This document shows, one piece after another, positions 1-64,000 of a stretch of 64,000 nt of DNA. The position numbers and the translations under genes were made by a program. Source of the stretch: Blasia pusilla. Taxonomy: Eukaryota. The number at the start of each line of letters is the position of its first letter. The first letter of the stretch is position 1. The notes below the pieces were generated by a model, which saw only the letters and a list, made by a program, of their open reading frames with translations, was not told the origin of the DNA and searched no databases. The stretch covers positions 9,672,001 through 9,736,000 of the forward strand of contig CM114271.1 of the NCBI GenBank assembly GCA_050084515.1, in the 5' to 3' direction.

Positions 1-2709
1 CATGCGTTGGGCAGCTCTTAGTCGAGATGCATCAGACGCCTGCTCCTGAAGATCTCGCTTCTTCTTTGCAAAATCCTTTTTTTTTGCCTCTATTTCTTCG
101 TCAAGTTCTGCCTGAGGGAGGATGCGATCCTTGAACATTATTCTGAAACCTGGGTTTTTTATGGGCTTGTCCCGCATGTCATCAAGCCAAAGTTCAAAAT
201 CTTCAGCACTCTTCATGTTTGCTTCCTCCGGAACTGGCTCTATTCTTTTCAGCTCCGCTTGGAGACCCACGAGCATGGACTTCCCGAGAAGCCGCAACGC
301 GTCCCAAAATGACCATTCACGGAGCAAATGGGAGATCACTAGATCAGAGACACCCGAAGGATGGTGTGCCACCCTCTTTTGGGCCTCTATGCCCTCGAGA
401 CTGATTTTCATCAGTCAGATTCTCCTAAATTTGCTAATTCGAGACAAGGCAAATCAATATACGCGATTGAGAGACACTTTCTCCCCAATCCAACCTTGCG
501 GATCTTCATCCCTCTTCCGCTGGCGCTTGATTATCGCCTTCAGCTCCTTGTAGAAATCGGGGCCAAGTTCGGGGTTGAGAATGGCGATGTAGCGCTGCAT
601 CTTGCTTGCCGTGTACTTTGTAGCTGCAGATACTGTAGCATGGATGAACTTTGCACGCTCAGAGACAGATACTTTCTCCCTCCGCTCCAGCTCCAATGCA
701 ACGCTCTTCTTGGCGGCCTGTATCTTCGACCAGCAAAGGATTATCACGGCTGCATCTTGGGAAATAAACTTATTTGCCCAAGTCTTTTTTTATTTATTTG
801 AGCACCCTTTGCCAGCATCTCATTTTCAAGGGCGTCGCCCAAGAACCCCTTGTACTCTGCCGAGTGCGTCGTTTGCACTTTCTTCACCCGATCGCAATCT
901 TGGATCCAGTGATGGGTGACATTCCCCTCCGATACAATCTTGCACATCCAAACTCAATATTAGAATTTTTGCAAGGTACATGGGTTCCTCCAACCCGTCG
1001 GACTCCTACAGGTCGTCACAGCTCATGGTCGGAATGGAAGCAACGAGCTAAATTTTCCAACCCATCGGAGTCCGACGGATTGCATTGAGATTTGTGATTG
1101 CCCGATTTCAACCCATTGGAGTCCGACGGGTTGTCAGATAATCCGTATTTAGAGAGTGGTTTCGGAGAGAAAAGTGAACATATCAACCCGTCGGAGTCCG
1201 ACAAGTTGCGCAATTTCAATTAAAGCTGCAATTTGACGCCAAAAATATAGCTCCCCTACTTTTGAATGTAACCTGTCGGACTCCGACAAGTTGCTTTCAG
1301 CAAAAAACATCAAAAAACATCCAAAAATAGCTTCGAGTCAAGCAACCCGTCGTTCTCCGATGAGTTGCTTTCTTCAAAAAACATCCAAAAACAACGATGA
1401 GTCGAGCAACTCGTCGGACTCCGACGAGTTGCTTTTGGCCAAAAACATCCTTAACCTATGGTCAGTCGAACAACTTGTCGGACTCCGACGAGTTGCTTCC
1501 GGCCAAAAATATCCTAAACCAGTGATCAATCGAGCAACTTGTCGGAGTCCCACGAGTTGCTTTCGGCCAAAAACATCCTAAACATCCTAAAATGTGCCTC
1601 CAATGAGTTTGGGCACTCCTCTGCAAACTGGTCCACGCCATGAACCTGTGGTTTCCATCCCAGATGAAGAAATACAGGTTCCGCATCCAGCTGAATTCCG
1701 TCCCCTCTATCGCCCTTCTGAATTCCTGATCTCTCATCCTCCAGAATGTGTCGAGCGCTTCCAAGTCCTCCTCCGTAACCAACGCTTGGGTTCCATGGTC
1801 ATCGTAAGGCTGAACATAAAACGGAGGGAAGTTGTCGATGTAGGATGCTGTCGTTGCCGATTGTTTCAGCTTCGCAATATCCTTGTCAGACTAAATTTCG
1901 CGGAGTTACTCCGTAGTTTGCAATCGGAAAAGTGGAATTCTCAGGGCGTTCTGGCCCTCCATTAGTGCCATCTTCTTTACCACTTGTCACAACAGGGACA
2001 AGGTCAATAAGCTACACTGAATTGCCAATGAATTGCAACATGGGCCTTCACATAATTCAAAGAACATAGATCCTCTCTTACCCGCTCGAAGATTGGGTCG
2101 GTGTCTTGGCCAGCCAACTGCTCTGGGACAGCAGCTAGCAAGTCCACTGGAAACTCGTCGATCCGATAGAGGTCGATTTCTTCCGCCGTGCTTTGGGACG
2201 AGGATGACCGCTCTCCTCCTTCTTCAGCGATGTCCACCATCTCCACGCTGGCGATCCTCATGACCTCATCGTCCTCACTTGAACTTCGGACGTTTCCGCT
2301 ATATTGATTGTGTCCCCGGACTTCATCGGGGACATTTCCTGCATCTCAACACTTTCGGTTGGACGGGCAGGGCTTTCTTCAATGGCAATTGCTTTTACCC
2401 TCCGAGCTTTTTCCAATTCTGCTCTCCTCACCGACGCGTCCAAACGCTTCTTTTCACGCTTTTTGTCGGCGATCCTTTTCTTCAAGGCCTGCGACGCCTC
2501 ACCTTTGCGTTCTATTTTTTGAGCGCCTCATTTTCACGTTTTGCAAGAAGCTCTTGCTTGTGCATCTCTGCTTCCCTTTCCCGCTCCTCCATTTCTTGCT
2601 ACCTTATCTTATTGGCCGAACGAGGCCTTGGAGATGGTGACGCAGGAGTCCTCATGGACTTGGGAGTAAAGCTCCCAGCCTTGTTTGCTTGAGATTTTTT
2701 CCTCGTCAT
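1..2709 (-). pseudogene. Gene A, 5' half (coiled coil, ParB/Srx-like domain, helical region), copy 1
   Basis: ORF pieces 2258..2485, 2004..2261, 1462..1782 (NLYFFIWDGNHRFMAW), 744..947 and 454..747; frameshifts and stops relative to other copies. Confidence 0.75.
990..1565. repeat. Cluster of 27-bp palindromes in gene A intron 2
   Basis: Repeated caacccgtcggaNtccgacgggttg variants between the ParB-like exon and the next exon. Confidence 0.9.
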
Positions 2710-2995
2710 TGTTCCCGAAAATTCCTCCTATGGACAAGGAAATTGCTCTCTGTGCGCGATGAATCGGCTCGAGGAATCGCCTTGATGAGTCGCCTTGCTG
2801 ATGTCGCAATGAGTTGCCTTGATGAGTCGCCTGGCTGATGTCACGATGAGTAGCTTGAATCGTCTCGCGATTGTTTGCTTGAATCGTCTCGCAGTGGGTC
2901 GCCGTGTAAAGTGCCCCTTGGTATCTGGTCAGCTGCTGCGCAGAAGAGCAATTGAGATCGCGAAATGAAAAACCAAAAATGAGCGAACCTTCCCC

Positions 2996-3003
2996 TATTT
3001 ATA
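2996..3003 (-). promoter_or_regulatory. Putative TATA box of gene A
   Basis: TATAAATA on minus ~290 bp upstream of the ATG; conserved at 36621-36628 and 63354-63361, and as TATAAAA at 49399 on plus. Confidence 0.6.
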
Positions 3004-3094
3004 CTTTTCGAGCCGTTGGGCTGACCGTTGGGTCGCATCATCCTTCCAACAGCGAGGTGCCGGCCGTTATGGAAGTCTGGACGTGAAAAAAACC

Positions 3095-4090
3095 AACCCG
3101 ACGGTTTCGACAGGTTGCACGCTTCCCGAGGGTTCAAGGCATCCGTCCTCGTGGCAACCCGTCGGAGACCGACAGGTTGCGCGCCTCCGTTGTCTTTGGA
3201 CAAGAACATGAGGTACCCGCACAACTTGTCGGAGACCGACAAGTTGCGCGCCTATGCCGTCTTCGGACAAGAACGCGAGGTACTCGTGCAACCCGTCGGA
3301 TTTCGATGGGTTGCACGCTTCCCTCGTCTTGGGATAACAAGGCAGGCTTCCCGTGCAGCTCGTCGGAAGCCGACAGGTTGCACGCTTCCTTCATGTAAGC
3401 GTTACAAGGCGAGGCACTTGTGCAACCCGTCTGAGGTCGACGGGTTGCGCGTCTCCGCCGTCTTTGGGCAAGAAGGTGCGGCACCCGCGCAACTTGTCCG
3501 AAACAGACGGGTTGCACGCTTCCTTAATGTAAGTGTTACAAGGTGAGGCAATTGGGAAACCCGTTTGAGGTCGATGGGTTGCGTGCCTCCGCCGTCTTTG
3601 GGCAAGAAGGCGCGGAACCCGCGCAACTCGTCGGAGATCGACGGGTTGCACGCTTCCTGCATGTTAGCGTTACAAGGTGAGGCAGAAGTGTGCAACCCAT
3701 CCGAAGTCGACGGGTTGCACGCTTCGCTTATCTTGGGTTAATAGGCAAGGTACCAGGGCAACCCGTCAGTTATCGACAGGTTGCACGCTTTTCTATCCCT
3801 CGGGTAACAATGCGACAACGCATAGTGACGAGGCAACCCATTGCAATCCGACGGGCAAGATCTACCATGAGTTGGAAAATCCTGCAAAAGTCCCCAATGA
3901 TTGGTTGCCTTAGCATATGCAAGCCATATCTTGTGTTTGATGCTAGCAAAATTGACTCAAAAGACCTTTGGTCGGAAAGAAGGGGGTACCAACCCAACGG
4001 ACTCCGACGGGTTCCAACAAGAAGAAGTGCATGCTTCACAACCAACGTCTCTGATTCCCAAATTCTGCAACCCACTTGACTCCGACGGTT
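3095..4090. repeat. Intergenic array of the palindrome, ~57-61 bp period
   Basis: Palindromes separated by ~30-bp linkers related to one another (e.g. gcctccgccgtctttgggcaagaagg). Confidence 0.9.
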
Positions 4091-4255
4091 ACAATAGAAT
4101 TGAATCCATTGTGTCAGACATTTTCAACTACCAAACTTCATTTTGTTAGTCAAATTTTTTCAGGAGAATATGAGTCCCTATTCATTGTAAATTAAACATT
4201 CTCATTCTCATTCTCATACCAATTCTCTGTCTCCTCCCGATGGAATCTTTTGGGA

Positions 4256-6000
4256 ATGGATAATTATGTGAAGCTCACTTGTGGCAGTCATCTAGCGGCC
4301 CTTCCTCAATCAGAAATCGTTCGATCGCAAGCTTGTGAGTCTTTCATAGTAGTGGATGAAAATTTTCTCCCAAATCTTGCATCAAGGAGAATAAGAGGAC
4401 AGAGCATGTCACTCTACTCCAACGCTGCAAGGACAGCAAAACCTTGAAACAGGCCATGGAATGCCAAGAAGAACTTCATGGGTGGTAGTGGAAGCATGCG
4501 ATTGAGGGGAAGTACAAAGAGTTGTGCTCTTGGTTGAGTTGGTGGACTGTACGTATGAGACAATGGGGAAACTTCATGCGGCAGGTGAGTTCACTATTTC
4601 GTCTTGTCAAGCTCACGCTGAGAATTGTTTGAAAAGTTGTAGCTCAACTTGAGAAGCGTGGGCACAATAGGGATTTCAAATCGAAGAAACCAAGCAATTT
4701 GTCGGATGCAACGGGTTGCCCAAGTGTGCAACCCGTCGGAAACGGACGGGTTGCCTGAGTGTGCAACCAGTCGGAAATCGACGTGTTGCATCCAGAATTT
4801 TGGTGCAACCCGTTTACAAGTATGCAAGTCGCATGTATACAAGGCCTGCAAATAGTTTGACACGCATGAGTTTTGGATGACTTGCACTTGGATCTTCCAG
4901 CCCGGAGTGGCCAAACGTTCTTGCAACCCGTCGGAATTGGATGGGTTGCAGTAGGTGTTTCTTGGGTGTTGCAACACGTCGGGACCCGACGGGTTGCAGA
5001 GTCATTCATGGGATGCCTCGGCCTTGCAACCTGTCTGGTTCCGACAGGTAGCTTATTTCTTTGACTTCTGAGCTATTTTCGTTCCCTTCTAACATTGCCG
5101 TCGTTGCAGGGATTGAACATTCATGAAAATGCCCTGTGCCCCAACACAAGTGGAGCAGAAAGTGTTCATTCCTCCTGGAGGTCCTCACAATCATGCCAAC
5201 GAATTTCACTTGTGGAGGCATGCCAACAAGACCAGGCAAGAGCAATGCTCTGATCTGCAAACATCAATATCTTCCTCACAAAAGGCATAACAAAAGGAAG
5301 GGGGCCTTCGATCTACGAGCTCTATGTCAGGGCGGCTGTGAGATCTGGTGATGAAAAACTCTATGTGGAAGCCTTCAACCGGTGCGTAGCAGGAACTCCC
5401 CTCGAGCAAGACGTACACATTGGTGGGGATATTCGTGGGCGTGTTTCAAGACGTCCCATACAGATGGTGGTAGAGCAGTCCGAGCGAGACTCATGGAGAC
5501 CAGATAAGTATCTTGACTTCAGGCAGGTGAAGAGGCAGCAACGAGGAACGAATCCGGTTATTGATTTGGATGAGGAAATTATGCCACCCAGGTATTCGAG
5601 GACCCTGGACCGCTCCCTAATCCGTGATGGAGTTACTTCTCCAAAATCAGTGAATGTTTTATTTCAAAAGCCCTCCGTTGCTGGAAGTTCGCAACATTTG
5701 GTCGGTGGGGTGGTTCAACAATATGGGATTCCGGTAATGGAGGTGGATTGCAATCTAAAATTGTGGCATATATCTTGGAGCAACCTAGGACGTGGACCCA
5801 CTTGCAGGGCAGGATCTGATGGCATTAGGAGAGCATGCGGCACTTTCCTAAATAAGAATCAGACAAGGATCGGGCGACCCTTTGCTGGGTTTTGGGGACT
5901 CAAAACCTTTGATCGTTACACGAGGACCGAGGATCAATTGAAGTACTTCTTCTACCCAAATGAATCTTGCGCTTTCTGGAAGTCTTATCCGGCTGCCACT
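4256..6000 (+). pseudogene. Gene B (MULE transposase), copy 1; ~1.7-kb internal deletion near 4370 removes most of exon 1; 3' truncated
   Basis: Starts MDNYVKLTCG as at 37693 then jumps to KSCIKENKRTEH; intron ~4584-5109; ORF 5338..6003 matches 40473..41273. Confidence 0.75.
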
Positions 6001-6299
6001 TAATGAGTTCCGTTGGAGACAAATCCGCCGAGAGGCATAGAGACTTCTGACCTGTAATTAAGACCTGTACGTAGTCTTTTTCTTGAACCATATTTTCTGT
6101 GAACTAGAATGTGCTATGACCCAGCTTCTCTTCCTCTCGGGTCGACCTCTGTTTGCTAGGTACCGACTCCTTGTCTATTTCGTAACATTCTAGATAATAC
6201 ACATTAGACGAGGACTTAGTAGCTGTAGTCCGCTCTTGATCTGACGTATAGCCTTCATCGGTCGATGACGTTTCTCCTTGGGGTGGTCGTGATTTCCAC

Positions 6300-9200
6300 G
6301 ACAGCTTGATGAGTCATTTTGAGACCTGGTCTGGAGCATGGAATGTGAATCGTCTCCTTTTCCAATCTGTAGTCACTCTCGCACCGTACACCCAGGGTCT
6401 TCCAATAAGCAAAGGATAGCCAGTGGCTGTTAGGGGCTGCAACACTAAGTAGTCCAACAGAAATAGCACCCCGCCAAGCATGGTGGGGATCTAAGTGAGT
6501 TGTCCAAGGGGTCGCTTTCGGACTGATCCACGAACCGCAGATTCTTGTCGGTGGGCTTGTACTCCGTGTATCCTAGTGCCCGGGCCGTCTGTTCCGTCAT
6601 AATGTTAATTCCAGTTCCTGAGTCAATGGGGACCTTCTTAATGGTGTGTCCCTCAATCTCCACTTCTACCTCTGGGGCTCCCAAATCTTCCACTTTGATA
6701 CGGAATAGATCCACTACTAGTAGATTCTTTGTAGACTTCTTGGATATTCTACGGCTTATCTTCCACTGCTGCAAAATTTTTCCGTACACAGGGTTATCCA
6801 TTTATAATTGCAGCAGGGTAATATTGGCCCGGGTTGACGCCAAGTCCTTGAGTAAGTCGTAAGCTTCCAAGACTAGAGGTGACGTCACGATGGCTTGTAC
6901 TGCCGGAACCGTTCCGGTTCTCGCCTTCTATGTGGTCTGCCTCCCTTCTGGCCCTTGGTCCTGGTGCACTTGAGCCCGAACATGGTCCTCGATATCCTGA
7001 TGGAAGTACTTAGGGTGACTTCGATCAAAGGTCGGGTCAACATCGCCTTTTAGGATGGCCTTCCCGGCGCGGAAGGCGTCGACACTTTTTGTCCTGGGGT
7101 CTTTAGCTTTGCGCAAAGACGAAGCTCCTTTCCTTGCCTTGGGGGTCTCAGCGGTCTAGTTCTTGGACCTCATGGTGACAGCAAGAATGGTGTTTTGGAT
7201 CTCCTTGGGCCAGTCCGATGATTCTTTGGCCGCCGTTTTGTCCGAGTCCTCCTCCCTGATAATGACTCGCCTTGTCCTGGGGGACCCTAACTCTTCCACT
7301 CGGACGAGTTGCACATTTACGTCATTCTTGGACTCGGGTTGGGCTGCTGGAGTGTTGACATACTTTACCAACAACTGCGGGACCTTGGGCTTCGGGCATT
7401 CCACTGCAGTGTGCCCGCCCTTCTTGCAATTTCCGCACAATGGATTGAGTCCTACTGGCCGCTTTGGATTTGGGCAATTATTAGCCCAATGGTCAGCTGC
7501 CCCGCAATTATAACAACAATTCCTTTTTATGGGTGGCGTGAAGGCTACCGCGCCCAGAATCTATCTTAGGGGTCTTTGTTCCCCGTATTCCGGAGGCACA
7601 TATCGGATGATCCAACTTCGTCTGGGATTAGGCAGTGGCACCGCTTGGCTTGCATAACACCCTTCCCACTGTTCGGGTTCATACCACCCTTCTTCTGTAG
7701 TTGGATCTTCTTGGATCCAACGTAAATCTCTCTGAGTATGACATTCCTGAGCAATATGTCCTTGGGTTCCGCACGTACTGCACCAGATGTTGGGCCTCAT
7801 CACACATGGTCGTCTTCTGGGATCCTTCTGGGCCGCCAGATGTACCTTCAATTCCACAATTTGTTTACTTAACTCTTCAATGGCAGACTTGCCTGCCTTC
7901 CTCGCTGTCCCCTGTATTGGACTTTCCAACCGCTGGGGACGGTGCTTTGTTGGTCTAGTTTTCCTTCGATGCTTGGGAGAGTGGTGGCGCGTGCTTTTTC
8001 TTTTCCGCTTAGATTTTAAATCTTTTTCGGAGTCCGAGGACTCCGTGGTGTCCCCAGTAGAGGATTCCGTGTCTGTAGAGGACGCTTTGTCCTCGAACGA
8101 AGAACTAGTTTGCGAAGAACCTCGTCGTTGATGATGCTGTCTTCATGTTTTACGGGACTTCTCGGAGGCCTCGTACGCCTTTGCGGATGTTGTGACTGCT
8201 TCCAAGGAATCTCGTTGGCCTTGCCGATGGTACCGGTCCATTTCTTTGGACAGTCCGACACAAAATAATCTACCAATTGTGAGGTAGTAGTGTGTTCAAG
8301 TTTATTCACAAGGGTACAAAACCTTTGGGTGTATTCCCTGAGAGTTTCCTTCTTTTTACATTTCAGGTCGCGAAGCTTCGTTAGAAGCCTGTCCTCGAAC
8401 TCCAGGTCATGAAACTCATGAAGAAAGGCCTCCAATACCTTTTTCCAGGTTTCCGTGACGTCCGCTCCGAGACCCTCGTACCATTGGCTTGCTCGCTTAT
8501 TAAGCAGGCCAGGAAAGACTCGCAACAAATCCTCCTCTAAGCCTTCCCCATAAGCCTTAGCTACATGGGTAAATTCAAGCACAAAGTTGTCAACATCATC
8601 TCGCCACCCCCGTGCAAACGTGGGGTATCTAAGCAGCGTCTTCCTAGTGTTGGCCATTGGGAAATGTCTGCTGTTGGGTCCCGGGCTTGATGCTCGGGAG
8701 GGAGGAGGCAGCGGTTCCGATCTAGTTGATTTGGTTGGCTCCTCGTCCCCTGAGTCCCCAAAGGGTTTCCAGGTTGACTCTTTGTCCGACAGCGAACTGG
8801 CAGGAGACGTGTTGGGGAGCGTATTCCTGTCCCTCTTCTTGCTCTTGGGCTTTGTGCGAGGCCAAAGACTGGGAGACACCCCCGGCGGTCTCCAAGACGG
8901 GTGATCTTCTTGTTGCTTATTGTGTCGATCAGCTCGTTGATCTCGCGAAGAGGGCTGGGAGACTTCCATGAGTTCCTTCTGGGATTTGGGAGCTTGCTTC
9001 CGCACCCACGATCGCCACAAGGTAGGGGTCCATGGAGGGAAATTAGATCTTCCTAATTCCTAATTCCTAAAGCCTACAGGAGTGTTCTTAATCTTCCTGC
9101 CAGGTTTTCTCCCATAAACAGAAGTACCAGGTCATCACCAAGTACAACTGACGTTCATGGGCAAAGCATCGTTCGACGACTAGTTCTTTGACAAAACTAA

Positions 9201-9417
9201 TTAATTGTTCTATCTTTTCTAGCACCAATGCAGCAAACCAGTTGTTATCTTCTTTCATCCATTGTCTTAGGGGGATAGCTAGAGATAGCAGATGGTCTTC
9301 ACTAAGAACTAGATGGTTGGGTCTTCTAGGAGGCAAGGCTTCTTTCCCCGCTCCTGGATTTCCCATGTGTCTCTCTCCCTCTCCAGCAAAGCTTATGATC
9401 CCCGACAGCGGCGCCAA
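6300..9417 (-). pseudogene. gag-pol: gag-protease polyprotein, frameshifted
   Basis: Capsid-like WYEGLGADVTETWKKVLEAFLHEF (8016..9020); three CCHC knuckles CSTCGTQGHIAQEC, CYNCGAADHWANNC, CGNCKKGGHTAVEC; protease VPIDSGTGINIM and GYPLLIGRPW. Confidence 0.85.
9399..9416 (-). promoter_or_regulatory. Primer-binding site complementary to the tRNA-Asp 3' end
   Basis: TGGCGCCGCTGTCGGGGA just downstream of the LTR end, close to the Athila-type TGGCGCCGTTGCCGGGGA. Confidence 0.8.
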
Positions 9418-9424
9418 AAAGTTT

Positions 9425-10725
9425 TGGTTCTATATGTAATGTACAAGAGTTTATATTTTACAGTCGTTCACTAAGTTCGATCCCAAGAGGATCATTGTTT
9501 GATGAAAAGAGAGTTTGAAATTACAATTCTATTGGAATAGTTGTATTTTAATGTGTATGATTTATATTCAATGTCTTATCAATATCTTCAAATTTTTCTT
9601 AGTACCAAGGGATCTTTTCTCAATTCTCTCTAGTGGAATTGACAGCATGCTCATGTACATTTTCTTTCGACATCAAGAAAACTCACACAGACCTCAACAT
9701 GAAAGCTCGCTTCTCCTACTTTTAGAACTCAATCTGTCTCAACAAGCTACTCTCTGTCAAACAAATTTCCTACAACTTTATATTGATTATTCCATTAATG
9801 AGAAAGGTTTGCCTGATTCACTCTTCACTCTGCAGACCCAAAAAGAATACTTAGACATAAGTATCGCACATCATAATGAATGAATGATTGCTTTACTACT
9901 CCATCAAGAATGAGAAAGCTTCAAATACAAGCTCGAGAGGGTACTACTCCCTTGCTCAGACCATTCCTACAGCATGAGGACTTCGTAAGAGAATGATGAT
10001 GATAGCTACTTCTATGCTTCTTAAATACTCTCTGAAGGAAGAGTGATCCAAAGATTCGAAGCGTTTTTTATGAAGCTGGTGTCTCTTCAACATTTGTAAC
10101 TACCTAGATCTATGGTGCTCTATTCTTTTCCTAAGATCCCTATGAATCCGCAGAACAAAATTGTCATAACTACCAATTTGATACAAAGGGTTGCGTCCTT
10201 ACCTATTCTAATTGTTCTAACTATATGTCACTTGAAATCACTGTCAATCTTAGCTTCGCTTCGCTGCTAAGTCTGGACCTCTTTTGCTTCGCTTGAGGAC
10301 GAAGCTCTTTCTCCTTATTTGAAGACGAAGCGCTCCATTCTTTGTTCTTGTTCCAGGTGCTTTGTTCTTCGTGCTTCGTTCAAGAGCGAATTACTTCTTT
10401 CTCTTACGCTTTGTTATGCTTTGTTATACTTTGTTATAGAGCAAAGCACTTCATAGCTAGAGCTTAATAGAGCTTCATAGAGCTTTGTTGTCGTTCCGAA
10501 GCTTCTTTCTGGGTCTTGAGACTTCGTTATTTTATTCTCCTCTCCTCTTAGGCAAATCCTTGATTTTCTATCTCTCTGCCTTGTCCTTGGAGCTTCGTGA
10601 TTCACTTTAATCTTACTCATTCCTCCCCATAATAATATATAATAATCAAAATCATAATGTATATACAAGTCTTCATTGAATAAAAAGATGTATTTCTTCA
10701 AAAGTACAAAATTGTGGGTATCACA
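9425..10725 (-). repeat. 5' LTR (~1.3 kb)
   Basis: TG..CA ends, AT-rich, abuts the PBS; homologous to 14400-15192 (shared gagtagtaccctctc). Confidence 0.7.
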
Positions 10726-13181
10726 CGTGATGTATGGAGTGGACGCATGTAGGGACGACATTCCAAAATTTGTGAAGCCTGAAAATTTTTTTGAAGGAGA
10801 TGCAGAGGAGCAAGCCCTCGAGACAGGGGAGTTGGTGGCAAAGGTCATCACTGCCAAAGACAAATCCACGGCGGGTTTGAAAGCAAAGGCGAGGGGATTG
10901 AGGAATTTCAAGGCTGAGTCTTCCAGAAAAGAGGCTGAGTCCTGAAGGCGAGAGGTGGAATTGTTCGGGTGAGCAGGGTGAGAGGGCCGGACCAGGTCCT
11001 CGTCCAAGAAAACTCATGTGGAGTCTGAGGTAAAAGAGACTCCAACAAGCCGACAGCAGACTCGGGAGAAGCGAAAGCGGAAGGCGCCTGGTTCGTCAGA
11101 GGGAGGAGATAAGGATGTGGAATACACTCTATCATCCTTGGGCAAGCATAGGGAAGCTACCACTAGGAAAAATGTCCTTATTCACTTGACTGATCTTGTT
11201 GATGAGCTGCAGAGTTTCAGTTCTCAAGAGTCTACACTTGCCATCGAGAAATTGACTATGCTGGGACTAAAACTCCTTTGAAACGGGCACGCCCTCTGGA
11301 CGGTGCATGGGGTTGTTGAGGAGGTGGTAGTGGACCTCCTCATTGCGGATTTTCCTTCTGGGTTTTTCTTGTGGGATAACAATCAGTCTGGCACTTTTCT
11401 AGACTCGAATGTCCCGCTTTTGTACGACCAGATCGCGATGTTGTTTTCTTTTTCTGACGCGTATCTGAGTGACAGGGGTTGTTTATTGGTCCTCACTGGA
11501 GGGAGCAAAGACAAGCTCTTCAAACTTTTGTGCGTGAAGAGGTTGCTGAAGTGGAGGACGGCGCAATCATGAGTCATTAACAACAAGTATCCACTCATAT
11601 CGGCAACGACTCAAGTCCGGATAAGTCCTCTTTTTCAACGAATTGAATTTGTACAGAAATTCAACCTGTCGGACTCCGACGGGTTGTATCTCTACATGCA
11701 ACCCGTCGGATCCCAATAGCTTGCAAATTCACCTTAGGAACTTTCCTAAGGTCCTTTGCACTTGTGTTTGCGGTGTTGCAATCCGTTTGAAAGCGACAGG
11801 TTGCAAATTCACCAACAAGTCTCCATTGATTGCAACCCGTTGGAACCAGACGGGTTGCAAGTAGCACTAGTTTTCCACATGTTTCAGGAGTGATGCAACC
11901 TTTCTGAAAGCAATGGGTTGCTCTCATATTAGGAACTTCTCAACACTGAACAATTGTATTTAGTTGTAAGCCAACCATCAAACTCTGACAGATAGAGGTT
12001 CTGTTCAACAAAATGAACAACATGTCGGCTTCCAACCTGTTGCTCATAGCCAAAGAATCCACTTAGAGTTGTAAAACAACCCGTGGGACTCCGACGGGTT
12101 GCTCTTCTGTCAAGCCTATAGTCTAAGTTCAGAAGGATTGGTAATCACTATGGACTAGTAGGACGGGTTGAAAAGCAACCCGTTGGACTCTGACAGGTTG
12201 CTCCTCTCCCTAGCCAAATGAGCAACCCGTCGGATCCCGACGGGTTGCACATTGTGTCACTATATTGAGAGTAGACCAGCGGTCTACTAGATTTTTCTTT
12301 TTGCTGACATTATTTTCCACTTGCTTGTTCACACATGGACCACTCATTTGTCTACTGCTTCGTAAGGCCCGAGCACAACTTCCAAGTGTTCCAGATCCAG
12401 GATCCAGTGGATCCATGCTCCAATGGGTACAGCTTAGATAGTCTCTACAAATCCCCCCCACCGGAATTTTCATGCAGGAAGGGACTCCCTTACTTGGAGG
12501 AAGGGAGAAGTCACCAACCTTGATGCAAACACTCATCGAGCTCTGCTTGAAGCCAGGTGACTTGGTCTTTGACTTAGTGGGCCTATCAGGGGTGAGTATT
12601 AGAGGCGTCTGGCAGAGTGGCAGGAACATTCTCTAACTTGAGGGAAGGCCATAACTTTTTGAACCTTTGCAAAGAGGCGAATGCGGATTACGAGAGGCTA
12701 GTGGGAGTATACAAATCTCCTCCAAAGCCAACAGCTCCAATTCTAGAGCCACCATTGATAGTGACACAATCGTCACTTCCTACTATTCAAAAAATCGGGA
12801 GTCTCCGACATTAATTTTAGAAGAGCTATCGGACGATGACGAGTGAGTTCAAAGATTTATTGGACCGAGCTTGATTGAAGCGTTTTGGAGTAGGGATTTC
12901 GTGCTTTCCAAGGACGGAGCACATATTGATACTAGATGGGTGTCACCTTGCAAAGCATACAAGATTTATTGTTGAGGAAGGCGTTAGGACTCAAATCATG
13001 TTACATGGGACCGTTATGGTGTATCTAGGGGGCAAGGCTCTCAAATTCCCCAATATTTACAATCCCCATCTACAATCGGCCAGAGGAGCCACTTGTATCC
13101 CAAGACATTCCTTTTGTACAAAAACCTAGGAGAGTTAGGAGTAAATTTGTAGATGACAAGGTTGAAGAAATCATAGAATAG
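10726..13181 (+). pseudogene. Gene A, 3' half (beta-class DNA methyltransferase-like), copy 2
   Basis: VDLLIADFPSG and DAYLSDRGCLLV (11303..11572); after a palindrome-rich intron (~11620-12334), EKSPTLMQTLIELCLKPGDLVFDLVGLSG. Confidence 0.7.
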
Positions 13182-14383
13182 ATCAAATGTACATTTCCAA
13201 GCTTCCTTCGGATGTAATAAAGGACTTGGCTGCTTGAGTGATCCCACTCTTTTCCTGTTAGGCCAACTTTTCATGCATTCTAGCAGGTTGCTTCACTTTT
13301 GCCTCGTTCCCCCATTATCGTCACACCATTCTTCTCTAACACGGTATTCCATAGACGTGTTGGATTCCTACTACCTTTTGGATTCTCATGTCGGATTCCC
13401 AACCTGTCGGATTCTCATGGGGTGCAGGGCGGAATGGAATCACTTTTCAAGATCATTCTTTTGTTGTGGTGTGCTTGCTTGCAAGGGGTGTAACCCATCG
13501 TATTCCGACGGGTTGCAAGAGTTGCAACCTGTCGGATTCTGACGGGTTGGAAGGGGTGCAACCTATCGGATTCCAACATTTAGGGTCTGAATGAAGGGAC
13601 ATGGGTGCATCAATTCTCTTTACTCCTGACAACTATCAACCTTTTGCTTCAATTGTCCTCTCAATTTGATCACATTTTCTTCTTGATGCATGCATTTCTC
13701 AGTGGCTAAGAGAATGGTGAAACCAAGTTATCAAACGCACAGCACTCCATGGTATACTTTATGCATCCATTCATGAGCCAACATCATCCAATGTTGTCAT
13801 GAAAGTCTTTGGCTACCATCACTGATGAGTGATTTGTTCTGTTGTGGAAAACCCCCTCATGGATGAGTATTGATTGGATGGGATATTTAATGCCTTTTGC
13901 ATGAAGAGTCAAAAATCCATAATGTCAACCACATCTTCAAAGAAGTTAAACCTTGAAGGGCATAGGAGTCTATTCAGACCATAGTTAGAGTCTTTATTTG
14001 AACCTTTCATTGAGATAAAATTGCTACTTCTGGTCAAATTATCTACAGATGGTCCTCCAACAATAATAACCCCCTCTGCCCGACTTACTGCAGAGCTGGC
14101 TTAGACACGCAATGTGAAGAAAATTGGGCTCACATGGAGAGTCATGGAAGGATGTTTGTAGTGGTCTTATGATGTCTACTTGTTTTTCCAAGCCTGGAAA
14201 AAGAAGGTTACTTTAGGCCCGAATGTGATCCACTTGCTACTCTCTTCTAAAGATTTCATGAATTTGAAAGCAAACAAAAATTTCAAAAATGTCAAAAAGT
14301 TTTGAAGAGAGGAGGCAGATTCTGCCCTTTTGTTTAAGAGAGACTCTCCTCTCTTACTCGCTCCTGCCAGAATACCAGCCCCC
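10726..14383 (+). mobile_element. Mutator-like element copy 2: 3' half of gene A plus right terminus
   Basis: Colinear with 52556-56126; ends ...cctgccagaataccagccccc. Confidence 0.8.
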
Positions 14384-15786
14384 GAGTAGTTATGCTAGGA
14401 AGAGGCGTGAATTTTTGGAGCAGATAGGAAGTTAGAACAGCTATGACCAACGGATTCCTAGAGATCATAGGAAAAGATAAGAGAATCGTAGATTAAAGTA
14501 GTCAAAAGATTCGAAGAGGTCTCTACTCTAAAGAAACACTCTAGATCTGTGCTACTGATGTCGGTTAAGAGACTATTTAAAGATTATCAAAGGAGTATTT
14601 AGTATCATTTTATTGCAACGTCCTAATGATGTAGAAATGATCCGAGCCGAAGAGTAGTACCCTCTCATGTTTGTAACCACTTTACATCCTTTTTGTGCTT
14701 GATGGAATAGCACAAACCTCAATTCTTCATTATGATGTGTGATGCATATGTCTGAGAGATCTTTTTGGGTCTACAGAGTGAAAATTGATTGGGAGAGACA
14801 CTTGCACTAAAAGGACAATCAATTGATAGATGTATGAAATTTGTTTGACTGAGTGTAAGCTGCCCAGACGGATTCAGTTCCGAGAGTAGGAAAAGCCCTC
14901 AAGCAATTGAGATCTCTATGAAGTTCTTGTGTGTAAGGAAACATATACCCAAGATTTTGTTCCATACGACTCTAGAGAACAGAAGAAAGAAAACCTTGGT
15001 TCTTGTGAGGAGAAGAATGATCGGATGAATGTTTGAATTTGTTTTGTATAAACATAATTACCATCTTTTTTTATAAACAACACACCTTAAAGCTCTATTT
15101 TTGAATAATAGTGATCTTGTTGGGGAACAAACTTCATAAATATCTCCAAAATGATTACTTTCTAGTATCCTTGTACATTACACATAGGATCAAAATTCTT
15201 GGCGCCGCTGCCAAGGATCACAAGATTAGTGGAGGAGAGAGGAAGAGGATGATGGGTAAAACCGGGAAGGAGGAGGAAGCCTCGCGGCCTCCTAAACCAA
15301 GCCATTTGGTTTTAACAGAAGAACATCTACTGTCCTTAGCTATTCCCTTGAGGCAATGGAGTACTGTAGATAACAATCTTTTCGCTGTACTAGTCTTAGA
15401 AAAGATAGAGAAATTAATTAATCTTGTCAAAGAACCAATCGCTAAATGGTGCTCCACCCATGAATGTCAATTGTACTTGGTGATGAATCCATACTTCTAT
15501 TTATGGGAGGAAAACCAGACAGATAGATTGAGCGCACAAAGCCGTAGGAATTAAGAAGAGTCAATTGTCCCTCCATGGAGTTATACCTTGTAGCAGTATT
15601 GGGTGAGCCACCAAAATCACGAGCCCCAAGGGGTACTCATGGAAGAATCTTGACACTTAGCTCGAAATCCGCGAGCTAAGCGTCAGAATAAGCAGCAAGA
15701 AGACCCATCGTTTTTTAAACCACTAGGAGTAGCTCTCAATCCTCGCCCTCGAACGAAGCTGAAGAGCAAGAAGAGGGACGGAAGTG
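14384..15786 (+). mobile_element. Second, diverged Athila/Tat-like fragment: 3' part of LTR, PBS and start of the gag region
   Basis: PBS TGGCGCCGCTGCCAAGGA at 15200-15217; ORF 15111..15554 homologous to 9088..9417 (HLVL.E.HLLSLAIPLRQW). Confidence 0.8.
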
Positions 15787-16200
15787 TGGAGGCGTGGTAA
15801 GAGGAGAGGAAGAGAGGAGAGAGGAAACTACCTTCAACCCAAAGAGACACAATTTTTTGAAGAGAGCTTCTTGTGGTTTGAAGAGAATTTATGTTGGGTT
15901 GAAGAGAGGAAGTTTTTTTTATGAAAATTTTTGCACTTTTTTTCTCTATGCTTAGTCACTCCCACAAATTGGTTTTTTTCTCTTCCACAATCTAGCAACC
16001 CGTCTAAATCCGACGGGTTGCAACTTGCACAAAAGAAAAAGAAAACTGAAAATTTATTGGATTCACAAATGTGGAAAAATTTACTTTTTCCATCCAAGGT
16101 CTGAAAAAAAATCATCATTTTTCCACAAGGGATTAGAGTTCGAGCTCATAGTGAACATTTTTGCACTTCAAAGTACATTCTAAGACCTCATTTTGCATCC

Positions 16201-19200
16201 TCAAAGTGGTTTGTTTAAGATACTTTGTACTTCTTTGAGGGACAAAATAAGTCGGTGGATTTCTACTCCTACCTCCGACTCTCTTAAAACTACAAGCAAT
16301 AGATAGTTCATGTGCTTACAAGGGAAATACCTTTTCCCACTTGTCTCTCTTTGGACAAAGTCATCATAGGAACATATAGGAAAGCAACATATGTGTACCA
16401 CATACACCCCTGTCAAACTTGAATTCATAGTGTTGTTCCTCACCCAATACATCCTTCCTATTTCATTGGCACTATGAACTTCTTTTGTGGCAATGATTTC
16501 TATATTTCCCTCCCGAGCTGATGCGATTCTCTCTACTCTCTCCACCGTTGGCCTACACATTCTATTTTTCTTCACCCCATTTCTTGACTCGAACATAAAT
16601 AGTGGGTTGAGGTCATCCACCTTCTCCGAGTATATGTTGACATCAATCTTGGGTTGAATCCCAAATGCAAAAGTCTCTGTAATGCGAACATGCTTCGAAC
16701 TCCTTCCGTCTATGAGTCTGAAACCACCAATTGTAAGATTGTACACTTCCTCTTGAGTGCAATTGGTACCTACAGCAATGGGTCAAATTGTGGGGCTATT
16801 CCCTGGAGCTCCAATGGAAGCCGAATAAGACTTTTGGAAAGTGCATGATTCATTTGGGCATAATAAGTACTTCAATTGATCCCCAACTCTGGTAAAACGA
16901 TCAAAGGTTTTCAACTCCCTAAAGCCAGACAATGGTCGTCCTGTCCTTGTACAGTTCTTATTCAAGAAAGTGTCATATGCTCTCCTAATGCCATCCGATT
17001 GTGCCCTCCAAGTGGGTCCACATATGGAGTTCCTTCGAGAAATATATGTCTGCTTGAGGTTGCAATCAACCTCAATGATCGGAATCCCATACTGTTGAAC
17101 TACCCTTCAGACTGTTTGGTTGGAAGTTCCAGCAATAGAGGGATTTTGAAATAAAACATTCAGTGCTTTTGCAGAAGGTACTTCAACTCAAATTTGGGAG
17201 CAGTTTGGTGTCTCTGAATACCTGGGCGGGGTAATTTCAACATCCAAATCAATTACCAAATTCTTTCCTCGATGTTGAGGCTTGACTTGCATGAAGTCAC
17301 TATACTTATAAAGTCTCTAAGAGTCTCGTTCAGATTGTTCTACTACCATCTCTATGGGATGTCTCGAAACACGCCCACGAATGTCCCTACCAATGTGGAC
17401 GTCTTTCTCGAGAGGAGTTTGAGCTATGCACCGATCGAAGGCTTCCACATACAATTTCTCATCTCTAGATCTAACAACGGCTCTAACACAGAGCTCATAA
17501 ATTGAAGGGCCCTTTCCCTTGGTTACACCTTTTGTGAGGAAGATGTGGGATGGTACAGATTGTAGCATTGCTCTTGCCTGGTCTTGTTGGCATGCCTCAA
17601 AAAGAGATATTTTTTGACATGTTTGTGATGACCTTCAAGAGGAATGGACAACCTTGGCTCCACTTATGTTGTGCAAGAGGGCATTTTTGTGAATGTTAAG
17701 TCCCTACATAAGAAATTTTTTCAATTGATGGACGGAACGCCCAAGGGTTCAATGCTTGCAACCTATCAGAATCCGATGGGTTGCAAGCAACAAATCATTT
17801 TAGAAAAAAGTAGAAAAGCATTTTAGAAAAAAGCCGCTTGCAACCTGTTGACAAGCAACAAAACATTTTCGATAAAAGCCGCTTGCAACCCGTTCCCAAA
17901 CGACTTTTCTCTGGCAATGTTCTTGCAACCCCTTAGAATCCGATGGGTTGCAATATGATTTTTTTTGTAGAATGTAACTTCCAACCCTTCGGAATCTGAC
18001 AGGTTGCAAGATTATTTTTTCTCACAAAAAGTTACTTGCAACGTGTCAGATTCCGACAAGTTGCAAGATGAACTTTTTTCGCAAAACATTCGTTCACAAC
18101 CCGTCAGATTGCAACGGGTTACAAGCCGCCAGATTCAAACAGTCCGCAATCTAATGCAACCTGTCGGTTCCGACTGGTTGCTTTAACTACCTATTTTGCA
18201 ACCTGTATGCTTCTGACGGGTTGCAACCTCACACTTGGACCACATACTCACCTGCCGCATAAAGTTTTCCCATTGCCTCATACGGATGGTCCACCAACTG
18301 AGCCATGAACACAACTCTTTGTATTTTCCCTCAATCGCATGCTTTCTTCACCACACATGAAGAAATAATTTACGCAATAAGTTCCTGAAGCTTTCTGGAT
18401 CAGCCAAGAATGCAAGATTATCCCACGGTTGCTTCTCCTCGGTTGCGGTGATCTCCCTTTGGCCAGGGATACCTTGAAGTTGTTCACAAATTTGTGATGC
18501 AGTTGTCAATTTGATCACTCCGGGCTTTGATCCTGGAGAGTTTTTGTACACCTCGACCACCTTCTTTGCCACATCCTCCTTGATGTGTCTCTGAATTGCA
18601 CCCGTGACAGGATGAGTACGAGACCCAACATCAATTTCCATCCTTGTGTACTCGGACATAGAATTGTAGTCGTGCACTATGAAAAAAATATAAACCGAAC
18701 ACTCTCTAACAAAGAAAGGGGAGGCTTGACAATGCGGACATCGATGGCCACCCGACAGTATGGTTGAACCCACGGCGTAAGGAGTTTCTGCATTTTTGGG
18801 AGGGAATTGGGAAGTATTCACGACTCTATTCCCCTCGAGGAAGGGGCATCTTGGACTTCTGCACTCTAAGGCTCCAACACATTGGCGACGGAACAAAATC
18901 CAAGGACCACATGGGATTGAAGCACTTGTTCGATACAGTCGGCACCATCAATGGCAGTTGGATTTTTGGTCCATACCCTTCAAGTGTACTCCATCTTTCT
19001 TCTGAGTAGGACTGACAAGTGGAGGCAGCTCAAAAATGCAATTTCCATCATACGTTGTTGGCAGCTCATCCACGATAATGTGCTTGAACTGTTTCAAGGG
19101 AAGAGAAGAAAGCAAAGAATTCCCCAAGACTCGAAGCAGGAATGAGTAAGAAGATGTTGGGTATGAAGTATTTCCAACAAATCTTGTGAGATTGAAGACA

Positions 19201-19627
19201 TCCGAAATGTCCATAGCTTCAACCGCGATATTCCGAGCTTGTGAAATTGGAGTTGATGCTGAATCGGCCAAAGCAGCCGTGCCGAATGTGGAGCATGGAG
19301 AACTTGAAGGTTTCAGACCGTCTTCATGAGTTGCAATGGTGATCAGAGGTAGGCCATAAACTCTGAATTGTCCATTGGAGTAGGGTAAGAGGTTCCACAC
19401 TTTGGAGCCTCCAATTTCCAGTTGGACTCTTTCACCAATGGCATCATCCGTTCCATCAACTTTGACATCCTTGGATACAAAGATAGTTCCAATCTAGAGA
19501 AGAAATCGGAGTGAAAGGAAATGTTCTTCAACAATTACATGAATGTCACCGGTTGCGCTCAAATTATCTTCGATTGAGGAAGGCACGCTAGATGACTTCC
19601 ACATGTGAGCATCACATAATTTTCCAT
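16201..19627 (-). pseudogene. Gene B (MULE transposase), copy 3, most of the DDE core deleted
   Basis: SWIM-like ICSYDDF..FPCKHM (16201..16746); Cys/His domain 18348..18896; deletion junction near 18360; palindrome-rich intron ~17720-18252. Confidence 0.75.
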
Positions 19628-20749
19628 TTGGGTTAGACCGAGAATGATTTCCTAGATAGAGGAATAAGAATGAGAATGTTGAATTTATAGTCAACAATGT
19701 CTGTTTAAATTATGATAGAATATGTCTGACATGTAGTTGGTAGTTAGGTTGAACCATCGTCAGGTGACTGGACCTACCAAAAAGGAATATTTTGACATCT
19801 TGGTTCATGACTAGTGGGAAAGGATTTTCCAGGCTTCCTTCAACCTGTGGGAGCCGGACGCGTTGGAAGGTAGACCCAAGGGGAACTCCAACCCGTCGAA
19901 GTCCGACAGATTGGAAACCCTCGAGAGGGATGTCGAAGGAACAAACCCTAAGCCCTAAATGCAATTCGACGAGTTGAATTGAGTTTGGATTCTCTCTGGT
20001 CATATTCCATGGGAAAGATCTGCCAAGGGTCCTTCAACATGTTGGAGTCTGACAGATTGCAAAATGAACCGACTCCGACCGGTTGCACGGGGTCCATCCT
20101 ACCCAATTCTTGCAACCCGTCAAACCTTGACGCGTTGCACGGGGTCCATCCACCCTAGGTCCCGTGCAACCCGTCAGACTCCGACGGGTTGAAGGAACTG
20201 GGCAAGATGAATGGTGCATGTGCAACCCGTCGGACTCTGACGGGTTCCACGAGACCTAGGCTGGATGGACTCCGTGCAACCCGTCAGGGTTTGACGGGTT
20301 GCAGGAATTGGGCAGGATGGACCCCGTGCAACCCGTCGGAGTGCGACGGGTTGCAGGTAGAGTCCCGGGTGTACCGCCCAAGCGGTGGAGTTGCAACCCG
20401 TCGCGCTCCGATGGGTTGCAGGCAGCCCAAGTTGAACATGGACCATAATGGTCCACCGTTGCACCAACGGTCGAGTCTAACGGCACTGAAAGTATATAAT
20501 GACCAGTCTCGAGCCTTTTCACTTTTCCATTCTACAGTTTTTCCGCGGTGCTTTCAACTCCCCTATTCACACAACTATGAAAATTGGCTTACCAATTACT
20601 CGGAAATTTCAATGGTTGGTCGTTGTCTCATCATTTGTAGGCTACAAAAGTCGGTGGCGATGGTTCAAATTGAATCGATTATTTTCAGAGATAACGATGA
20701 TTCAAGTCAAAATCCCTTGTGCAACGTTTGATTGTCAACTTATTTCATG

Positions 20750-23700
20750 ATGACTCAAAAAAATTCCCAAGCCAGCAAGGTCGTGAGCTTCTCTCTCAAG
20801 CCAAGTGGAACTCCATTTTCTGGTATGGGACGCACGGCCACAGATTTTCGGCGAGAGAAAATTGAGGAGCGCGAGCGAGAAACCGAGATGAGGAAGCAAG
20901 AAATGTTGCCGAAACTAGCTCCGGAGAAGCTTGCAAAGCAAGAGGAGAAGCAAGAAGCAAAAATGCTTGCGGATGGGGAGAAGGCCAAGAAGAAACACAT
21001 GGATGCCGCCTTCCAGAAAGCCGAATTGGCAAAAGCAGGGAAGGAAAAGGCAATGGCTGCAGAAGAAGAACCCGCCCAGCGACCCATCGAGAGTGTGGAA
21101 ATAGGGGATGTCTCATCCATGAGTTCTAGCGGTCCAATGCAGGAGACCAATACCAATTAGCTTCCAGAGATCAACGAGGAAGCTGTTAGAACCCCGAGTG
21201 TCGAGATCATGGAGATCTTGGAAGGAGAAGAGTCTTCTTCATCTCATATGCCTGTTGAAGAATTCAACCTCTTTGCAATTGAAGAGTTTCTAGTAGACTT
21301 GTCAGATGAGGCTCATGAGGAGCTCGCTAGACTTGACACCGACCCATTTTTCGACTAGGTAAGCATTATTGAACAATTCTCTCTACATTGCATTACTTCC
21401 AGTCGTTCTGAAAATTGGAATTGACAATGGTGATATTCACGCAAGTGGTGAAGCAAATGGCATTGGTGGATGGCTTGAATGCCCCGAGGATTCCTCTCTC
21501 CCGACTCCAAAGGATGGAATACATCCAAGAAATCCAATCGGAGGAAGACATTGACAAGTTGAAGCAATCTGTGGCAACAACTTCATACGTTGATAGCTTC
21601 CCACCTTTCTATGTTCAACCATATGATGAGCATGGAACCCAAGCTTTGGTAACAGAGGAAGAGATGGAGAGTCTGGATGCTTTTTGGAGGCTAAGGGATT
21701 TGGAGTTCCGTAAGGCAGTGGCAAGAACCCAGTACAAGTGGATGCAAAACTTGTACTTCTTCATCTGGGATGGCAACCACCGATTCATGGCATGGTCGCA
21801 ATTTGCAACGGAGTGACCAAACTCCCTTGAGACTCACTTCTGCGTTAAGGTGGTGGTCCTCCGTCCCTACCCGAATCATATGGCTACGGTGGAGATGGTC
21901 ATGCACTCCATGAACACGTACGTATCCTCAAAAAAATTTCCGGAATAAGAACCAGCTTCAACCCGCCGCACTTCGATAAGTTGGTTCTTAGCAATAATCG
22001 TTAACGATAGCAGCAACCCGTCCGAAGGCGACGGGTTGCAATAGGAAGAACTCGCCGCCGTATCTGCAATCCGCTCGACTCCGATGGATTCCTTTTGGCT
22101 CTCTATTGAGTTTCCTGGAAACCCGTTAGAGTCTGATGGGTTGCACAATCTCAAGTGCAGCCATCCCAATAGGACAGGCCTTGCAACCCATTGGAGTCAG
22201 ACGGGTTGCAGATTCAAGAGGAGAGGAAAAGGCAGGTTTGAGTTGCCAATCATGCAACCCGTCGGACTTTCCGGATCTTTACGGAATGAATCTTGGTTGC
22301 GGTGGATGTGCAACTTGTCGGTCTCCGACGGGTTCCAAAGGCATGCAAAGCCAGACCTTCCATTAAGAACATGCAACCCGTCAGACTCCGACGGGTTGTA
22401 GGGCCACTCAAACTCGGCTGTCGGAACTACAATTTTTGCAACCCATCAAAGTCCGACAGGTTGCAAGAGGTCCCTCCTCTTCCAACCCATCGCACTCCAA
22501 CGGGTTGTAGGGCCACTCAAAATCGGCTATGGGAACTACAGTTTGTGCAACCCATCAGACTCCGACGGATCGGAAGAGGAGGGACTTCTTGCAACCCGTC
22601 GAACTCTGACAGGTTGCAAGAGAAAAAACTTGCCTCAAAATCCTCAATACGGATGCAAACATAATACCTAGTGTGGGTGGCTTTGCAACCCATCGTACTC
22701 CGACAGGTTGCCACCCAACCCGGATGCAACTTGTCGATTTCTGACGGATTGCATCAAGGAAGCTTTTGGAGCAACTTGTCGGACTCCAATGGGTTGCAAA
22801 CAGCTGTCATTTTGCTCGTCTTCTTCCAACCCGTCGGAAATTGACAGGTTGCTAGTCAAAGTGTTCTTACTTCTCATTTATGTTTGCAGCATTGTGTCGG
22901 AAGGGAATGTTACCCATCACTGGATCCATGAATGCGGCCGAGTGAGGAAGATTCTTACAATGCACCCGTGGTAATACAAAGGATTCCTTGGAGAGGATTT
23001 GGTGGATGAGATGCTCGCAAAAGGAGCACAAATAAAAAAGAAGACACTCACTCGTCATCATTCGATAGCTCCTCCAGAATCACCCGTGGCATTGCCCTTC
23101 CAAATTTTGGGATCACTGGTAGTAAGGATGACGTCACAACCATTGGCTCTAGTGCAGGTTCATTGATCTATGCAAGCAACTTGTAAACGCCCATCACCCT
23201 CTCGTAGTCAGACTTTGCCTCCTGGCAAAGTTCAAACAATGTGTTCCGAGACTCAAGACGGAGAATGTTTTGGCCACTCTGCCAAGCAGCTCTAACACTT
23301 GCCCCAGAAAGACCCACCAAATTGAGTACCAAATCACCTGGCCTCGAACACTGCTCCATCAGAGTTTGCATGAGTGTGGGTGATTTTTCCCTCCCTCCAA
23401 GCAGTGGCACTCCTTCCTCGACGAAGATTCTTGGGGGTGAATTGGACACGCTGTTAAGAGTGAATCCATCTGCACCCAGATCAATAGGATCTTGTACCTC
23501 AAAAATCTTGAACCTGTGCTCTGGTTTGACAAAACAATAGACGTAAGAGGATTTGATCTGCAATGAATAGATTCGTAAAAATCAGCTAAGAATCGATGGG
23601 AGGAAGAGATTTTCCAGGAGCAACCCGTCGGGTTGCAAATGTCAGATGTTATCGAGGCAATTTTCATTTAGGGGGCGATGCAACCCGTCAAATTTAGACG

Positions 23701-25690
23701 GGTTGCTCACCAACCGTGGATGTGCAACCCATCAAGTTCCAATGGGTTGCACATGCCGTGGCAAGGTCCATTTGCAACCCGTCAAAATCCGACGGGTTGC
23801 TCGACACAACCCAAAACGTGACGAGTGGGCGATGCAACCCGTTGGACTCCGACGTGTTGTACAAAGCCTGCTAGGGTCAATCTACAACCCGTCGGAGTCC
23901 GGCGGCTTGCAGGACCCACTCCCTTTCTGGGGTGTGTTGAGCAACCCGTCGGAGTCCGATGGGTTGCAGGAAAAAATGAAATCCACGATGCAGGAAAAAA
24001 AGAAAACACTTGCATAAGTTTTTCAAACTTACCAATACTTGGTTTGTAGCCGACCTTAGCGGGTAGTCGTTCTTCACTACCCAAGACAAGACAGTTTGCC
24101 ACTTCAACGATCGCTTCACGCAATGCAAGTTGAAGACCTCATCCTCGCTACCTCCGGTGAGAACAAGGAAACATCACGTGTCACTCAGATACGCATTGGC
24201 AAAGGAGAACATCAAAGCAATTTGGTCATATGTGAAGTGAATGTTCCAATCCAGGACTGTGTCGCGTGGGTTCTCTACCCACAATATAAGCCTCAACATC
24301 CCCTTTGAAGTACTCCTCTGTCTTGAAAATGTTTGGGATGTCCTCCTTGCCAATAGCTAGCGCATTATATAAGTCTCGCATTGTTAGACCAGTTAGCTCA
24401 TCGTGGTCGTTGAGGTCCAGCCAGATTGGAGAGTTCAACACTTCCCAAGGGCTCATGTCAAGCGCCATCTCCACGTCGTACATGGAGAATCCTTCGCCAT
24501 CCGGAGTATCTGCCCATAGTTTCAGCGCCACCGGAAACTTCCTCCATCTTCGTGCGTTCACATAGGAGGTCAAAAATTTGAACACCATCCTATGCACGGC
24601 TTGATGGCAAGATGAATCGATAGCTTGATCTTGAATCTCCTTGTTCTTTTTTTGCGAAGTACCATTTCTTCGGGTCGCCAATCTCCTTGACGACATCCCC
24701 AAGTGGCAGAATCTCGCTCTTGAACATCGTCTTGAACGCGGGGTTCTTCGCTGGCTTATCCCGGATGTTGTTCAACCATAATTCGTACTCCTCTTCCAAA
24801 TCAAGGCTAGCCTCCTCTCAAATTGGCTGAATTCTGTGTAGGTCGGCTTGAAGGCACTCAATCATCGACTTTCCTGGCCAACACATTCATTTCCCAAGAT
24901 GCAGTTGTTATGATTCTTTGCTGGTCGATCGAAAAATCGAGGTGGAAAAAAGAAGTGCGACACTGGAGCTACAGAGACGAGGGAATATTTTGGCTTCTGA
25001 GAAAGCAAAGTTCATTCAGGCTGCGGTATCGGCGGCCACCGGCTACCTTGCCAACAAGATGCAATGGTACATGGCCTTCCTCAACCCCGAGCTTAGGCCT
25101 CAAGTTTACAAGGAGTTGAAGGCCATAATCAAGCGGCAACAAAAGACGGACGAGGATCCCCATGGACGGATTATAGAGAAGGTGTCTTTGGATAGAGTTC
25201 ACCGCTTCGCCTTCTCGTGGATTTCAGAATTCAGGTAGATCCGGCTGATGAAGATCAATCTAGAGGGAAGGAGGCAGAGAAAAAATTGCCACACCATCCC
25301 CCTGGGATGTCGGACCCAGTTATTTCCCATTGGCTACAAGAATGGTCCTTTTGGGATGCCTTGCGCTTGCTGGTGCCTCAAATTTCAAGCATTTTGGAGT
25401 TGACTTATGTTGGTTCTTGGGGAAGGAGCAAATATTGATATCCATGGATTTTTGTTTGCAGAAGCTTCAAAATCAGCTCTTGGGGCAGGTGTTGGGACTC
25501 TTCATGGGTCACATGGGACCGATACAGGGTTCCTAGGGGGACAAGGATCTTGGATCCTCCTTCCTTCTCAATTCCAATCTACAATCATGCAGAGGAGCCT
25601 CTGACTAGCCCTGAGAAGTTTCTTGTAGAGGAATCGGCAAGAGTTAGGAACATTTTTGTAGATGACGAGGCTGAAGAGATCATCGACTAG
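20750..25690 (+). pseudogene. Gene A, copy 3, with an inverted and relocated segment at ~23047-24875
   Basis: Coiled coil 20732..21160; ParB-like 21415..21816; methyltransferase exon on the minus strand (23168..23563, EKSPTLMQTLMEQCSRPGDLVLNLVGLSG). Confidence 0.75.
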
Positions 25691-26589
25691 ATTTTCTTGT
25701 TCATGAAATCAGATGTAAATAACCAATTTGCGAATGGTTTTAAATAAAGTGGAAATTTTTTTACGCACCCAATTCTCTTCACGCTTATGGTCTGATCTTA
25801 TTTTCAATCACATTCCAAAATTGGGGTGAGGCTTTTCTCCTTTTACAATCCGTAAAAAACCGATGGGTTGCCTAATGTCTATTCACATTTTCATTTTTCT
25901 TGAAAATAGATTTTCAAATTTACATTTTGACCGATGTTCTTTCATTGTACCAATACCAATTTGTTTCCCTCGATTCTTTTGGTGTGGTGTGTTTGCTTTC
26001 CTGAACTCTAATCTTCACTTCGAGAGGTTGGTAACCCGTCTGATTCAAAAAGGTTGAGAACCACTCCAATTGAACAGTAGAATTGGTTTTTGCAAATAGT
26101 CCAATCTTGCAACCCATTGGAGTCCGACAAGTTGCAAGATAATCTAAACTAGAGACAATATAGTCTTGCAACCCGTCGGATTCTGATAGGTTGCATGTCT
26201 GAATGAATGGACCTGGCTGCTTATCAATCTCCCTCTTCACTACTCATGGCTACAAACCTGTTGCTTCCATTGTCCACTTAGTCCTTCCTTGCAAGTTTTC
26301 TTATTGATGCATACATTTCCCAGTGGTTGAGAGAATGGTGAAACCAAGTTGTCAAACGCACAGTAGTCCATGGTAGACTCCACATACCCATTCATGAGCC
26401 AACATATTTAACTAAATCAAAGCCTCCGAGTTTTCAAGAACCCTACACTTTGATCAAAGACTGTCATCAAAGTCCTCGGCTACGCACAATGGTCAGTGTT
26501 CGGTTTTGTTGTGGAAAATCCCATCTGATGGAATAGTATTGATCGGATGCTTTACCCAATTGGAATCTCCAATAAACATTACAGGACTC

Positions 26590-28000
26590 CAATGCAACAA
26601 CTTTGGGCAATGAATCAAGGGTATTGAATGTGTTGAAAATTTATGGTATGACTAGCTTTGCAATATTAGCATATACTCTTGCTCGGTGTGTTGTGAATTT
26701 AGTGGAGGAGACCAAGTAGTGACTAGAGCTTCCAGTCTCAGAGATAGAGTTTGTACTTCAGGCCATAGACCATGTGCCTTATGATGTTGGTGTACTTGAA
26801 CTCTTCATCACACCATCTATTATACCTGATTGGGATCCCCTCGGGGAATCCTAGAAGACATTACTTACCAGTATAGCAGCTTTGGGCAATCAATCCATGG
26901 TATTGAATGCGTTGAAGAATTCTGGTGTGACCAGCTTGGCTATATCAACATATGCTCTTGCTCTATGTGTTCTGGATTTTGTGCATCAAACCAAGTAGTG
27001 ACCAATGCACAAGATTATAGTTGAGTTCCATCTTGGTTTACTTCTGGTTCAAGGGGATACAAGCCGTCCTAAGCAAGGGCTTCCCCACAAAATGTTTCTT
27101 CAATTCTGCTTGTTGTGGATTTACCCTCCAGAGATTGAGATCATACATTTTTATGCCTTCCTCCATTTTTTTCTGTTGTGATCATTTTCTCACCACTTTG
27201 GTAATGGTATTCAAAAAATCCTTTCTCATCTTTCTCTCACAGTGCAGACCCTGCTCGGTTAATGGTTTCCTGCACAACCGAGCTTCCAGATAGATAGAGA
27301 GAGAGTAGGCTATTGAATGTGTTGAACAGTGGTAGTGTCACAAACTTAGCAATATTAGCATATGAGCTTGCTTTGTGTGTTTTGAATTTTTTGCAAGAGA
27401 GACTGTACTCATTAAGTAATGTCTGTCGTAACTTTGCGACCATATACCCCCAACACACATTACTTACCTGTGTAGCAGCTTTGGGTAATGACTAAAGGCT
27501 ATTGAATGTGTTGAACAATTCTAGTGTAACCAACTTTGCAATATCTGCATATGTTGTTGCTATGTGCTCCCCAAAATTAGTACTTCAGTTCTTCTTGTTC
27601 TAGATATAGAGTGAATAGAGAGAGATCAGACATTTTCAAGCCTTCCTCCGTGTTGCTATGTTGTGATCATTTTTCCACTACTTTGGTAATGGTATCTATG
27701 ATAGTTCAAGCGTCTTGGGCATGCTGGTCTTGTCCTTGGACCATTCTTCTATGAATTTTTTCAAAACATCATTGTCCAGCTTCAACTCCTCAGTTCAGCC
27801 CTCCCACTAGCAGCAACCGAGCTTCCAGCCTTAGTTTCGGGAGAGACTGTAATAATTAAGTCTTATGTGACCTTAGTATTGCCTTATGTGATCAAGTAGG
27901 CTCTGAATATGGTGAAAAATTATGGTGTGTTACTAAACTCGGTTTGTGCATATAGGCTAGTGAATGTGTTGAAAAGTTTTGGTGTTACCAAAACTTGTCA
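26590..28000 (-). repeat. Degenerate repeats, possibly duplicated exons of an unknown gene
   Basis: tattgaatgtgttgaa...gcaatattagcatat recurs at ~26620, 26900, 27310, 27500 and 27960; minus strand reads YANIAK.V....FNTFN.L, followed by gtaagt donors in two units. Confidence 0.5.
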
Positions 28001-28195
28001 GGATAAATCTTATTGCACATGCTGGCATCTTATTTGTGTTGGGTGTATTGAAGGAGACCATAGGGAAGTGATTGTCCTATTGGAGGCCATTTGATTTGAC
28101 CACTAGTGGATTGCTAGACCTTTTTGCGCATCATAGAGAGTCATCTTGGGTGACTCTTCTCTGCCGTGAGTAAGAATTGCGCACACACATACACA

Positions 28196-28909
28196 ATGGC
28201 GAATGTTCCCCTATTAGATCAGTACTCATATGTTGAGCATCACCGGATGGATCCCCCATACTGCTTTTCTTATGATGAGGGAAGTGATGTTATATTTTAT
28301 GATGGTGCTTGTGGTCGCCATTTTCATTAGATTGGAGGTGGCATGCCCACAAACCCAGATAGTGGCAAGGGTAAGATGTGCATCCCTGTTGTGCTGCTTG
28401 GAAATCACGATTGGAGTGGACCTTAGGTATGTGACCTATGTGTTGATGACAGAGCCATTTTTTTTTCTTGTGGGTTGGTTGGTTGTGTTGTTGGGCATAC
28501 TGAGTTTGAGACATGACCCATGAAGTGTGCTCACCTAGATTGTTATTCCTTTTATCACCCAAGTTGTGCGAAGACCCGCTTGCTTGTCGGAGGACTCTCG
28601 CAGGCTCACCTCGAGGCTGACACAATGCAAAGCCCTCTTGTTGCTCCTGATGCACTCATCTGCTCGGGTCACTATTGTGATGCGTGCAAGATATATGAGG
28701 AGGGTATATATGACTTAGTGCAGTGTCGTAGATGCCCCCGTGCTTGGTGTTATGATCAGACCCCAGGAGGCAAGAGATACCTGCACAAAGGCTGTGATGT
28801 TAATGGCAGGTGGAATTTTGGTGAGCGGAAACTTGTATATTGTCGTCGTCATATAACTCTAGAGGACTAGTCTGTACCTACTCGCGATTGAACCTATATT
28901 CGTGTAATA
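28196..28909 (+). pseudogene. EDM2/NSD-like tandem PHD-finger protein with in-frame stops
   Basis: One frame: CFSYDEGSDVIFYDGACGRHFH, CDLC, KCAHLDCYSFYHPSC, CSGHYCDAC, QCRRCPRAW, YLHKGC, LVYCRRH, PTRD; Cys/His spacing follows the EDM2 PHD region. Confidence 0.7.
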
Positions 28910-29393
28910 GATGCAAGAGAGACTTTAACGTCAATTGATGTAGCAAGTTTGGACACTAGATTTTGGGAGTTAGGATTGAGGATTTAGAAGAAAATGTTTG
29001 CCCCGTGGTGGATTTAAACGCAATATCTTAAATTAAGGAGGTGACATCAATGTGTATACTCCTATGGCGTCCAAAATGCTATAACCTCTTGCAAAGAATT
29101 GCTTTGGATCTGATCAATGGTGTTGTATTCTCTATTGTGGTTTGTATAACAGGTTCCTGTGTGTATCCCCATAGTTTCCAATGTTGACTTGTACTATAGC
29201 TAGTATCAGATTGGTTGAATAGAGGGGTGAAGGAGAGAATGATGAGCCTATTTTTGTCTTAGGTTACTTAGATGGGCAGACATTAGCGGATCTGCGTCTG
29301 AAATATTATGCAATTGTGGAATTTTATTTTGATTTCTGGGACTTCCGGCTCCCTGGTAGAACGCATCGGAATGCATAGAAGGTAATTCTGCTG

Positions 29394-31508
29394 ATGGAAT
29401 TGGATGGTATAGTAGGTGTCATTCAACAATTACCTGTAGGCCCTTATGGGAGGACAATGCAAGTGTCCTCTCAGTCTTCTGTAGCCACCGTATCTACTAT
29501 AGTCGAGACTATAGCAGGTTCAGCTCCTCTGTCTGAGAGCCATACTGAAATTGAGGCACATCCGGTGGGTTCAATTGATATCTCAAACCAAGGTTCTGTT
29601 CGAGTCTCGTTTGAGTCAGTGTAGATGGCAGATCCAAGTGCAAAATGTTGGAATGATGAGTTCATCAGATTAGGGAAGTGGGTTGAGAAGAATGGATACA
29701 AGGACCACAATTGGAGGGTGAGGACATGGGATGATGGAATAGATGTCAGAGGACACCTAGAGTGTTTGGAGTGTAGAGTGAACTATGGGAATGCAGAGAA
29801 TTCCCAAAATGTGAAAGCTATTGCAAATTGCTTTAGCAATTTTAGGACAAAGCATCTAGTTAACCCGAAACACAAGGATAGCTTCTATAAGAGAAGAAAA
29901 TTGCCTACATCATTGATGGAGCCTAGTGATGTTGTTCACAAATCTCATTTTGATCATGGTGAGGCCATCTCTAGAGGACTAGAGATTGTCTCCCAACTGA
30001 ATGAGAATGTTGGGGGTGATAGGGAGGTGTTCTTTGTGACACCATCTCCCACACATCCTCAATATGCCAATATGTCATACCTATTTAAGGTCAGGAGTAG
30101 GGTCTGTGGAAAGTTGCATACAGACATGTTCCCAAAGAAATTGAATTTGGATCATAATTTGAGACAATACATGGTTATCCGGGATCACTTGGATGCCTCA
30201 AAGGTCAAGGAGGCTTCTATGGAGATTGCATTGAGGTGTGGGAAGAGAGGAGGACCAAGGAAAGCAGATACTAGGGATCAACACCCATCACGCGGATCAA
30301 TCTTGAGGTTCTTTACATGAGATAAGTCCAACGTTGGGAGTTCTTCATGGAAAGGTGGGTCACATCGAGCAATAGATCAAGGACTAAGTTTGCTTTGTTG
30401 GGGATTGTGGGATGAAATGGTAAAGTGGAGAGGAGATCGGATGGATGTCAAGGCTATTCTTGATGATCAAGAGGGAGGGGCCTTGTCGGATTGTGAGTTA
30501 ACATGTGAACCTAACATGTAGTAAATGTGAGTCAGTAAAGCGATTGGATGATTTCCGTGGTCGGGTGCACATGGAAGCAGAAGTTGTAGTGCCAAGAGGA
30601 GCAAGAGATACCAGTGGGGGGATACGGTTGGATTGTCTCACCAAGACAGAGCACAGAAAGCACGTTGCAAATTTAACTTCCAAGTTCAGAAAGCAACGAT
30701 GGCTTCTATCATAGTATGTTGCCAAAGTAGTTGCCTTGAGTACTAGGCGGAGGAAGCTAGAGGAATTGTTAGGAGTAGCTACAGATAGGAAGGATCTGGG
30801 ACTATTCCTTAGGAATATAGTGAATAGGCATAGGACTCGAGCATTTGGTGGCAAAGAAGGGTTATGGGATTTCATGACAGATGTTGCTAGAAATCTAACC
30901 AGGGCTGCCAAGGGTTTTAGGGACGGTAAGAGAACCAAAGCCATAGCCCAAGCAATGCTACAATTTGGTGGTAGGCAAATGGACCAGTGCTTTCACAAGA
31001 ACTTAGGTGTTCCAAGTCTAAAAACAGTGCAGCGAGATAGAGCCAAGTTACCACCCTTCACAACTCGATTACGCAAAGCAATATTCGTGGAGGTTGGCAG
31101 AATTTTGTCTGCATCAAAGCAAACTCTTGGAATTGAAGGAGATGTCCCTCTAATATTTGCAGAGGATGAAACAAGGATTAAGGGTGTTTGAGATTCAATA
31201 CAAAAAATTATAAGCCTGTTTTTCCTTTTGAATACAACCTAACATTAAAGAGTTATGTTTGACAAATGGGAGGCCAAGTATGATACCCTAATTAGGTTCT
31301 GTGGGCCCAAAGAGGCACACTAATGTTGATATTGAATGGAAGTACTGGTCGAGGATGGTGATGAGGGCTACCACAAGATTGTAAGTACTTTCTAGGGTTA
31401 TTATAAAGGCACGTTTGCAAAAGTTGTCATTGTAAATCCTCTTCATGAATCTATGCCTAAATTGGTCATCTGTGTTACTGCCACGCGTAACAAGTTCACT
31501 ACAGAGTG
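29394..31508 (+). pseudogene. N-terminal half of a P-element-like DDE transposase with C2H2-like zinc fingers
   Basis: LECLECRVNYG..KHLVNPKH; GVPSLKTVQR; PLIFAEDETRIK..WEAKYDTLIRFCG resembles the first catalytic Asp region. Confidence 0.55.
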
Positions 31509-31509
31509 G

Positions 31510-34500
31510 ATGAGACCTGATTTGAGTCCCACCGCCTTCCTCGGCAGTATACCTTGTACGCTCTGCAATGTGACACCCATCCAGTATCAACATGTGCTCT
31601 GTCCTTGGTAATACCATTATGGCAATCGCACAGGTAGTAGGAATCCAACACGTCTGAGAGAAGAAAAGAAGCCTACCCCTGCCTTTACGACTTGAGGGGA
31701 AGGCGCCAAGGGAAGAAGCCCGCCATACCTCTTAAGTTGGACCAACAGGGAAAGAGTCCGATCAAGCAACCTAAACCCTAAACCCTAAACCCTAAACCCC
31801 TGAAAGTCCCACTAAGTCGAACACCAAGTCACCCGGCCTTGAGCAGAGCTCGATGAGCGTTTGCATCAGGGCTGGCAACTTTTCCCTTCCTCCCAAAAGT
31901 GTGGTACTATCTTGCATGTAAATTCCCGGGGGGGAATTGTACAAACTATCTAAGCTGTACCCATCTGAGCATGGATCCACAGGATCCTAGATCTTGAATA
32001 CCTGGAAATTGTGCTCGGGCCGAACGAAGCAATAAACATAGGAGTGGTCCATCTGTAAAGAAGCATGTTGGAAAAAATGTCAGCAACTTGGCATAATGTG
32101 CAACACGTCACCAAAGAACTCGGCTTGACCCTAGATAACTTTTTTCAATTACTAACTTTGGATCAACCTGTCGGAGTCTGACGGGTTGTTTTGTCCCTGA
32201 CCAACCCGTCGGAAGGCGACGGGTTGCTGGCCTAGAGCAGCCCATGCTTGGCTGAGAGCAACCCATCACTTTTCGACAGGTTGCAACTTTACGGAAACAC
32301 AGGGAAAAACCAAAAGCAACTGCAACCCGTCGAGTTTCGACAGGTTGCAGGTACACCACGGTTTTCCCTGTGTTTCTGGGAAAGATGCAACCCGTTGCCT
32401 TTCGACGGGTTGCTCACGGACAAAAACAACGGAGATATACTATCAGGAATTCACACGCATTGAGCCTTACCCGAATTTGAAAATATATTTGAGATTTTAC
32501 TACAGGAATTGAGCCTTACCCGAATCTGACTCGTCACGGATCGGAGTGGGTACTCGTTTTTTATGAACCACGATTGCGCCGTCCTCCACTTTAGCGACCT
32601 CTTGACGCACTGGAGGTTGAAGAGCTCGTCCTCGCTCCCTCCAGTCAACACTAAGAAGCAGACCTTGTCACCCAGATAAGCGTCTGCAAAGGAGAACAAT
32701 AGCGCGATTTGGTCATAAGAGAGCGGCAAATTCCTGCCAGGTACCCCGTCCGACGGATTCTCGCCCCACAGTCGCAACCTTGAGGGCAGATCAGCAATCA
32801 AGAGATCCACCGCAACCTCTTCAACCACTCCATTCAGTGCCCGTTTCGTTGGAGCTTCCGTCCCAACGTTGTCAATTTATCAATGGCTGGTGTCGACGCT
32901 TGAGAACTGAAGCTTTTCAGCTCATCTAGTAAAGGAGTGAACTGAAGGAGGACGCTTGTCTGGGTCGTTGTTTCTCTATGTCTTCCCAAGGATGATGGAC
33001 TGTATTCTCCTTGGGACAACCCTGGCACCTCTCGCTTCCGCTTCTCTCGAGTCTACGAGCGGCTTGTCGGGGTCTCTATGACCTCAGACTCTGGTGGGGT
33101 TTTTTTCGCCGGGGACCTGGTCCGACCCTCTCACCCCGCTCGCCCGGACGATTCTGCCTCTGGCCTTGAATCTTCATCCTCTCTTTGGGAAGACTCGGCC
33201 TCGGAATTCTTCCCTCCCCTCGCCTTGCCTTTTAGACCCGTTGTGGATTTGTCTTTGGCTGTGCGGACCTTGGAAGCCAAGTCAGGTGTCTCGTGGGCTT
33301 GCTCTTCCGCATCTCCTCTAAAGAAGTCTTCAGGCTGCACAAAATTGGGGATTTCGTCTTGTCCTGAGGCCACTGCATCATGAAGCACTCGTAAATCCTT
33401 ATCGGTGATGTCTTTAGGGTCGTTGAAGTCAAGCCAAATGGGGCAATTCTCCACCTCCCAATCGGACATGTGCTGCGCCATCTCCATGTCGTACATGGAG
33501 AATGTCTCTCCATCAGACAGCGAAGCCCACAATTTCAAGGCTGCAGGTAATTTTCCCCAGGTACCTGCATTCTTACAGTGGACGAGGTACCTGAAGACCA
33601 TCCGTTGGGCATCTTTTACTTGAACTGAATCGGCCGTCTACTCCTGTAGATCTCGCTTCTTCTTTGCTTGATCCTGTTTGTTCCCCACGATTTCTTCGTC
33701 AAGCTCTGCTTGAGGGAGGACGCAAACCTTGAACATTGTCTTGAATCCTGGGTTTTTTATTGGCTTGTCCCGAATGTCGTCAAGCCAAATCTCAAGATCT
33801 ACAGAACTTTCCAGGTTTGCTTCATCCGGAATGGGCTCTAATCTTTTGAGCTCCGCTTGCAGACTGTCCAGCACGGACTTCCCGATAACCCGCAACGCGT
33901 CCCAGAACGACCATTCGCGTAGCCACTGGGAGATCACTGGATCGGACACACTCGGAGGATGGTGTGCCACCCTCTTCTGGGTCTCTGTGCCCTCGAGACT
34001 GATTTTCATCAGTCGGATCCTCCTAAACTTGCTTATGCCGGACAACGTAAACCGATGCACGCGATCCAGGGACACTTTCTCCCCAATCCAACCTTGCGGA
34101 TCTTCATCCCTTTTCCGCTGGCGCTTGATAATCGCCTTCAGCTCCTTGTAAAACTCCGGACCAAGTTTGGGGTTGAGAATGATGATGTATCGCTGCATCT
34201 TGCTCGCCGTGTATTTTGTGGCTGCAGATACTGCAGCTTGGATGAATTTCGCGCGCTCACACCCAGATACTTTCTCCCTCCGCTCCAGCTCCAGTGCAGC
34301 GCTCTTCTTCGCGGCTTGTATTTTTGACCAGCAAAGGATGGTTAGGGCTGCATCTTGGGAAATAAACTTATTTGCCCAAGTTTTCATTTTTATCTGTGCA
34401 CCCTTTGCAAGCATCTGATTTACTAGGGCGTCGCCCAAGAACCCCTTGTACTCTGTCGGGTGCATTATAAGCACCTTCTTCACCCGATCGCAATCATGGA

Positions 34501-36362
34501 TCCAGTGGTGGGTGACATTCTCCTCCGATATAATCCTGCATATCCAAACTCAACCCGTCGGAGTCCGACGGGTTATCACAGCTCAAGGTCGGATTCTAGC
34601 AACGATCTAAATGATGCAACCCGTCGGAGTCCGACGGATTGCATTCACATTTGTGAATGCCTGGTTTCAACTCGTCGGACTCCGACGGGTTGTCAGATAG
34701 TCCGTATCAAACGTGAACATAACAACCCTTCAGAGTCTGACAGGTTGCGCAATTGAATGGAAACTTGCAATTTGACGCGAAATTTGCTAAACCAACTTCC
34801 GAATGCAACCGGTCGGACTCCGACGGGTTGCTTTGGGCCAAAAACATACTAAACCTGTAGTCAGTCGAACAACTCGTTGGAGTCCGACGAGTTGCTTTCT
34901 TCAAAAAACATCTTGAAAAGGCGGCGAGTCGAGCAACCGGTCGGACTTCGACGGGTTGCTTTGGGCCAAAAACTTACTAAACCTGTGGTCAGTCGAACAA
35001 CTCGTCGGAGTCCGACGAGTTGCTTTCGGCATAAAATTACCTAACCCATTCATCAATCGAGCAACTCGTCGGAGTCCGACGAGTCGCGTTTGGCCAAAAG
35101 CATCCCAACAACAGTGCCGATCCAAACAACTTGTCGGAGTCTGACGGTTTGCAGCAAGAAGATACTTACGTGTTCATGGCATGCATTGCCATCTCCACCG
35201 TCGCCATGTGATGAGGGAATGGATGAAGGACCACTGCCTTCACGCAAAAATGTGCCTCCAAGGAGTTGGGCCGCTCCTCTGCAAACTTGGTCCACGCCAT
35301 GAACCTATGATTTCCATCCCAGATGAAGAAATACAGAATCCTCATCCAGCTGAATTCCGTGCCCTCTACTTGCCTTCTGAAATCCTGGTCTTTCATCCTC
35401 CAGAATGTGTCGAGCTTATCCAAGTCCTCCTCCGTAACCAGGGCTTGGGTTCCATGCTCGTTGTAAGGCTGAACATAGAAGGGAGGAAAGTTGTCGACGT
35501 AGGATGCTATCGCCGCCGATTGTTAAAGCTTCGCGATGTCCTCGTCAGACTGAATTTCACGAACGTATTCCATTGTCCGCAATCGGCAGAGTGGAATCCT
35601 CGGGGCGTTGTGGCCCTCCATGAGTGCCATCTGCTTTACCACCTGTCAGAACCGGGACAAGATCAATAAGCTACACTGAATTCCCAATGAATTGCAATTC
35701 ACATAATTCAAAAAACCCAGATCCTCTCTTACCCGCTCGAAAATTGGGTCGATTTCTTGACCAGCCAACTTGTTTGAGACAGCAGCTGGAAAATCGACAG
35801 GGAACTCGTCGATCCGATAGAGGTCGATGTTTTCCTCCGGGCTTGGAGACGATAATGACCGCTCTCCGTCTTCTTCAGCAATGTCCACCATCTCCACGCT
35901 GGCGGTCCTCATGACCTCATCGTCCGTGATTTGAACTTATGGCGTTTTCGCTATGTTGATTGTGTCCCCGGACTTCATCGGGGACATTTCCCGCATCTCA
36001 GCACTTTCAGTTGGACGGGCAGGGCTGTCGTCAATAGCTATCGCTTTTTCCCTCCTCGCTTTAGCCAATTCTGCTCTCCTCACCGACGGGTCCAGATGCT
36101 TCTTTTCTTTCTCTTCGTCGGCGATCCTTTTCTTCAAGGCCTACGACGTCTCAGCCTCTGCGTTCTGTCTATCAAGCGACTCTTGAACACGTCTTGCAAG
36201 AAGCTCCTGGTTGTGCATCTCCGCTTCCCTTTCCTGCTCCTCGATTTCCTGCTGCCTAATTTCATTTGCCGAACGAGGCCCTGGAGATGCTGACGGAGGA
36301 GTCCTAATGGACTTCGGAGTGAAGCTCCTAGACTTGTTTGCTTGAGCTTTTTTCCTCGTCAT
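31510..36362 (-). pseudogene. Gene A, copy 4 (coiled coil, ParB/Srx-like, beta-class methyltransferase-like; 4 exons)
   Basis: ORFs 36141..36383, 35646..35912, 35166..35423, 33638..34483, 33131..33601, 32451..32828 and 31792..31980. Confidence 0.8.
31769..31799 (+). repeat. Interstitial plant telomere repeat (CCCTAAA) x~4
   Basis: cctaaaccctaaaccctaaaccctaaaccc read directly. Confidence 0.9.
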
Positions 36363-36719
36363 TTTTCCCGGAAATGCCTCCACCTATGTCCACGATGAAT
36401 CGCTTGATCAGTCGCCTTGCTGATGTCGAGATGAGTCGCCTTGATGGGTAGCTCGAATCGTCTCGCGATCATTCAGTCGAACTGTCTCACTCTCGTTCCC
36501 TCGTATCGACTCGCGATGACTCGCGGTTTGAAACGCCCCTTGGTATCTGATCAGCTGCTGCGCGGGAGAGAGAGGGATGGAGATCGCGAAATGAGAAACT
36601 GGAAATGAGCAATTTTTCCCTATTTATACTTTTCTAGCCGTTGGGCTGACCGTTGGGTCCCGTCGTCCTTTCGACGGCGACGTGCCGGCCGTTACGGAAG
36701 TCGGGACCTGAAAAATGGC

Positions 36720-37470
36720 AACCCGTCGGAGTCCAACAGGTTGCGCGCCTCCGCCGTCCTTGGAAGATAACGTGAGGTGCACGAGCAACCGTCGGAGATC
36801 GACCGGTTGAGCGCCTTTGCCGTCTTCGGACAAGAACGCGAGGTACCCGCAACCCGTCAGAGACCAACAGGTTGCGCGCCTCCGCTGTCTTCGGACAAGA
36901 ATGGGGCGTACCCGCGCAACCCGTCGGAGACCGACATGTTGCGCGCCTCCGCCGTCTTCTGACAAGAACAGGACGTACCCGCGCAATCCGTCGATGACCG
37001 TTGGGTTGCACGCTTCCCTCGGCAAAGGTTAACAACACGGGCTTCCCGCGCAACTCGTCGGAGTTCGACAGGTTGCACGCTTCCTTCACGTAAGCGAAAC
37101 AAGGCGAGGCCCTTGCGCAACTCGTTGGAGGGCGACGGGTTGCACGCCTTGCCGTCTTTGGGCAAATAGGTGCGACACACGCGGAACTCATCGGGAACAG
37201 ACGGTTTGCACGCTTCCTTCATGTAAGTGTTACACCGTGAGATAATTGGGCAACCCGGCTGATGCCGACGGGTTGCAAGCCTCCGGCATCTTTGGGCAAG
37301 AAGGAGCGGTATCCGAGCAACTCGTCGGAGAGCGACGGGTTTCCAACTTCGACCATGTTTGCGTTTGAAGGTAAGGCAAAAGCGTGCAAACCGTCCGAAG
37401 CTGACGAGTTGCAGGCTTCGCTTAGCTTGGGTTAATTGTTGAGTTACCAGGACTTCGACGGGTTCCAACA
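36720..37470. repeat. Intergenic palindrome array, copy 4
   Basis: ~57-61 bp period, homologous to 3095-4090. Confidence 0.9.
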
Positions 37471-37692
37471 AAATGAAGTGTGCTTCGCAACCCATGTCTC
37501 TGCTTCCCAAATCTGGTAACACTTTGCAACACAATTGAATATGTTGCAAAAGAATTGGGTCCATTGTGTCAGACAATGTCACCTACCGAACTTCATCTTG
37601 TCAGTAAAAATCTGTCAGGAGTATCTGTTTTCCTGTTCACTATAAATTAAAAATTCTCATTCTCACCCTCCTCCCGTACGAAATTTCTGGGA

Positions 37693-40600
37693 ATGGATAA
37701 TTATGTGAAGCTCACTTGTGGCAGTCATCTGGCGGCCCTTCCTCAATCAGAAATCATTCGACTGCAAGCTCGTGAGTCTTTCATAGCACTGGATGAAAAT
37801 TTTCTCTCTGTTCGATTTCTTCTCCAAATTGGAACCATCTTTGTATCCAAAGATATTAGGGTGGACGGTACGGAAGACATAATAGGTGAGACAGTCCAGC
37901 AAGTGACTGCAAACCATAAAGTATAGAATCTCCTACCTCTAGCAAATGGTCAATACAAAGTTTACGGCCTACCCGTGAATTTGTCTGTTTCCCAAGTAGA
38001 CGGTGGAGAATTTCCTAGTGCTCCGAGCTCTACGTGTGCAACTCCTAGCTCAGTACATCCGGCTTTGACTCCAACTTCATACGCTCGTATCAATGTAGTT
38101 CTTCCTGAAGAGATTCTGTATGTTATCAACCTCAATGGATCTGTCGAACACCAACCGGGCCCTCTATCCGCCTACTCGTTCCTCTTGCGAGTATCAAGCA
38201 ATAGTTTGCTTTCGTCTCAGGCCTTGAAAATGTTCAAACACATTCTTGTCGACAAGCTGCCCCCCACGTACGATGGTAATTGCATTTTTGAGTTGCCTCC
38301 ACTTGCTGCTCCTGCTCAAAAGAAAGATGGAGGACGCCTGAAGGGTATGGACAGAAAGTCGATTGTCATCGATGGTGCAGGCTTCAACGGACTAGTGCTT
38401 CAATTCCAGATGGTCCTTGGATTGTCTCCCGCCGCCAATGCGTGGGAGCCTTGGAGTATAGAAGTCCAGCATGCCCGTATCTAGAGTGCAACGGGCGAGT
38501 CAATACGTCGCAATTCCCCCCCAAGAATGCAAAAACTCCATACGAGGTCGGTGCCACCATACTGTCGGGAGGCCATCGATGTCCTCATTGTCACGCATTG
38601 CCCTTTTGCATTGGAGCGTGTCCTGCATACATATTTTTCATTGTCCACGACTTGGGCTCCACGTCAGAGTACACAAGGCTGGCAGTTCATGTTGGCTCCC
38701 ACAATCATCCTGTGAACGATGCAATTCAGAGACACATTAAGGAGGATGTGGCGAAGAAAGTTGCCGAGGTCTACAGAAACTCTCCGGGTTCAAAGCCCGG
38801 AGTGATCAAGCTCACAATGGCATCATAAATTTGTGAACAATTGCGTGGAATCCCTGGACAAGGCGAGATCACGGCGGCTAAGGAGAAACAACTCTGGGAA
38901 AATCTCGCATTTCTCGCTAATCCTGAATGCTTCCGGAATTTGCTGCGTCAAATACGAGTTCTGGATGGAAAGACGGCCAAAATGGATGCCATTGCCAGAA
39001 TCAAGGCCAACTACAGATTTCCATTCATTCAGAGATGGCAGTTCATGGGCCAAGGAGGCGAGGGATCCAGGGCCTATGTCTTCAAAATGTCAACCACAGT
39101 CCGTCTGAGTGGCCTCGATCTTATAGATCGAATGAGGGAAGGGAAAGATCTTTACGGCGGTGGGTAAGCTTTGATATTTGCTCTGAGTCTTTGAATGGAT
39201 GGTTGACGATGGGTGCTCACGTTTATGACCATGTGGAGAAGGGACTCAAAACTATATTTGTCTGTGAAGTAAAGGCAGAAGACGTTGGCAGTTTGAAGAT
39301 GTGCTGGTTACTCTTATTGGAGGTGGTGAAGGAAAACAAAAGGCCACCTCCGGAAATTTATGGGTTCATGGCAGATAATGCACAACCTGGGTGGATTGCT
39401 ATTTGGGAAGTGTTATGGGGTGGAGAGGTTCAACCGGAGAGGGAAAGGTCAGATGCTTTATATTGGCAACAGTCTGTGACCCGGTACACCAAATCTTGCA
39501 TCAAGGAGAATAAGAGGACAGAGCATGTCACTCTACTCCAACGCTGCAAGGACAACAAAACCTTGAAGCACGCCATGGAATACCAGGAAGAACTTCATGG
39601 GTAGTGGAGGAAGCATGCGATTGAGGGGGAGTACAAAGAGTTGTGCTCTTGGTTGAGTTGGTGGACTGTACGTATGAGACAATGGGGAAACTTCATGCGG
39701 CAGGTGAGTTCACTATTTTGTCTTGTCAAGCTCACGCTGAGAATTGTTTGTAAAGTTGCAGCTCAGGTTGAGAAGCGTGGGAACTATAGGGATTTCAAAC
39801 CAAAGAAACCAAGCAAGCTGTTGGATGCGACGGGTTTCGCGAGTGTGCAACCCGACGGAAACCGACGGGTTGCATCAAGAATTTTGGTGCAACCCAAGTG
39901 TGCAACCCGACGGAAACCGACGGGTCGTAGAGTCGTTCATGGGATGCCTCGGCCTTGCAACCCGTCTCAATCCGACAGGTTGCAATAGGTGGGTTTAGGA
40001 TTGCAACACGTCGGGACCAGACGGGTCGCAGAGTCGTTCATGGGATGCCTCGGCCTTGCAACCCGTCTGGTTCCGACGGGTTGCAGTAGGCGGGTTTAAG
40101 GTTACAACACGTTGGGACCCGACGGTCGCAGAGTCGTTCATGGGATGCCTCGGGCTTGCAACCCGTCTGGTTCTGACAGGTAGCTTATGTCTTTGATTGC
40201 TGAGTTATTTTTGTTCCCTTCTAACATTGCCGTCGTTGCAGGGATTGAACGTTCATGAAAATGCCCTCTGCCCCAACACAAGTGGAGCAGAAAGTGTTCA
40301 TTCCTCCTGGAGGTTGTCACAAGCATGCCAACAAATTTCACTTGTGGAGGCATGCCAACAAGACCAGGCAAGAGCAATGCTCTGATCTGCAAAGACATCC
40401 CATATCTTCCTCACAAAAGGCATAACAAAAGGAAGGGGGTCGTCGATCTACGAGCTCTATGTCAGGGCGGCTGTGAGATCTGGTGATGAAAAAATGTATG
40501 TGGAAGCCTTCAATCGGTGCGAAGTAGGAACTCCCCTCAAGCAAGACGTACACATTGGTGGGGATATTCGTGGGCGGGTTTCAAGACGTCCTATACAGAT

Positions 40601-41747
40601 GGTGGTAGAGCATTCCGAGCGAGACTCGTGGAGACCAGATAAGTATCTTGACTTCAGGCCGGTGAAGAGGCAGCATCGAGGAACGAATCCAGTGATTGAT
40701 TTGGATGAGGAAATTACGCCGCCCAAGTATTCGGGGACCCCGGACCGCTCCCTAATCCGTGATGGAGTTACTTCTCCAAAATCAGTGAATGTTTTATTTC
40801 AAAAGCCCTCTGTTGCTGGAAGTTCGCAACATCATATCATTGGAGTGGTTCAACAATATGGGATTCCGGTAATGGAGGTGGATTGCAACCTAAAACGGTG
40901 GCATATATCTCGGAGCAACCCAGGACGTGGACCCACCAGCAGGGTAGGATCTGATGGCATTAGGAGAGCATGCGGCACTTTCATAAATAAAAACTGTACA
41001 AGGACAGGACGACCACTGCTTGGGTTTTGGGGACTCAAAACCTTTGATCGTTTCACGAGGACTGAGGATCAATTGAAGTACTTCTTCTGCACAAATGAAT
41101 CTTGCACTTTCCAGAAGTCTTATCCGGCTGCCATTGGAGCTCCGGGCAATACCCCCACGATTTGGCCCAACGCCGTAGGTACGAACTGTACTCAAGACGA
41201 AGTGGACAATCTTACAAGTGCCGGTTTCAGACTCATAGACGGGGGAAGTTTGGATCATGTTCGCATTACATAGACCTTTGCATTTTGTATTCAACCCAAG
41301 ATTGATGTCAACATGTACCCGGAGAAGGTGGATGATCTCAATCCACTATTTCTGTTTGAGTCTAGAAATGGGGTGAAGAGAAACAAAATGTGTAGGCCAA
41401 CGGTGGAGAGAGCAAAGCGAATTGCATAAGCTCGGGAGGCAAAAATAGAGATCATCGCCACGAAAGATGTCCACAGTGGCAATGGAATAGGAAGGATGTA
41501 TTGGGTCAGGAACAACACTGTAAATTTAAGTGTCACAAGGGTGTATGTGGTGCACATCTATTGCTTTCCCATATGTTCATGTGATGACTTTGTCCAAAGA
41601 GAGACAAGTGGAAAAAAATATTTCCCTTGTAAGCACATGTACTATGTATTGCAGGTAGTTGTAAGTGAGTCGGAGGTAGGAGTAGGAATCCACCAACCAA
41701 TTCTGTCCCTCAAAGAAGTGCGAAGTATTTTAAACAAACCACTTTGA
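37693..41747 (+). pseudogene. Gene B: Mutator/MULE-like transposase (GCM-like Cys/His domain, DDE core, SWIM finger); 2 exons, intron 39704-40241
   Basis: WVSFDIC (D1), GFMADNAQPGW (D2), RSDA(F/L)(H/Y)W (C/DxxH position), PNTSGAESVHSSW (E), CSCDDF..FPCKHM (SWIM); GT..CTAAC..AG intron; several stops and frameshifts. Confidence 0.8.
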
Positions 41748-42519
41748 GGATGCAAAATGAGGTTTTAGATTGTACTTTCATTTTTCAAGAACCTTCACTT
41801 TTAGCTTGAACTCTATTCAGCCTAGGGCAAATGGTAGATTGTTTCCGGATCTTGGATGGAAAAAGTGATTGGTTCCACACTTATGATTCCACTGATTTTT
41901 CAGTTTTGTATATTTTGTGCAATTTGCAACCAGTCGGACTCAGATGGGTTGCCAAAATATGGAAGAGAAAAAAGATTTGTGGGAGTGTTTAATAACTGAA
42001 CAAAAAAGTGCAAAAAAATTCACACAAAAAGTTTCCTCTCTTCAACCCAACTGAAACTCTCTTCAAAAAAAAGTATCTATTTCGGTTGAAGGTAGTTTCC
42101 TCTCTCCTCTCTCCTTTCTTCCTTTCTTCCTCTCCTCTTACCGCACCTCCAACCCATCAGGGTTGAACTATTTGCAGGCCTTGCATACATGCAACTTGCA
42201 ACCCGTCGGAATTCGACAGGTTGCACACTCATGCAACCAGTCGGGTTCCAACGGGTTGCACAAACATTCCTCGTGCATGATGTCACGCTCCAATGGGTAA
42301 TACAAACATTCTTGATGCAACCCGTCGGTTTTCGACTGGTTGCACATTCAGGCAACCTGTCGTATCTAACGGATTGCTTGGTTTCTTCCGTTTGAAATCC
42401 CTATAGTGCCCACGCTTCTTAACTTGGGCTGTAACTTTTCAAACAATTCTCAGCATGAGCTCGATAGGACGAAATAATGAACTCACCTGCCATATGAAGT
42501 TTCCCCATTGTCTCATTTG

Positions 42520-42790
42520 TCGTGCGCATACACATCGCTACACAACAACAAAATATCCCTCGGTAGGGAACTCTGGTACCCCTGTACTGCGGACGGAGAC
42601 AATAAGTCGGGAAAACGTAGGCGTAATTGCGCCACATGTCGTAGTGAGACGCGCCTCGCAACATCATCACTCTCCACATACAAGTACTGTTGTACTCGCA
42701 CTCCTGCCTACAAAACAGCAGCTAACCCGGTGCTAATCCCTCCAAAGAGATCTAACACTCGAATACCCTCATCCGGGGTACACCACACAA
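42520..42790 (-). pseudogene. N-terminal part of a C5-cytosine DNA methyltransferase domain (DNMT3-like)
   Basis: IRVLDLFGGISTGLAAVL*AGVRVQQYLYVESDDVARRV..H..LPRDI matches motifs I-III; catalytic PC motif lost by truncation. Confidence 0.75.
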
Positions 42791-42829
42791 TGGGTGTAGT
42801 ATCCAAGGGTGTCATCGTAGCACTCCCCG

Positions 42830-45569
42830 CTACCTCGGGTTCCTCGGACTGCCACGCCTGGGTGCATACGCCCGCTCCACGCGGTGATGCACGCAAGATC
42901 GCGCTAATCGTTGAAGCTCCTCAGTCGAGCCCCACAACGGCACCTCTCCTCCACGGAATGATGCAGCTACCATAACACTCCTCTCCATAGAAATGTCAGG
43001 AACAGGAGTATCCTCTGCATGGACATGTCCCTCAATCAAATCACTAGGCCAAGTGATGGCACTGCTAAATGCTGCTAAGGTCGCCATCTCTCCTGGCCGT
43101 TGCTCGATCACTGCACTTGTGAATCGAACGGGTATTGAGCTAAGGCACCCATCACCTGACTTCCATCCTCGTCTGTAGGACGCTGACTCCTCCCAGTAAT
43201 CCAGGGAAAACCCCATCGGGTATAACACTGCTCCACCAACCAAGACGTCGTAGGACTCAGCATCAGTCACTATCGCCTTGGCGCGCACCACGGACTCATC
43301 TGTAGGATGTCCCGGGCGAATCCTCACCACGACCTCCTCTCGGGTGATATATTGTGTGGTACTTGCTCCACCCAAGGATGTCTGTATCCGAAATGGACAA
43401 CACTCCACATCGGCTCTCGTCAAGCCCAATCCTCTGAATGACGCTTTCCCCAACATCAAGGGTTGCGCTCCTGAATCCAACAAGACGCGTTGCGGACTAA
43501 AAGCTCTACCTCCAAGACTCACCAACTGGAAGACCTCTCCTTGGTTATCCAGAAACACAACACCAGGAGAAGCCATGGCACGCTCTATCGCGGGTCTAGC
43601 GGGCATCTCCGCCATCCTAGCGACATGACCATGACTGCCATGAATCGGCGTGGGCGGCCCGAGCATCCGCTCCAAGGGCAGGTCCATCACCTCCTCTACA
43701 ATCACCTCGAACGTGATGCAGAACTTCAACTCGCTCACATAGTGAAGCGGCCAAAAAAAGCCTCGGCGGGCGTACCTCCCAACGTCACAACATCGGAAGC
43801 AGAAAATAAAGGAGTGCGGTACACAATGGTGGCCGCCCCCAACAACGTGCTCGACACATGCCCCTCATGAGCATCAACAATAGGAGTCGTCGCACTTGCT
43901 TCTCCCATCGCCCTTCGTGCTTGCACACCAACAACATTACCAACTCTCCAGGAACTTTGATGAGGACCCATCGATGAGGTCCTCATCGCTTCGCACAACG
44001 TGAAAGATTGAGGAAGCCTAGTCGTCATCGGCTTCCCCCCCCGTGGATCCAACTCTACGGCGCTCCACGCGTCGTCAAGCTGGGCGGCCTCCATCTGGGC
44101 AACCCCGCACATCCATCCAGGATCCTCTAGATCTCTGGCTGCTCCATATGATGTCGATGCCACGGATCCGGCATCGGGTAACCTCAATGCCATAGCGGCA
44201 ATCTGCTCTTGTAGCTGTTGTATCGAGCGACCATCCGGCCTCACGTCCGGCATCTCCCTCGGCGCGTCTAGGTGGTGGTACTCTACCTCCTCCACAGGCA
44301 ACTCCACCACCCTGTCGGGCAACTCCAACTCCTTGTCCCCCAACGGGACCACCTGGAGCATGATCTCTGGGCCCACCCGGACTGGCTACTCGCTCTGGTG
44401 CCCTCTTTGGCCCTCGGTCCAGACGTAACTCAGGATGTAAACGAAAACACCTGGCGCGTGTATGACCATACCTCTGACAATAGTCACACTGATAACCTCC
44501 TGGTGCAGCACCATCTCCTCCTCCATGTTGAGGCACACGTCCATGACCCTGACGAGTGCAATGCAATACCGATGATGGGCTCCACCACATGACCAATAAG
44601 TAATAGTAGGCGGCTGCTGCTGAGCCGCATATGAAGGCGCAGGTCTCTGTGGCACGGCCTCTCGGTATCCTCCCTGAGCTTGTGGTGCCACAGTCGACCT
44701 ATCTCGGAGTCCACGTTGCTACATAGGTGGTGCAGACAATCGTGACTGCTCTCGCCCAGAACCCATGGTGGCCACGCTCTCCTCCGCCATGTTGCGCTCA
44801 ATGTTCTCAGCGGTCCTAAAAACATCTCTCAACGTAGGGAAGGTGTTCATAAGAAGCACCCCTCCCGCACCCGTGTCCGCAAGGTCCGGTCCAGCATCGC
44901 ATACCATGACTGGATAGCCTGAACCTCTGTCACCCCCCGAGTGGCGTTGATCAACCGGGCGCAGCGAGTGTAAGCCTCACGCAAACTCTCACCCGGCGCC
45001 TCGAAGTCGTGGATGCTCCGCAACTTCTCCGTCACGCACCCCCGATAGCTTGCCCTCAACTCAAGCAAAGAACTCAACCACGAGGGGTTGAACCGGGACG
45101 AACCCGACTAGACGATGCAATCGCTGCTCCCGTGTGAGTGACCCTCCTAAAACGTCACTAGTGGAAGAGGCGAGCCTCTCCCGACTCCTCCTCCTCATCA
45201 TCGGGAACGGCTCCGCCCATGACACATAATGTGGGTCATAGTAGAGCCTACACGCCTCGATCTCACATGCATATCTCGAGAGAACTCATGGTAATCGTCC
45301 ATGGGCGCCCCCTCTAAATCTTTGGAACATACCGTTCCATGTCAGAACGGGTTAAACTCTCTAGAGTTCCCGGCCCGCTGGGAGTCGCACCAACTCCTAA
45401 ACTCTACTATAAAATCGTGCAACTCAATCGTGCCTACTGCACCTGAAAACCTACGCGGTCCTCTACCCTGGTCGTCCATCTCGTACGCCCAACTGGTAGG
45501 ACCACTCACAATGTGTGGCGATGTGCTCACAAACTCCTCTACACCCTCCCCCTCGTCTGACGATGACAC
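42830..45569 (-). pseudogene. gag-pol: gag-protease portion of the retroelement polyprotein
   Basis: RFSG..ELHDFIVEFRSWCD; ESLREAYTRC; knuckle CDYCQRYGHTRARC; protease VLLDSGAQPLMLG and YDVLVGG. Confidence 0.8.
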
Positions 45570-46050
45570 AGAAGGAGGTCGAGGTGGTCCCTCACGTGGA
45601 GACCCTCGAAACCTCGCGCCACTCCGCGTAAAACCTCTAGAGCTACTCTCGGGTTCACCACCTCGCCTCTTAAAGTCCCGAACAGACTCCGTGATGACCC
45701 TCGTGCCCCTCTCACCCGATCACTCTGAACCTCGTGAGGAATCCCTCAATCACTCATCCCAAACATGCGGCACTCGATCTACACTCTCTCTCCCCGAGAC
45801 GTGTAACGTGCGGCAACACGCGGCGTGGTGCGGCAAATCGACCAGGCTATCATCTCATCGACAACCTACCCTCAACACCGGACATCCCACATAGGTCTAT
45901 GTCCCCTAAACCACATACATAAATGATGCTCTCAGCATCCACACACCCAATATCCCCAAATAAATCCCAGAATCCCTCACACGTGCAGGGTAAAGGACCA
46001 AAATGGGTAACCTGAACACATGTCGATGTCGCTCCTCAGCAACTGCAAAT

Positions 46051-46130
46051 CTCATAGTCGATCATATACTCAAAATCGATCATATACTCATAGTCGATCA
46101 TATACTCAAAGTCGATCATATACTCAAAAT
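46051..46130 (+). repeat. 18-bp tandem repeat x4 (a(a/t)agtcgatcatatactc)
   Basis: Read directly in the 5' region of the retroelement. Confidence 0.9.
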
Positions 46131-48439
46131 GGTACTTACCTAAAATAGTAAGTTCCTCAATATGGCTCCAAATGAGCCGAAACGAAGGGGAAACCTGCTA
46201 TCTCAGGTTTCAAAGGGCCACAGCAGGTCACCCTTGACCTACTGGGCGTGTCCTCCACTACTCATGAAGGCGCTCTATTAGATCCCACTAATCTATCCTA
46301 AAAGACGTGACACATTCGTACAGTCCACCAAATGAGCCAAGAGCACAACTCTTTGTACTTCCCCTCAATCGCATGCTTCCTCCACCACCCGTGTAGTTCT
46401 TCTTGGCACTCCATGGCCTGTTTCAAGGTTTTGCTATCCTTGGAGCGTTGGAGTAGAGTGACATGCTCTGTCCTCTTATTCTCCTTGATGCAAGATTTGG
46501 TGTACGGGGTCACAGACTGTTGCCAATGGAAAGCATTCGACCCGTCCCTCTCTGATTGAACCTCTCCATCCCAGAACACTTCCCTGATAGCAATCCACCC
46601 AGGTTGTGCATTGTCCGCCATGAATCCATAAATTTCCGGAGGTGGCCCTTTTTTTTTCCTTCACCACCTCCAATAGGAGTAACCAACACATCTTCAAAGT
46701 GCCAACATCTCCTGCTTTTACCTCACAGACAAATATAGTTTTGAGTCCCTTCTCCACATGGTCATAAACATGAGCACCCATGGTTAACCATCCATTCAAA
46801 ATTATGTAGCAAATATCAAAGCTTACCCAGCTGCCGTAAAGATCTTCCCCTTCCCTCATTCGATCTATAAGATCGAGGCCACTCGATGGGCTTGTCGTTG
46901 ATATTTTGAAGACATAAGCTCTCGATCCTTCGCCTACCAGGCCCATGAACTCCCATCTCTGAATAAATGGCAATCTAGAGCTGGCCTTGATTCTGGAAAT
47001 GGCATCCATTTCGGCCGGCTTTCCATCCAATACCCGTATTTGATGTAGCAAATTTTGGAAGCATTAAGGATCAGCGAGAAATGCGAGATTTTCCCAAAGT
47101 AGTTTCTCCTCAGCATCCGTGATCTCGCCCTCCCAAGGATTCCAAGCAATTGTTCTCAAATTTGTGATGTTGTTGTTAACTTGATCACTCGTTGCTTTGA
47201 TCCCGGAGAGTTTCTATGTACCTCGGCCACTTTCTTTGCCACATCCTCCTTGATGTGTCCCTGAATTACACCGGTAATAGGATGAATGTGGGAGCCAACA
47301 TGAACTGCCAGCCTTGTGTACTCGGACGTAGAAGTGAAGTCGTGCACAATAAAAAAAATTTATGCACGACACGCTCCAACGCAGAAAGGGGATGTTTGAC
47401 AATGAGGACATCGATGGCCTCCCGGCGGTATGGTCGCACCGACCTCATATGGAGTTTCTGCATTCTTAGGGGAAAATTGTGATGTATTGACTCGCCCATT
47501 GCGCTCTATATACGGGCATGTTGGACTTCTACACTCCACGGCTCCAACGCATTGGCTGCGAGAACAATCCAAGGACCATCTGGAATTGAAGCACTAGTCC
47601 GTTGAAACTTGCACCATCGATGACAATCACACTTTTTGTCCATACCCTTCAAGCATCCTCCATCTTTCTTTTGAGCAGGACCAACAAGTGGAGGCAACTA
47701 AAAAATGCAATTACCATCGTACGTGGGCGGCAACTCGTCTACAAGAATGTGCTTGAAAATTTTAAAGGGCAGAGATGACAGCAAACTATTTTCTCGATAC
47801 TCGCAAGAGAAACAAGTAGGTAGATAGAGGACCTGGTTGGTGTCCGACTGTTCCACTAAGGTTGACATCCGGTATGTCTTCAGGAAGTACAACATTATTA
47901 CGAACGTGTGAAGTTGGAGTCAATGCCGGATCTACTGAGCTTGGAGTGGAAAACGTAGAGCTAGGAAATTCCGGACCGTCTACTTGGGAAACATAGGAAT
48001 TCAGAGGCAAGCCATAAACTCTGTATTGACCATTTTTTAGAGTTAGGAGATTCCATACTTTATGGTCTGCTTTCACTGGTTGGACTGTCTCATCTACAAC
48101 GTCCTCCGTACCGTCCACCCTAACATCCTTGGAAAGAAAGATTGTTTCAATTTGGAGAAGAAATTGCACTGAAAGGAAATTTTCATCCACTGGTATGTAA
48201 GATTCACGAGCTTGCGGTCGAACTATTTTTCATTGAGGAAGGGCCGCTAGTTGACTGCCACAAGTGAGTTTCACATAATTATCCATTCCCAAATGATTCC
48301 ACTGCATGGAGAATGAGAATAAGAATAAGAATGAGAATGTTTAATTTATAGTGAATAGTGATCGTTATTGTCCTGACAAAATTCGACTGACAAGATGTTG
48401 TTTGGTAGGTGAGATTGTTTGACGGAATGGATTCAATCT

Positions 48440-49325
48440 TGTTGCAACCTGTTGGAGTCCGACGGGTTGCAAATTTTGGGACTCAGACACGTGGGTTGCA
48501 AAGCCACAGAGTACCATCTTCTGTATGAGTCCGAGTGCAACTTGCAACCCGTCAGAGTCCGTTGGGTTGATACCCCCTGCCTGTCTGACCTGTGTGATTG
48601 GAGTCGGGATTTGCTAACATCGAGACATGAGACGTCGCATGGATTTGCTACGGCAACCCGTTGGGGCCTACGACGGGTTCGAAAAGCACCTTACCTCGCT
48701 TTCCCTTTCAGATCTCGCATTGATTTCTCTTGTCCGATGAATTGTGCAAACCAAAAGTGCAGATTTTCCGGATGGTGGGAAGTGTCCTACCTAGGGTAGA
48801 GCTTGTAACCCGTTGGAGGGAAACCGCTTGCCTCGGGACTATGCTTTGTCACATTGTTACCCGAGGACGAGGAACGCGTGCAACGCGTCAGTCTCTGAGG
48901 GGTTGCGCGGGTACCTTGCCTTGTTACTCCAAGATGGGGGAAGTGTGCAACCCGTCGACCTCCGACAAGTTGCACGGGAACCTCACCTTGCTACCCCAAA
49001 ATGGGGGAAGCGTGCAACCCGTCGGTCTCTGACGGGTTGCACGGTACCTTGCATTGTTATCCCAAGACCGAGGAAGTGTGCAACCCGTCACTCTCCAACG
49101 GGTTGCACGGGTACCTCGCATTGTTACCCCAAGACTGGGGAAACGTGCAAGCCATTGGTCTCCGACGGGTTGCTTGGATTCCTCACCTTGTTACCCGAGG
49201 ACAAGGGATCTGTGCAACTCGTCGGTCTCTCACAGGTTGCCTCAGTAACTCGCCGTGCATCCCCAAGACAAGGGAAGCGTGCAACCCATCGGAGACCGAC
49301 GGGTTGCTTGGGTTCCCACTTGCAA
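48440..49325. repeat. Intergenic palindrome array, copy 5
   Basis: ~66-bp period with a linker family (gggtacctcgcattgttaccccaag) different from copies 1 and 4. Confidence 0.9.
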
Positions 49326-49722
49326 AGATCCATAACGGCCTACACGTCACCCTAAATACAACCCAACAATCCAATGGTCAGCTCAACGGCTCGGAAAGTA
49401 TAAAAGGCTGAGGTTTTGATCTTTTCCGTTTTTCATTTCGTGATTTCATGTGCTCTTCCTCGTAGCAGCTGACGTTACCTTTCCGCTGCCAAACTCGATT
49501 ACATCACCACTTTGCTGAAAGGTTACGACGATCCAGCAATTGACGCTTCCAGGTTTGGATTTTGGCAAGCCCATTCTCTGGAGGGTCACGACGCTTCATC
49601 ACAAAATGCTAAGAGAGTTGGGTTTGGGGTCACGGCGCTTCGTCACGAAACGCTTCGAGGGGTCTATCGTGCACACGAGCATATTAGAGAGTCGAGGAGG
49701 AAGAACTGACCCAACGTGCACC

Positions 49723-52700
49723 ATGACGAGAAAGAAAACACAAGAAACCAAGGTAGGGAGCATCACTCCCAAGTCCATCAAGACTCATGCGTCACCATCT
49801 CCACGTCCTCGTTCGGCGAATGAGATAAGGCAACAAGAAATAGAGGAGCGGGAAAGGGAAGCAGATATGCACAGGCAAGAGATTCTAGCAAAACGTGTTC
49901 TGGAGGAGCTTGCTAAGCAAAACACCAAGGCTAAGGCATCGAAGGCCTTGAAGAAAAGAGTCGCGGACGAGAAACGCGAGAAGAAGCATCTTGACGCCTC
50001 TGTGAGGAGAGCAAAATTGGCAAAATCTCGAAGAGAAAAAGCAATCGCCATTGAAGAAAGCCTTGCCCGTCCAATAGAGAGTGTTGAGATGTACGAAATG
50101 TCTCCAATGAGGTCTGGGGACACCATGAATATAAAATAGGCTGAGGAAAACGGCCAAAGTTCAAGTGACGGACGATGAGGTCATGAGGACAACAAGTGTG
50201 GAGATGGTGGAGGTCTATGAAAGTAGGAGAAGAGACCTCGTTGTCTTTGAGCCCTGTGGAAGAAATCGACCTTTATGGGATCGATGAGTTTCCCGTGGAC
50301 TTGCCTGCTGGTGTCTTAGAGCAGTTGGCGAGCCTGGACACCGACCCAATCTTTGAGCGGGTAAGAAAAATTTGAGTTATGTGAAGGCTCATTATGCAAT
50401 TCATTGGCAAAACACTGCATGTTATTGACTTGATCCTCATTATGGCAGGTTTTTAAGAACATGGCACTGATGGAGGGCTAGAACGCCTCAAGAATTCCAC
50501 TCTGTCAATTGCGGACAATGGAGTACGTCCGCGAAATTCAGTCAGAGGAGGATATTGCAAAGCTAAAACAGTTGGCAGCGACTGCATCCTACGTCGACAA
50601 CTTCCCTCCGTTCTATGTTCAGCCTTACGATGAACATGGAACCCAAGCGCAAGTGATGGAAGAGGACTTAGAGGAGCTGGATACTTTTTGGAGGATGAGA
50701 GATCAGGAGTTCAGAAGAGCGATTGAAGGAACCAAATTTAGCAGGATGCGGAACCTTTACTTCTTCATCTAGGATGGAAACCACAAGTACATGGCATGGA
50801 CGCAGTTTGTAGAGGAGCGCCCAAATTAATTGGAGGTGCATTTTTGCGTGAAGGCAGTAGTGCTCCATCCATTTCCTCATCACATGGAAACGGTGGAAAT
50901 GGAAATACATGCGATGAATACGTAAGTTTCCTCTTCCTTAAGTTTGATTGCTTCAACCCATTGGAGTCAGACAGGTTGAATAATTGGAAAGCTTAAAGAT
51001 TTGAGTCTCTTGCGACCATCCTGTTTGTGGTCAATGTCATAGTCAAGCAATCCGTCGGAGTCCGACGGGTTTCCTGGTGGCCAAGGACAACATCGACAGG
51101 TGGAAAAATGAATGCATGATTTGTTTGTTCTGCAATCAGCTAGACTCTGACGAGTTGCACAACGAGAGGTAACAAATCATTGGGCATCTAAAAGCAACTC
51201 GTCAGAGTCCAACGAGTTGCTGGACTGTCCGGTATCTTTTGGATATTTTTGGCCGAAAGAAACTCGTTGGACTCCGACTGGTTGCATTTCTTCCATGTGT
51301 TACCATTTTGACCCCCATGGGTTGACAGAATTGCGACCCATTGGAGTCCGATGGGTTGCACAAACCCGATAGCCGCAGTGTTCTTACTTTGTGTTTGGAT
51401 GTGCATGGTTGTATTCGAGGGGAACATCACCCACCACTAGATCCACGATTGCGACATGGTAAATAAGGTGCTTACGACGCACCCGACAGAGTATAAGGGA
51501 TTCCTGGGCAACGGTCTGGTGAATGAGATGCTCGCAAAGGGAGCTCAAATAAAAAAGAAGACTTGGGCAAATACCTTCATTTCCCAAGATGCAGCCATCA
51601 CAATCCTATGTTGGTCCAAGATCTAGGCCGTCAAGAAGAGTGCGTCGTTGGAACTAGAGCGAAGGGAAAACGTGTATGCGTCGAAACGTGCAAAGTTTAT
51701 TTTGGCTGCTGTATCTGTAGCTACAAAGTACATTGCAAGCAAGATGCAGCGATACATTGCGATTCTCAACCACGAACTTGGCCCAAACTTTTACAAGGAG
51801 CTCAAGGCGATAATCAAGCGCCAACGGAAGAGAGACGAAGATCCACAGGGTTGGATTGGCGAGAAAGTGTCTCTGGACTGTGTGCACAGATTTGCGTTGT
51901 CTGGGATATCCAAGTTTCCGGAGAATTTGACAAATGAAAATCAGTCTCGAGGGCACTAAGGCCCAAAAGCGGGCGGCACACCATCCTCAGAAAATTTCAG
52001 ATCCAGTGATCTCCCATTGGCTACAGGAATGGTCATTCTGGGACGCATTACACCTTCTCAAGAAGTCCATGCTCGTGGGTCTTCAAGCGGAGCTGAAGAA
52101 GATTGAGCCAGTTCCAAAGGAAGCAAACCTAGAGGCTACAAAAGATTTTGAACTATGGCTTGATGACATCATAGATAAGCCCACGAAAAACCCAGGATTC
52201 AGGATGATGTTCGAGAATCACATCCTCCCTTAGGCAGACATGGATGAGGAAATAGAAGACAAAAAAATGGGATTTTGCAAAGAAGAAGCGGGATCTTCAG
52301 GACCAAGCTGCCAAGTCATCTAAAAAAAGAGCTCCCTAGCGGATGGTGTACAGGTACCTCATCAATTGTAAGAATGCAAGAACCTGGCAAAAATTATCGG
52401 CAGCTTGCAGATTGTGGGCTTCTGCGCCTGATGGAGAGGCATTCTCCATGTACGACATGAAGATGGGACAAGGCATGTCCGACTAGGAGGTTAACAATTG
52501 TCCAATCTGGTTGGACTTCAACGACCTAGAGGACATTACAGAAAAAAATCTATGCGTGGTGTATGATGCAATGGTCGCAAGTAGGGACGACATTCCAAAC
52601 TTCGTGCAACTCGAGGATTTTTGAAGGATATGCAAAGGAGCAAGCCCTCGAGACAGCAAAGTTGGTGGGCAAGGTCGTCACCACCAAAGACAAATCCACA

Positions 52701-54784
52701 ACGGGTTTGAGGAAGATGAGGGGATCGAGGAATTCCGAGGCGGAGTCTTCCAGAAAAGAAGCCGAGTCCTCAAGGCAAGAGGCGGAATCTTCCAAGAGAG
52801 CATGGCGAGAGGGCCGGACGAGGTCCTCATCCAAGAAAACTCCTTTGGAGTCTGAGGTAACAGAGACTCCCACAAGCCGACAGCAGACTTGAGAGAAGCG
52901 TATGGTTCGTTTGAGGGAGGAGATAAGGATGTGAAATACACTCCATCATCCTTGGGCAGACATAGGGAAACAACCACTAGGACAAATTTCCTTGTTCACT
53001 TGACTCATCTTGTCAATGAGCTGTAGAGTTTCAGTTCTCGGGAGTCGACACCTACCATTGACAAGTTGACCGTGCTGGGATGGAAACTCCTTCAAACGGG
53101 CACGCCCCCTAGACGGTGCATGGGGTTGTTGAGGAGGTGGCGGTGGACCTCCTCATTGCGGATTTTCCTTCTGGGTTTTGCTTGTGGGACAACAATCCGT
53201 CTGACACTGTCCCAGACTGGAATGTCCCGCTTTCGTACAACCAGATCGCGCTGTTGTTCTCTTTTGCCGACGCGTATTTGAGTGACAGGGGTTGTTTCTT
53301 GGTCCTCACTAGATGGAGCAAAGATGAGCTCTTCAACCTTCAGTGCGTGAAGAGGTCGCTAAAGTGGAGGACCGTGCAATCATGGATAATTAAAAATGAG
53401 TACCCACTCCGATCGGCGACCAGTCAAGTCCAAATAAGTTCTCTTATTCAACGAGTTTTGTTTAACAGAAATTCAACCCGTCGGGCTCCAACGAGTTGTA
53501 TATGTGCATGCAACCCATCGGATCCCAACAACTTGTGTCTGCGGTGTTGCAATCCGTTTGAAAGTGACGGGTTGCAAATTCTTAGTATCCGAGTCTCCAT
53601 AGATTGCAACCCGTCGAAACCCGACGGGTTGTAAGTAGCATTGCTTTTCCATGTTTCTATAGTGATGCAACCCGTATGAAAGCGACGGGTTGCTCTTATA
53701 TTAGGAGCTCAACTCTGAACAATTGTATCAAGTTATAAGCCAACCATCGCACTCGGAACGGTGGAGCTTCTGTCCAGCAAGATGAGCAACCTGTCGGTTT
53801 CCGATGGGTTGCTCATCTATCACGCCTATTGGCCCATTTTGGACGAGTTGGTAATTACTATGGACTAGTATGACAGGTTGAAAAGCAACCCGTCGGATCC
53901 CGACAGTCTGCACATTGTGTCAGTTTATGGAGAGTATAGCAGCGGTCTACTAGCTTTTTCTTTTTGCTGACATTATTTTTTACTTGCTTGTTACAGATGG
54001 ACCACTCATTTTTCTATTGCTTTGTAAGGCCCGAGCACAACTTCCAGGTGTTCTAGATCCCGGATCCATGCTCCGATGGGTACAACTTAGATAGTCTCTA
54101 CAATTCCCCCCCCGGGAATTTACATGCAAGATGGGACCCCCTTACTTGGAGGGAGGGAAAAGTCACCTGCCTTGATGCAAACACTCATTAAGCCCTGTTC
54201 GAGGCCGGGTGACTTGGCCTTTGACTTAGTGGGCCTATCAGGGGCGAGTATCACAGGCGCTTGGCACAGTGGCAAAGGCGGATTGTGAGATGCTAGTGGG
54301 AGTATACAACTCTCCTCCAAAGCCAACAGCTCCGGTTTCAGAACCACCATTGATAGTGATACCATCGTCACTTCCTACTATTCCAAAAATCAGGAGGGCA
54401 AAGCCGAGAGTAATTCTGGACGAGCTATAGGACGATGACAAGTGAGTTTAAAGATTTATTGGACCCATCTTGACTGAAGCGTTTTGGAGTAGGGATTTAG
54501 TGCTTTCCAAGGACGGAGCACATATTGATACTGGATGGGTGTCACCTTGCAGAGCATACAATATTTACTACCGAAGAAGGCGTTGGGACTCAAATCATTT
54601 TACATGGGACCGTTATGGTGTACCTAGGGGGGGGCCAAGGCTCTCGAATTCCCCAACATTTTTGATCCCCGTCTACAATCGGCTAGAGGAGCCACTTGTA
54701 TCCCAAGACATTCCTTTTGTACAGGAACCTAGGAGAATTAGGAGTAAATTTGTAGATGACGAGGCTAAAGAAATCTTAGACTAG
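49723..54784 (+). pseudogene. Gene A, copy 5, full length; exons approx. 49723-50360, 50449-50921, ~51408-53436, 53997-54784
   Basis: MTRKK start; gtaag donors at 50361 and 50922; acceptor ttacag|atggaccac at 53996; ParB-like and methyltransferase motifs; many premature TAG codons. Confidence 0.8.
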
Positions 54785-56126
54785 ATCAAATGTACATTTC
54801 CAAGCTTTCCTCGGATGAAATAAAGGACACGAAGTTTTTGAACCATCATGGTTTTTGTAAACTCCTGCTGAATTGTTTTTCGTTCTTGTCAATTGTGTTG
54901 GTCTATGTACTGGAGGGTGTTTATTTTGCAACTTGTCACAATATTTTAAACCCCTTGCAGGCAACTTGTCGGATTCCGACAGGTTGGCTGCTTGAGTGAT
55001 CCCACTCTTTTCTTGTTAGTCCAACTCTTCATGCATTTTGGCAGGCTTCTTCACTTTTGCCTCAATCCCCCATTTCGTCATACCATTTTTCTCTAACACA
55101 GTATTTCAGACACGTGTTGGATTCCTACTACCTGACGGATTCTCATGTCAAATTCCCAACCTATCGGATTCTCATGGGTTGTAGGGTGGAATGGAATCAC
55201 TTCTCAAGATCCTTCTTTGTTGTAGTATGCTTGCTTGCAAGGGGTGCAACCCATCGGATTCCGAAGGGTTGCAAGAGTTACAACCTGTCGGATTCCGACG
55301 GGTTGGAATGGGTGCAACCTGTCGGGTTCTGCCATTTAGGGTATGAATGAAGGGACATGGGTGCATCATTCCTTCTTTACTCCTGACAGCTATCAACCTT
55401 TTGCTTCAATTTTCCTCTCAGTCTGATCACATTTTCTTCTTGATGCATACATTTATCAATGGCTGAGAGAATGGTGGAACCAAGTTGTCAAACGCACAGC
55501 AGTCCATGGTATACTTTATGCATCCATTCATGAGCCAACATCATCCAATGCTGTCATGAAAGTCTTCGGCTACCATCAGTGATGAGTGATTTGTTCTGTT
55601 GTGGAAAACCCCCTCATGGATGAGTATTGATTGGATGGGATATTTAATGCAAGAAAAGTCAACAATCCATAATGTCAACCACATCTTCAAGGAAAATAAA
55701 CCTTAAAGGGCACAGGAGTCTATTGAGACCATAGTTAGAGTCTTTATTTGAACCTTTCATTGAGATAAAATTGCTACTTCTGGTCAAATTATCTACCGAT
55801 GGTCCTCCAACAATAATACCCCTCTGCCCGGCTTACTGTAGAGGTGGCTTAGACAAGCAATGTGAAGAAAATTGGGCTCACATTGAGAGTGATGGAAGGA
55901 TGTTTGTAGTGGTCTTATGATGTCTGGTGAAGTAACCTTCTTTTTCCAAGCGTGGAAAAAGAAGGTTACTTTAGGCCCTAATGTGGTCCACTTGCTACTC
56001 TCTTCAAAAGATTTCATGAGTTTGAAAGCAAACAAAAAATTAAAAAATGTCAAAATTTTTTGAAGAGAGGAGGCGGATTCGGACATATTTTTTGAATAGA
56101 GACTCTCCTCTCTTCCTCCAGCCCCC

Positions 56127-58113
56127 GAAGGATGGCAATATTATGTCTCTATCCTTCCTAATGGTGATCTGTATGGCTTTGGAGACCAAGATGCACCTCA
56201 CAATGGGAAGAAAGCAATTAATCCATTGGATAGATGCTCAACTACTTGTGTCCTTGGAAATCAACATGCATCTCTATCATATGTGACAAATGTCTATAAC
56301 CACTACAAAATTCATGAGCATGGCTTGAACTGGGATGATGTGAATAGGACTGATAAGAAAAATTGGGCTAGGCCTCAACGAATTGCTTCAAAGAGAGTAC
56401 AAGCTTGTTTGCAGGATATGTTTGAGAGAACGGATGTTCGCCATGACAAAAGCCTAGGGACCCAACTATATTTGGAGGCTTGTGGTAATTACATTGATAT
56501 TTTCTTCTCACGTAAGCATGACTTGAGGAGTCGTGTAGTTTAGGCATCTAAAGTGTCGTGGTTCTTTCGACTCTGGAGACTTTGGCTGAGACATGGTGAT
56601 CATTCTGTGACAGGGAGTGTAGGATATGTGCCAGAGAAGAATATGATATCAGTGCAAGCTTTCCATGATCTTGCCATTTTATTGTATTACTAATGTGTTC
56701 TTTTCGTGACAAGTATCCATACTTGCAAGTTCCATTTCACCTCCTAGGATCTAATAATTGTGAGATCTTCTTCAGCAAGGTAGGTGGAATGAGTGGCCAT
56801 GAACGGAACTATGATTTTGGGTCTTTTTTGGATAGTGCAATGGGATTGAATAGACCGGCTGGCTTGGAACTTGGACCAGAATGATTAAAGATTGGTCTGT
56901 CTCATCCAAAGCAAGATCACGTGTGGGAAACTCTCCATCAGTTAGGTATAAGATAAGATGCTCCTAACTTGTTTGACTATTCATTAATTCAGACTAATAA
57001 GATAGTAGTTCATGCCCTTAAAGAGGGTTTGGATGAAGCAAAATCAATATTGAGCAGATTGAGTATGTCTCCTAGGTCCTCTTTGCCTACAAGTCAGAGG
57101 CGATGGTGGTTGCATCCACAAGATATGGAGGCAGAGACGTGGCTTGATTCTGCTGTTATAAATGAGACAGTTGCATGTGATGACTCTGAGGATTTCGTTG
57201 AACATACACCAACAGTAGGCCCTTGCCCACCCAAGGAGTCTAGTGTTGATGAAACACAAATTGATGACCCAATGCAAAGGGATTTCAATAGTCTTGATGC
57301 TTGGGAAAGTGATGCACCAACCTTTGTTGAGTCTAGAGTGATTGGTGAGGACTTGGTTGAGGATGCAGATAACAATCCCTCCATAGAGACAAAAATATTG
57401 GGACATGAGGTAAGGCATGTATTCAGTTCAATTCTGCAAGAGTGCACAGATGGAGTTCCCCGTCAGGTTGTGCCTACTGTGATATTTGAGGGCAAAATAT
57501 ACTACAAGTCCACTTTGGTGAGTGATTGGGCCTGCAATCCTTTCATTTCTAAAAAGATAGGCTAACATGGATGTCACAGAAAACATATTACACTATAGGT
57601 AAGGTAAAAGAACCAAGTAATCTAGATTTCCCAACTTGTTATGTTGACATTGGAAGTGATGTAGCTGTTTTGTTTGAGTCTACTACACAAGTTGGACCTT
57701 CTACTAGATCAAGTAAGTCAAAGAAGAGAAAACAAAAAGACTTGGATGAGAACAGAATAGTCCCTACAAAAGAGTTTTGGTTAGGTCGCATTCTATTCAT
57801 CAAACAAAAATACGGTAGTCAATGGGGTAGATGTAGATCTCCTATTGATCTTTTGGACTGACTTGTCCCAAAAGATGGACAGACAGGCAGTGTTTGTCAG
57901 ATATTGTGCATTTGGTATCGGCGCATAGGTAAGAGCAACACCTTGTTCACATATGATGCATGTGATGGCCAATATATTGACATTTAAATGGTGATTTCAA
58001 ATGTGAGCTTATCCATGAAGCCAAGTCTTACATCCAAGACATATGAATTGGATAACGGTGATTTACAAGTGATCAATGATTACATCCGCAGCCTGTCATC
58101 TTTTGCCATGTAA
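56127..58113 (+). pseudogene. C-terminal half of the P-element-like transposase
   Basis: GDQDAPHNGKKAINPL; DVNRTDKKNW; GTQLYLE; FFRLWRLWL; HLLGSNNCEIFFSKVGG (catalytic Glu region). Confidence 0.6.
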
Positions 58114-58238
58114 TGTGCATGTTATAGTGTGAAGTCATTTTCTGAGCTTATGATAGGCTAGTTTTGGGAGGGGATAGGTTGGGGGGATGACGGCTTGGCT
58201 ATATGAGCATCATGCCCATACTGAGGTTCAATTCATCT

Positions 58239-61200
58239 GGGGGCAGGTATTCTGGCAAGAGAGAGTAAGAGAGGAGAGGAAGAGAGGAAGAGAGGAGAGT
58301 CTCTCTTCAAAACTTTTTGACATATTTGAATTTTTTGTTTGCTTTCAAATTCATGAAATCTTTAGAAGAGAGTAGGTAGTGGTCCACATTTGGCCCTAAA
58401 AAAAATTCCTTTTTCCTGGGGGCGAAAAAAAAGTAGACATCATAAGACCACTACAAACATTTTTCCATCACTCTCCATGTGAGCCTAAGTTTCTTAACAT
58501 TACCTGTCTCGGTCTACAAAAAGCAGTGCCCATGGGTATTTTTGTTGGAGGACCACCCGGATGCCAACCTCTCTTTTTGCAGGGATTGTTGCCTGCATCA
58601 TGGCCTCCCCTGAATTGCCCCATAACCAACTTTCTCTTGGTTATGAATGGTGTCTGCTCAAGACCAACTTTGTGAAATATGAACACATGAGAGGATAATT
58701 GAACCAAAAGATTGTTAGCTGTTTGGAGTAAAGAGGAACTAATGTCCCTTCATTCAGATCCTAAGGCTGAGAAACCGAGAAGCTGCACCCCTCCCAACCC
58801 GTAAGAAAGCTCACCATAAGAAAGGAAAGATTTTTAGAAGTGATTTTCTTCCACCCTGCACCCACGACGATCTAACAGGTTGGGAATCCGAAATGGCAAT
58901 CTGATAGGTAGTAGGAATCCTGCACATCTTAGACAAGAAAAGAAGCCTACAACTGGTTTGACGAATGTAGGGGAACGAGCCAAACGTTAAGAAGCCCGCC
59001 ACAATGCGTCAGAAGTTGGTCTCACAGGGAAAGAGTCTGATCACTCAAGCAGTCAACCCGTCGGAATCCGACAGCTTGCCTAGAAATGGTTAAAAAGTTG
59101 CAGTGGGCAAAAAGCAAAAAGTTGCAACCCGTCGGAATCATACGGGTTGCAAAATTGTAATTCTGAGTAGCTAAAAGAACACAATCCACAAGTCCAACAA
59201 AATATTCCATCAAACTTTTGCAAACACCATTATGGGTTGAAAAAATCTCGTCCTTTATTACCTCCGAAGGAACCTCGGAAATGTACATTTGACCTAGTCA
59301 ATGATTTCTTCAGCCTTGTCATCTACAAATTTACTCCTAACTCTCCTCGGTGACAGTACAAAAGGAATGTCATGGGATACAAGTGGCTCCTATGGCTGAT
59401 TGTAGACGGGGATCGAAAATGTTGGCGAATTTGAGAGCCTTGGCCCCCCCCTAGGTACGCCATAACGGTCCCATGTAACCTGATTTGAGTCCCACCGCCT
59501 TCCTCTGCAGTATACCTTGTACGCTCTACAATGTGACACCCATCCAGTATCAATATGTGCTCCGTCCTTGGTAATACCATGATGGCAATCGCACAGGTAG
59601 TAGGAATCCAACACGTCTGAGAGAAGAAAAGAAGCCTACGCCTGCCTTTACGAGTTGAGGGGAAGCTGCCAAGGGAAGAAACCCGCCAGACTGCCTCTTA
59701 AGTTGGACCAACAAGGAAAGAGTCCGATCAGGCAACCTGTTGAAATCCGACAGGTTGCCTGGAAGTGGTAAAAAGGTGCCGTCGTCAAAAAGTGAAAAGT
59801 TGCAAGCAGGAGAAATCCGACGGGTTGCAAAATAGAAGTTCGCGGAGTACAAAGACGATCACATTCGAAAAGACATAAAAAATGTTCAGAAAACTACAAC
59901 CGGAGCTCTCGGCTTCGGTGGAGAGTTATACGCCCCAACGAGCCTCTCGTATTCTGCCTTTGCCTCCTTGCAAAGGTCAAACAGTTCCTGCCTTCCCTCA
60001 AGGCAAAGAATGTTCCTGCCACTCTCCCAAGCGCCTTTGATACTTGCCCCTGAAAGTCCGACTAAGTCGAACACCAAGTCACCCGGCCTTCAGCAGAGCT
60101 CGATGAGCGTTTGCATCAGGGCTGGCGATTTTTCCCTTCCTCCCAGAAGTGGGGTACTGTCTTGCATGTAAATTCCCGGGGGATTGTACAAACTATCTAA
60201 GCTATACTCATCTGAGCATGGATCCACAGGATCCTGGATCTTGAACACCTGGAAGTTGTGTTGGGGCCGAACGAAGCAGTACACGTAGGAGTGGTCCATC
60301 TGTAAAGAAGCACGTTGGAAACAATGTCAGCAACTAAAGAAGTCGGCTTGACCCTAGAGAACTTTTTCAATTACTAACTTTGGATCAACCTGTCAGAGTC
60401 CGACGGGTTGTTTGAAGAGCTCGTCCTCGCTCCCTCCAGTCAACATCAAGAAGCAGCCCCTATCACTCAGATAGGCGTATGCAAAGGAGAACAATAGCGC
60501 GATTTGGTCATAAGAGAGCAAAGACATTCGTCAGTATTTCGTCCGACGGATTTCGCCCGATATCGCAACCCCGAGGGGCGGATCAGCGATCAAGAGATCC
60601 ACCGCAACATCTTTGACCACTCCATTCACCGTCGAGGCAGCGTGCCCGTTTCGTTAGAGCTTCTGTCCCAGCGTTGTCAATTTATCAATGGCTAGTGTCG
60701 ACGCTTGAGAACTGAAGCTTTTCAGCTCATCCAATAAAGGAGTGGACTGAAGGAGGAGGCTTGTCCGGGTCGTTGTTTGTCTGTGTCTTCCCAAGGATGA
60801 TGGACTGTATTCTCCTTGGGACAACCCTGGCACCTCTCGCTTCCGCTTCTCCCGAGTCTGCGAACGGCTTGTCGAGGTCTCTATGACCTCATACTCTGGT
60901 GGGGTTTTTTTCGCCGAGGACGTGGTCCGACCCTCTCTCCCCGCTCGCCCGGACGATTCCGCCTCTGGCCTTGAATCTTCAGCCTCTCTTTGGGAAGACT
61001 CGGCTTCGGAATTTTTCCCTCCCCTTGCCTTGCCTTTGAGACCCACTGTGGATTTGTCTTTGGTTGTGCTGACCTTGGAAGCCAACTCAGTTGTCTCGTA
61101 GGCTTGCTCTTCTGCATCTCCTCTGAAGAAGTCTTCAGGCTACACAAAATTGGGAATGTCGTCTTGTCCTGAGGCCACTTCATCATGAAGCACTCGTAAA

Positions 61201-63548
61201 TCCTTATCGGTGATGTCTTCAGGGTCGTTGAAGTCAAGCTAAATGGGGCAATTCTCCACCTCCCAATCGGACATGTGCTGCCCCATCTCCATGTCGTACA
61301 TGGAGAATGTCTCTCCATCAGGCGGCGAAGCCCACAATTTCAAGGTTTCCGGTAATTTTCCCCAGTTACCTGCATTCTTACACTGGACGAGGTACCTAAA
61401 GACCATCCGTTGGGCAGCTTTTACTCAAACTGAATCGGCCGTCTGCTCCTGTAGATCTCGCTTCTTCTTTGCTTGATCCCGTTTGTTCCCCTCGATTTCT
61501 TTGTCAAGCTCTGCCTGAGGGAGGACGCAAACCTTGAACATTATCTTGAATCCTAGGTTTTTTATTGGCTTATCCCGGATATCGTCAAGCCAAACCTCGA
61601 AATCTACAGAACTTTCTAGGTTTGCTTCATCCGGAATGGGCTCTAATCTTTTGAGCTCCGCTTGCAGACCGTCTAGCACGGACTTCCCGATAACCAATAG
61701 CAGCCCCAAAGACGACCATTCGCGTAGCCACTGGGAGATCACTGGATCGGACACACCCGGAGGATGGTGTTCCGCCCTCTTCTGGGCCTCTGTGCCCTCG
61801 AGATTGATTTTCATCAGCCGGATCCTCCTAAACTTGCTTATGCCGGACAACGCAAATCGATGCACGCGATCCAGGGACACTTTTCGACGGATTGCATTCA
61901 GATTTGCTAATGCCTAATGAGGGAATGGATGAAGGACCACTGCCTTCACGCAAAAATGTGCCTCCAAGGAGTTGGGCCGCTCCTCTGCAAACTTGGTCCA
62001 CGCCATGAACCTGTGATTTCCATCCCAGATGAAGAAATACAGATTCCTCATCCAGCTGAATTCCGTGCCCTCTACTTGCCTTCTGAAATCCTGGTCTCTC
62101 ATCCTCCAGAATGTGTCAATCTTTTCCAAGTCCTCCTCCGTAACCAGGGCTTGGGTTCCATGCTCGTCGTAAGGCTGAACATAGAAGGGAGGAAAGCTAT
62201 CGACGTAGGATGTTGTCTCCGCCGATTGTTTAAGCTTCGCGATGTCTTGGTCGGACTGAATTTTGCGGACGTATTCCATTGTCTGCAATCGGCAGAGTGG
62301 AATCCTCAGGGCGTTGTGGCCCTCCATGAGTGCCATCTGCTTTACCACCTGTCAGAACCGGGACAAGATCAATAAGCTACACTGAATTCCCAATGAATTG
62401 CAATTCACATAATTAAAAAAATCCAGATCCTCTCGTACCCGCTCGAAAATTGGGTCGGTTTCTTGACCAGCCAACTTGTCTGAGAAAATCTGGAAGCTGG
62501 AAAATCGACTGGGAACTCGTCGATCCAATAGAGGTCGATGTCTTCCGCCGCGCTTGAAGACGAGAATGACCGCTCTCCGGATTCTTCAGCAATGTCCACC
62601 ATCTCCACGCTGGCGGTCCTCATGACCTCATCGTCCGTGATTTGAACTTTTGGCATTTCCGCTATGTTGATTGTGTCCCCGGACTTCATCGGGGACATTT
62701 CCCGCATCTCAACACTTTCGGTTGGACGGGCAGGGCTGTTGTCAATGGCTATCGCTTTTTCCCTCCTCGCTTTAGCCAAGTCTGCTCTCCTCACCGACGC
62801 GTCCAGATGCTTCTTTTCTCTCTTTTCGTCGGCGATCCTTTTCTTCAAGGCCTTCGTCGTCTCAGCCTCTGCGTTCTGTCTATCGAGCGTCTCTTGAACA
62901 CGTCTCGCAAGAAGCTTCTAGTTGTGCATCTCCGCTTCCCTTTCCCGCTCCTCGATTTCCTGTTGCCTAATTTCATTTGCGTTTAACGAGGCCTCGGAGA
63001 TCTTGACGCAGAGTCCTAATGGACTTCGAGTGAAACTCCGCACTTGTTTGCTGTGATTTTTCCACGTCATTTTTTCCGGAAATGCCTCCACCTATGTCCA
63101 CGATGAATCGCTTGATCAGTCGCCTTGCTGATGTCGAGATGAGTCGCCTTGATGGGTAGCTCGAATCGTCTCGCGATCATTCAGTCGAACCGTCTCGCTC
63201 TCGTTCGGTCGAACCGTCTCGCTCTCGTTCCCTCGTATCGACTCGCGATGACTCGCCGTGTGAAACGCCCCTTGGTATCTGATCAGCTGCTGCGCGGGAG
63301 AGAGAGGAATGGAGATCGCGAAATGAGAAACCGGAAATGAGCGATTTAGGCCCTATTTATACTTTTCTAGCCGTTGGGCTGACTGTTGGGTCCCGTCGTC
63401 CTTTTGACGGCGACGTGCCGGAGGTTACGGAAGTCCGGACGTGAAAAATGGCAACCCGTCGGAGTCCGACAGTTTGCGCGCCTCCGCCGTCCTGGGTACG
63501 TCGCCACGTGCGGAAGAAACCCGTTGGAGACCGATGGGTTGAGCACCT
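58239..63548 (-). mobile_element. Mutator-like element copy 6: right terminus and gene A on minus with several deletions
   Basis: Starts GGGGGCAGGTATTCTGGCA, the reverse complement of the 14383 end; very similar to copy 4. Confidence 0.8.
59294..63070 (-). pseudogene. Gene A, copy 6
   Basis: ORFs 62405..62848, 61914..62348 (DGNHR), 61425..61880, 60654..61085, 60090..60299 and 59886..60077 (VFDLVGLSGASIKGAWESGRNILCLE). Confidence 0.8.
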
Positions 63549-64000
63549 CTGCCAATACATCCTTCCTATTCCATTGCCACTCAAGACATCTTTCGTGGCG
63601 ATGATCTCCATTTTTGCCTCCCGAGCTGATGCAATTCATTTTGCTCTCTCCACCGTTGGCCTGCACATTCTGTTTCTCTTCACCCCATTTCTAGACTCAA
63701 ACAGAAATAATGGATTGAGATCATCCACCTTCTCCGGGTACATGTTGACATCAATGCTGGGTTGAATACGAAATGCGAAGGTCTCTGTAATGCGAACTTG
63801 TAAGATTGTCCACTTCGTCTTGAGTGCAGTTCGTACCTGCGGCAATGGGCCAAATCATGGGGGTATTCCCGGGAGCTCCAATGGCAGCCGGATAAGACTT
63901 CCGGAAAGCGCAAGATTCATTTGGGCAGAAGAAGTACTTCAATTGATCCCCGGTCCTCGTGAAACGATCAAAGGTTTTGAGTCCCCAAAACCCAGGCAGT
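63549..64000 (-). pseudogene. Gene B exon 2 fragment
   Basis: Reverse complement of 41015-41505 (KYFFCPNESC, KVDDLNPLFLFESRNG); runs off the window. Confidence 0.75.

Follow-up and report, generated by a model that had tools for sequence, protein, structure and literature searches.

Clustered 27-bp palindromes in the non-coding DNA of a Mutator/IS256-like transposon family: possible binding sites for an element-encoded protein

The window, by which we mean the whole 64-kb stretch of DNA analyzed and which constitutes our entire evidence base, contains six copies (50.7 kb) of a single DNA transposon family of ~12 kb, while the remaining 13.3 kb includes pieces of LTR retrotransposons. The element consists of two divergently oriented genes, gene A and a transposase gene, both with an excess of differences at third codon positions (for gene A, for example, 93/68/171 differences by codon position). 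The genes of copy 2 and the terminal motifs are located as follows.

32454..36140, minus strand: gene A of copy 2, with coding segments 36140-35145, 34549-33134 (one in-frame stop) and 32876-32454, and a further coding stretch at about 32100-31797
37700..41744, plus strand: transposase gene of copy 2, Mutator/IS256-like and decayed by frameshifts, with a codon-position signal and coding segments at about 37700-39700, 40243-41270 and 41300-41744
42109..42122, minus strand: GA-rich motif of the terminal inverted repeat, right end of copy 2, with no palindrome half-site within it
14344-14357 (minus), 15808-15821 (plus), 56103-56116 (minus) and 58265-58278 (plus): the same GA-rich terminal motif elsewhere

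The transposase gene has 59 homologs, with a tblastn match at 38331-39757. Neither its ORFs in the window nor 15 of the homologs matched any Pfam family, the MULE and Transposase_mut profiles included; a 295-aa ORF of this gene had no homologs among longer proteins, and a search of PDB sequences with the transposase profile returned nothing. A SWIM finger was matched weakly (E 0.013, below the cut-off), and the atlas look-up gave MULE and ZSWIM RNaseH-like at 0.94. In the alignment, an N-terminal Cys/His region is conserved in the homologs, as are W.MFD, GFMAD and RER..FHW, which may correspond to the Mutator signature (acidic residues, with C/D-x2-H after the second, and a SWIM finger downstream). 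The structural model of one homolog (P0014) has a pLDDT of 77-97 over residues 310-510. Its four top PDB matches in a fold search are ISCth4 transposase (E 2.6e-4 to 2.7e-3, probability 0.99-1.00), with Hermes at rank 8; the TM-scores refer to all 574 residues of the model and for that reason are low (0.14-0.26). ISCth4 transposase is assigned to the IS256 family in the available part of its description (PMC7780238), and the RNase H-like core, as modeled, is nearest to those of IS256/Mutator transposases.

Gene A ORFs matched no Pfam family at E 0.01 or better, and a homolog search with the 303-aa ORF was empty. We found no recognizable DNA-binding domain in gene A, which counts against the idea that an element protein binds the palindromes described below. 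Three distant homologs were found for one gene A exon, which contains an invariant FIWDGNHRF-AW stretch; we assume that this stretch resembles the DGxHR signature of the ParB/sulfiredoxin fold. Searches with this exon gave only DUF1015 in Pfam (E 0.031, below the cut-off), nothing relevant in NCBIfam and nothing among PDB sequences. The atlas look-up showed ParB_N in 11% of one cluster. The structure model of the exon is poor (pLDDT 52), and the fold search on that model gave no match. As for the element ends, the GA-rich terminal motif has 6 matches against 0.46 expected. Mutator elements have target-site duplications of 8-11 bp and long terminal inverted repeats; in the present family, where each copy in the window lacks at least one end, inverted similarity between the termini is limited to about 20-40 bp of GA-rich sequence.

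The non-coding DNA of this element contains a palindrome, GCAACCCGTCGGA-N-TCCGACGGGTTGC. With at most three mismatches this pattern has 62 matches in the window and none in 100 dinucleotide shuffles; with at most seven mismatches at the 26 specified bases there are 146 matches and none in each of three shuffles. No palindrome matches the consensus perfectly, the five best having one mismatch each. The distance between the half-sites is fixed: for 75 of the 109 left half-sites (at most two mismatches) the next right half-site starts at exactly +14, and for one at +13. Thus, the 27-bp palindrome of constant length put forward in the original prediction is real, and its estimate by eye of more than 100 copies agrees with our count. 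The frequent extension to TGCAAC..GTTGCA that it described was likewise recovered, as T is found at -14 in 90 and A at +14 in 88 of the 146 palindromes; exact TGCAAC-N17-GTTGCA occurs 33 times and exact GCAAC-N17-GTTGC 70 times. Among the 146 palindromes, which were picked by likeness to the consensus so that their apparent conservation is inflated, the outer CAAC/GTTG positions have the consensus base in 136-145 and the GGA/TCC positions in 102-120, and the middle position is random (34/35/45/32); the outer positions are therefore better kept than the center, as had been proposed. Each site contains four CpG, and the palindromes are predicted to form stable hairpins in single-stranded DNA (-10.6 to -16.2 kcal/mol).

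All 146 palindromes are located inside the six copies of the family and none in the remaining 13.3 kb. The same holds almost completely for single 10-bp half-sites with at most one mismatch (209 inside the copies, 2 outside), and the 32 site clusters all fall within family copies (p about 6e-4). The arrays and smaller groups of palindromes, to which no strand is assigned, are listed below by position.

990..1560: 9 palindromes in the gene A intron array of copy 1, with a 64-bp period at the regular end; the homologous stretch of copy 2 is 34563-35139
3095..4090: 12 palindromes in the intergenic array of copy 1, with gene A (minus) on one side and the transposase gene (plus) on the other; period 66-75 bp, two linker types in alternation; homologous to copy 2 36716-37451. 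Eleven of the palindromes form the 66-75 bp period array at 3167-3846 and one is at 4002
4728..5052: copy 1, transposase-gene intron, 5 palindromes; homologous to copy 2 39489-39873 and 40055-41133
11661..12248: 9 palindromes in copy 6 (minus orientation), in an array that corresponds to the gene A 3' intron; 10734-12047 is homologous to 52566-53816
13399..13550: 3 palindromes in the non-coding DNA of copy 6 towards its left end, which is about 850-970 bp away
17758..18224: 6 palindromes in the transposase-gene intron of copy 5, which is in minus orientation and represents the divergent subfamily; the linkers have no relation to those in copy 2
19840..20419: 9 palindromes in the intergenic array of copy 5, the regular part of which has a period of 52-56 bp vs 67; again, the linkers have no relation to those in copy 2
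22013..22852: 14 palindromes in the gene A intron array of copy 5; periods range over 41-65 bp, apart from one gap of 94 bp and one of 127 bp
23680..23967: copy 5, rearranged or nested family fragment, 6 palindromes
25845..26194: 4 palindromes in the left-end non-coding region of copy 5
32163..32413: 5 palindromes in the gene A 3' intron of copy 2, flanked by the coding segments at 32454-32876 and about 31797-32100
34550..35152: 10 palindromes with a 64-bp period in the gene A intron array of copy 2, flanked by the coding segments at 35145-36140 and 33134-34549
36718..37412: 10 palindromes, and another that lacks one base, in the intergenic array that separates the divergently oriented genes of copy 2; period 67 bp
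39847..40184: 6 palindromes in the transposase-gene intron of copy 2; donor CAG/GTGAGT (slash marks the splice site) at about 39700, acceptor at about 40242
41926..41952: the only palindrome of copy 2 in the vicinity of the right end, at a distance of about 220 bp
42198..42343: copy 3 (minus orientation), transposase-intron fragment, 3 palindromes; adjoins the right end of copy 2
48444..49307: 9 palindromes with a 67-bp period in the intergenic array of copy 3 (minus orientation)
50953..51359: 6 palindromes in the gene A intron array of copy 3
53473..53911: 7 palindromes in the gene A 3' intron of copy 3
54961..55306: 4 palindromes in the left-end non-coding region of copy 3, at least about 850 bp away from that end
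59053..60411: 5 palindromes in the left non-coding region of copy 4 (59066, 59137, 59745, 59815, 60398)
63451..63542: 2 palindromes with which the intergenic array of copy 4 starts; a rearrangement at 63553 breaks the array

The tandem arrays thus occupy three introns, two in gene A and one in the transposase gene, as well as the intergenic region, with few palindromes in the end regions. The depletion in exons is complete in copy 2, where none of the 32 palindromes is in the 6.3 kb of coding segments and all are in the 4.3 kb of non-coding DNA. Hence the places named in the original prediction (gene A introns, the intron of the second gene and the intergenic region), as well as the absence from exons and from other transposons, the LTR-retrotransposon pieces included, were found as described. 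Its subterminal location stood only in part: there is one site ~220 bp from the right end, but at the left end the first site is ~820-850 bp away.

The restriction to one transposon family bears on the question of which protein, if any, would read the palindrome. A host protein, such as a transcription factor, an insulator protein or a methylation reader, might recognize the site, so that the element would borrow host regulation. The motif is CpG-rich and present at a likely bidirectional promoter, and a domain proven to bind the palindrome is lacking from both element proteins, all of which would suit a host factor. In the window, however, the motif is found only in this transposon family, and a specific 20-bp palindrome is unusually long for the site of a host factor; we therefore see little chance that this explanation is right.

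The position of the sites relative to the element ends is relevant to another explanation, namely that the palindromes are accessory transposase-binding sites, which would aid transposition through a synaptic complex or a local concentration of transposase, in the way the subterminal repeats of foldback Mutator and Spm elements are thought to work. The transposase is indeed Mutator/IS256-like, with its conserved N-terminal Cys/His region, and the site ~220 bp from the right end is present, as the only one there, in both copies that retain this end. In Muta1, according to the available part of its report (PMC5499845), nine 12-bp subterminal repeats enhance cleavage and excision as well as the binding of transposase, for which a terminal motif of palindromic form is also important. 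The two systems have in common the superfamily of the transposase, a short site that is repeated with variable linkers (in Muta1 the differences between its ends fall in linkers) and a role, at least in Muta1, for a palindromic pattern in binding. Yet the Muta1 repeats are 12-bp direct repeats that follow one another at intervals of 3-4 bp and are found solely inside a terminal inverted repeat of 145 bp (PMC5499845, as far as its available text goes), whereas the palindromes described here are 34-134 bp apart, are spread over about 10 kb and are absent from the terminal repeat, which is a different, GA-rich sequence without the half-site. Most palindromes are internal, and the arrays are densest between and inside genes. 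In all three copies retaining the left end the nearest palindrome is about 820-850 bp away, so the two ends do not show the concentration of repeats over a few hundred terminal bases that is known from Muta1 and Spm. Since the sites are mostly internal, a role in end recognition by the transposase is unlikely, and we regard accessory transposase sites as an unlikely explanation as a whole.

To see which parts of the arrays are conserved, we compared both array units and element copies. Across 27 units from the 67-bp arrays of three copies, pairwise identity averages 0.886 in the outer arms and 0.589 in the linkers, CpG columns excluded, and 0.573 in the central 7 columns. In comparisons between copies, for which the class of each position was set by a third copy (this lessens the consensus-selection bias but does not remove it) and for which alignments within arrays may pair non-orthologous units, the arms of copies 2 and 3 differ at 31 of 221 positions and other non-coding DNA at 301 of 1021 (Fisher p 1e-6). 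Between copies 2 and 1 the gap is not significant (36/231 vs 196/978, p 0.14), and in the youngest pair, copies 2 and 4, the arms are not conserved (6/38 differ vs 74/956 for the background). Between-copy differences are, for example, 14.0% for arms, 20.6% for coding and 29.5% for other non-coding DNA. In other words, conservation of the 10-bp outer arms is roughly on a par with that of coding DNA, and conservation of the central 7 bases and the linkers is not. The absence of arm conservation in the youngest pair indicates that inserted copies decay, largely by CpG and CHG deamination-type changes, which make up 282 of the 571 departures. Over longer times the site persists while linkers turn over: the 27-bp consensus is identical in all six copies, including the divergent copy 5, the coding DNA of which is ~20% different, and at homologous places of copies 5 and 2 the linkers and the periods are unrelated. 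The same consensus is thus found amid unrelated linkers in five or more arrays.

These observations can be set against the possibility that the arrays are functionless minisatellites, in which a palindrome unit is duplicated by slippage with the help of hairpins and fills tolerant DNA. Their tandem organization, with periods and copy numbers that vary between element copies, is what one would expect in this case, and the stable hairpins could promote slippage. The free decay of inserted copies, half of it by CpG or CHG deamination-type changes, and the breakpoints of two rearrangements, located at or in palindrome arrays, point in the same direction. However, all positions of a neutral unit should diverge evenly, yet the arms are far better kept than linkers and centers of the same units, one consensus persists among unrelated linkers and in a divergent subfamily, and the 27-bp length does not drift. 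As in known subterminal repeats, a core is kept while linkers vary. Functionless minisatellites are accordingly improbable in our estimation, and the preference of the original prediction for selection over a neutral satellite gains support, the copy 2 vs copy 1 gap (p 0.14) notwithstanding. Divergence of the motif as fast as that of the linker, the outcome it had named as adverse, was not seen within arrays; the comparison of subfamilies by position that it had suggested gave the constancy of the consensus in copy 5 described above.

It might be argued that secondary structure is what matters, with DNA cruciforms or RNA hairpins affecting replication, recombination, splicing or small-RNA production. 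The predicted hairpins are strong, many sites are in introns predicted to be transcribed, and the center varies as a loop would. Structure-only constraint would nevertheless allow the arms to drift, whereas their sequence is kept across arrays and subfamilies; symmetric double changes between arms number 37 vs 31.3 +/- 4.8 in shuffles, and 445 one-arm changes break the symmetry. In addition, no Rfam family was matched in the window, and a 13-bp stem is short for Dicer-type processing. Because there is no excess of compensating changes, it is the sequence that is conserved and not hairpin pairing, and we consider a structural role quite improbable. Conservation of sequence, as opposed to mere complementarity, fits specific recognition of two half-sites and hence a dimer.

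Taken with the distribution of the sites, this leads us to an explanation that we favor tentatively: the palindromes may be clustered sites for a dimeric DNA-binding protein encoded by the element, acting in self-regulation or anti-silencing in a manner similar to the VANC and TnpA clusters. Each site would consist of two inverted 10-bp half-sites (GCAACCCGTC) at a fixed distance, with the sequence of the 7-base center mattering less. An element would carry about 30-40 sites, which might have multiplied through tandem duplication of site-plus-linker units and would fill freely variable DNA, that is, two gene A introns, the transposase intron, the intergenic spacer and a few places near the ends. 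Through such a dense cluster the element's own factor could find cognate copies only, and activate or de-silence them, which has been demonstrated for VANC on VANDAL and for TnpA on Spm elements. Binding, the dimeric state of the protein, its identity and the effect of binding are all predictions from DNA sequence. Given that the sites are mostly internal and densest between the genes, self-recognition for gene control would be their most likely job. In favor of binding-site clusters we count the location in the family only, the constraint on half-sites only, the consensus in copy 5 and the fixed spacing, and also the termini, which have a different GA-rich repeat lacking the half-site and few sites nearby. 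We count against it the copy 2 vs copy 1 comparison (p 0.14), the youngest pair (6/38) and the fact that this palindrome is long and conserved across subfamilies, unlike the short and fast-changing VANC motifs.

The closest parallel to such clusters is VANC/VANDAL of Arabidopsis (PMC5735166; PMC10398659, both as far as their available parts go). Common to both are a Mutator-kind element with an accessory gene, motif clusters in introns, intergenic and terminal non-coding DNA, tandem repeats varying in number between copies and a motif exclusive to the family (here within the window). In particular, VANC21 is described to bind introns, intergenic and terminal non-coding regions of its Mutator-type element, where motifs accumulate as tandem repeats (PMC5735166, available part), and the same arrangement is found here. 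The VANC motifs reported in that text, on the other hand, are 8-9 bases long, asymmetric (YAGTATTAY, AGTTGTCC) and different between related families, whereas the site of the present family is a 27-bp palindrome of two 10-bp half-sites that is identical in a ~20% diverged subfamily. The likeness is one of arrangement, as read from DNA. With TnpA on Spm/CACTA the family shares dense clusters of one motif (here ~2.9 sites per kb of element, 32 in copy 2). According to the accessible portion of the TnpA report (bioRxiv 10.64898/2026.08.24.746577), dense clusters lead to family-specific TnpA targeting, for which single motifs are insufficient, and a Mutator transposase, AtMu1, can alone activate cognate copies. 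Unlike the Spm motifs (CCVTCGCAAA), which that source places at termini, the sites described here are mostly internal, and the element is not CACTA-like, as no Pfam CACTA transposase domain was found in it and its transposase matches the IS256 fold.

A more specific version may be imagined, in which the gene A protein, with its DGNHR-type motif reminiscent of ParB, would act as a dimer on parS-like palindromes, 30-40 per element, and spread over the non-coding DNA to keep the element active. Its site code would then have stayed constant far longer than the VANC and TnpA codes, and this would be self-recognition of an undescribed kind. Bacterial ParB-parS, like similar systems in which a dimer acts on a palindrome, has clustered palindromic sites with fixed half-site spacing in common with the element; the resemblance of gene A is unsupported by the profile tests (DUF1015 at E 0.031 only) or by the fold search, and we rate the chances of this version as very slim.

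Element factors that read dense motif clusters in their own non-coding DNA represent a recently recognized way of escaping silencing while sparing the host, and the evidence for such self-recognition has so far come mainly from Arabidopsis VANDAL and Spm elements. If binding-site clusters are the right explanation, the present family would add a long, CpG-rich palindromic site, a transposase lineage not recognized by Pfam and a site code that is unchanged across subfamilies. The 27-bp site and its two candidate binders make a testable pair, which could show how specificity arises and whether cytosine methylation of the site switches binding. Even if the motif turns out to be functionless, tandem arrays seeded by a palindrome can form most of the non-coding DNA of a large transposon.

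Several additional observations concern the palindrome and its surroundings. A metagenome scan with the exact consensus gave 0 loci. With the 7-base center left free, the scan gave 6 loci, each with one isolated palindrome and none with a second copy, which we took to be unrelated hairpins; four of these loci have 59-65% G+C. In the literature records returned for either 12-base half of the motif only Corynebacterium and zebrafish matches appeared, judged to be unrelated, and searches by terms found no description of such palindrome arrays. The idea that the palindrome is a small mobile insert was rejected, since between-copy alignments span 73 palindromes with no gap of at least 15 columns, a weak test given that BLAST pieces may break there. 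Finally, an apparent 223-bp inverted repeat (39674-39896 / 42294-42516) was rejected as a nested element; it is the exon-intron junction of copy 3, which resumes after a retrotransposon insertion and faces copy 2.

The palindrome GCAACCCGTCGGA-N-TCCGACGGGTTGC, with 13-bp arms and a 1-nt centre, matched the window 62 times at ≤3 mismatches against 0 in 100 dinucleotide-preserving shuffles. At ≤7 mismatches of the 26 specified bases, 146 palindromes were found in the window and none in three shuffles, which bears out the original by-eye estimate of well over 100 copies; none of the 146 matches the consensus perfectly. The proposed extension to TGCAAC..GTTGCA is real and partial, with T at -14 in 90/146 palindromes and A at +14 in 88/146. 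The interval first named for the motif (3095-4090) holds 12 palindromes, 11 of them forming an array at intervals of 66-75 bp, for which Tandem Repeats Finder gave periods of 67 and 134.

The window consists of repeat-rich eukaryotic DNA, with intron borders of the spliceosomal type, a plant-type telomere-like repeat (CCCTAAA x4) and ORFs for LTR-retrotransposon gag and zinc knuckles. Comparison of the window with itself revealed one DNA transposon family of ~12 kb, represented by six or more complete or partial copies, which are decayed and show in-frame stops and frameshifts. At the element ends lies a short inverted GA-rich motif (6 matches vs 0.46 expected), oriented as left and right ends should be.

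Copies of the transposon family
1-6000, plus strand, copy 1
10734-14383, minus strand, copy 6
15787-26450, minus strand, copy 5, a divergent subfamily
31515-42165, plus strand, copy 2
56140-46313, then 42516-42166 past an LTR-retrotransposon insertion, minus strand, copy 3
58239-64000, plus strand, copy 4

Differences between copies recur preferentially at every third base, and the frames so marked coincide with long ORFs. By codon position they number 93/68/171 for gene A, the accessory gene (minus strand in copy 2; copies 2 vs 3), and 21/13/35, 18/14/35 and 47/41/90 for the ORFs of the transposase gene (plus strand). Apart from those of the transposase intron, intron borders were inferred from this signal and the ORFs.

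Coding segments from sliding codon-position analysis
36140-35145, 34549-33134, 32876-32454 and ~32100-31797, minus strand, gene A of copy 2
37700-39700, 40243-41270 and 41300-41744, plus strand, transposase gene

All 146 palindromes lie within the family copies (50.7 kb) and none in the other 13.3 kb, in agreement with the initial observation that the other transposons lack them; single half-sites, the 10-bp arms flanking seven central bases, number 209 within and 2 outside. The claim that exons are free of the motif also stands, since in copy 2 the 6.3 kb of coding segments contain 0 of 32 palindromes and the 4.3 kb of non-coding DNA all 32. The palindromes form 32 clusters, which occupy the same compartments in each copy.

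Compartments occupied by palindromes
Gene A intron between the first two coding blocks
Second gene A intron, near the 3' end
Transposase-gene intron, donor CAG|GTGAGT at ~39700, acceptor at ~40242
Spacer of the two divergently oriented genes, with the largest arrays, including 3095-4090
End regions, few sites

The compartments had thus been named correctly (gene A introns, transposase-gene intron, intergenic and end regions), except that 'subterminal' was generous: the end regions do hold a few sites, but in the three copies that retain the left end, the closest lies ~820-850 bp from it, and in the two that retain the right end, a single palindrome lies ~220 bp away. This bears on the main rival explanation, a direct role of the palindromes in transposition. 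Such a role would resemble that of the Muta1 subterminal repeats (PMC5499845); against it, most of the palindromes are internal.

The conserved length first noticed holds as well. For 75 of 109 left half-sites the next right half-site starts exactly 14 bases further on, and for one it starts 13 bases on, while the centre bases change; this is the pattern expected of a protein with two identical subunits, each reading one half-site. Across the 67-bp arrays in copies 1, 2 and 3 (27 units), pairwise identity averaged 0.886 in the outer-arm non-CpG columns, 0.573 in the central seven columns and 0.589 in the linker (non-CpG columns between neighbouring palindromes). Copy 2 served as the hub for comparisons between copies, in which within-array alignments may pair non-orthologous units.

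Differences between copies
Copy 2 vs copy 1: arms (non-CpG) 13.4%, other non-coding 19.5%, coding 11.2%, centre 31.5%
Copy 2 vs copy 3: arms (non-CpG) 15.5%, other non-coding 24.8%, coding 17.0%, centre 37.5%

Because the palindromes had been picked by likeness to the consensus, a source of selection bias, the test was repeated using a third copy to set the class, which reduces this bias. The arms then differed at 31/221 positions vs 301/1021 in other non-coding DNA for copies 2 and 3 (p 1e-6) and 36/231 vs 196/978 for copies 2 and 1 (p 0.14); the youngest pair, copies 2 and 4, showed no arm conservation (6/38 vs 74/956). The strongest single argument for constraint is that the consensus is the same at 26/26 specified positions in six of six copies, including copy 5, whose coding DNA differs by ~20% from that of copy 2 and whose linkers and periods in three homologous arrays are unrelated to the copy 2 ones. 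With arms kept, linkers diverged and the consensus shared by a divergent subfamily, the palindrome is, within this one 64-kb window, under constraint as proposed; a neutral satellite, for all the tandem arrangement, is less likely. The 67-bp intergenic arrays (36718-37412, 3154-3790 and 48854-49307) also repeat at a higher order, every 134-200 bp, with two or three linker types alternating; these align without gaps and therefore derive from a single unit, the palindrome having remained unchanged as they diverged.

Constraint might instead act on structure, since the single-stranded palindrome is predicted to form a stable hairpin (-10.6 to -16.2 kcal/mol). However, compensating changes are not in excess (37 symmetric double changes vs 31.3 +/- 4.8 in 2000 shuffles), and a further 445 changes affect one arm only. 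Moreover, one particular arm sequence is kept in both arms across arrays and subfamilies, which disfavours a pairing-only constraint, as pairing alone would allow drift; we consider a structural basis less likely. A small mobile insert was also considered and rejected, on the weak evidence that 0/73 spanned sites align to a gap. Departures from the consensus number 571, including 206 of CpG deamination type and 76 of CHG type. The outer CAAC/GTTG appear best kept because they are CpG-free, while many departures are of the deamination type. Taken together, the arms seem to be held constant in still-transposing lineages, and inserted copies to decay like methylated DNA.

We favour the view that the palindromes are clustered candidate sites at which a dimeric, sequence-specific protein encoded by the element would bind DNA, a host-factor site being less likely. 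In other words, the observation is confirmed and its interpretation partly supported: constraint is indicated by the sequence comparisons, and the binder is a candidate. Site-plus-linker units would have multiplied by tandem duplication in DNA the element can spare. The sites would let the element recognise itself, for gene control or anti-silencing, and would not act in end recognition, because the repeat at the ends is a different one, the array between the two genes is the densest, and the layout matches findings for VANC21 (PMC5735166) and TnpA clusters (bioRxiv 10.64898/2026.08.24.746577). The presence of four CpGs in each site suggests that methylation might control binding.

The motif clusters of VANC and TnpA are established examples of such a system. 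On a Mutator-type element, VANC21 bound introns, intergenic and terminal non-coding regions by ChIP and EMSA, and its motifs lie in dynamic tandem repeats (PMC5735166 and PMC10398659). Family-specific targeting by TnpA comes from dense motif clusters, not single motifs, and cognate copies can be activated by Mutator transposase alone (bioRxiv 10.64898/2026.08.24.746577). The present site is long (27 bp), palindromic, CpG-rich and unchanged between subfamilies, whereas VANC motifs are short and differ between related families (PMC5735166). A literature term search found no description of such palindrome arrays, and either motif half as a string retrieved only unrelated subjects, judging by titles and abstracts; the transposon family itself may already be catalogued in repeat databases. 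The case differs further in a transposase lineage that escapes Pfam and an accessory gene without recognisable family.

No ORF of the transposase gene matched a Pfam family. ORF 38927-39601 had 59 homologs in a library of 1.84 billion proteins (best E 2e-30), placed by tblastn on 38331-39757; their alignment conserves W.MFD, GFMAD and RER..FHW blocks and an N-terminal Cys/His region. The structure model of the longest homolog has a confident catalytic core (pLDDT 77-97), with the ISCth4 transposase (E 2.6e-4, prob 0.99) and then Hermes as top PDB matches. ISCth4 belongs to the IS256 family, the bacterial kin of Mutator elements (PMC7780238). A protein atlas pointed to MULE and ZSWIM RNaseH-like clusters (0.94, as a lead only), and a SWIM finger downstream was sub-threshold (E 0.013). 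On these grounds we treat the element as a putative divergent Mutator-like transposon, whose transposase seems to represent a Mutator/IS256-like lineage that no profile covers. The family with 59 relatives spans 38292-39757 (plus strand), with no Pfam match in the window ORFs or the 15 homologs scanned.

No known family was found for gene A. One exon (61914-62351, minus; 35169-35522, minus; 21412-21816, plus; 1462-1890, minus) has three distant homologs, all with an invariant FIWDGNHRF-AW stretch, which we take to resemble the DGxHR signature of ParB/sulfiredoxin-fold proteins. A ParB-like gene A, suggested by this stretch and by weak leads, gained no support from any profile or fold test run.

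Breakpoints of rearrangements and deletions between copies lie at or within palindrome arrays. Copy 4 has an inverted junction at 63553, a 425-bp deletion (32189-32616) begins at a palindrome edge, and copy 1 has lost most of its transposase gene internally (junction 4369/4370, equivalent to 37806/39489). Inside copy 2, four CCCTAAA units (31770-31799) replace ~309 bp of copy 4 (59738-60047), flanked by copy 2/copy 4 homology at 31515-31772 and 31797-32191. A 3.8-kb retrotransposon-like insertion (42517-46312) interrupts the last bases of a copy 3 transposase exon; read on the minus strand it starts with TG, ends with CA and has a 4-5 bp flanking duplication (AATG), ORFs on the minus strand, of which one matches a C2H2 zinc finger below threshold, and an aspartic-protease-like motif spotted by eye. 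This insertion, together with copy 2 facing copy 3, accounts for an apparent 223-bp inverted repeat. Outside the family, 29625-30320 (plus strand) holds a complete ORF of 231 aa (ATG to stop) that has Cys and His residues in pairs, without Pfam match or palindromes nearby. CpG observed/expected is 0.35 (26451-31514) and 0.26 (56141-58238) in non-family stretches and 0.52-0.89 in the transposon copies, which suggests that the former are older or more heavily deaminated DNA.

Follow-up and report, generated by a model that had tools for sequence, protein, structure and literature searches.

Results

Positions 31515-42151 of the 64,000-nucleotide stretch of Blasia pusilla DNA analysed here (the window) hold a single decayed copy, copy 4, of a DNA transposon family of ~12 kb. 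Its limits are the points at which homology to the other copies stops, 31515 and ~42151, and they agree with the interval of 31510-42150 proposed in a preliminary description of this DNA. It contains two genes, gene A on the minus strand (36383 to 31795) and a transposase-like gene on the plus strand (37651 to 41747). The gene A side is truncated, with ~1.2 kb missing relative to the terminus present in copy 6. On the transposase side, a subterminal palindrome (41926-41952) and a CT-rich terminus occupy 41926..42151, and copies 2, 5 and 6 carry ~25-30 nt of this terminus in inverted orientation at their gene A-side ends. The palindrome is absent from the terminal sequence common to the element ends.

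At least six copies or fragments of the family lie within the window. The preliminary description had counted six copies of one architecture; pieces of gene A do occur at seven places, but the divergent pair of genes is retained in only four copies (~43-6000, 15787-23046, 31515-42151 and 46313-56118), and the remaining members are fragments or rearranged. The linkage of gene A to the transposase nevertheless held in those four diverged copies. In-frame stops or frameshifts are present in every copy in the window, all of which are pseudogenes, and none has both termini within the window. The family is of the cut-and-paste type, its two genes are transcribed divergently, and copy 4 is dead.

The first part of the transposase (37651..39604, plus strand, frame reading) comprises a Cys/His-rich stretch (38292-38828) and a DDE/RNase H-like core (38927-39604), and is interrupted in copy 4 by frameshifts and stops; no Pfam family matched this first part. 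The Cys/His-rich N-terminal stretch could itself recognise the palindrome described below. The second part (40386..41747, plus strand, frame reading) ends in a SWIM-type CxCx16CxH zinc finger (41430-41747), which Pfam SWIM matched below threshold (E 0.013; 15.5 bits vs. 19.6). Protein Atlas feature matches of 0.94 pointed to MULE / ZSWIM RNaseH-like clusters. Because of the sub-threshold SWIM match and these language-model matches, the transposase is probably of the Mutator/MULE kind; the earlier label of Mutator-like is favored to that extent, but the gene has no Pfam MULE match. Pfam FAR1, WRKY and DBD_Tnp_Mut likewise found no match in it.

Gene A reads as one spliced gene, since its GT..AG introns join in frame and the DGNHR domain and the middle region share a single chain in its relatives P0001, P0002 and P0008. 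Exon 1 (35170..36383, minus strand, frame reading) encodes a charged N-terminal region followed by a ParB/Srx-like domain (WDGNHR, 35645-35170); it has four in-frame stops in copy 4 and was matched by tblastn with residues 153-300 of P0002 at E 4.6e-18. Intron 1 (34536..35169; GTAAGT...CAG, in-frame join) contains seven palindromes at 64-66 bp spacing. Copies 3 and 5 retain the donor, and full-length relatives run continuously across the junction. The helical region is encoded by the middle exon or exons (33134..34535, in-frame stop at 33640-33638). The next exon (32520..33052), located by tblastn with relatives from the liverwort Riccia, includes the motif IV region of the methylase (LLIADLPS) and the strand after it (CFLVLTGGS), and is frameshifted relative to copy 6. 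Intron 2 (32053..32519; GTAAGG...CAG, in-frame join) holds four palindromes, and the last exon (31795..32052), which carries methylase motif I (GDLVFDLVGLSG), is truncated by a deletion at 31795; tblastn with P0040 matched it at E 4.8e-6 in copy 4 and 3.2e-11 in copy 6. The two in-frame introns, together with the opposite strands of the two genes, bear out the earlier claim of a second, spliced gene divergent from the transposase.

The fold of the N-terminal domain was examined on a structure model of the relative P0008 in place of a window copy (residues 135-710 confident). The ten highest-ranked of the Foldseek matches listed against the PDB were Noc, sulfiredoxin or ParB (E 0.4-1.1). In a second structure comparison the top 23 rows all belonged to the same superfamily, led by Noc (Z 8.6) and including Caulobacter ParB (Z 8.2, rmsd 2.5 Å over 99 residues), and a Foldseek-independent search of 48,161 chains placed KorB (Z 7.2) and PadC (Z 6.4) best. 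These Z values are middling and every Foldseek E value exceeded 0.4. Pfam ParBc found no match in gene A or its relatives, DUF1015 was sub-threshold in two of three window copies (E 0.0075-0.03), and ten gene A relatives had no Pfam match at E up to 0.01. The comparisons with the P0008 model support a ParB/Srx-like fold with DGNHR, as the preliminary description had claimed and had proposed to check by such a fold search. Since the motif reads DGNHR, not the GERRxRA of partition ParB proteins, a CTP clamp is not suggested. The helices that replace the ParB helix-turn-helix in P0008 appear acidic from sequence and model, and no helix-turn-helix was detectable in gene A. The middle region has 37 relatives in a library of 1.84 billion proteins (best E 4.1e-21), 11 of which have DGNH[RQ] upstream of it. 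Its confident all-helical model in P0008 gave only generic helical structure matches, and no known DNA-binding fold among the 48,161 chains.

At the C-terminus, the evidence supports assignment as a homologue of beta-class, PF01555-type DNA amino-methylases with an unusual motif IV. The relative P0043 passes the PF01555 threshold (31.7 bits vs. 26.7), the window exons align to methylase relatives at E down to 3.2e-11, and motif IV precedes motif I, in keeping with the beta-class methyltransferase reported earlier. Homology extends to the phage DNA methyltransferase family phrog_3008 (E 4.2e-9), and the best five of eight matches listed in a PDB sequence search (E up to 10) were beta-class methylases (E 0.07-0.14). 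The profile alignment to CcrM spans motif IV through motif I and places DLPSG on DPPYN. The mean pLDDT of the structure model of this region was 42.3, too low for use. The window family and the Riccia relatives both have D-[LMF]-P-S-G as motif IV, in contrast to the (D/S/N)PP(Y/F/W) of active amino-methylases. Without the Pro-Pro-aromatic signature, methylase activity is uncertain and the domain may be inactive.

A search of the window with GCAACCCGTCG-N5-CGACGGGTTGC, allowing up to three mismatches, returned 88 matches vs. 0 in each of 100 shuffles. The refined consensus is a 27-bp palindrome, GCAACCCGTCGGA-N-TCCGACGGGTTGC, with a mean of ~1.4 bits per arm position, a value to which the selection of sites itself contributed, vs. 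~0.1 bits in the 20-nt flanks. Copy 4 contains 25 palindromes, none of them in exons (0/25), as expected from the earlier statement that a single palindrome fills the non-coding DNA. They are distributed over five stretches: the two gene A introns (4 and 7), the shared promoter (8), a non-coding stretch within the transposase gene (5) and subterminal DNA (1). The promoter array lies in the divergent intergenic region (36718..37438; 8 or 9 sites in two counts, 67-bp period), and the equivalent position is also occupied by an array in copies 1, 3, 5 and 6. The array inside the transposase gene (39847..40084) has five sites with a 55-bp period, and the stretch that holds it is probably an intron. 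One subterminal palindrome lies ~200 bp inward of the transposase-side terminus; at the opposite, gene A-side end, copies 2, 5 and 6 have a pair ~810-830 bp inward.

Different arrays have only the palindrome in common, not their flanks; their periods are 55, 64 and 67 bp, and the unit number of the tandem arrays varies from copy to copy. The consensus is unchanged, and arrays stand at the same positions, between subfamilies with synonymous differences of up to 0.8-0.9 per site. Of 231 palindrome mismatches, 150 are C-to-T or G-to-A changes. GANTC, the target of CcrM-type enzymes, is exact at the palindrome center in only 37 of 90 sites. No arrays of the palindrome core were found in 185,579 prokaryotic genomes or metagenome contigs, where two sites occurred at one locus and one each at every other listed locus; the full 27-mer had no exact match among viral contigs.

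Across gene A and transposase segments, pN/pS was 0.05-0.55 in all pairs bar one near-identical pair (0.72). The ratio was 0.05-0.23 for gene A exon 1 between subfamilies, 0.18-0.45 for the motif IV exon (32520..33052), 0.10-0.38 for the last exon (motif I), and 0.26-0.47 and 0.34-0.55 for the first and second parts of the transposase. These ratios indicate that purifying selection acted on both genes during the divergence of the subfamilies. Relatives of gene A are also multi-copy in the liverwort Riccia sorocarpa (15 proteins, on contigs of six different sizes).

Discussion

We propose, at somewhat less than even confidence, that the palindromes act in cis as sites for a dimeric, element-encoded protein. 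This protein is most likely the product of gene A, and the two would form a module for self-recognition, marking or shielding. The gene A product would coat the element's own non-coding DNA as a dimer bound at the palindromes, and the coated DNA would then be either marked by the methylase domain (N6-adenine or N4-cytosine) or shielded. Self-recognition of this sort could counteract silencing by the host, as VANC does for VANDAL elements, or control the element's own expression.

Other explanations assign the palindromes or gene A differently. The transposase may bind the palindromes through its Cys/His-rich N-terminal stretch, for assembly of a transposition complex or for activation of cognate copies, while gene A acts on something else. 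A CxxC...HxH-like stretch can be read at 38292-38828, the palindromes are subterminal at both ends (~200 bp and ~810-830 bp inward), and a 2026 preprint describes sequence-specific activation of cognate copies by the Mutator transposase AtMu1. However, the majority of sites are internal, in the promoter and introns, and the shared terminal sequence lacks the palindrome. In Mu, Ac and En/Spm, the sites recognised by the transposase are concentrated in the outermost 200-300 bp. With no Pfam FAR1, WRKY or DBD_Tnp_Mut domain in the transposase either, we consider binding by the transposase rather unlikely. It is also unlikely, in our judgment, that the gene A product binds the arrays solely as a catalytically dead scaffold or reader that writes no new DNA mark, its ParB-like and pseudo-methylase domains recruiting or excluding host chromatin factors. 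The D-[LMF]-P-S-G motif of the window family and its Riccia relatives would suit such a protein, and Iyer et al. (2016) describe an inactive methylase domain in the transposon protein DIRS1. However, purifying selection (pN/pS 0.10-0.45) acts on motif I (D-x-x-G-x-G) and the remainder of the domain, a pattern that fits retained cofactor binding and possibly activity.

That the arrays have no protein partner, being hairpin repeats prone to slippage or copies of a small palindromic insertion that multiplied inside the element, and perhaps feeding host small-RNA silencing, seems improbable. Palindromes can form hairpins, unit number does vary between copies, and the excess of C-to-T and G-to-A mismatches (150/231) is consistent with a methylated, silenced target. 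Nevertheless, the 27-bp core is kept though flanks and repeat units (55, 64 and 67 bp) differ among arrays, the consensus is identical in subfamilies with up to 0.9 synonymous differences per site, and the arrays are restricted to five fixed positions, never exons. Finally, MULEs frequently capture fragments of host genes, and gene A could have been acquired in the Pack-MULE manner with no role in the life of the element. We give this very little credence, as the full three-domain gene has stayed with the transposase in four diverged copies, shows purifying selection between subfamilies and has multi-copy, dispersed relatives in Riccia, and similar accessory genes accompany other transposon superfamilies in algae.

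Parts of the proposed gene A-palindrome module resemble prokaryotic systems. Gene A shares the N-terminal domain fold and clustered palindromic sites with bacterial and phage ParB-parS, and the order of motifs (IV then I) and motif I sequence with the beta-class methylases CcrM, M.RsrI and DpnA. It differs from ParB systems in lacking GERRxRA and any detectable ParBc or helix-turn-helix match, and from prokaryotic ParB and methylase genes in its DLPSG motif IV, spliceosomal introns and eukaryotic transposon context. According to Iyer et al. (2016), some eukaryotic methylases derive from phage ParB-terminase loci, which carry ParB-like or methylase genes. In Marchantia sperm, MpDN4MT1a/b are N4-cytosine methylases (bioRxiv 10.1101/2021.02.12.428880), so that prokaryote-type amino-methylases can write DNA marks in the liverwort lineage. 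Compared by description, however, MpDN4MT1 is a sperm-expressed host gene with canonical TSPPY, and that account makes no mention of a ParB domain.

Among transposons, the parallel with VANDAL elements drawn in the preliminary description is apt. Arabidopsis VANC21 binds motif arrays that lie in the introns and intergenic DNA of the element encoding it, VANDAL21 (Nat Commun 2017, PMC5735166), likewise a Mutator-type element with an accessory protein and tandem short-motif arrays in intronic, intergenic and terminal non-coding DNA. However, as described there, VANC is unrelated to ParB or methylases, its motif is 9 bp, non-palindromic and fast-evolving, whereas the 27-bp palindrome is conserved across old subfamilies, and methylation loss has been demonstrated for VANC.

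The preliminary description did not recognize a described family. However, transposon accessory proteins with ParB-like or DNA-methylase domains, some with inverted-repeat arrays, have been described from brown, red and green algae. In Ectocarpus, a brown alga, the Sola1-1_Ec32 transposon carries a ParB-methylase accessory gene, for which binding and modification of its own element were proposed (Genome Biol 2025, PMC12477816). Going by that description, it is also a large DNA transposon with the accessory gene on the strand opposite the transposase, but it belongs to superfamily Sola1 in a brown-algal host, not a probable MULE, and the description mentions no cis-motif array. In the red alga Bostrychia moritziana, the Plavaka protein PAG2 carries PF01555, and PAG3, which has an N-terminal ParB-like domain (best HHpred match a ParB structure), adjoins tandem inverted-repeat arrays; the authors make the same self-binding proposal and report homologues in Chondrus Mutator elements (bioRxiv 10.1101/2025.02.11.637652). 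As presented there, the domains sit on separate proteins (SET + PF01555; 2OG oxygenase + ParB) carried by EnSpm/Plavaka, whereas gene A fuses ParB-like and PF01555 domains and the Blasia arrays also fill introns of both genes. The kind was thus already sketched by the Ectocarpus Sola1 ParB-methylase gene and by red-algal Plavaka PAG3 beside its inverted-repeat arrays. Since similar transposon genes have been noted in algae, the Blasia element, a relative of liverwort elements, founds no new kind but extends a little-studied one.

Copies, termini and surroundings of the element

Self-comparison of the window detected several copies of the family that are 67-94% identical to one another. The preliminary description had bounded one element at 31510-42150, in almost exact agreement with the ends that we place at 31515 and ~42151 for the decayed copy at the center of this study (copy 4 of those numbered 1-6), and had counted six copies of a single architecture. 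At least six copies or fragments are indeed present in the 64 kb, but only four (~43-6000, 15787-23046, 31515-42151 and 46313-56118) retain gene A and the transposase gene in divergent orientation around an array. Pieces of gene A occur at seven places in the window, and the remaining gene A-bearing places are fragments or have been rearranged. Stops or frameshifts are found in all copies of the window, and no copy has both of its ends inside it. The transposase-side ends of copies 3 and 4 carry ~25-30 nt of CT-rich sequence that recurs, inverted, at the gene A-side ends of copies 2, 5 and 6; the outermost bases of the two types of end differ. The ends of several copies face each other at distances of 1.4-2.1 kb (14383/15787 and 56118/58239), and this clustering of facing copies suggests either local hopping or a preference for insertion near elements of the same kind.

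The ~1.8 kb that separate the end of gene A from the gene A-side terminus (12700-14383, 54280-56118 and 59890-58239) are 75-90% conserved between copies; two palindromes have a fixed place in them, ~810-830 bp from the end. The three copies compared have no open frame in common, and thus no third gene was seen in this stretch. When copy 3 was compared with copy 4, the gene A part (pS 0.79-0.90) was far more diverged than the neighboring transposase part (pS 0.26-0.55), and downstream there is another partial gene A, oppositely oriented (25372-23189). The region 15787-25372 represents either two abutting elements of different subfamilies or exchanged modules. Just beyond the end of copy 4, at 42151-42516, the segment 39674-39896 recurs in inverted form (223 nt, 85% complementary), accompanied by three further palindromes; this is probably a piece of another copy.

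On the plus strand, one open frame of 231 aa and another of 158 aa (29625-31191) adjoin the truncated end of copy 4; they have no Pfam match and may be part of another unclassified element. Between copies 4 and 5, the minus strand at 42830-44698 is GC-rich (0.52-0.57) and has a strongly negative GC skew. Its long open frames overlap, and one of them weakly matches a C2H2 zinc finger (E 1.9e-4, below threshold). An open frame on the minus strand at 8016-9059 encodes a retrotransposon gag domain (E 2.2e-10) and has a weak match to a caulimovirus coat protein, and near it are two inverted segments of ~1.4 kb (8824-10187 and 14414-15783) that are 67% identical; this gag-bearing stretch is an unrelated retroelement lying between copies of the family. 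Rfam gave no match within the 64-kb window.

Class of the transposase

The carrier had been called Mutator-like in the preliminary description, an assignment favored by a sub-threshold SWIM match and by language-model matches, but not by a Pfam match: none of the transposase pieces tried had a MULE DDE domain (PF10551) at E up to 10. The SWIM finger (PF04434) scores 15.5 bits (E 0.013), below the threshold of 19.6, and corresponds to CxCx16CxH at 41430-41747. A Protein Atlas language-model feature search with 38927-39604 gave a best score of 0.94 and clusters with ZSWIM1-3_RNaseH-like and MULE; its ten best named matches all belong to one family or clan, with 151-158 of 256 features in common, and we treat this result as a lead only. 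According to the portion of a preprint available to us, the Plavaka elements of red algae were at first wrongly filed as MULEs because of their accessory genes (bioRxiv 10.1101/2025.02.11.637652). For this reason we were cautious about the MULE call and considered the EnSpm/Plavaka class as well; the SWIM finger and the Atlas matches favor a MULE. Judged by its sequence, the transposase is probably Mutator-like.

Structure and relatives of gene A

Gene A is encoded on the minus strand and begins with a charged N-terminal region, followed by the WDGNHR domain, which ends at 35170, where a GTAAGT donor starts. The first intron (634 nt, containing seven palindromes) has its CAG acceptor at 34536, which restores the frame and joins MAMHAMNT to IISEENVTHHWIHDC. 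The second (32519-32053, GTAAGG...CAG, containing four palindromes) makes an in-frame joint between SQIR and MDHSYVYCF. With the middle region (472 residues) as the query, full HMMER searching of 1.84 billion representative proteins found 37 relatives, the best at E 4.1e-21, and DGNH[RQ] is located upstream in the same chain in 11 of them. Since relatives hold both parts in a single chain, we regard the DGNHR domain and the middle region as one protein. One relative, P0002, extends into the C-terminal domain, and that part used as a query retrieved 15 proteins, all from Riccia sorocarpa and encoded on at least six contigs. The gene A protein of the window is 25-36% identical to its R. sorocarpa relatives in tblastn alignments, and the window therefore derives from a different organism. 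A word-indexed protein search found nothing with either the 303-aa middle exon (among proteins of near lengths) or the DGNHR exon (among longer ones). For the helical middle region, an independent search of 48,161 chains yielded matches of a generic helical kind only, and we make no claim of a new fold. Four air-metagenome runs of one study contain 8-15% of the sampled words of the stretch at 31795-41750, which has no bearing on habitat.

The N-terminal ParB/Srx-like domain

The ParB/Srx-like character that had been proposed for the DGNHR domain was recovered as a fold, on the model of a relative, but not as a profile match. Pfam gave no match of the domain to PF02195 (ParBc); the DGNHR exon matched only DUF1015, in two of three window copies (E 0.0075-0.03, 13.6-15.7 bits against a threshold of 25.8), and ten relatives had no Pfam match at E up to 0.01. 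The domain matched nothing in PHROGs or NCBIfam, including ParB/DGQHR-type families, and a search of PDB sequences with the exon gave only a chance match to SUMO (E 1.5).

The AlphaFold model of P0008, a gene A relative to which the DGNHR exon of the window aligns at E ~1e-18, was built from 41 aligned rows and is confident over residues 135-710. In a Foldseek search of the PDB its ten best rows were Noc, sulfiredoxin and ParB, at E values of 0.4-1.1 only; overall, the Foldseek values span 0.4-1.4. With a second-look aligner the top 23 rows all belonged to the ParB/Srx superfamily, Noc being best at Z 8.6. Over residues ~146-307 the model aligned with 99 residues of Caulobacter ParB at an rmsd of 2.5 A (Z 8.2), with 95 of KorB at 2.7 A (Z 7.2) and with all 89 of Arabidopsis sulfiredoxin at 3.3 A (Z 5.8). 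An unbiased search of 48,161 chains placed members of the superfamily at ranks 1, 2, 4 and 5, the best rows being KorB (Z 7.2) and PadC (Z 6.4). No viral model was matched by Foldseek at E up to 0.001; many of the best rows were phage ParB-like proteins. Despite the middling Z scores, we accept a predicted ParB/Srx fold for the N-terminal domain of gene A, as known from the P0008 model, because the matches are coherent and span the whole of this small domain.

Read directly, the motif in the window copies and the relatives is WDGNHR(F/V/L)xxW. Partition-type ParB proteins, which form a CTP-dependent clamp on parS, have a helix-turn-helix DNA-binding domain and an arginine patch, GERRxRA, with which this motif has only one Arg in common, and by its residues the gene A motif would be of the DGxHR kind rather than the GERRxRA kind of partition ParB. 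Noc and KorB also align over residues 150-520 of the P0008 model, at rmsd 6.4-9.4 A, and the model hints at helices in the position of a helix-turn-helix, which are nevertheless acidic.

The C-terminal methylase-like domain

The beta-class methyltransferase fold that had been claimed for the C-terminal domain stands at the level of homology, by virtue of one PF01555 match and of the motif order. P0043, a gene A relative, matched PF01555 (N6_N4_Mtase) with 31.7 bits against a threshold of 26.7 (E 1.9e-7), over profile positions 144-218 only; six other relatives scored below threshold (13.8-25.7 bits), and the gene A protein of the window had no direct Pfam match to this family. PHROGs returned phage DNA methyltransferase families, with phrog_3008 best at E 4.2e-9, and the window exons matched the methylase-like relatives in tblastn searches at E 3.2e-11 to 5e-4. 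P0041, used as a tblastn query against phages, gave only weak methylase matches (E 0.2-0.9).

Eight PDB sequences matched a family profile of the methylase-like part (A3) at E up to 10, and beta-class methylases (two DpnA, two M.RsrI and CcrM) occupy the first five places, at E 0.07-0.14, values that are not significant alone. On CcrM residues 30-256 (E 0.14), motif IV of the profile, DcLylDlpsg, is aligned with DLIFADPPYN and motif I, GDividfvGgsGat (GDIVIDFxGGxGAT), with GDVILDPFFGVGTT. Both exons are present in the window copies, with LLIADLPS at 32876-32520 and GDLVFDLVGLSG at 32052-31795; because motif IV precedes motif I, the domain has the beta-class order. In neither Riccia nor the window family was the catalytic form of motif IV, (D/S/N)-P-P-(Y/F/W), found: its first Pro and its aromatic residue are missing. 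Most Riccia relatives read D-L/M-P-S-G at this motif. The window copies read D-L-P-S, D-F-P-S or D-P-P-L, and their codons fit D-L-P-S-G as the ancestral form. An AlphaFold model of the P0043 methylase domain (22 aligned rows, mean pLDDT 42.3) was too poor for a fold search.

Selection on both genes

Uncorrected pN/pS was 0.55 or lower in all segments compared, except in the DGNHR exon of the near-identical copies 4 and 6 (0.72). Between subfamilies, with that pair left aside, the ratio for the DGNHR exon was 0.05-0.23. It was 0.16-0.44 for the middle region of gene A, 0.18-0.45 for the motif IV exon, 0.10-0.38 for the motif I exon and 0.26-0.55 for the transposase pieces. Synonymous differences between copy 3 and the others reach 0.8-0.9 per site, and together with the low ratios they indicate that the copies stem from lineages that split while both genes worked.

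The palindrome

Sites matching GCAACCCGTCG-N5-CGACGGGTTGC with at most 3 mismatches number 88 in the 64-kb window, and none of 100 dinucleotide-preserving shuffles contained a single one. When the scan was tightened to two mismatches per arm, it yielded 90 sites and the consensus GCAACCCGTCGGA-N-TCCGACGGGTTGC. Information per position is ~1.4 bits in the arms, a value partly forced by the way the sites were selected, versus ~0.1 bit in the 20-nt flanks; since the flanks are flat, the palindrome alone is common to the different arrays. The arrays have periods of 55, 64 and 67 bp. Departures from the consensus are C-to-T or G-to-A in 150 of 231 cases, as expected if methylated cytosines had been deaminated in a silenced repeat of the plant type.

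The consensus and five array positions are constant across the diverged copies, and the lengths of the arrays vary. The strongest argument for the palindrome as a functional site is that it has remained unchanged over a span in which synonymous differences reached 0.8-0.9 per site. At its center is GANTC, the target of CcrM-type enzymes. GANTC is exact in 37 of the 90 sites and the center is the least conserved part, and we therefore set it aside as a methylase target and retain it as a lead only.

The exact 27-mer had no match in metagenome and viral contigs. The relaxed core, AACCCGTCG-N5-CGACGGGTT, occurs at 85 metagenome and 59 prokaryotic loci; among the loci listed there are no arrays, each having a single site except for one with two, which looks like chance.

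Proposed mechanism and alternatives

The 13-bp arms of the palindrome point to a dimeric reader, for which the element itself would supply two candidates, the gene A product and the transposase. The transposase stays a live rival for this role. We favor the gene A product because ParB-family proteins read clustered palindromes and because the arrays lie in the promoter and introns and not at the very ends. Analogy also speaks for gene A: VANC21 acts in such a manner on VANDAL21, its own element, whose motif arrays it reads (PMC5735166, as excerpted), and the same has been proposed for PAG3 of red algae, a neighbor of inverted-repeat arrays.

In the scheme that we infer, the gene A product, once bound to the palindromes, would use its C-terminal domain to mark or shield the element. 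A dead methylase domain is the other live rival. The Pro-Pro-aromatic that active enzymes have in motif IV is missing here, so the domain is a PF01555-family homolog and a putative enzyme at most; the accessory gene, odd methylase motif included, has been kept by selection. A bolder version of the scheme strikes us as improbable. In it, gene A would be an active, non-canonical amino-methylase whose ParB-like module tethers it to the 27-bp palindromes, where it would write 6mA (for example at the central GANTC) or 4mC on the non-coding DNA of the element and bar silencing by host 5mC, and such elements would be a possible source of the liverwort sperm 4mC enzyme. If this were true, a prokaryote-type mark would protect a land-plant transposon from 5mC silencing.

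Comparison with known systems

To our knowledge, transposon proteins that recognize and mark or shield their own element are understood in detail only for VANDAL/VANC. ParB-like/methylase accessory genes were noted in transposons of algae in 2025, and their function is as yet a proposal only.

The preliminary description did not recognize the element as a described family. Our literature search likewise found no description of this element in any land plant, but it did find the ParB-like/methylase kind in algae, where accessory genes of this sort have already been reported in transposons. What follows is limited to the portions of these sources available to us. The Ectocarpus Sola1 family has an accessory gene on the opposite strand that encodes 1104 aa with ParB-like and DNA methylase domains (PMC12477816). 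Bostrychia Plavaka elements carry PAG2 (PF01555 plus SET) and PAG3 (ParB-like plus 2OG oxygenase), tandem inverted-repeat arrays adjoin PAG3, and homologs are found in Mutator elements of Chondrus (bioRxiv 10.1101/2025.02.11.637652). Iyer et al. (2016) listed Dam-type enzymes linked to ParB-HTH in both chlorophytes and chytrids and traced a haptophyte clade to the ParB-terminase loci of phages. By description, gene A is of the algal kind: it is an accessory gene in a DNA transposon, it combines a ParB-like domain with one of DNA-modifying type, and it stays linked to the transposase gene in four copies.

We regard the observation as real and its bounds as well set, and most of the domain assignments were right; the element belongs to the recently noticed ParB-like/methylase accessory kind and is not categorically new. 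Compared with the algal kind as described in those sources, what is new here is the liverwort relatives, the probable MULE carrier and a conserved 27-bp palindrome that fills introns of gene A and, probably, of the transposase gene. The relatives are found in a liverwort, a lineage in which 4mC is written on DNA (bioRxiv 10.1101/2021.02.12.428880, in the part available). The candidate cis site is strongly conserved and, at 27 bp and 25 per copy, long and dense enough for direct binding or modification assays. Without adding a category, the cis site, the liverwort relatives and the evidence of selection thus make the function of such proteins more testable and this element a useful test bed for the kind first noticed in algae.

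Follow-up and report, generated by a model that had tools for sequence, protein, structure and literature searches.

Genomes normally use DNA methyltransferases to silence transposons, and in a few rare cases, for reasons that are unexplained, a retrotransposon carries such an enzyme itself. The question raised by the locus described here is whether the decayed retroelement at positions 42518-46312 of the DNA stretch that was analysed (64,000 nucleotides, hereafter the window) represents such a case, i.e., whether a C5 DNA methyltransferase fragment found directly after the protease belongs to the element, as an initial annotation had claimed. The locus very probably represents a defunct member, with an internal deletion, of a Ty3/gypsy-type family that bears a DNMT3-like methyltransferase. 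The window copy itself is a fossil and ordinary debris, and it is the family that is of wider interest.

An insertion with exact boundaries in a host repeat

The insertion and its surroundings comprise the following features:

42294..42516, no strand: left flank, unclassified host repeat (85-86% identity to 39896-39674 and 4754-4555)
42514..42517, no strand: left target-site duplication (TSD) CATT (empty paralogous sites with one copy; read joint)
42518..46312, minus strand: whole decayed, internally deleted Gypsy-DNMT3-type retroelement (paralogous sites; colinearity with Marchantia polyproteins)
46313..46316, no strand: right target-site duplication CATT (alignment with the empty paralogous sites)
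46313..47500, no strand: right flank, host repeat continued (88% identity to 39676-38490; 94% to 4557-4370)

The retroelement insertion measures 3,795 bp, has TG...CA ends in either orientation, is coded on the minus strand, and is bordered at both edges by the 4-bp duplication. Two empty paralogues of the host repeat, both on the reverse strand, are located elsewhere in the window (39896-38490 and 4754-4370). Self-BLAST and alignment showed that 42294-42516 and 46313-47500 are joined without interruption in both of them, with CATT present as a single copy, and because the flanks are contiguous in these two other copies, the insertion is delimited as 42518-46312. The exact boundaries and the CATT duplication that were initially proposed are thus borne out within the same window. 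The empty form also occurs in reads from public runs, as a joint 42513>46313 with a four-letter ambiguity. With regard to the host repeat, a by-eye impression of a SWIM-like, MULE-type repeat was unsupported, as Pfam reported no families in the five flanking host-repeat ORFs.

Coding content of the window copy

Four coding remnants were recognised, all on the minus strand and listed here from the 5' end of the element:

44569..45479, minus strand: gag-like region (tblastn: residues 9-215 of P0002 at 45% identity; residues 213-337 of P0005)
44447..44488, minus strand: CCHC zinc knuckle CX2CX4HX4C, in a third reading frame (76% identity to P0002 residues 334-354)
42860..43621, minus strand: aspartic protease (PR) region (LLDSGAQ at 43463-43483, YDVLVGG at 43232-43252)
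42548..42833, minus strand: N-terminus of a DNMT3-like C5 methyltransferase (DNMT), about 95 residues, motifs I to about III (homology searches)

The gag region starts with an ATG at 45479; its reading frame is shifted near 44855 and interrupted by a stop codon at 44719-44721. The protease region is 47-52% identical to seven Marchantia proteins over 255-274 aa in tblastn (52% over 258 aa for P0002), and its Pfam match to Asp_protease_2 is weak and sub-threshold (E 0.098). Pfam found no family above threshold in the window ORFs, and its zf-CCHC family did not report the window knuckle. In the methyltransferase remnant, read on the minus strand, IRVLDLFGGISTGLAAVL at 42764-42711 is followed by an in-frame TAG (42707-42705) and then by AGVRVQQYLYVESD. 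The AdoMet-binding motif I (FxGxG) is readable as LDLFGGISTG at 42711-42764, aligned to motif I of DNMT3A; the motif II region lies at 42666-42686, and the fragment stops before motif IV. The remnant is 63-65% identical to the full-length Marchantia proteins P0001, P0002, P0005, and P0007 (65% over 97 aa for P0002 in tblastn), and 55-59% identical to P0003, P0008, and P0023. A search of 1.84 billion representatives with the 135-aa fragment gave 423 matches at E<=1e-3, 43 of which reached E<=1e-10 (best 1.2e-31), a similarity that, as judged from sequence searches, is far above chance.

The gag, knuckle, PR, and DNMT parts are colinear with seven Marchantia polyproteins in tblastn, and this order, enclosed in the CATT-bounded insertion, upholds the initial view of a retroelement with a C5 methyltransferase after its protease. 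At least five reading-frame changes (frames 2>0>1>0>1>2, from tblastn HSP coordinates) and at least two in-frame stops were found. The window copy is non-functional and not a working gene, and presumably produces no active enzyme.

Identity of the methyltransferase

The description of motifs I-II as DNMT3-style is supported at two levels. The 17 best PDB sequence matches of the fragment are all DNMT3A or DNMT3C and cover the motif I-II region, with E-values (0.01-0.035) that are weak alone. The intact relative P0004, with an unrearranged motif order, has DNMT3A as its best PDB match (3.6e-11), followed by DNMT3C, DNMT3B, plant DRM (1e-6), and M.HaeIII. A match of the fragment to the DNA_methylase profile, the lack of which the initial annotation had named as counting against its own reading, is absent: Pfam returned no families at E<=1 for the 135-aa fragment. 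In nine relatives with a match to this profile (PF00145), the best matched stretch begins at profile position 45 or later, and the fragment gives no Pfam match because this part of the profile (position 45 onward) is lost in the window copy. The scores of the relatives range from 26 to 51 bits, the gathering cut-off being 22.

Motifs IV (PC), VI (ENV), VIII (RxR), and X are absent from the window copy, in which the homology ends at about 42548. The full-length relatives, in which a lack of the remaining motifs would have counted against the initial annotation, retain readable motifs I, IV, VI, and VIII and the C-terminal block, with the PCQ, E.V, and HR.R..WTN columns invariant in all seven aligned. 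No PWWP or ADD domain was found by Pfam in the 55 proteins scanned. An ESM Atlas search returned generic DNA_methylase clusters only.

Full-length relatives

Named sources of the relatives are Marchantia (M. polymorpha), Calypogeia, several Sphagnum species, and Closterium, and judging from these names the window organism is probably a land plant, as the initial annotation supposed. The search with the PR ORF yielded 25 proteins at E<=1e-3, 14 of which carry PF00145 according to precomputed annotation, and the order PR...DNMT...RT...RH (RNase H) is present in P0008, P0023, P0206, and P0215. The full-length layout consists of gag-PR-DNMT, a leaky-looking in-frame stop, and RT-RH-INT-PHD (INT = integrase). 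In the intact metagenome element L004, ORF1 (976-5082) contains the DNMT, and ORF2 (5086-8226), in the same frame, contains RT-RH-INT-PHD; the pol order RT-RH-INT is seen in L004 ORF2, L032, and L023, and is absent from the window copy itself. The integrase of the relatives is of the DDE type (Pfam rve and Integrase_H2C2).

It is extremely unlikely that the methyltransferase piece is a fragment of a host DNMT3 gene that lies beside an ordinary Gypsy element, or was carried along by it, and is not a part of the polyprotein. Such an origin would fit the missing Pfam match and the location of the piece in another frame than the protease ORF, but the PR-to-DNMT junction is colinear in the seven Marchantia proteins and recurs in named proteins from Calypogeia, Sphagnum, and Closterium as well as dozens of metagenome copies. 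In the window, moreover, both target-site duplications lie outside the piece, which directly adjoins the terminus of the element. Chimeric, mis-annotated gene models as the source of this junction are argued against by the uninterrupted ORF1 of L004.

Four-bp TSDs were found in all four relatives with both ends (TACA, ATTA, AAGG, and CACA). With A and B denoting the terminal regions, the layouts of the relatives are A-internal-B or A-internal-B-A-B, and the second A is never terminal: L034 and L040 have A-coding-B-A-B, L013 has a B-GC-A junction, and L004 has no terminal repeats within its contig.

The DNMT module of the complete relatives is under purifying selection. The dN/dS of the DNMT domain is 0.13 for L004 vs L003 (dS 0.26) and 0.17-0.18 for L001 vs L013 and L001 vs L002, at a dS (about 1.7) that is near saturation, while the decayed pair L013 vs L002 gives 0.86, as expected for dead copies; only 3-4 pairs are informative, most others being saturated with an undefined dS.

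Termini and internal deletion

Two terminal features were assigned:

45801..46312, minus strand: 5' terminal non-coding repeat region 'A', LTR-like (sequence and analogy to the A repeat of the relatives)
42518..42547, minus strand: authentic 3' end of the element (30 nt with CGCACGACA as the last letters), which adjoins the methyltransferase remnant via an internal deletion

The window 'A' region starts with TGTCACGT and contains an 18-bp tandem repeat (46058-46130, 4.1 copies by TRF); its inner end at 45801 (ACGTTACA) is putative and derived from a short terminal inverted repeat only. The A repeat of the relatives is 342 bp long, starts with TGTCATGA, and ends with CGTGACA. At the other end, the 30-nt 3' terminus has 22-25 of 30 bases identical to the termini of eight full-length relatives in ungapped, end-anchored comparison, with a chance of about 2e-9 for 25/30. 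Protein alignments of the methyltransferase fragment all end at residue 123-124, 61 and 91 RNA reads of other copies cease to follow the window sequence precisely at 42547, and proteins bearing RT, RH, and INT gave no tblastn match in the window beyond 42543. An internal deletion begins shortly behind methyltransferase motif III, stops 30 nt short of the 3' end, and has removed catalytic motifs IV-X, RT, RH, INT, and PHD. This corrects the first reading of the locus, in that the window copy is internally deleted with a true 3' end and is not simply cut after the start of the methyltransferase.

Self-BLAST of 42518-46312 revealed no direct repeats, either at the ends or in the interior, and the two identical LTRs of a conventional element are absent. 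The possibility that the 3' end is what remains of a second copy of the 5' region (LTR) was rejected: the similarity of the last 15-60 nt to that region is not significant (215-418 of 500 shuffles were as good), and the end matches the distinct 3' terminus of the relatives instead. That the insertion has no second long repeat, and that these last nucleotides are unlike its 5' region, would be in agreement with a 3'-truncated or abortive insertion, e.g., of a partial cDNA captured during double-strand break repair, in which case CATT would be microhomology used in the repair and not an integrase product. This is nonetheless very unlikely, given that 22-25 of the final 30 nt agree with the conserved 3' terminus of the relatives, which also have no conventional 3' LTR copy and have 4-bp TSDs in every case with both ends.

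Occurrence and transcription in the source organism

DNA and RNA evidence from the source organism consists of raw public reads from runs sharing the species label. From these, 93,692 (X1) and 11,929 (X2) contig pieces were placed, together with 1,785 (X21) and 1,739 (X22) RNA reads, and many diverged copies are evident. RNA first mates on the plus strand exceed those on the minus strand by about 4- to more than 300-fold in every one of the 29 bins that contained reads. In most stranded libraries such a mate bias corresponds to minus-strand RNA, and on this usual convention the RNA represents the sense strand (minus) of the element. Only 28 and 40 RNA reads are >=99% alike to the window copy; most of the observed transcripts stem from paralogues. 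The B-end/NN/A-start junction is present in DNA as well as RNA reads. The family is multi-copy and sense-transcribed in the source organism, and these observations, together with the PR-DNMT-RT order of the relatives, support the earlier proposal that a related methyltransferase-bearing lineage has been active in this genome. Complete methyltransferase-bearing copies were read in relatives elsewhere; in the window organism such copies may exist.

The window copy may have been a non-autonomous, still mobile deletion derivative that lost its interior before integration (e.g., during reverse transcription), was integrated in trans by the integrase of full-length relatives, and decayed later; this is regarded as possible but somewhat improbable. 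Retroviral and LTR integrases require the terminal bases alone, and both this general knowledge and the intact state of the two termini and the clean 4-bp TSD agree with mobility in trans, as do the full-length, transcribed relatives that appear to be present in the same organism. However, a later internal deletion of a full-length insertion gives the same structure equally well, the 42547/42548 deletion junction is known from one copy, and read placement could not separate the window copy from possible sister copies.

A model for the family

In the favoured explanation, that of a decayed member of a DNMT3-bearing Gypsy family, complete members encode gag-CCHC-protease-DNMT3-like methyltransferase in ORF1, followed by an in-frame stop, and RT-RNase H-integrase-PHD finger in ORF2. 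The window copy inserted itself into a different repeat, duplicated 4 bp of target as its relatives do, and kept both termini. As the C-terminal part of ORF1, the DNMT would be made at Gag level and pol via stop-codon read-through, and the enzyme may methylate cytosines de novo, with either the cDNA of the element itself or chromatin as its target. De novo methylation by other retrotransposon DNMTs has been proposed, and was shown in yeast (de Mendoza et al. 2018, PMC5890265).

A broader reading is put forward tentatively and with more doubt than confidence, namely, a single ancient DNMT3 capture in a PHD-finger-bearing green-plant Gypsy lineage that was already in place when chlorophytes and streptophytes diverged, has survived ever since, and is still transcribed in a land plant. 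The module would have moved afterwards, giving RH-DNMT-INT in chlorophytes and PR-DNMT-stop-RT in Closterium, liverworts, Sphagnum, and the window organism. The streptophyte methyltransferase would be produced in Gag-like amounts and pol by read-through of a conserved UAG-CAR stop. Circular cDNA would be opened by the integrase at the near-palindromic junction between the B end and the A start, and the two layouts A-internal-B and A-internal-B-NN-A-x-B, both flanked by 4-bp duplications, would result from such opening. The wide host range, purifying selection, and transcription point to an old, persistent association and not to a lineage-specific accident. If this holds true, the function of a transposon-encoded DNMT could be tested in a tractable bryophyte such as Marchantia. 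The relatives also provide hosts amenable to genetics for asking what a transposon gains from its own DNMT.

Comparison with known systems

Features typical of Ty3/gypsy (Metaviridae) elements were found in the window copy, i.e., a CCHC knuckle, a D(S/T)G retropepsin, TG...CA ends, and a short TSD; the hallmark of elements of the KnitGypsy-Dnmt3 kind, a DNMT3-like domain in the polyprotein, is present as an N-terminal part in the window copy and as a whole in the relatives. The precedent in Klebsormidium to which the initial annotation pointed is real: KnitGypsy-Dnmt3 of Klebsormidium nitens was described by de Mendoza et al. (2018, Nat Commun 9:1341, PMC5890265). According to the consulted text of that paper, it is likewise Gypsy-type, with an unrearranged DNMT3-like domain in its polyprotein and conserved catalytic residues, a Ka/Ks of <0.2 (compared with 0.13-0.18 in the relatives here), and the A-coding-B-A-B layout also seen in L034 and L040; of this layout, the window copy preserves no more than the beginning of A and the terminal 30 nt of B. 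A kinship with the Klebsormidium elements is suggested by this common architecture and repeat layout, not by a tree, and no Klebsormidium protein was among the named matches of the relatives searches.

The hosts differ, being Klebsormidium for KnitGypsy-Dnmt3 and liverworts, Sphagnum, Closterium, and the window organism for the present family. In the same source, the land plants in the species table are only Sorghum, Selaginella, and Physcomitrella, and the acquisition is placed 'in the K. nitens lineage'; the consulted text of a 2026 preprint (10.64898/2026.05.21.726589) still goes no further than 'streptophytes (Gypsy-DNMT3)', with the 2018 paper as its source. A literature search outside subscription journals, Repbase, and the 2018 PDF supplements found no report of a DNMT-bearing retrotransposon for bryophytes or Marchantia, and none on 'Chlamyvir' with a methyltransferase or on Gypsy/integrase 'split direct repeats'. 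Documentation in green plants has hitherto been confined to Klebsormidium; on the evidence of database matches, such elements appear widespread in liverworts and peat mosses.

Split direct repeats of the A-coding-B-A-B kind are also known from DIRS/PAT-like tyrosine-recombinase retrotransposons, including SymbioDIRS-Dnmt3 (as described in PMC5890265), and some DIRS-type elements also carry DNMT3. Membership of the DIRS order was rejected for the present family, as the relatives have rve and Integrase_H2C2 and 4-bp duplications, and no tyrosine recombinase was seen. A sister architecture occurs in chlorophyte Gypsy elements, for which no published name was found and which are labelled type B in this analysis. 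With Haematococcus, Monoraphidium, and Chromochloris as named sources, their order is RT-RH-DNMT-INT-PHD, with the DNMT between RNase H and integrase, in contrast to the relatives described here (type A, PR-DNMT-RT), in which it lies between protease and RT. The three modules differ between the two types to a similar degree: type A L004 and type B P0075 are 43% identical in RT-RH, 46% in INT-PHD, and 42% in the DNMT. Lastly, the canonical DNMT3A, 3B, and 3C with solved structures, which are the best PDB matches, have the motif order I-IV-VI-VIII-X in common with the element family, whereas the domain of the family is embedded in a retroelement polyprotein and shares about 25-30% identity with them, by eye from the P0004 alignment.

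Structure of the insertion

Comparison of the window with itself showed that one repeat, the host repeat, is split by the insertion into 42294-42516 and 46313-47500 and lies uninterrupted on the reverse strand at 39896-38490 and 4754-4370. When both junctions were aligned with two 'empty' copies, the insertion spanned 42518-46312 (3,795 bp), starting with TG and finishing with CA, and CATT, single in the empty copies, was doubled around it (42514-42517 and 46313-46316); the exact boundaries and the CATT target duplication proposed in the initial annotation are thereby borne out. The empty form is also present in public contigs and reads (joint 42513>46313, with a 4-letter ambiguity, 'both' = 4), namely, in two contigs of the public DNA data set X2 and in 8 and 16 RNA reads. 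The coding pieces of the insertion lie on the minus strand throughout:

from 45479, minus strand: gag, from its ATG
44488-44447, minus strand: CX2CX4HX4C knuckle
43483-43463, minus strand: aspartic protease, LLDSGAQ
42764-42711, minus strand: IRVLDLFGGISTGLAAVL
42707-42705, minus strand: in-frame TAG, between IRVLDLFGGISTGLAAVL and AGVRVQQYLYVESD

In tblastn searches, Marchantia polymorpha polyproteins gave a single colinear match series in the window. One of them, P0002, matched with its residues 9-215 (gag), 334-354 (knuckle), 402-546 (linker), 590-846 (PR, 52% identity), and 858-954 (DNMT N-terminus, 65%). The reading frames of its successive matches are 2, 0, 1, 0, 1, and 2, and the copy therefore carries at least five frameshifts, besides which it has at least two in-frame stops. 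The same tblastn searches gave no match to RT, RNase H, or integrase anywhere in the window, and Pfam found nothing above threshold in the window's own ORFs. The locus represents an ordinary, dead copy of a transposon.

The 5' non-coding region of the element holds an 18-bp tandem repeat (46058-46130; 4.1 copies, 92% matches), and many loose read ends fall at 46108-46134, which suggests that its copy number varies among family members. At least three copies of the host repeat are present, in both orientations and at 78-94% identity (38490-39896, 4370-4754, 15787-16448, 41500-42516, and 46313-47500), and its uninterrupted form is crossed by RNA reads. Five of its ORFs had no Pfam match; a CxC...CxH pattern at about 41430-41747 is SWIM-like by eye only. 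The window is almost wholly repetitive. A several-kb repeat is present in three copies (1-3750, 33599-37450, and 61404-63500; spacing 33.6 kb and 26.7-27.8 kb), each of which includes tandem arrays with 64-bp and 67-bp units (1272-1645, 3087-3756, 34735-35172, and 36782-37450), and a similar 67-bp array is found at 48849-49307.

Identity of the methyltransferase fragment

The 135-residue translation of the fragment, in which X replaces the stop, was searched against 1.84 billion representative proteins and gave 423 matches at E ≤ 1e-3 and 43 at E ≤ 1e-10, the best at 1.2e-31. PF00145 was present in 13 of the 20 matches scanned with Pfam (picked mostly by length), inside the polyprotein where retroelement domains were present. 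The fragment itself does not match the DNA_methylase profile, formally one of the two refuting outcomes named in the initial annotation; the explanation is that the copy lacks the part that this profile matches, as in nine relatives with a PF00145 match the best matched stretch begins at profile position 45 or later.

Among PDB sequences, the 17 best matches of the fragment were all DNMT3A or DNMT3C, aligned over motifs I-II (E 0.01-0.035). The intact relative P0004 matched DNMT3A at 3.6e-11, followed by DNMT3C, DNMT3B, tobacco DRM (1e-6), and M.HaeIII; its alignment spans motifs I, IV, VI, and VIII, with the C-terminal end as a second, weak stretch. The other refuting outcome, a lack of the remaining methyltransferase motifs in full-length relatives, is contradicted: the PCQ, E.V, and HR.R..WTN columns are invariant in an alignment of seven relatives. 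The window element shows a similar distance to every named relative, with identities of about 50% for PR and 55-65% for the DNMT N-terminus.

Architecture and selection in complete relatives

In P0008 and P0023 (both Marchantia), P0206, and P0215, the DNMT lies upstream of RT and RNase H. An intact element of this order (type A, PR-DNMT-stop-RT) is L004, a locus in a metagenome contig, in which ORF1 (976-5082) has the DNMT domain at its end and is followed by one in-frame stop and by ORF2 (5086-8226), which encodes RT, RNase H, Integrase_H2C2, rve, and a PHD finger. Named sources of type A are M. polymorpha, Calypogeia fissa, Sphagnum troendelagicum, S. fallax, S. jensenii, and Closterium sp. 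Many of the matches are Gypsy elements with a second order, type B (RT-RH-DNMT-INT-PHD; e.g., P0062, P0075, P0089, P0102, P0127, and P0172, and loci L023, L032, L037, L038, and L044), in some with an extra Tudor or G-patch domain; the named organisms that carry it are the chlorophytes Haematococcus lacustris, Monoraphidium neglectum, and Chromochloris zofingiensis. Between type A and type B (L004 vs P0075), identity is 43% in RT-RH, 46% in INT-PHD, and 42% in DNMT, and this similar divergence of the three modules would fit, without proving, one ancestral DNMT-bearing element whose module was moved later. In P0075, motif IV reads EC in place of PC. The 1,417-aa protein P0104 has a C5 DNA_methylase domain together with a Dam-type N6-adenine methyltransferase domain and could represent a DIRS-like element that carries two such enzymes.

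In 28 of the 31 metagenome loci examined, a TAG or TAA with CAA or CAG as the next codon forms the first in-frame stop upstream of RT, at a fixed distance; L011, L033, and L043 lack it. It separates the gag-PR-DNMT and RT-RH-INT-PHD ORFs:

L004:5083-5091: conserved stop
L034:6940, L001:4509, and L028:10754: other examples

Its contexts are TAG/TAA CAA CCC, TAG CAA CCA, TAG CAA CTA, and TAG CAG TTA. Leaky stop contexts of the CAR-YYA type (UAG-CAR-YYA) are found in plant viruses, and by this resemblance pol may be made by read-through. The DNMT would form the C-terminus of a Gag-PR-DNMT protein.

Where divergence is measurable, the DNMT domain of the relatives is under purifying selection, with dN/dS of 0.13 for L004/L003 (dS 0.26); L001 gave 0.17-0.18 against L013 and L002 (dS about 1.7). 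The value for a pair of decayed sister copies was 0.86, as expected for dead copies.

Split repeats and internal deletion

A type A family of about 9 kb has many copies among 70 metagenome loci, the near-full-length ones sharing 85-93% nucleotide identity. All begin with TGTCATGACC, preceded by unrelated sequences in 11 copies; the right end, ...TATTCGCACGACA, is followed by unrelated DNA in L010, L019, L022, and L055. The terminal repeats are A, of 342 bp, and B, the last ~108 nt, and 4-bp duplications flank each of the four copies that have both ends within the contig:

Target duplications and layouts of the four copies
L010: TACA; A-internal-B
L055: ATTA; A-internal-B
L034: AAGG; A-internal-B-GC-A-(6 nt)-B
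L040: CACA; long form as L034, rearranged, 15 nt after A

The 6 and 15 nt that follow the second A in L034 and L040 are the sequence normally next to A, after which B comes.

Over its last 30 nt, the window element shares 22-25 of 30 bases with the termini of eight relatives in an ungapped, end-anchored comparison (binomial P about 2e-9 for 25/30), no protein alignment of the fragment runs past residue 123-124 (~42548), and 61 and 91 RNA reads (runs X21 and X22) match 42518-42547 and then continue with other letters, which resemble the B region of relatives. Therefore, the copy is internally deleted rather than cut at its 3' end, the deletion having fused the methyltransferase remnant to the element's last 30 nt. 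No significant match was found between the element's own 5' region and its 3' tail. Eight X2 contigs and 24 and 35 RNA reads carry a joint that leads from 46312 via two letters (GC or AC on the plus strand) back to 42518; it corresponds to the relatives' B-end/NN/A-start junction in the window's own family. This internal junction (...CACGACA-NN-TGTCA...) is near-palindromic (L034:10345-10360; L013:14400-14415; window joint 46312>42518) and resembles a retroviral LTR-LTR circle junction. The split-repeat layouts could derive from circular cDNA opened at this junction; alternatively, A-internal-B might arise from the long form via recombination between two B copies.

The family in the source organism

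At ≥85% likeness, 93,692 and 11,929 DNA contig pieces in two data sets match the stretch, and as many as 112 different contigs carry a variant letter at a single position; in the source organism, the family therefore has many, diverged copies. Raw RNA-seq reads of two runs that share the species label span the whole element (1,785 and 1,739 reads, from about 6% and 12% of the runs). In all 29 bins with reads, first mates on the plus strand exceed those on the minus strand by roughly 4- to over 300-fold, which by the rule of most stranded libraries means minus-strand RNA, the element's sense. The family is thus transcribed in sense. Only 28 and 40 RNA reads are ≥99% alike to the window copy, so most element RNA comes from paralogues.

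Differences of the copy from other copies are mostly transitions (window 42200-46700). Positions with C/G in the window and T/A in reads exceed the reverse (205 vs 117 in data set X1; 443 vs 168 in X21), an excess that could reflect the deamination of methylated cytosines within the family.

Comparison with known systems

A Gypsy-DNMT3 element in a streptophyte, KnitGypsy-Dnmt3 of Klebsormidium nitens, was published by de Mendoza et al. 2018 (PMC5890265), whose text places the acquisition in the K. nitens lineage and whose species table shows Sorghum, Selaginella, and Physcomitrella among land plants. For other retrotransposon DNMTs, that paper showed de novo CG methylation in yeast. Two later texts refer back to this work, and the preprint 10.64898/2026.05.21.726589 cites 'streptophytes (Gypsy-DNMT3)'. 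In the full-text literature (subscription literature, Repbase, and PDF supplements being outside the scope), no report was found of Gypsy-DNMT3 in liverworts, mosses, or Closterium, or of the chlorophyte type B. For the element, the enzyme might serve in cDNA self-methylation or chromatin marking.

Taken as a family, the elements are of moderate interest: they are widespread in bryophytes, including a model species, have a sister architecture in chlorophytes, and combine a putative read-through stop with a PHD finger, split repeats, and 4-bp duplications. The window element is a further case of the published Gypsy-DNMT3 kind, and its relatives L034 and L040 share the 'A-coding-B-A-B' layout that the figure legend of the 2018 paper gives for KnitGypsy-Dnmt3.

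Follow-up and report, generated by a model that had tools for sequence, protein, structure and literature searches.

A methyltransferase-derived domain with altered motifs in a decayed accessory gene of a probable MULE-type plant element

How does a domain resembling a bacterial DNA amino-methyltransferase, with unusual residues at its catalytic motifs, come to lie in an intron-bearing eukaryotic gene, and what might it do there? Prokaryote-type amino-methyltransferases are rare in eukaryotes. Here, we analyze such a domain in a stretch of DNA of 64 kb ("the window"). With moderate confidence, we read it as the C-terminal domain encoded by a no longer functional copy of an accessory gene (~1,150 aa), which is carried by a ~12-kb plant element, probably of MULE type; the domain would derive from a methyltransferase, and its altered motifs would have been under selection. 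The stretch under study holds a decayed copy only ("copy E"), in which an intron divides a permuted beta-class (N6_N4) DNA amino-methyltransferase-like domain into two halves:

53116..53433, plus strand: methyltransferase-like N-half of copy E, which closes a long exon; motif IV "DFPS" at 53161-53172
53434..53996, plus strand: intron of copy E, 563 nt, phase 0, placed by copy alignments and RNA reads
53997..54430, plus strand: methyltransferase-like C-half of copy E; motif X-I is REKSP...GDLAFDLVGLSGAS, with motif I at 54208-54249 and a motif II remnant after it

The motif order is permuted, with DFPS at 53161 ahead of REKSP...DLVGLSGAS at 54154-54249. The peptides quoted in the initial annotation are all found in reading frames of the window: AVDLLIADFPSG...ADAYLSDRGCFLV in the frame open from 53113, and EKSPALMQTLIKPCSRPGDLAFDLVGLSGASITGAWHSGK within 54091-54288. 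Directly 5′ of the N-half, copy E has a TAG (53110-53112) in place of the TGG of copy B. The last base of the exon is 53433, next to a splice donor that reads GTAAG in copies C and D and is mutated to ATAAG in copies E and B. DNA alignments of the copies place the phase 0 acceptor, TTACAG/ATG, at 53996/53997, its AG being 53995-53996. Exactly at this acceptor, 28 RNA reads from three runs (9+8+11) break, and 2 reads (run X3) join 53429 to 53996 via three intervening letters to give ..Q V R/M D.., which is the junction predicted from copy C. The proposal that an intron splits the domain is therefore borne out, by the copy alignments together with reads from paralogs. The splice-junction reads stem from paralogs (90-95% alike) rather than copy E; reads with the same likeness give a depth of 16-20 over 54040-54947, with the first mate mostly on the minus strand. 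Paralogs of copy E are transcribed, and they are spliced at the predicted site. The sequence 5′ of the acceptor in the main read class has no match in the window and does not resemble exon 1 of the copies there, and in one read class a stop is met. Expressed transcripts may thus also come from defective copies.

The gene that ends in this domain is ~4.7 kb long, and its product of ~1,150 aa combines a "WDGNHR" N-terminal domain with the methyltransferase-like C-terminal domain:

49723..54430, plus strand: ~1,150-aa gene, copy E (pseudogene), from ATG (MTRKK...) to the stop after ...RVILDEL; likeness to the other copies begins at 49720-49723
50446..50865, plus strand: conserved N-terminal domain of copy E, with motif FFIWDGNHRFMAW and 3 stops

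When both methyltransferase-like pieces were compared with the window by tblastn, each half was found in five copies (the query counted), at 61-85% identity to the query:

Starts of N-half matches: 53113, 32840 (minus), 11300, 24284 (minus), 60632 (minus)
Starts of C-half matches: 54091, 60194 (minus), 12451, 23437 (minus), 31932 (minus)
11300..12790, plus strand: both methyltransferase-like halves and intron of copy B; DFPS; TGA in exon 1, frameshift and TAA in exon 2
32520..32876, minus strand: exon-1 part of copy C, 119 aa, open; motif IV "DLPS"
23171..23557, minus strand: exon 2 of copy D, 129 aa, including GQNILRLE with the motif II acidic residue
59976..60632, minus strand: both methyltransferase-like halves of copy F; exon 1 frameshifted and truncated, TGA in exon 2 (ELC*RPG)

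Stops, a frameshift, deletions and the mutated splice donor make copy E a pseudogene. Its C-half alone has an in-frame TAG (54054-54056), a frameshift near 54100-54110 and a ~57-nt deletion near 54273, which takes out ..RNILCLE... Five of the six window copies reach the methyltransferase-like part, and all five are broken somewhere within it. Exon 2 of copy C (to ~31799) has a TAG and is ended by (TTTAGGG)n at 31768-31798; exon 2 of copy D is the sole uninterrupted C-terminal half in the window. There is no intact gene copy within these 64 kb.

The initial annotation likened the domain to host enzymes co-opted from bacteria, such as N4CMT and DN4MT1. What we find instead is a multi-copy gene in a repeated element of probable MULE type. 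The element is ~12 kb long, its ends are inverted-repeat-like, and within it the gene is divergent from a MULE-like transposase gene:

46313..48504, minus strand: transposase-like gene fragment (segment X), 85% identical to 39676-37482
37482-42151, plus strand: fuller transposase-like gene, copy C
48849..49307, no strand: array of 67-bp units between both genes, with a palindrome in every unit
56098..56126, plus strand: element right end, where copies B, E and F lose likeness; the flanks differ each time

The same order, with the transposase-like X-Y pointing left, then the 67-bp array, then the gene pointing right, is found in copies A, C, D and E. Pfam recognizes no MULE or SWIM domain in 8 transposase-side ORFs. 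Atlas features for 38927-39604 point to a MULE / ZSWIM RNaseH-like protein (0.94; the nearest named clusters include PF10551/PF21056), which we use as a lead only, and a CxxxC..PCKH stretch in 16201-16782 (minus) is one that we take, by eye, to be SWIM-like. The palindrome spans 27 bp, GCAACCCGTCGG-N3-CCGACGGGTTGC, and gives 81 matches versus 0 expected, all listed ones inside stretches assigned to the repeated element; four are in the intron of copy E (53606, 53667, 53786 and 53885). Three right and two left ends are defined by where similarity stops. The right-end motif has 3 matches versus 0.02 expected, and left ends are at about 42100 (copy C) and about 15790 (copy D). Inverted matches between right and left ends extend over 30 nt (93%, E 5.8e-8) and over 19 nt (100%); the match of the ends is GA-rich, short and imperfect. 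No window copy keeps both ends. We infer the superfamily: the element is probably a MULE-type transposon.

A different account of the same locus is a family of host genes that came by horizontal transfer and multiplied by segmental duplication, in which case the transposase fragments would be unrelated neighbors in repeat-rich DNA. Two homologues from Ceratodon purpureus are indeed annotated like any other chromosomal gene, on contigs of 18-29 Mb, and paralogs of copy E are transcribed and spliced. Moreover, the window copies keep one end at most and so offer no target-site duplications, and Pfam is blind to the adjoining transposase-like ORFs. Against this, (i) there are six copies in 64 kb, in both orientations, with divergence ranging from dS 0.1 to >2; (ii) the order of gene, array and transposase-like sequence recurs in four copies of different subfamilies; (iii) three copies with unrelated flanks share their end point to the base, and left and right ends match in inverted orientation; and (iv) every one of the five window copies that reach the methyltransferase-like part is broken there. 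We consider a host gene family distinctly unlikely and prefer an accessory gene of the element.

The catalytic motifs were initially described as non-canonical, and the copies do show this (D-x-P-S for D/S-P-P-Y, and DLVGLSGAS for DPFxGSGTT). Canonical motif IV is (D/N/S)-P-P-(Y/F/W), and the window sequences do not match it. Copies E and B have DFPS, copy C has DLPS, and copy F has DPPS through a frameshift; the motif is missing in copy D. We rejected the idea that the "DPP" in copy F (about 60576-60584; copy 6 of the initial annotation) is a more canonical motif: DPP(L) there is better explained by DPPS with a +1 frameshift. With DPPL read in this way, motif IV is D-x-P-S in each of the four window copies that retain it, with Ser replacing the aromatic residue. 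Variants quoted in the available text of PMC8885841 are SPPY, DPPY, NPPY and DPPW. Motif I is V-G-L-S-G in all five copies, with Leu for the first Gly, and does not match the SAM loop F-x-G-x-G. Other positions are kept, namely the second Gly of motif I, the Asp of motif IV, the Lys of an "HPxxKP"-like stretch, and the motif II acidic residue (NILRLE in copy D and NILCLE in copy F, aligned with GIE of phage/PDB enzymes; the segment is deleted in copy E). From these motifs, we infer a putative loss of catalysis in the window lineage. The initial annotation's suggestion of altered specificity or of a catalytically dead domain that binds DNA is a reasonable hypothesis.

Might the resemblance to methyltransferases be due to chance? 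The window pieces alone score E 0.37 and 0.41, and exon 1 has no match: the C-half (54091-54288) reaches 11.1 bits against Pfam PF01555 (E 0.37; cut-off 26.7), exon 2 of copy D matches M.RsrI at E 0.41, and PF01555 matches neither exon 1 nor the exon 2 found in copy D. The N-half alone has no Pfam and no PDB match, and 0 of 551 candidates were retained in a search for longer proteins with exon 1. We nevertheless regard chance as exceedingly improbable. Several profile comparisons put the same residues in register with beta-class motifs IV, X, I and II, and 277 phage and 142 plasmid records match the Ceratodon relatives; among the 40 matches listed, all are on the C-terminal region, and the genes are mostly annotated as DNA methyltransferases.

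The profile evidence comes at several levels. For the window sequences, exon 2 of copy D matches PADLOC type II methyltransferase models at E 2.9e-4 (MTase_II) and 8.1e-4, and NCBIfam PRK13699 is matched at E 0.022. In hhalign comparisons, exon 2 aligns with phage methyltransferases at 90% (E 1.7e-6), and the exon-1 profile aligns with the Ceratodon N-half (E 0.0051 over 66 columns) and, at motif IV, with phage methyltransferases (E 0.0094). The link of the N-half to methyltransferases is thus suggested by one-to-one hhalign values of ~0.005-0.01 and by its position within the gene. The family profile A1 matches PDB entries 5hek (5.4e-5), 5hfj (9e-5), M.RsrI (0.0046), M.MboIIA (0.064) and CcrM (0.072). 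The merged family profile aligns with five phage/plasmid methyltransferases at 98.3% (hhalign, E 1.1e-14, 260 columns), with motif IV before X-I-II, a comparison that presupposes the one-to-one alignment of the N-half.

Full-length relatives carry the link further. A window-based profile retrieved P0013 (Ceratodon purpureus M758_1G295400, a hypothetical protein of 1147 aa) at E 1.6e-21, and this protein matches PF01555 with 30.4 bits (cut-off 26.7) over model positions 2-217/221. A second Ceratodon purpureus protein, P0014 (KC19_7G101700, 661 aa; "DNA methylase N-4/N-6 domain-containing" in one source), matches PADLOC MTase_II at E 4.4e-10 (model 30-250/260). The Pfam N6_N4_Mtase check proposed in the initial annotation gave E 0.37 at best for the window pieces alone and a match above the cut-off at the family level (P0013, 30.4 bits); family-level matches likewise support its assignment of the domain as a permuted beta-class N6_N4-type amino-methyltransferase homologue. 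A representative-library search with exon 2 of copy D gave 12 matches at E<=0.001, among which P0009 and P0012 are the only single-stretch matches over the motif region; P0012 scores 26.5 bits against PF01555, slightly under the 26.7 cut-off. Six of eight retrieved matches were dropped as repeat proteins with 3-7 matched stretches, and 4 further matches show 5-8 stretches. A search for further relatives of the P0013 C-terminal region returned only P0013 and P0014, and we found no relatives in the viral, genome and metagenome contigs searched. An AlphaFold2 model of the Ceratodon methyltransferase domain (7-row alignment) has a mean pLDDT of 34.7, too low for use; bacterial methyltransferases were left out of the alignment because the model would then mirror them rather than test homology. 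As judged from the sequences of its relatives, the family is homologous to beta-class (N6_N4 / PF01555) amino-methyltransferases, and descent from a prokaryotic or phage beta-class DNA amino-methyltransferase would be the best explanation of the domain. Among solved and annotated relatives, the closest ones are N6-adenine rather than N4-cytosine enzymes.

The initial annotation also stressed that the motifs are consistent across copies. The consistency itself stands (D-x-P-S in 4/4, VGLSG in 5/5), but common descent alone would give it; it gains weight because dN/dS is about 0.1 and because synonymous changes occur inside the odd motifs. Calculation of dN/dS between copies, another suggested check, gave about 0.1 between subfamilies. 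Specifically, at dS 0.5-2.7, between-subfamily dN/dS is 0.08-0.11 for exon 2 and 0.11-0.19 for exon 1 (the methyltransferase-like exons being compared over 75-127 codons), and 0.06-0.22 for the N-terminal domain. The methyltransferase-like domain ranks among the most constrained parts of the protein. Within the close pairs E-B and C-F, dN/dS is 0.34-0.57 in 6/7 comparisons, the other being C-F exon 2 (0.11). Motif I has synonymous differences in all five copies with its residues unchanged, and the motif IV Ser codon varies (TCT, TCA or TCG). Since between-subfamily dN/dS is about 0.1 and the odd motifs persist through synonymous changes, the substitution pattern shows that the domain was, by this measure, once functional, with its altered motifs under purifying selection as the subfamilies diverged.

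These data bear directly on the idea that the domain had lost its function by the time the element multiplied, a hitch-hiking relic whose motif likeness reflects common descent. All window copies that reach the methyltransferase-like part are pseudogenes, and the catalytic motifs are degenerate, as such a relic would have it. A relic is nonetheless very unlikely, given the dN/dS of 0.08-0.19 between subfamilies over 75-127 codons, the many synonymous changes inside the motifs, and the fact that Ceratodon keeps the same domain (about 40% identity).

Strong purifying selection on the whole domain, altered motifs included, would mean that the protein did something for the element. The domain is most likely a methyltransferase-derived module for DNA recognition, either non-catalytic or atypical. 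It could instead have been an active amino-methyltransferase, probably an N6-adenine enzyme with an unusual site, by which the element marks its own DNA (e.g., the palindromes) in the manner of phage orphan methyltransferases. Strong purifying selection on the domain would suit an enzyme; the motif II acidic residue, the motif IV Asp and the second motif I Gly are retained; phage enzymes also vary at the second position of motif IV (DLPY, DIPY); adenine enzymes are nearest to the domain among solved structures and NCBIfam entries; and the palindromic sites look like type II targets. Activity in some family members is plausible, with the Ceratodon relatives having an aromatic residue (DTPF, DQPY). 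We consider an active enzyme in the window lineage unlikely, in view of Ser for the aromatic residue in 4/4 copies with motif IV and Leu for the first SAM-loop Gly in 5/5. Mutation of SPPY to APPA killed N4CMT activity in the available account (PMC8885841), an indirect comparison since that was a double mutant.

The recognition module that we favor is accompanied by the "WDGNHR" domain. Residues 225-365 of P0013 match 50446..50865 by tblastn at E 1e-15; residues 225-382 match five window copies and residues 1041-1119 match five, collinearly. Against the PDB, N-terminal domain profile A2 retrieves sulfiredoxin alone, at E 2.1. There is no ParB/Srx domain match in Pfam, NCBIfam or PADLOC, and tblastn versus phages gave none at E 10; AlphaFold2 modeled the 145-aa "WDGNHR" ORF of the window (5-row alignment) with a pLDDT of 40.9, again too low for use. 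By Atlas language-model features, the P0013 domain is nearest to DUF3723 clusters (0.95, 178-180/256 features), with a ParB_N cluster at 0.91, and HMMER detects neither PF12520 nor ParB in P0013 or the window ORFs. "DGNHR" presumably resembles the ParB/Srx/DGQHR motif. The N-terminal domain may be ParB/Srx-like or DUF3723-like.

Together, the two domains might act on the DNA of the element itself. Candidate sites for the presumed DNA target of the protein are the 27-bp palindromes found throughout the element, a link based on co-occurrence, and the service rendered could be transposition, self-marking or escape from silencing. In its most specific form, this would be a land-plant Mutator-like element whose prokaryote/phage-derived protein, part ParB/DUF3723-like and part pseudo-enzyme, reads the element's own palindromes parS-style, in the service of transposition, self-marking or anti-silencing, and is kin to the DUF3723 genes of Starships; we offer this tentatively and think it doubtful as a whole.

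What sets this case apart is, first, a beta-class N6_N4-type domain carried by a probable cut-and-paste element of a plant; second, its fusion to an unexplained conserved domain; and third, active-site substitutions that are themselves conserved by selection. It would be a natural case in which a mobile element has put a DNA methyltransferase fold to a new use, possibly that of reading sequence, and the protein and 27-bp palindrome form a testable protein-site pair. We found no description of such an element in the main text (without supplements) of the open-access literature.

Among known proteins, P0013 has the same layout as the window gene: its "WDGNHR" domain is N-terminal, its permuted methyltransferase-like domain is C-terminal, and a long region separates them; identity between Ceratodon and window is about 30-45% in the two conserved domains. 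Both Ceratodon proteins share with the window the non-canonical SAM loop D-L-x-x-x-x-G-A-S. They differ in that motif IV keeps its aromatic residue (DTPF, DQPY versus D-x-P-S), in that Ser (S/A-A-S-T-G) rather than Leu replaces the first Gly of the SAM loop, and in being annotated as single genes (on contigs of 18-29 Mb).

Orphan beta-class N6-adenine enzymes of phages and plasmids have their motifs permuted as in the window family. The five that we compared are from Xanthomonas phage KPhi1, Vibrio phage VH-8, Staphylococcus phage KSAP7, Mycobacterium phage Marker and an E. coli IncY plasmid, and the aligned stretches are of the type "vDLi..D.P", "W.K" and "HPtqKP..L...LI...s.pGD.VlD...GsG....A...gR..iGiE". 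Solved relatives are the DpnA-type 5hek/5hfj, M.RsrI (1eg2), M.MboIIA (1g60) and CcrM (6pbd). The phage and plasmid enzymes are standalone proteins of 230-370 aa with D-[PLI]-P-Y and G-S-G, whereas the window domain is at the end of a ~1,150-aa eukaryotic protein, encoded with an intron, and has Ser for Tyr and Leu for Gly. No close prokaryotic or viral relative appeared in the viral or genome contigs searched.

An amino-methyltransferase fold that lacks the motif IV aromatic residue also occurs in METTL14, a conserved, nucleic-acid-binding pseudo-methyltransferase partner with EPPL for DPPW. The likeness is one of analogy only: METTL14 is a host protein of the MT-A70 family that acts on RNA.

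N4CMT of bdelloids and MpDN4MT1a/b of Marchantia resemble the window gene in being prokaryote-derived, permuted N6_N4-type domains in intron-bearing eukaryotic genes. In the portions available to us, they are the two studied eukaryotic cases, host enzymes with canonical sites; they are described as low-copy host genes with SPPY/TSPPY and demonstrated activity, which N4CMT loses in the SPPY to APPA double mutant (PMC8885841; 10.1101/2021.02.12.428880). By these published descriptions, the window gene is set apart by its D-x-P-S, its multiple copies and its different N-terminal domain.

Mobile elements offer two further parallels. DUF3723 (PF12520) is described, in the available part of 10.1101/2021.12.13.472469, as an accessory gene of a large mobile element, the fungal Starship; the likeness of the "WDGNHR" domain to it is an Atlas-feature lead only. 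Some retrotransposons carry DNMTs or Dam-type adenine methyltransferases, and in DIRS1 the methyltransferase domain is inactive, with catalytic and substrate-binding residues substituted, according to the accessible text of these reports (PMC4738411; 10.64898/2026.05.21.726589; PMC5890265). In the open-access papers that we found, as far as their available text goes, transposon-borne methyltransferases are C5 or Dam-type domains in retrotransposons. Those retrotransposon-borne domains are of C5, Dam (alpha-type) or PCIF1-like kind, whereas the window domain is of beta-class N6_N4 type, and its carrier, unlike them, resembles a cut-and-paste DNA transposon of a land-plant-like genome.

The window is eukaryotic, rich in repeats, and contains GT..AG introns. 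Six copies (A-F) of a single gene of ~1,150 aa lie in it, and copy E (49723..54430, +) is the one studied here. The methyltransferase-like domain of copy E is divided between the end of exon 1 (N-half, 53116-53433) and exon 2 (C-half, 53997-54430). Peptides quoted in the initial annotation were located in copy E, in a frame open from 53113 (..VHGVVEEVAVDLLIADFPSG...ADAYLSDRGCFLVLT...SWIIKNEYPLRSATSQVQ) and in a frame at 54091-54288 (..GGREKSPALMQTLIKPCSRPGDLAFDLVGLSGASITGAWHSGK). In tblastn searches, each half occurs five times in the window, copy E included, on both strands; the other occurrences are 61-85% identical to the copy E query. The window start truncates copy A (2712-1) ahead of its methyltransferase-like part. 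The protein begins with a Lys/Glu/Arg-rich stretch (..EIRQQEIEEREREA..KKRVADEKREKKHLDASVRRAKLAK..), conserved among copies, that probably forms a coiled-coil.

Features of the gene copies and retrotransposon pieces
49519-50139 (+), 62405-62917 (-) and 20732-21160 (+): Lys/Glu/Arg-rich N-terminus
7156-9059 (-): LTR-retrotransposon gag (Retrotrans_gag E 2e-10, zinc knuckles E 3e-8)
about 42400-46300: G+C-rich LTR-retrotransposon piece with a weak aspartyl-protease hint (E 0.098) that breaks up the copy E transposase side

The domain had been assigned to the beta-class amino-methyltransferases. Pieces of the window match known enzymes weakly: PF01555 (N6_N4_Mtase) gave E 0.37 on the copy E C-half, no Pfam model matched the N-half, M.RsrI matched at E 0.41, and the N-half had no match in the PDB. 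However, a five-row family profile (A1) aligned in register with solved beta-class N6A methyltransferases (5hek, 5.4e-5; 5hfj, 9e-5), with further PDB matches to M.RsrI (0.0046), M.MboIIA (0.064), and CcrM (0.072). The same profile found a 1147-aa protein of the moss Ceratodon purpureus, M758_1G295400 (P0013; E 1.6e-21), whose match to PF01555 spans model positions 2-217 of 221 and scores 30.4 bits, above the cut-off of 26.7 bits. The class assignment therefore stands, with the Pfam match coming by way of P0013 and not from the window pieces.

Other searches gave matches to the same enzymes. For the P0013 paralog KC19_7G101700 (P0014), a PADLOC type II methyltransferase model aligns over its positions 30-250 of 260 (E 4.4e-10), and exon 2 of copy D matches two such models at E 2.9e-4 and 8.1e-4. 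In a full-library HMMER search, this intact exon 2 had 12 matches at E<=0.001, only two of which (P0009 and P0012) were single stretches over the motif region. Of the eight matches retrieved, six were rejected as repeat proteins matched in 3-7 stretches; the remaining four of the 12, not retrieved, show 5-8 stretches. The Ceratodon proteins matched 277 phage and 142 plasmid records by tblastn, with best E values of only 5e-3 and 1e-3; among the 40 matches listed, all fall on the Ceratodon C-terminal motif region and the majority of genes are annotated as DNA methyltransferases. When four fetched phage enzymes were used as the hhalign reference, the exon 2 profile aligned at 90% (E 1.7e-6) and the Ceratodon pair at 96.9% (E 1.6e-10), while exon 1 reached only E 0.0094 (motif IV, 24 columns). 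Against the Ceratodon N-half, exon 1 aligned in register (E 0.0051, 66 columns). Merged Ceratodon, exon 1, and exon 2 rows aligned with five references at 98.3% (E 1.1e-14, 260 columns), a result that presupposes the exon 1 placement; the order is 'aDLiI.D.P' (motif IV), 'W.K', and 'HEKS..mQtLi..Cs.pGD.v.DL...sGaS......SGr..lgiE'. We take these profile comparisons to show homology between the domain and the permuted (beta-class) N6_N4 amino-methyltransferases.

The catalytic motifs are unusual, and their reported consistency across copies holds for motif I and for the D-x-P-S form of motif IV; the 'DPP' reported for the sixth copy is more plausibly a frameshifted DPPS. Motif IV reads DFPS in copies E and B and DLPS in copy C, and the stretch is missing from copy D. 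The in-frame reading in copy F is DPPL; omitting one C turns it into DPPSGLRY.., a better fit to DLPSRLRL.. of copy C. The serine codons are TCT, TCA, or TCG. Motif IV is DTPF and DQPY in Ceratodon and DLPY and DIPY in two fetched phage enzymes, and the second position is therefore free. Motif I reads G-D-L-V-F/L-D/N-L-V-G-L-S-G-A/V-S in all five copies, with synonymous differences in codons for Val, Gly, Leu, Ser, and Ala; relative to D-P-F-x-G-S-G-T-T, the first Gly is Leu in the window copies and Ser in Ceratodon. The main rival explanation is that the domain may be an active adenine methyltransferase. Its nearest recognisable kin are adenine-specific enzymes, and the acidic residue of motif II is retained (..NILRLE or NILCLE); among the enzymes compared, the aromatic fourth residue of motif IV has been lost only in the window lineage.

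The intron proposed to split the domain is borne out by alignments of the copies and by RNA reads. In copy E, exon 1 ends ..CAA GTC CAA at 53433, and exon 2 starts at 53997 with ATG GAC.., after TTACAG, in phase 0; the intron is 563 nt long. Copies C and D have a GTAAG donor, copies E and B have ATAAG instead. Reads of three RNA-seq runs, labelled with the same species, were aligned to 49500-63100 at 90% likeness. The runs gave 269, 313, and 298 aligned reads, of which 252, 281, and 285 were only 90-95% alike, and 0, 4, and 0 were at least 99% alike. Because nearly all reads fall in the lower class, they come from paralogs; copy E shows essentially no expression of its own. Read depth over 54040-54947 is 16-20, and for about nine-tenths of it the first mate maps to the minus strand, the sense orientation provided that the libraries follow the usual stranded protocol. 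Reads breaking exactly at 53995/6 into other sequence number 9, 8, and 11 in the three runs, and two reads in run X3 connect 53429 with 53996 with TCG between, spelling ..CAA GTT CGG|ATG GAC.., the junction expected from the exon end of copy C. Real transcripts thus use both this acceptor and the phase-0 junction. A search of the window for the upstream sequence more commonly spliced to exon 2 found no match. The commonest sequence spliced there would read ..HTTYNE|MDH, closer to Ceratodon ..HPLYDDM than to the window copies. This likeness suggests that another member of the family, more like the Ceratodon proteins, is expressed from elsewhere in the genome. A separate pile of 30-54 reads per run covers 50499-50542, the 44-nt core of the exon encoding the conserved N-terminal 'WDGNHR' domain; its flanks are ~80% like the window, and its source is a diverged paralog of that exon. 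This read class reaches a stop after ..REIQ, so transcripts need not come from intact genes.

All copies examined for the methyltransferase-like part (B-F) are broken. Copy E has TAG at 53110, the AT donor, TAG at 54054, a frameshift near 54105, and a ~57-nt deletion that takes out the motif II segment. Copy B has TGA in exon 1 and a frameshift and TAA in exon 2; copy C has a 13-nt upstream deletion, TAG in exon 2, and truncation by telomere-type repeats. A (TTTAGGG)n block of ~4.5 units (31768-31798, -) lies exactly at the cut-off of copy C exon 2. Copy D has TGA in exon 1, lacks the motif IV stretch, and has an inverted segment, exon 2 alone being intact; copy F has a frameshift, a truncated exon 1, and TGA in exon 2.

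The comparison of dN/dS between copies suggested in the initial annotation gave low values between subfamilies. We used the Nei-Gojobori method (own script), with copies projected on one reference frame and gap and stop codons dropped; several copy D pairs are saturated and yield no estimate. For exon 2 (pairs E-F, E-C, B-F, B-C, D-E, D-F, and F-C), dN/dS is 0.08-0.11, with dS of 0.24-2.7. Values are 0.11-0.19 for exon 1, 0.06-0.22 for the N-terminal domain, and 0.14-0.29 for the middle regions, again between these subfamilies. The closest pairs, E-B and C-F, give 0.11-0.57, with six of seven comparisons at 0.34-0.57 and C-F exon 2 at 0.11. Constraint on active lineages, followed by decay of individual copies once inserted, would be expected to produce such a pattern.

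Transposase-like ORFs (segments X-Y) stand head-to-head with the gene across an array of 67-bp units, and copies A, C, D, and E all have this order.

Transposase-like ORFs divergent from the gene, and examples of palindrome locations
37482-42151 (+), 46313-48504 (-) and 15787-19696 (-): transposase-like ORFs
3154-3784, 36718-37343, 48947-49307, 53606-53911 and 42198-42343: palindromes

The transposase-side ORFs had no match in Pfam; the nearest Atlas neighbours of a DDE-like ORF (38927-39604) are MULE/ZSWIM clusters (0.94). Within the ORFs are a DDE-like stretch, 'GFMADNA', and, at 16201-16782 (-), a SWIM-like stretch, CxxxC..PCKH. Copies B, E, and F stop being alike at one common base, after AGAGACTCTCCTCTCTT.CT...CCAGCCCCC, a motif with three matches in the window versus 0.02 expected; copies C and D start at one common point at the opposite end of the element. 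The two ends match inverted over 30 nt (93%). Adding the parts gives a unit of ~12 kb; no copy in the window has both ends. A CpG-rich 27-bp palindrome, GCAACCCGTCGG-N3-CCGACGGGTTGC, occurs 81 times in the whole window with <=3 mismatches, versus 0 expected. It sits in the 67-bp arrays, introns (four in that of copy E), the transposase side, and the ends; among the matches listed, all are inside stretches assigned to the element and none in retrotransposon stretches. The palindrome may be bound by a protein, or it may be an internal mini-repeat. Two further long ORFs, 29625-31191 (+) and 56100-57565 (+) (e.g., MADPSAKCWNDEF..., ..FAEDETRIKG.., ..GDQDAPHNGKKAINPL..), had no match in Pfam and presumably resemble P-element/THAP9-type transposases; the second lies where copies E and F face each other tail-to-tail.

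P0013 residues 225-382 match every copy that keeps the region (E 7e-15 to 6e-19), with an invariant FF(I/V)WDGNHR..AW. Since P0013 matches at both conserved domains, it shares the whole architecture of the window gene. The 'WDGNHR' domain had no match in Pfam, NCBIfam, or PADLOC profile searches or, by tblastn, in phages, and its best PDB match is sulfiredoxin (E 2.1). Atlas features place it near fungal DUF3723 (0.95), with ParB_N lower (0.91); kinship with either is a lead only.

Copy E is a decayed accessory-gene copy of a probable MULE-type element. The methyltransferase-derived domain was functional for the element, despite the non-aromatic motif IV and the bulky SAM-loop residue. Over an active adenine methyltransferase, we favour a role as a non-catalytic or atypical DNA-recognition module for the element, whose candidate target would possibly be the element's own 27-bp palindromes.

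Within the open-access literature text searched, no account of a beta-class domain carried by a plant DNA transposon came up. Unlike a single co-opted host enzyme, the window gene is a multi-copy accessory gene in a repeated element, with broken copies. The host N4C enzymes N4CMT and MpDN4MT1 carry canonical motifs (PMC8885841; 10.1101/2021.02.12.428880), in contrast to D-x-P-S in the window element. The closest likeness is to Ceratodon P0013, in full architecture. The retrotransposons described in the sources consulted carry C5, Dam, or PCIF1-like methyltransferase domains (PMC4738411; 10.64898/2026.05.21.726589), whereas the domain here is of the beta class and lies in a probable MULE-type element.

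What the first reader, a model, noticed from the sequence alone, without database searches (positions are those of the whole stretch)
61914..62348. ParB/Sulfiredoxin-like domain on its own exon in a plant transposon
Seen: RIPLCRLQ..YVR.IQS..DIAKLKQS....SY..SFPPFYV...YFFIWDGNHRFMAW in five copies, among the best-conserved parts of gene A. Known: the ParB/Srx fold has the pattern R......L..SI...G...PI.V....Y.I.DG.HR..A and binds nucleotide (CTP in ParB). Inferred: a nucleotide-dependent clamp or nuclease-like module that could let the fused MTase spread from palindromic loading sites.
Basis: partly seen in the sequence, partly recalled or inferred. Interest (0 to 1): 0.7.

Follow-up and report, generated by a model that had tools for sequence, protein, structure and literature searches.

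The report
Plant transposon carrying ParB-methyltransferase gene
A high-copy jumping gene in this plant, with relatives in a liverwort and a fern, carries a second gene that joins a bacterial-type ParB nucleotide-binding domain to a diverged DNA methyltransferase and is flanked by rows of palindromic DNA sites, probably so the element can recognise and regulate its own copies.

Summary
Observation confirmed. The exon is in five window copies, is under purifying selection (dN/dS 0.11), and its 3' splice is seen in RNA reads. Its AlphaFold model (pLDDT 84.5) has the ParB/Sulfiredoxin fold: best Z 9.7 to ParB, and 13 of 14 library-wide hits are of that superfamily. It is exon 2 of a cargo gene (ParB-like domain, helical region, beta-class amino-methyltransferase fold) lying back to back with a SWIM-bearing transposase. 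The element is about 12 kb and Mutator-like, with 9-bp target duplications (10 of 12). Each element has 28-41 palindromes in its promoter, introns and 3' flank. Relatives occur in Riccia, Adiantum and unnamed metagenome contigs. Many metagenome relatives have the same layout and different palindromes, often around a shared TCGG-N2/3-CCGA core. The clamp-plus-spreading-methylase reading is not shown: both ParB catalytic glutamates are replaced, and 27 of 29 MTase copies lack the catalytic aromatic residue. Best reading (0.45): a nucleotide-switched protein that binds the element's own palindromes and keeps it active, like VANDAL/VANC. My literature searches found no description.

The parts
61917..62348 (-). 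Gene A exon 2, ParB/Srx-like domain (the finding; copy 5, last 14 codons deleted)
62349..62438 (-). Intron 1 (GT..AG, phase 0), predicted from splice signals
62439..63070 (-). Gene A exon 1, low-complexity and coiled N-terminal region (broken)
60412..61883 (-). Remainder of exon 3 in copy 5: helical region, linker, MTase N-half (broken)
59898..60299 (-). Exon 4 in copy 5: MTase C-half with motif-I region GDLVFDLVGLSG
   Evidence: PF01555 E 1.4e-4 for the same exon in L024
58239..58253 (-). 3' terminus of copy 5
63452..63541 (.). Two palindromes left of the promoter array of copy 5; another copy of the family begins at 63552
35170..35642 (-). Full-length ParB exon of copy 3 (one internal stop)
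32520..34535 (-). Exon 3 of copy 3: helical region, linker, MTase N-half with motif IV D-L-P-S
31797..32052 (-). Exon 4 of copy 3, cut short by telomere-like repeats
35733..36362 (-). Exon 1 of copy 3
36719..37411 (.). 11 palindromes between the two divergent genes (promoter array)
34551..35151 (.). 10 palindromes in and at the end of intron 2
32164..32412 (.). 5 palindromes in intron 3
39848..40183 (.). 6 palindromes in the transposase intron
37650..41870 (+). Gene B, Mutator-like transposase of copy 3 (approximate limits; Zn-finger-like region about 38580, acidic motifs at 39167 and 39368, SWIM finger about 41574-41640; broken)
42120..42149 (-). 5' terminus of copy 3 with GA-rich subterminal repeat
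50449..50922 (+). ParB exon, copy 4
21445..21918 (+). ParB exon, copy 2 (most diverged)
1589..1983 (-). ParB exon, copy 1 (frameshifted, truncated)

Best explanation
Gene A is a working cargo gene of a Mutator-like DNA transposon, and its product regulates the element's own family through the palindrome arrays. SHOWN: the element, the spliced gene, purifying selection, the ParB/Srx fold, the MTase fold, the arrays in non-coding parts, and the same layout in distant relatives. INFERRED: (1) the ParB-like domain binds a nucleoside triphosphate through V27-R28, D109-G-N-H-R113 and N157 and acts as a switch, not as a canonical ParB CTPase, because both catalytic glutamates are replaced; (2) a dimer of the protein recognises the two-fold symmetric TCGG-N2/3-CCGA core, with the outer arms giving family specificity; (3) the MTase fold, whose catalytic and SAM-binding motifs are degenerate, more likely binds or shields CG-rich DNA than methylates it; (4) the net effect is to keep the divergent promoter, and so the transposase, active against host 5mC silencing, as VANC does for VANDAL elements.
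For: Fold: Z 9.7, rmsd 1.9, 95 aligned to 7bm8; 13 of 14 chains with Z >= 2 among 48,161 are ParB/Srx-fold proteins by title or my recall. Selection: dN/dS 0.11 in both 27 close and 9 mid-distance copies; MTase halves 0.11-0.22. Arrays: 141 palindromes in the window against 0 in each of 20 shuffles; 28-41 per element in 4 of 4 elements counted, clustered in promoter, introns and 3' flank. Relatives: of 45 distinct metagenome groups, 16 of 22 with enough downstream DNA have the MTase and 7 of 17 with enough upstream DNA have a divergent related transposase. 9 of 24 groups with at least 5 kb carry 5 or more copies of one palindrome, against 0 of 24 in shuffles and at most 3 in 12 distal stretches. 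The core occurs 20 times in 64.6 kb upstream and once in 73.7 kb distal. RNA reads show opposite strand polarity over the two genes. Precedent: VANC binds short motifs in tandem repeats of non-coding VANDAL regions and removes methylation (PMC10398659, passages).
Against: No binding, nucleotide or methylation data exist. Palindrome CG sites decay as fast as the rest (core 5.5%, arms 4.3%, transposase exons 5.8%, gene A exons 4.7%, against 0.5-1.9% for A/T transitions; 29 copies), so there is no trace of lasting protection from 5mC; the copies look methylated and most are broken. The palindromes could instead be bound by the transposase; I could not test elements that have the transposase but lack gene A. 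15 of the 24 long metagenome groups did not reach 5 copies, several arrays have other cores, and 10 of 17 showed no transposase at my threshold. RNA depth is low (386-511 reads per run), mostly below 95% identity, from one study and under a different organism label than the DNA holders.
Confidence: 0.45

Rival explanations
1. One reading: a ParB-type sliding clamp loads at the parS-like palindromes, closes on NTP binding and carries an active MTase along the element, writing 4mC or 6mA that blocks or replaces host 5mC.
For: The best structural matches are the clamp-forming branch (ParB, KorB, Noc, PadC; Z 7.9-9.7), above Srx and SerK (5.7-7.2) and GmrS (3.1). The sites are palindromic and repeated. 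Glutamate mutants of ParB still close and spread further. The MTase C-half is under strong selection. A fern copy has D-V-P-F and another has D-V-M-A-G-C-G at motif I.
Against: E78 and E111 positions are N (99%) and I/L/V/M. Motif IV lacks the aromatic residue in 27 of 29 copies, and motif I is D-L-V-G-L-S-G here and D-W-N-A-S-T-G or D-I-T-A-S-T-G in relatives. In bdelloid N4CMT, changing SPPY to APPA abolished activity (PMC8885841, passages). No protection of CG sites is seen.
Confidence: 0.17
2. Self-limiting repressor: the protein binds the arrays in the divergent promoter and turns the transposase and itself down, in the manner of KorB or DndB, with nucleotide controlling release.
For: KorB is the top hit in the library-wide search (Z 8.6). 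The signature V-R / DGNHR / M-x-x-x-N matches the three motifs of the DGQHR/DndB family (QR, DGQHR, FxxxN; PMC4619093, passages), with weak profile hits (TIGR03187 in 4 of 96 members, best E 0.001; PF14072 in 2 of 96). A DndB homolog represses its own operon (PMC8569181, passages). A large array (10-11 sites) lies between the two genes.
Against: Arrays also lie deep in introns and the 3' flank, which fits whole-element coverage better than a promoter operator. The family reached high copy number (150 of 150 scored matches at 89-99%, 2,818 first-look candidates).
Confidence: 0.2
3. Transposition accessory: the ParB-like domain is an NTP-regulated nickase or DNase, like the ParB-methylase Bce_0392 or Osa, that helps excision, repair or replicative copying. 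The palindromes are transposase sites or hairpins unrelated to gene A.
For: Bce_0392 (ParB fused to an adenine methylase) nicks DNA non-specifically, and Osa has ATPase and DNase activity (PMC5512222, passages). Osa, SspE and BrxU appear among the fold hits at Z 2.7-3.4. The arginine of the pocket is kept in 88%.
Against: Those nuclease-linked members are the weakest structural matches. The arrays are internal, not terminal, and flank gene A in relatives.
Confidence: 0.15
4. Passenger: a captured host or bacterial fragment carried without function.
For: Every window copy is broken by stops, frameshifts or deletions; expression is low.
Against: dN/dS 0.11. The same domain order and the same exon boundary recur in proteins only about 25-45% identical: 41 of 142 homologs end one residue after the conserved Asn, and 7 of 9 loci checked have GT two bases after its codon.
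Confidence: 0.03

Closest known systems
ParB / KorB / Noc / PadC N-terminal CTP-binding domain
   Same: Fold (Z 7.9-9.7, about 90-97 residues aligned); arginine before the first helix; G-x-x-R pocket; terminal Asn; palindromic repeated sites nearby
   Different: G-N-H-R instead of G-E-R-R; hydrophobic residue instead of E in E-N; an insertion of about 40 residues with conserved W77, W81, F88; no ParA; eukaryotic and spliced; fused to an MTase
DGQHR / DndB / GmrS (DUF262) branch of the ParB/Srx superfamily
   Same: Three-motif pattern (x-R, DG-x-HR, hydrophobic-x-x-x-N); link to DNA modification
   Different: Only sub-threshold profile hits (best E 0.001); weaker structural match (Z 2.2-3.4); no Dnd or HNH partners
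Prokaryotic ParB-methylase fusions (Bce_0392; phage ParB-terminase loci)
   Same: ParB domain N-terminal to a DNA amino-MTase on a mobile element
   Different: About 550-600 extra residues between the domains; degenerate MTase motifs; introns; no prokaryotic or viral sequence relative of the ParB exon found
VANDAL transposons and VANC anti-silencing proteins (Arabidopsis)
   Same: Mutator-like element with degenerate terminal repeats, an extra gene and short motifs arrayed in non-coding regions that differ between families
   Different: The cargo here has ParB and MTase folds (relation to VANC not tested); the motifs are 25-29-bp palindromes with a shared core; anti-silencing is not shown
Eukaryotic beta-class amino-MTases: Marchantia MpDN4MT1, bdelloid N4CMT; DIRS1-borne Dam-like domains
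   Same: Prokaryote-type amino-MTase fold in a eukaryote; DIRS1 copies are transposon-borne and likely inactive
   Different: MpDN4MT1 and N4CMT are host genes with SPPY; here D-[LMIV]-P-[STERW], on a DNA transposon, fused to ParB
Sulfiredoxin
   Same: Fold (Z 5.7-7.2); H-R pair that binds the phosphates in Srx
   Different: The catalytic Cys of G-C-H-R is Asn in 99%

Membership tests
ParB/Sulfiredoxin superfamily | alpha+beta ParB-N fold | tested here: met
   Model pLDDT 84.5; Z 9.7, rmsd 1.9, 95 aligned; 13 of 14 wide hits. Foldseek E-values alone are weak (best 4.6e-3 in PDB, 1.7e-3 in viral)
ParB/Sulfiredoxin superfamily | Conserved G-x-x-R pocket after a strand, plus upstream Arg | tested here: met
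   G110 90%, H112 96%, R113 88%, R28 91% among homologs in A1; strand 105-109 then helix 111-122
ParB/Sulfiredoxin superfamily | Binds or hydrolyses a nucleotide | not testable with these tools
   Needs a binding assay
Partition ParB CTPase clamp | GERR and ENLQR motifs with two catalytic glutamates | tested here: not met
   G-N-H-R and [ILVM]-N against the motifs; register inferred from the motifs and from alignment ends (residue numbers of M. xanthus and C. crescentus ParB recalled)
Partition ParB CTPase clamp | HTH DNA-binding domain after the N domain | tested here: inconclusive
   All-helical model, pLDDT 74, 25 sequences; best Z 5.2 to an unrelated chain
Partition ParB CTPase clamp | Homodimer that closes around DNA | tested here: inconclusive
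   Complex prediction gave no verdict
Partition ParB CTPase clamp | Partner ParA ATPase | tested here: not met
   The element holds only the transposase and gene A
Sulfiredoxin | Catalytic Cys in FG/SGCHR | tested here: not met
   Asn in 99%; motif
DGQHR/DndB domain | QR, DGQHR and FxxxN motifs; profile above cut-off | tested here: inconclusive
   Equivalent motifs VR, DGNHR, MxxxN present; TIGR03187 18.8 bits against cut-off 58.85
beta-class N4C/N6A DNA methyltransferase | Permuted order, motif IV before motif I; PF01555-like C-half | tested here: met
   PF01555 E 1.4e-4, 9.4e-6 in a Riccia relative, just below cut-off; PHROG DNA MTase E 2.4e-7; top PDB profile hits DpnA-type, RsrI, CcrM
beta-class N4C/N6A DNA methyltransferase | Catalytic [DNS]-P-P-[YFW] motif | tested here: not met
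   D-L-P-S here; aromatic in 2 of 29 copies plus one fern protein found separately
beta-class N4C/N6A DNA methyltransferase | F-x-G-x-G SAM-binding motif (pattern recalled) | tested here: inconclusive
   D-L-V-G-L-S-G here; D-F-A-G-G-W-G in Riccia; last Gly and the following acidic residue kept
beta-class N4C/N6A DNA methyltransferase | Methyl transfer to DNA | not testable with these tools
   Needs an assay or modification-aware reads
Mutator-like element (MULE) | 9-10-bp target site duplication | tested here: met
   10 of 12 elements with both ends found (of 29 examined), 0 of 132 mismatched pairs
Mutator-like element (MULE) | Terminal inverted repeats starting with G | tested here: inconclusive
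   G...C ends and inverted GA-rich subterminal repeats, but the outer 25 bp match poorly
Mutator-like element (MULE) | DDE transposase of MULE type with SWIM finger | tested here: inconclusive
   SWIM E 0.014; no Pfam MULE hit at E <= 1; no meaningful PDB or plasmid hit; motifs FD, ADN, DAFH resemble the MULE core as recalled
VANDAL/VANC-type anti-silencing system | Short motifs arrayed in non-coding regions, differing between families | tested here: met
VANDAL/VANC-type anti-silencing system | Element protein binds the motifs and lowers methylation there | not testable with these tools
   Indirect test by CG decay found no protection
VANDAL/VANC-type anti-silencing system | Cargo homologous to VANC | not tested
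   No VANC sequence was fetched

The most novel reading that the evidence does not exclude
A bacterial ParB/parS-type device works in the plant nucleus. A transposon-encoded, nucleotide-gated clamp loads at the element's own parS-like palindromes and spreads along the element, carrying an amino-methyltransferase domain that marks (4mC or 6mA) or shields the DNA against host 5mC silencing. Families across non-seed plants keep separate specificities through the palindrome arms.
Probability: 0.2. Interest if true: 0.92.

Novelty: new variant of a known kind. Interest (0 to 1): 0.72.

Why it matters
ParB-type nucleotide switches that load on palindromes are known from bacteria and their mobile elements. 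Here one sits, with a methyltransferase fold, in a nuclear DNA transposon that covers 57% of this window and has relatives in a liverwort, a fern and many unnamed contigs. If it binds its palindromes, it is a second solution, with different protein folds from those I recall for VANC, to sequence-specific transposon self-protection, with a defined site and a defined enzyme pocket that make the mechanism directly testable. It is also a possible transposon-borne source of 4mC or 6mA in bryophyte methylomes, and a natural set of protein-site pairs with different specificities.

Tried and rejected
Sequence searches did not place the exon: Pfam gave only DUF1015 at E 0.0075-0.03; PDB phmmer 0 hits; PDB profile one unrelated hit. 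ESM Atlas gave feature leads only (ParB_N on 11% of one cluster, DUF3723 on 31%) and nothing for the helical region. HTH test: no ParB DNA-binding domain was listed for the helical model by Foldseek or VIA; this is inconclusive, as residues beyond 138 were barely tested. A by-eye likeness of exon 3's first 180 residues to the ParB helix 4/HTH region rests on recall only. Homodimer prediction on a Riccia relative with ATP and Mg: no verdict (0.16 against mark 0.32; my alignment was not used). No RNA holder was listed by the run index; raw runs were laid instead. Prokaryotic or viral source: no tblastn match in phages or plasmids and none in viral contigs. The one hit in prokaryote genomes (L183, a 4.7-kb contig of a cyanobacterial MAG) has spliceosomal-type introns and is 98% identical to metagenome locus L077, so I treat it as plant contamination. 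Phage MTase hits are weak (E 0.004-0.06) and the top-ranked one is a stand-alone 249-aa gene, not a ParB fusion. The PD-Lambda-5_A hit (3 of 96, E 0.012) could not be tied to ParB from the paper's passages. The word-based homolog search was insensitive (1 hit; 2 hits). The dN/dS value for exon 1 is unreliable, because the reference has a frameshift there. An LTR-retrotransposon or viral host element was rejected: 9-bp duplications and two fixed, different ends. The UniRef label 'Trimethylguanosine synthase' on Riccia relatives was rejected in favour of PF01555. Earlier-findings look-ups returned nothing.
Full report
OBSERVATION. The quoted motifs lie on the minus strand at 62348-61917. tblastn finds five copies in the window at 73-100% identity, E <= 8e-68, with no unrelated hit below E 4. 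In the genome (G000, 390 Mb, 26 contigs) all 150 scored matches are 89-99% identical, out of 2,818 first-look candidates; these are not copy numbers. The stretch is an exon: AG acceptor in 3 of 5 copies, phase-2 GT donor in 3 of 3 copies that keep that end. RNA reads laid on locus L043 skip 5914->6892 (GT..AG), the junction predicted from splice signals, in 1, 3 and 2 reads of three runs from one study. These runs carry another organism label than the DNA holders, and most reads are under 95% identical, so they show splicing in related copies. The finding's own copy is broken: a deletion removes the last 14 codons of the exon, nearly all of intron 2 and about 150 codons of exon 3, and creates the stop at 61914.

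THE ELEMENT. Comparing nine 20-kb genomic neighbourhoods gives a unit of about 12.1-12.8 kb with fixed ends. Of 29 elements examined, 12 had both ends in the fetched DNA. Ten of these have a 9-bp target duplication (at least 8 of 9 matches), against 0 of 132 mismatched pairs. Gene B, on the opposite strand, has a Zn-finger-like N region, acidic motifs resembling the Mutator core (recalled) and a SWIM finger (E 0.014). Pfam MULE is not matched, so 'Mutator-like' rests on the duplications, the ends and the motifs. Reads have opposite polarity over the two genes, as expected for divergent transcription, and show a gene B intron. The family covers 57% of the window. Gene A has four exons: low-complexity N-terminus, ParB-like domain, helical region plus linker plus MTase N-half, MTase C-half. 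Splice phases join in frame.

SELECTION AND RANGE. Pairwise dN/dS against L043 is 0.11 for the ParB exon (27 close and 9 mid-distance copies), 0.15-0.19 for the helical region, 0.21-0.25 for the linker and 0.11-0.22 for the MTase halves. The pairs share one reference and include decay after insertion. A search of 1.84 billion representatives gave 141 hits at E <= 0.001, at least three of them repeat-rich chance matches. A 1,207-aa Riccia protein has the whole ParB-helical-MTase chain. Of 142 homologs, 41 end exactly one residue after the conserved Asn, 30 were scored as continuing (a few of these mis-scored) and 71 did not reach or match the motif. Seven of 9 loci where the motif was found have GT two bases after that codon. 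The exon boundary is therefore old. Eighty metagenome loci (best of 206) fall into 45 groups. The MTase follows in 16 of 22 groups with at least 4 kb downstream, and a related transposase lies upstream on the opposite strand in 7 of 17 with at least 5.5 kb.

FOLD. A 96-sequence alignment gave a model with pLDDT 84.5 and pTM 0.80. Against 48,161 chains only 14 reach Z 2: KorB 8.6, PadC 8.2, Arabidopsis Srx 7.2, SerK 6.5, pNOB8 ParB 6.2, Atu1540 6.0, human Srx 6.0, SbnI 5.5, SspE, Spo0J, BrxU, Osa, a Dnd complex chain and one unrelated methyltransferase at 2.1. Thirteen are ParB/Srx-fold proteins by title or my recall. A second look ranks Caulobacter ParB first (Z 9.7, rmsd 1.9, 95 aligned), tied within 1 with Myxococcus ParB and KorB. 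Foldseek lists the same families in PDB and among viral models, none below E 0.001. Conserved positions among homologs: R28 91%, F43 95%, Y48 98%, D/E109 96%, G110 90%, N111 99%, H112 96%, R113 88%, N157 84%, and an insertion with W77, W81, F88 at 96-99% (the query itself has A43 and L77).

WHICH KIND OF ParB/Srx DOMAIN. ParB CTPases need GE78RRY/F and E111NLQR; PadC lacks both glutamates and binds CTP without hydrolysing it (bioRxiv 2021.05.05.442573, passages). Here the positions hold Asn and a hydrophobic residue. The register is inferred from the motifs and from the alignment ends, with residue numbers recalled. The Srx cysteine is absent. The pattern V-R / DGNHR / M-x-x-x-N matches the three motifs of the DGQHR/DndB family (PMC4619093, passages), with weak profile hits. 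Structure points to the ParB/KorB/PadC branch and motifs to the DndB branch. A nucleotide pocket is likely; which nucleotide, and whether it is hydrolysed, is open. The HTH and homodimer tests were inconclusive.

THE MTase. The C-half matches PF01555 (E 1.4e-4; 9.4e-6 in Riccia) and phage DNA MTases, and a profile ranks DpnA-type, RsrI and CcrM enzymes first (E 0.005-0.09). Motif IV reads D-L-P-S here and D-[LMIV]-P-x in most relatives. The fourth residue is aromatic in 2 of 29 copies scored (14 proteins, all of the Riccia families, and 15 loci) and in one fern protein. Motif I is D-L-V-G-L-S-G here, D-F-A-G-G-W-G in Riccia and D-W-N-A-S-T-G or D-I-T-A-S-T-G in others. Marchantia DN4MT1 and bdelloid N4CMT use SPPY, and SPPY to APPA kills N4CMT (passages). 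The domain is conserved but may not be catalytic; I put activity at about one in three.

THE PALINDROMES. A 27-bp palindrome with a 3-bp centre occurs 141 times in the window (up to 5 mismatches in 22 fixed letters; 0 in each of 20 shuffles) and 28-41 times in each of four elements. Nearly all lie in the promoter gap, the transposase intron, introns 2 and 3 and the 3' flank. Distant relatives have arrays in the same places: 9 of 24 groups with at least 5 kb hold 5 or more copies of one palindrome, against 0 of 24 shuffled and at most 3 in 12 distal stretches. The arms differ between families, but many share TCGG-N2/3-CCGA: 20 occurrences in 64.6 kb upstream, 1 in 73.7 kb distal, allowing one transition. 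Some arrays have other cores. Against a protective role: in 29 copies, rare C->T changes at CG are as frequent in palindrome cores (5.5%) and arms (4.3%) as in exons (4.7-5.8%), five to ten times the A/T transition rate outside the cores (columns where the change was shared by over a fifth of copies were left out). The copies have been methylated throughout. This does not exclude protection during short active phases.

MECHANISM. Best reading (0.45): the protein recognises the element's palindromes as a dimer, uses the ParB-like pocket as a nucleotide switch and the MTase fold as a binding or shielding module, and keeps the divergent promoter active. VANC does the same job for VANDAL elements through short motifs in non-coding tandem repeats, and its effect spreads beyond its binding sites by an unknown route (PMC10398659, passages). 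All functional steps are inferred.

WHAT IS KNOWN. Full-text searches for ParB + methyltransferase + transposon + liverwort (1 unrelated paper), ParB + adenine methylase + eukaryotes + Selaginella (0), ParB + MULE + methyltransferase + moss (0) and four broader ones (listings only) found no description. In Iyer et al. 2016 (PMC4738411; passages and section 8) the ParB-linked eukaryotic MTases are a chlorophyte/chytrid clade with a ParB-type HTH and a haptophyte clade derived from phage ParB-terminase loci; no land-plant transposon family is named there. I did not see its supplements, a related 2013 paper was not held, and the library lacks most subscription journals, so prior mention cannot be excluded. 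I found no prokaryotic or viral sequence relative of the exon. A prokaryotic origin of the fusion is an inference from the folds.

VERDICT. Real, selected, spliced and correctly assigned to the ParB/Srx fold. It is part of an apparently undescribed transposon module (ParB-like domain, MTase fold, palindrome arrays) found in a liverwort, a fern and many unnamed plant-type contigs. It works most plausibly like VANDAL/VANC. It fails the motif tests for a partition ParB CTPase, for sulfiredoxin and for a canonical amino-MTase active site. Interest 0.72; new variant of a known kind.

Noticed in passing
window 61917-62348, ESM Atlas rank 7: Feature likeness (0.93, 147 shared) to fungal DUF3723 clusters. 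DUF3723 is a conserved cargo gene of Starship giant transposons (bioRxiv 2021.12.13.472469, passages), where it is linked to an SMC model, not ParB. It may be a second ParB/Srx-like cargo in eukaryotic transposons.
   Followed up: partly
window 7564-9059 (-): Ty3/gypsy-type gag (PF03732, E 2e-10) and a weak zinc-knuckle hit, lying between copies of the element.
   Followed up: no
window about 31770-31800: Short run of TTTAGGG telomere-like repeats at the break in exon 4 of copy 3, possibly a healed break.
   Followed up: no
window 63552-64000 and L011: The finding's copy is cut in its promoter array by another copy of the same family in opposite orientation; nested and adjacent copies are common.
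   Followed up: partly
window 19841-26193: Copy 2 is internally rearranged: parts of gene A lie on both strands, with palindrome clusters nearby; the palindromes may promote inversions.
   Followed up: no
L183 (CADCWO010000058.1): A contig in a cyanobacterial MAG holds an intron-containing, near-intact gene A with upstream palindromes; likely plant contamination of that MAG.
   Followed up: yes
Riccia proteins P0143, P0145, P0146 and others: UniRef labels many of them 'Trimethylguanosine synthase'; the domain matches PF01555 DNA methylase instead.
   Followed up: yes
window 42833-44698 (-): Weak aspartyl protease (E 0.098) and C2H2 zinc finger (E 2e-4) hits in a C-rich stretch inserted in copy 4; probably another retroelement.
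   Followed up: no
viral fold search: Top match is an uncharacterised Cafeteria roenbergensis virus protein (E 1.7e-3); Marseillevirus and Pithovirus DndB-like proteins also appear. Giant viruses are a possible route into eukaryotes, untested.
   Followed up: no
L043 9353-10000: RNA depth over exon 4 and the 3' region is about ten times that over the rest of gene A, with many loose ends; perhaps chimeric or shorter transcripts.
   Followed up: no
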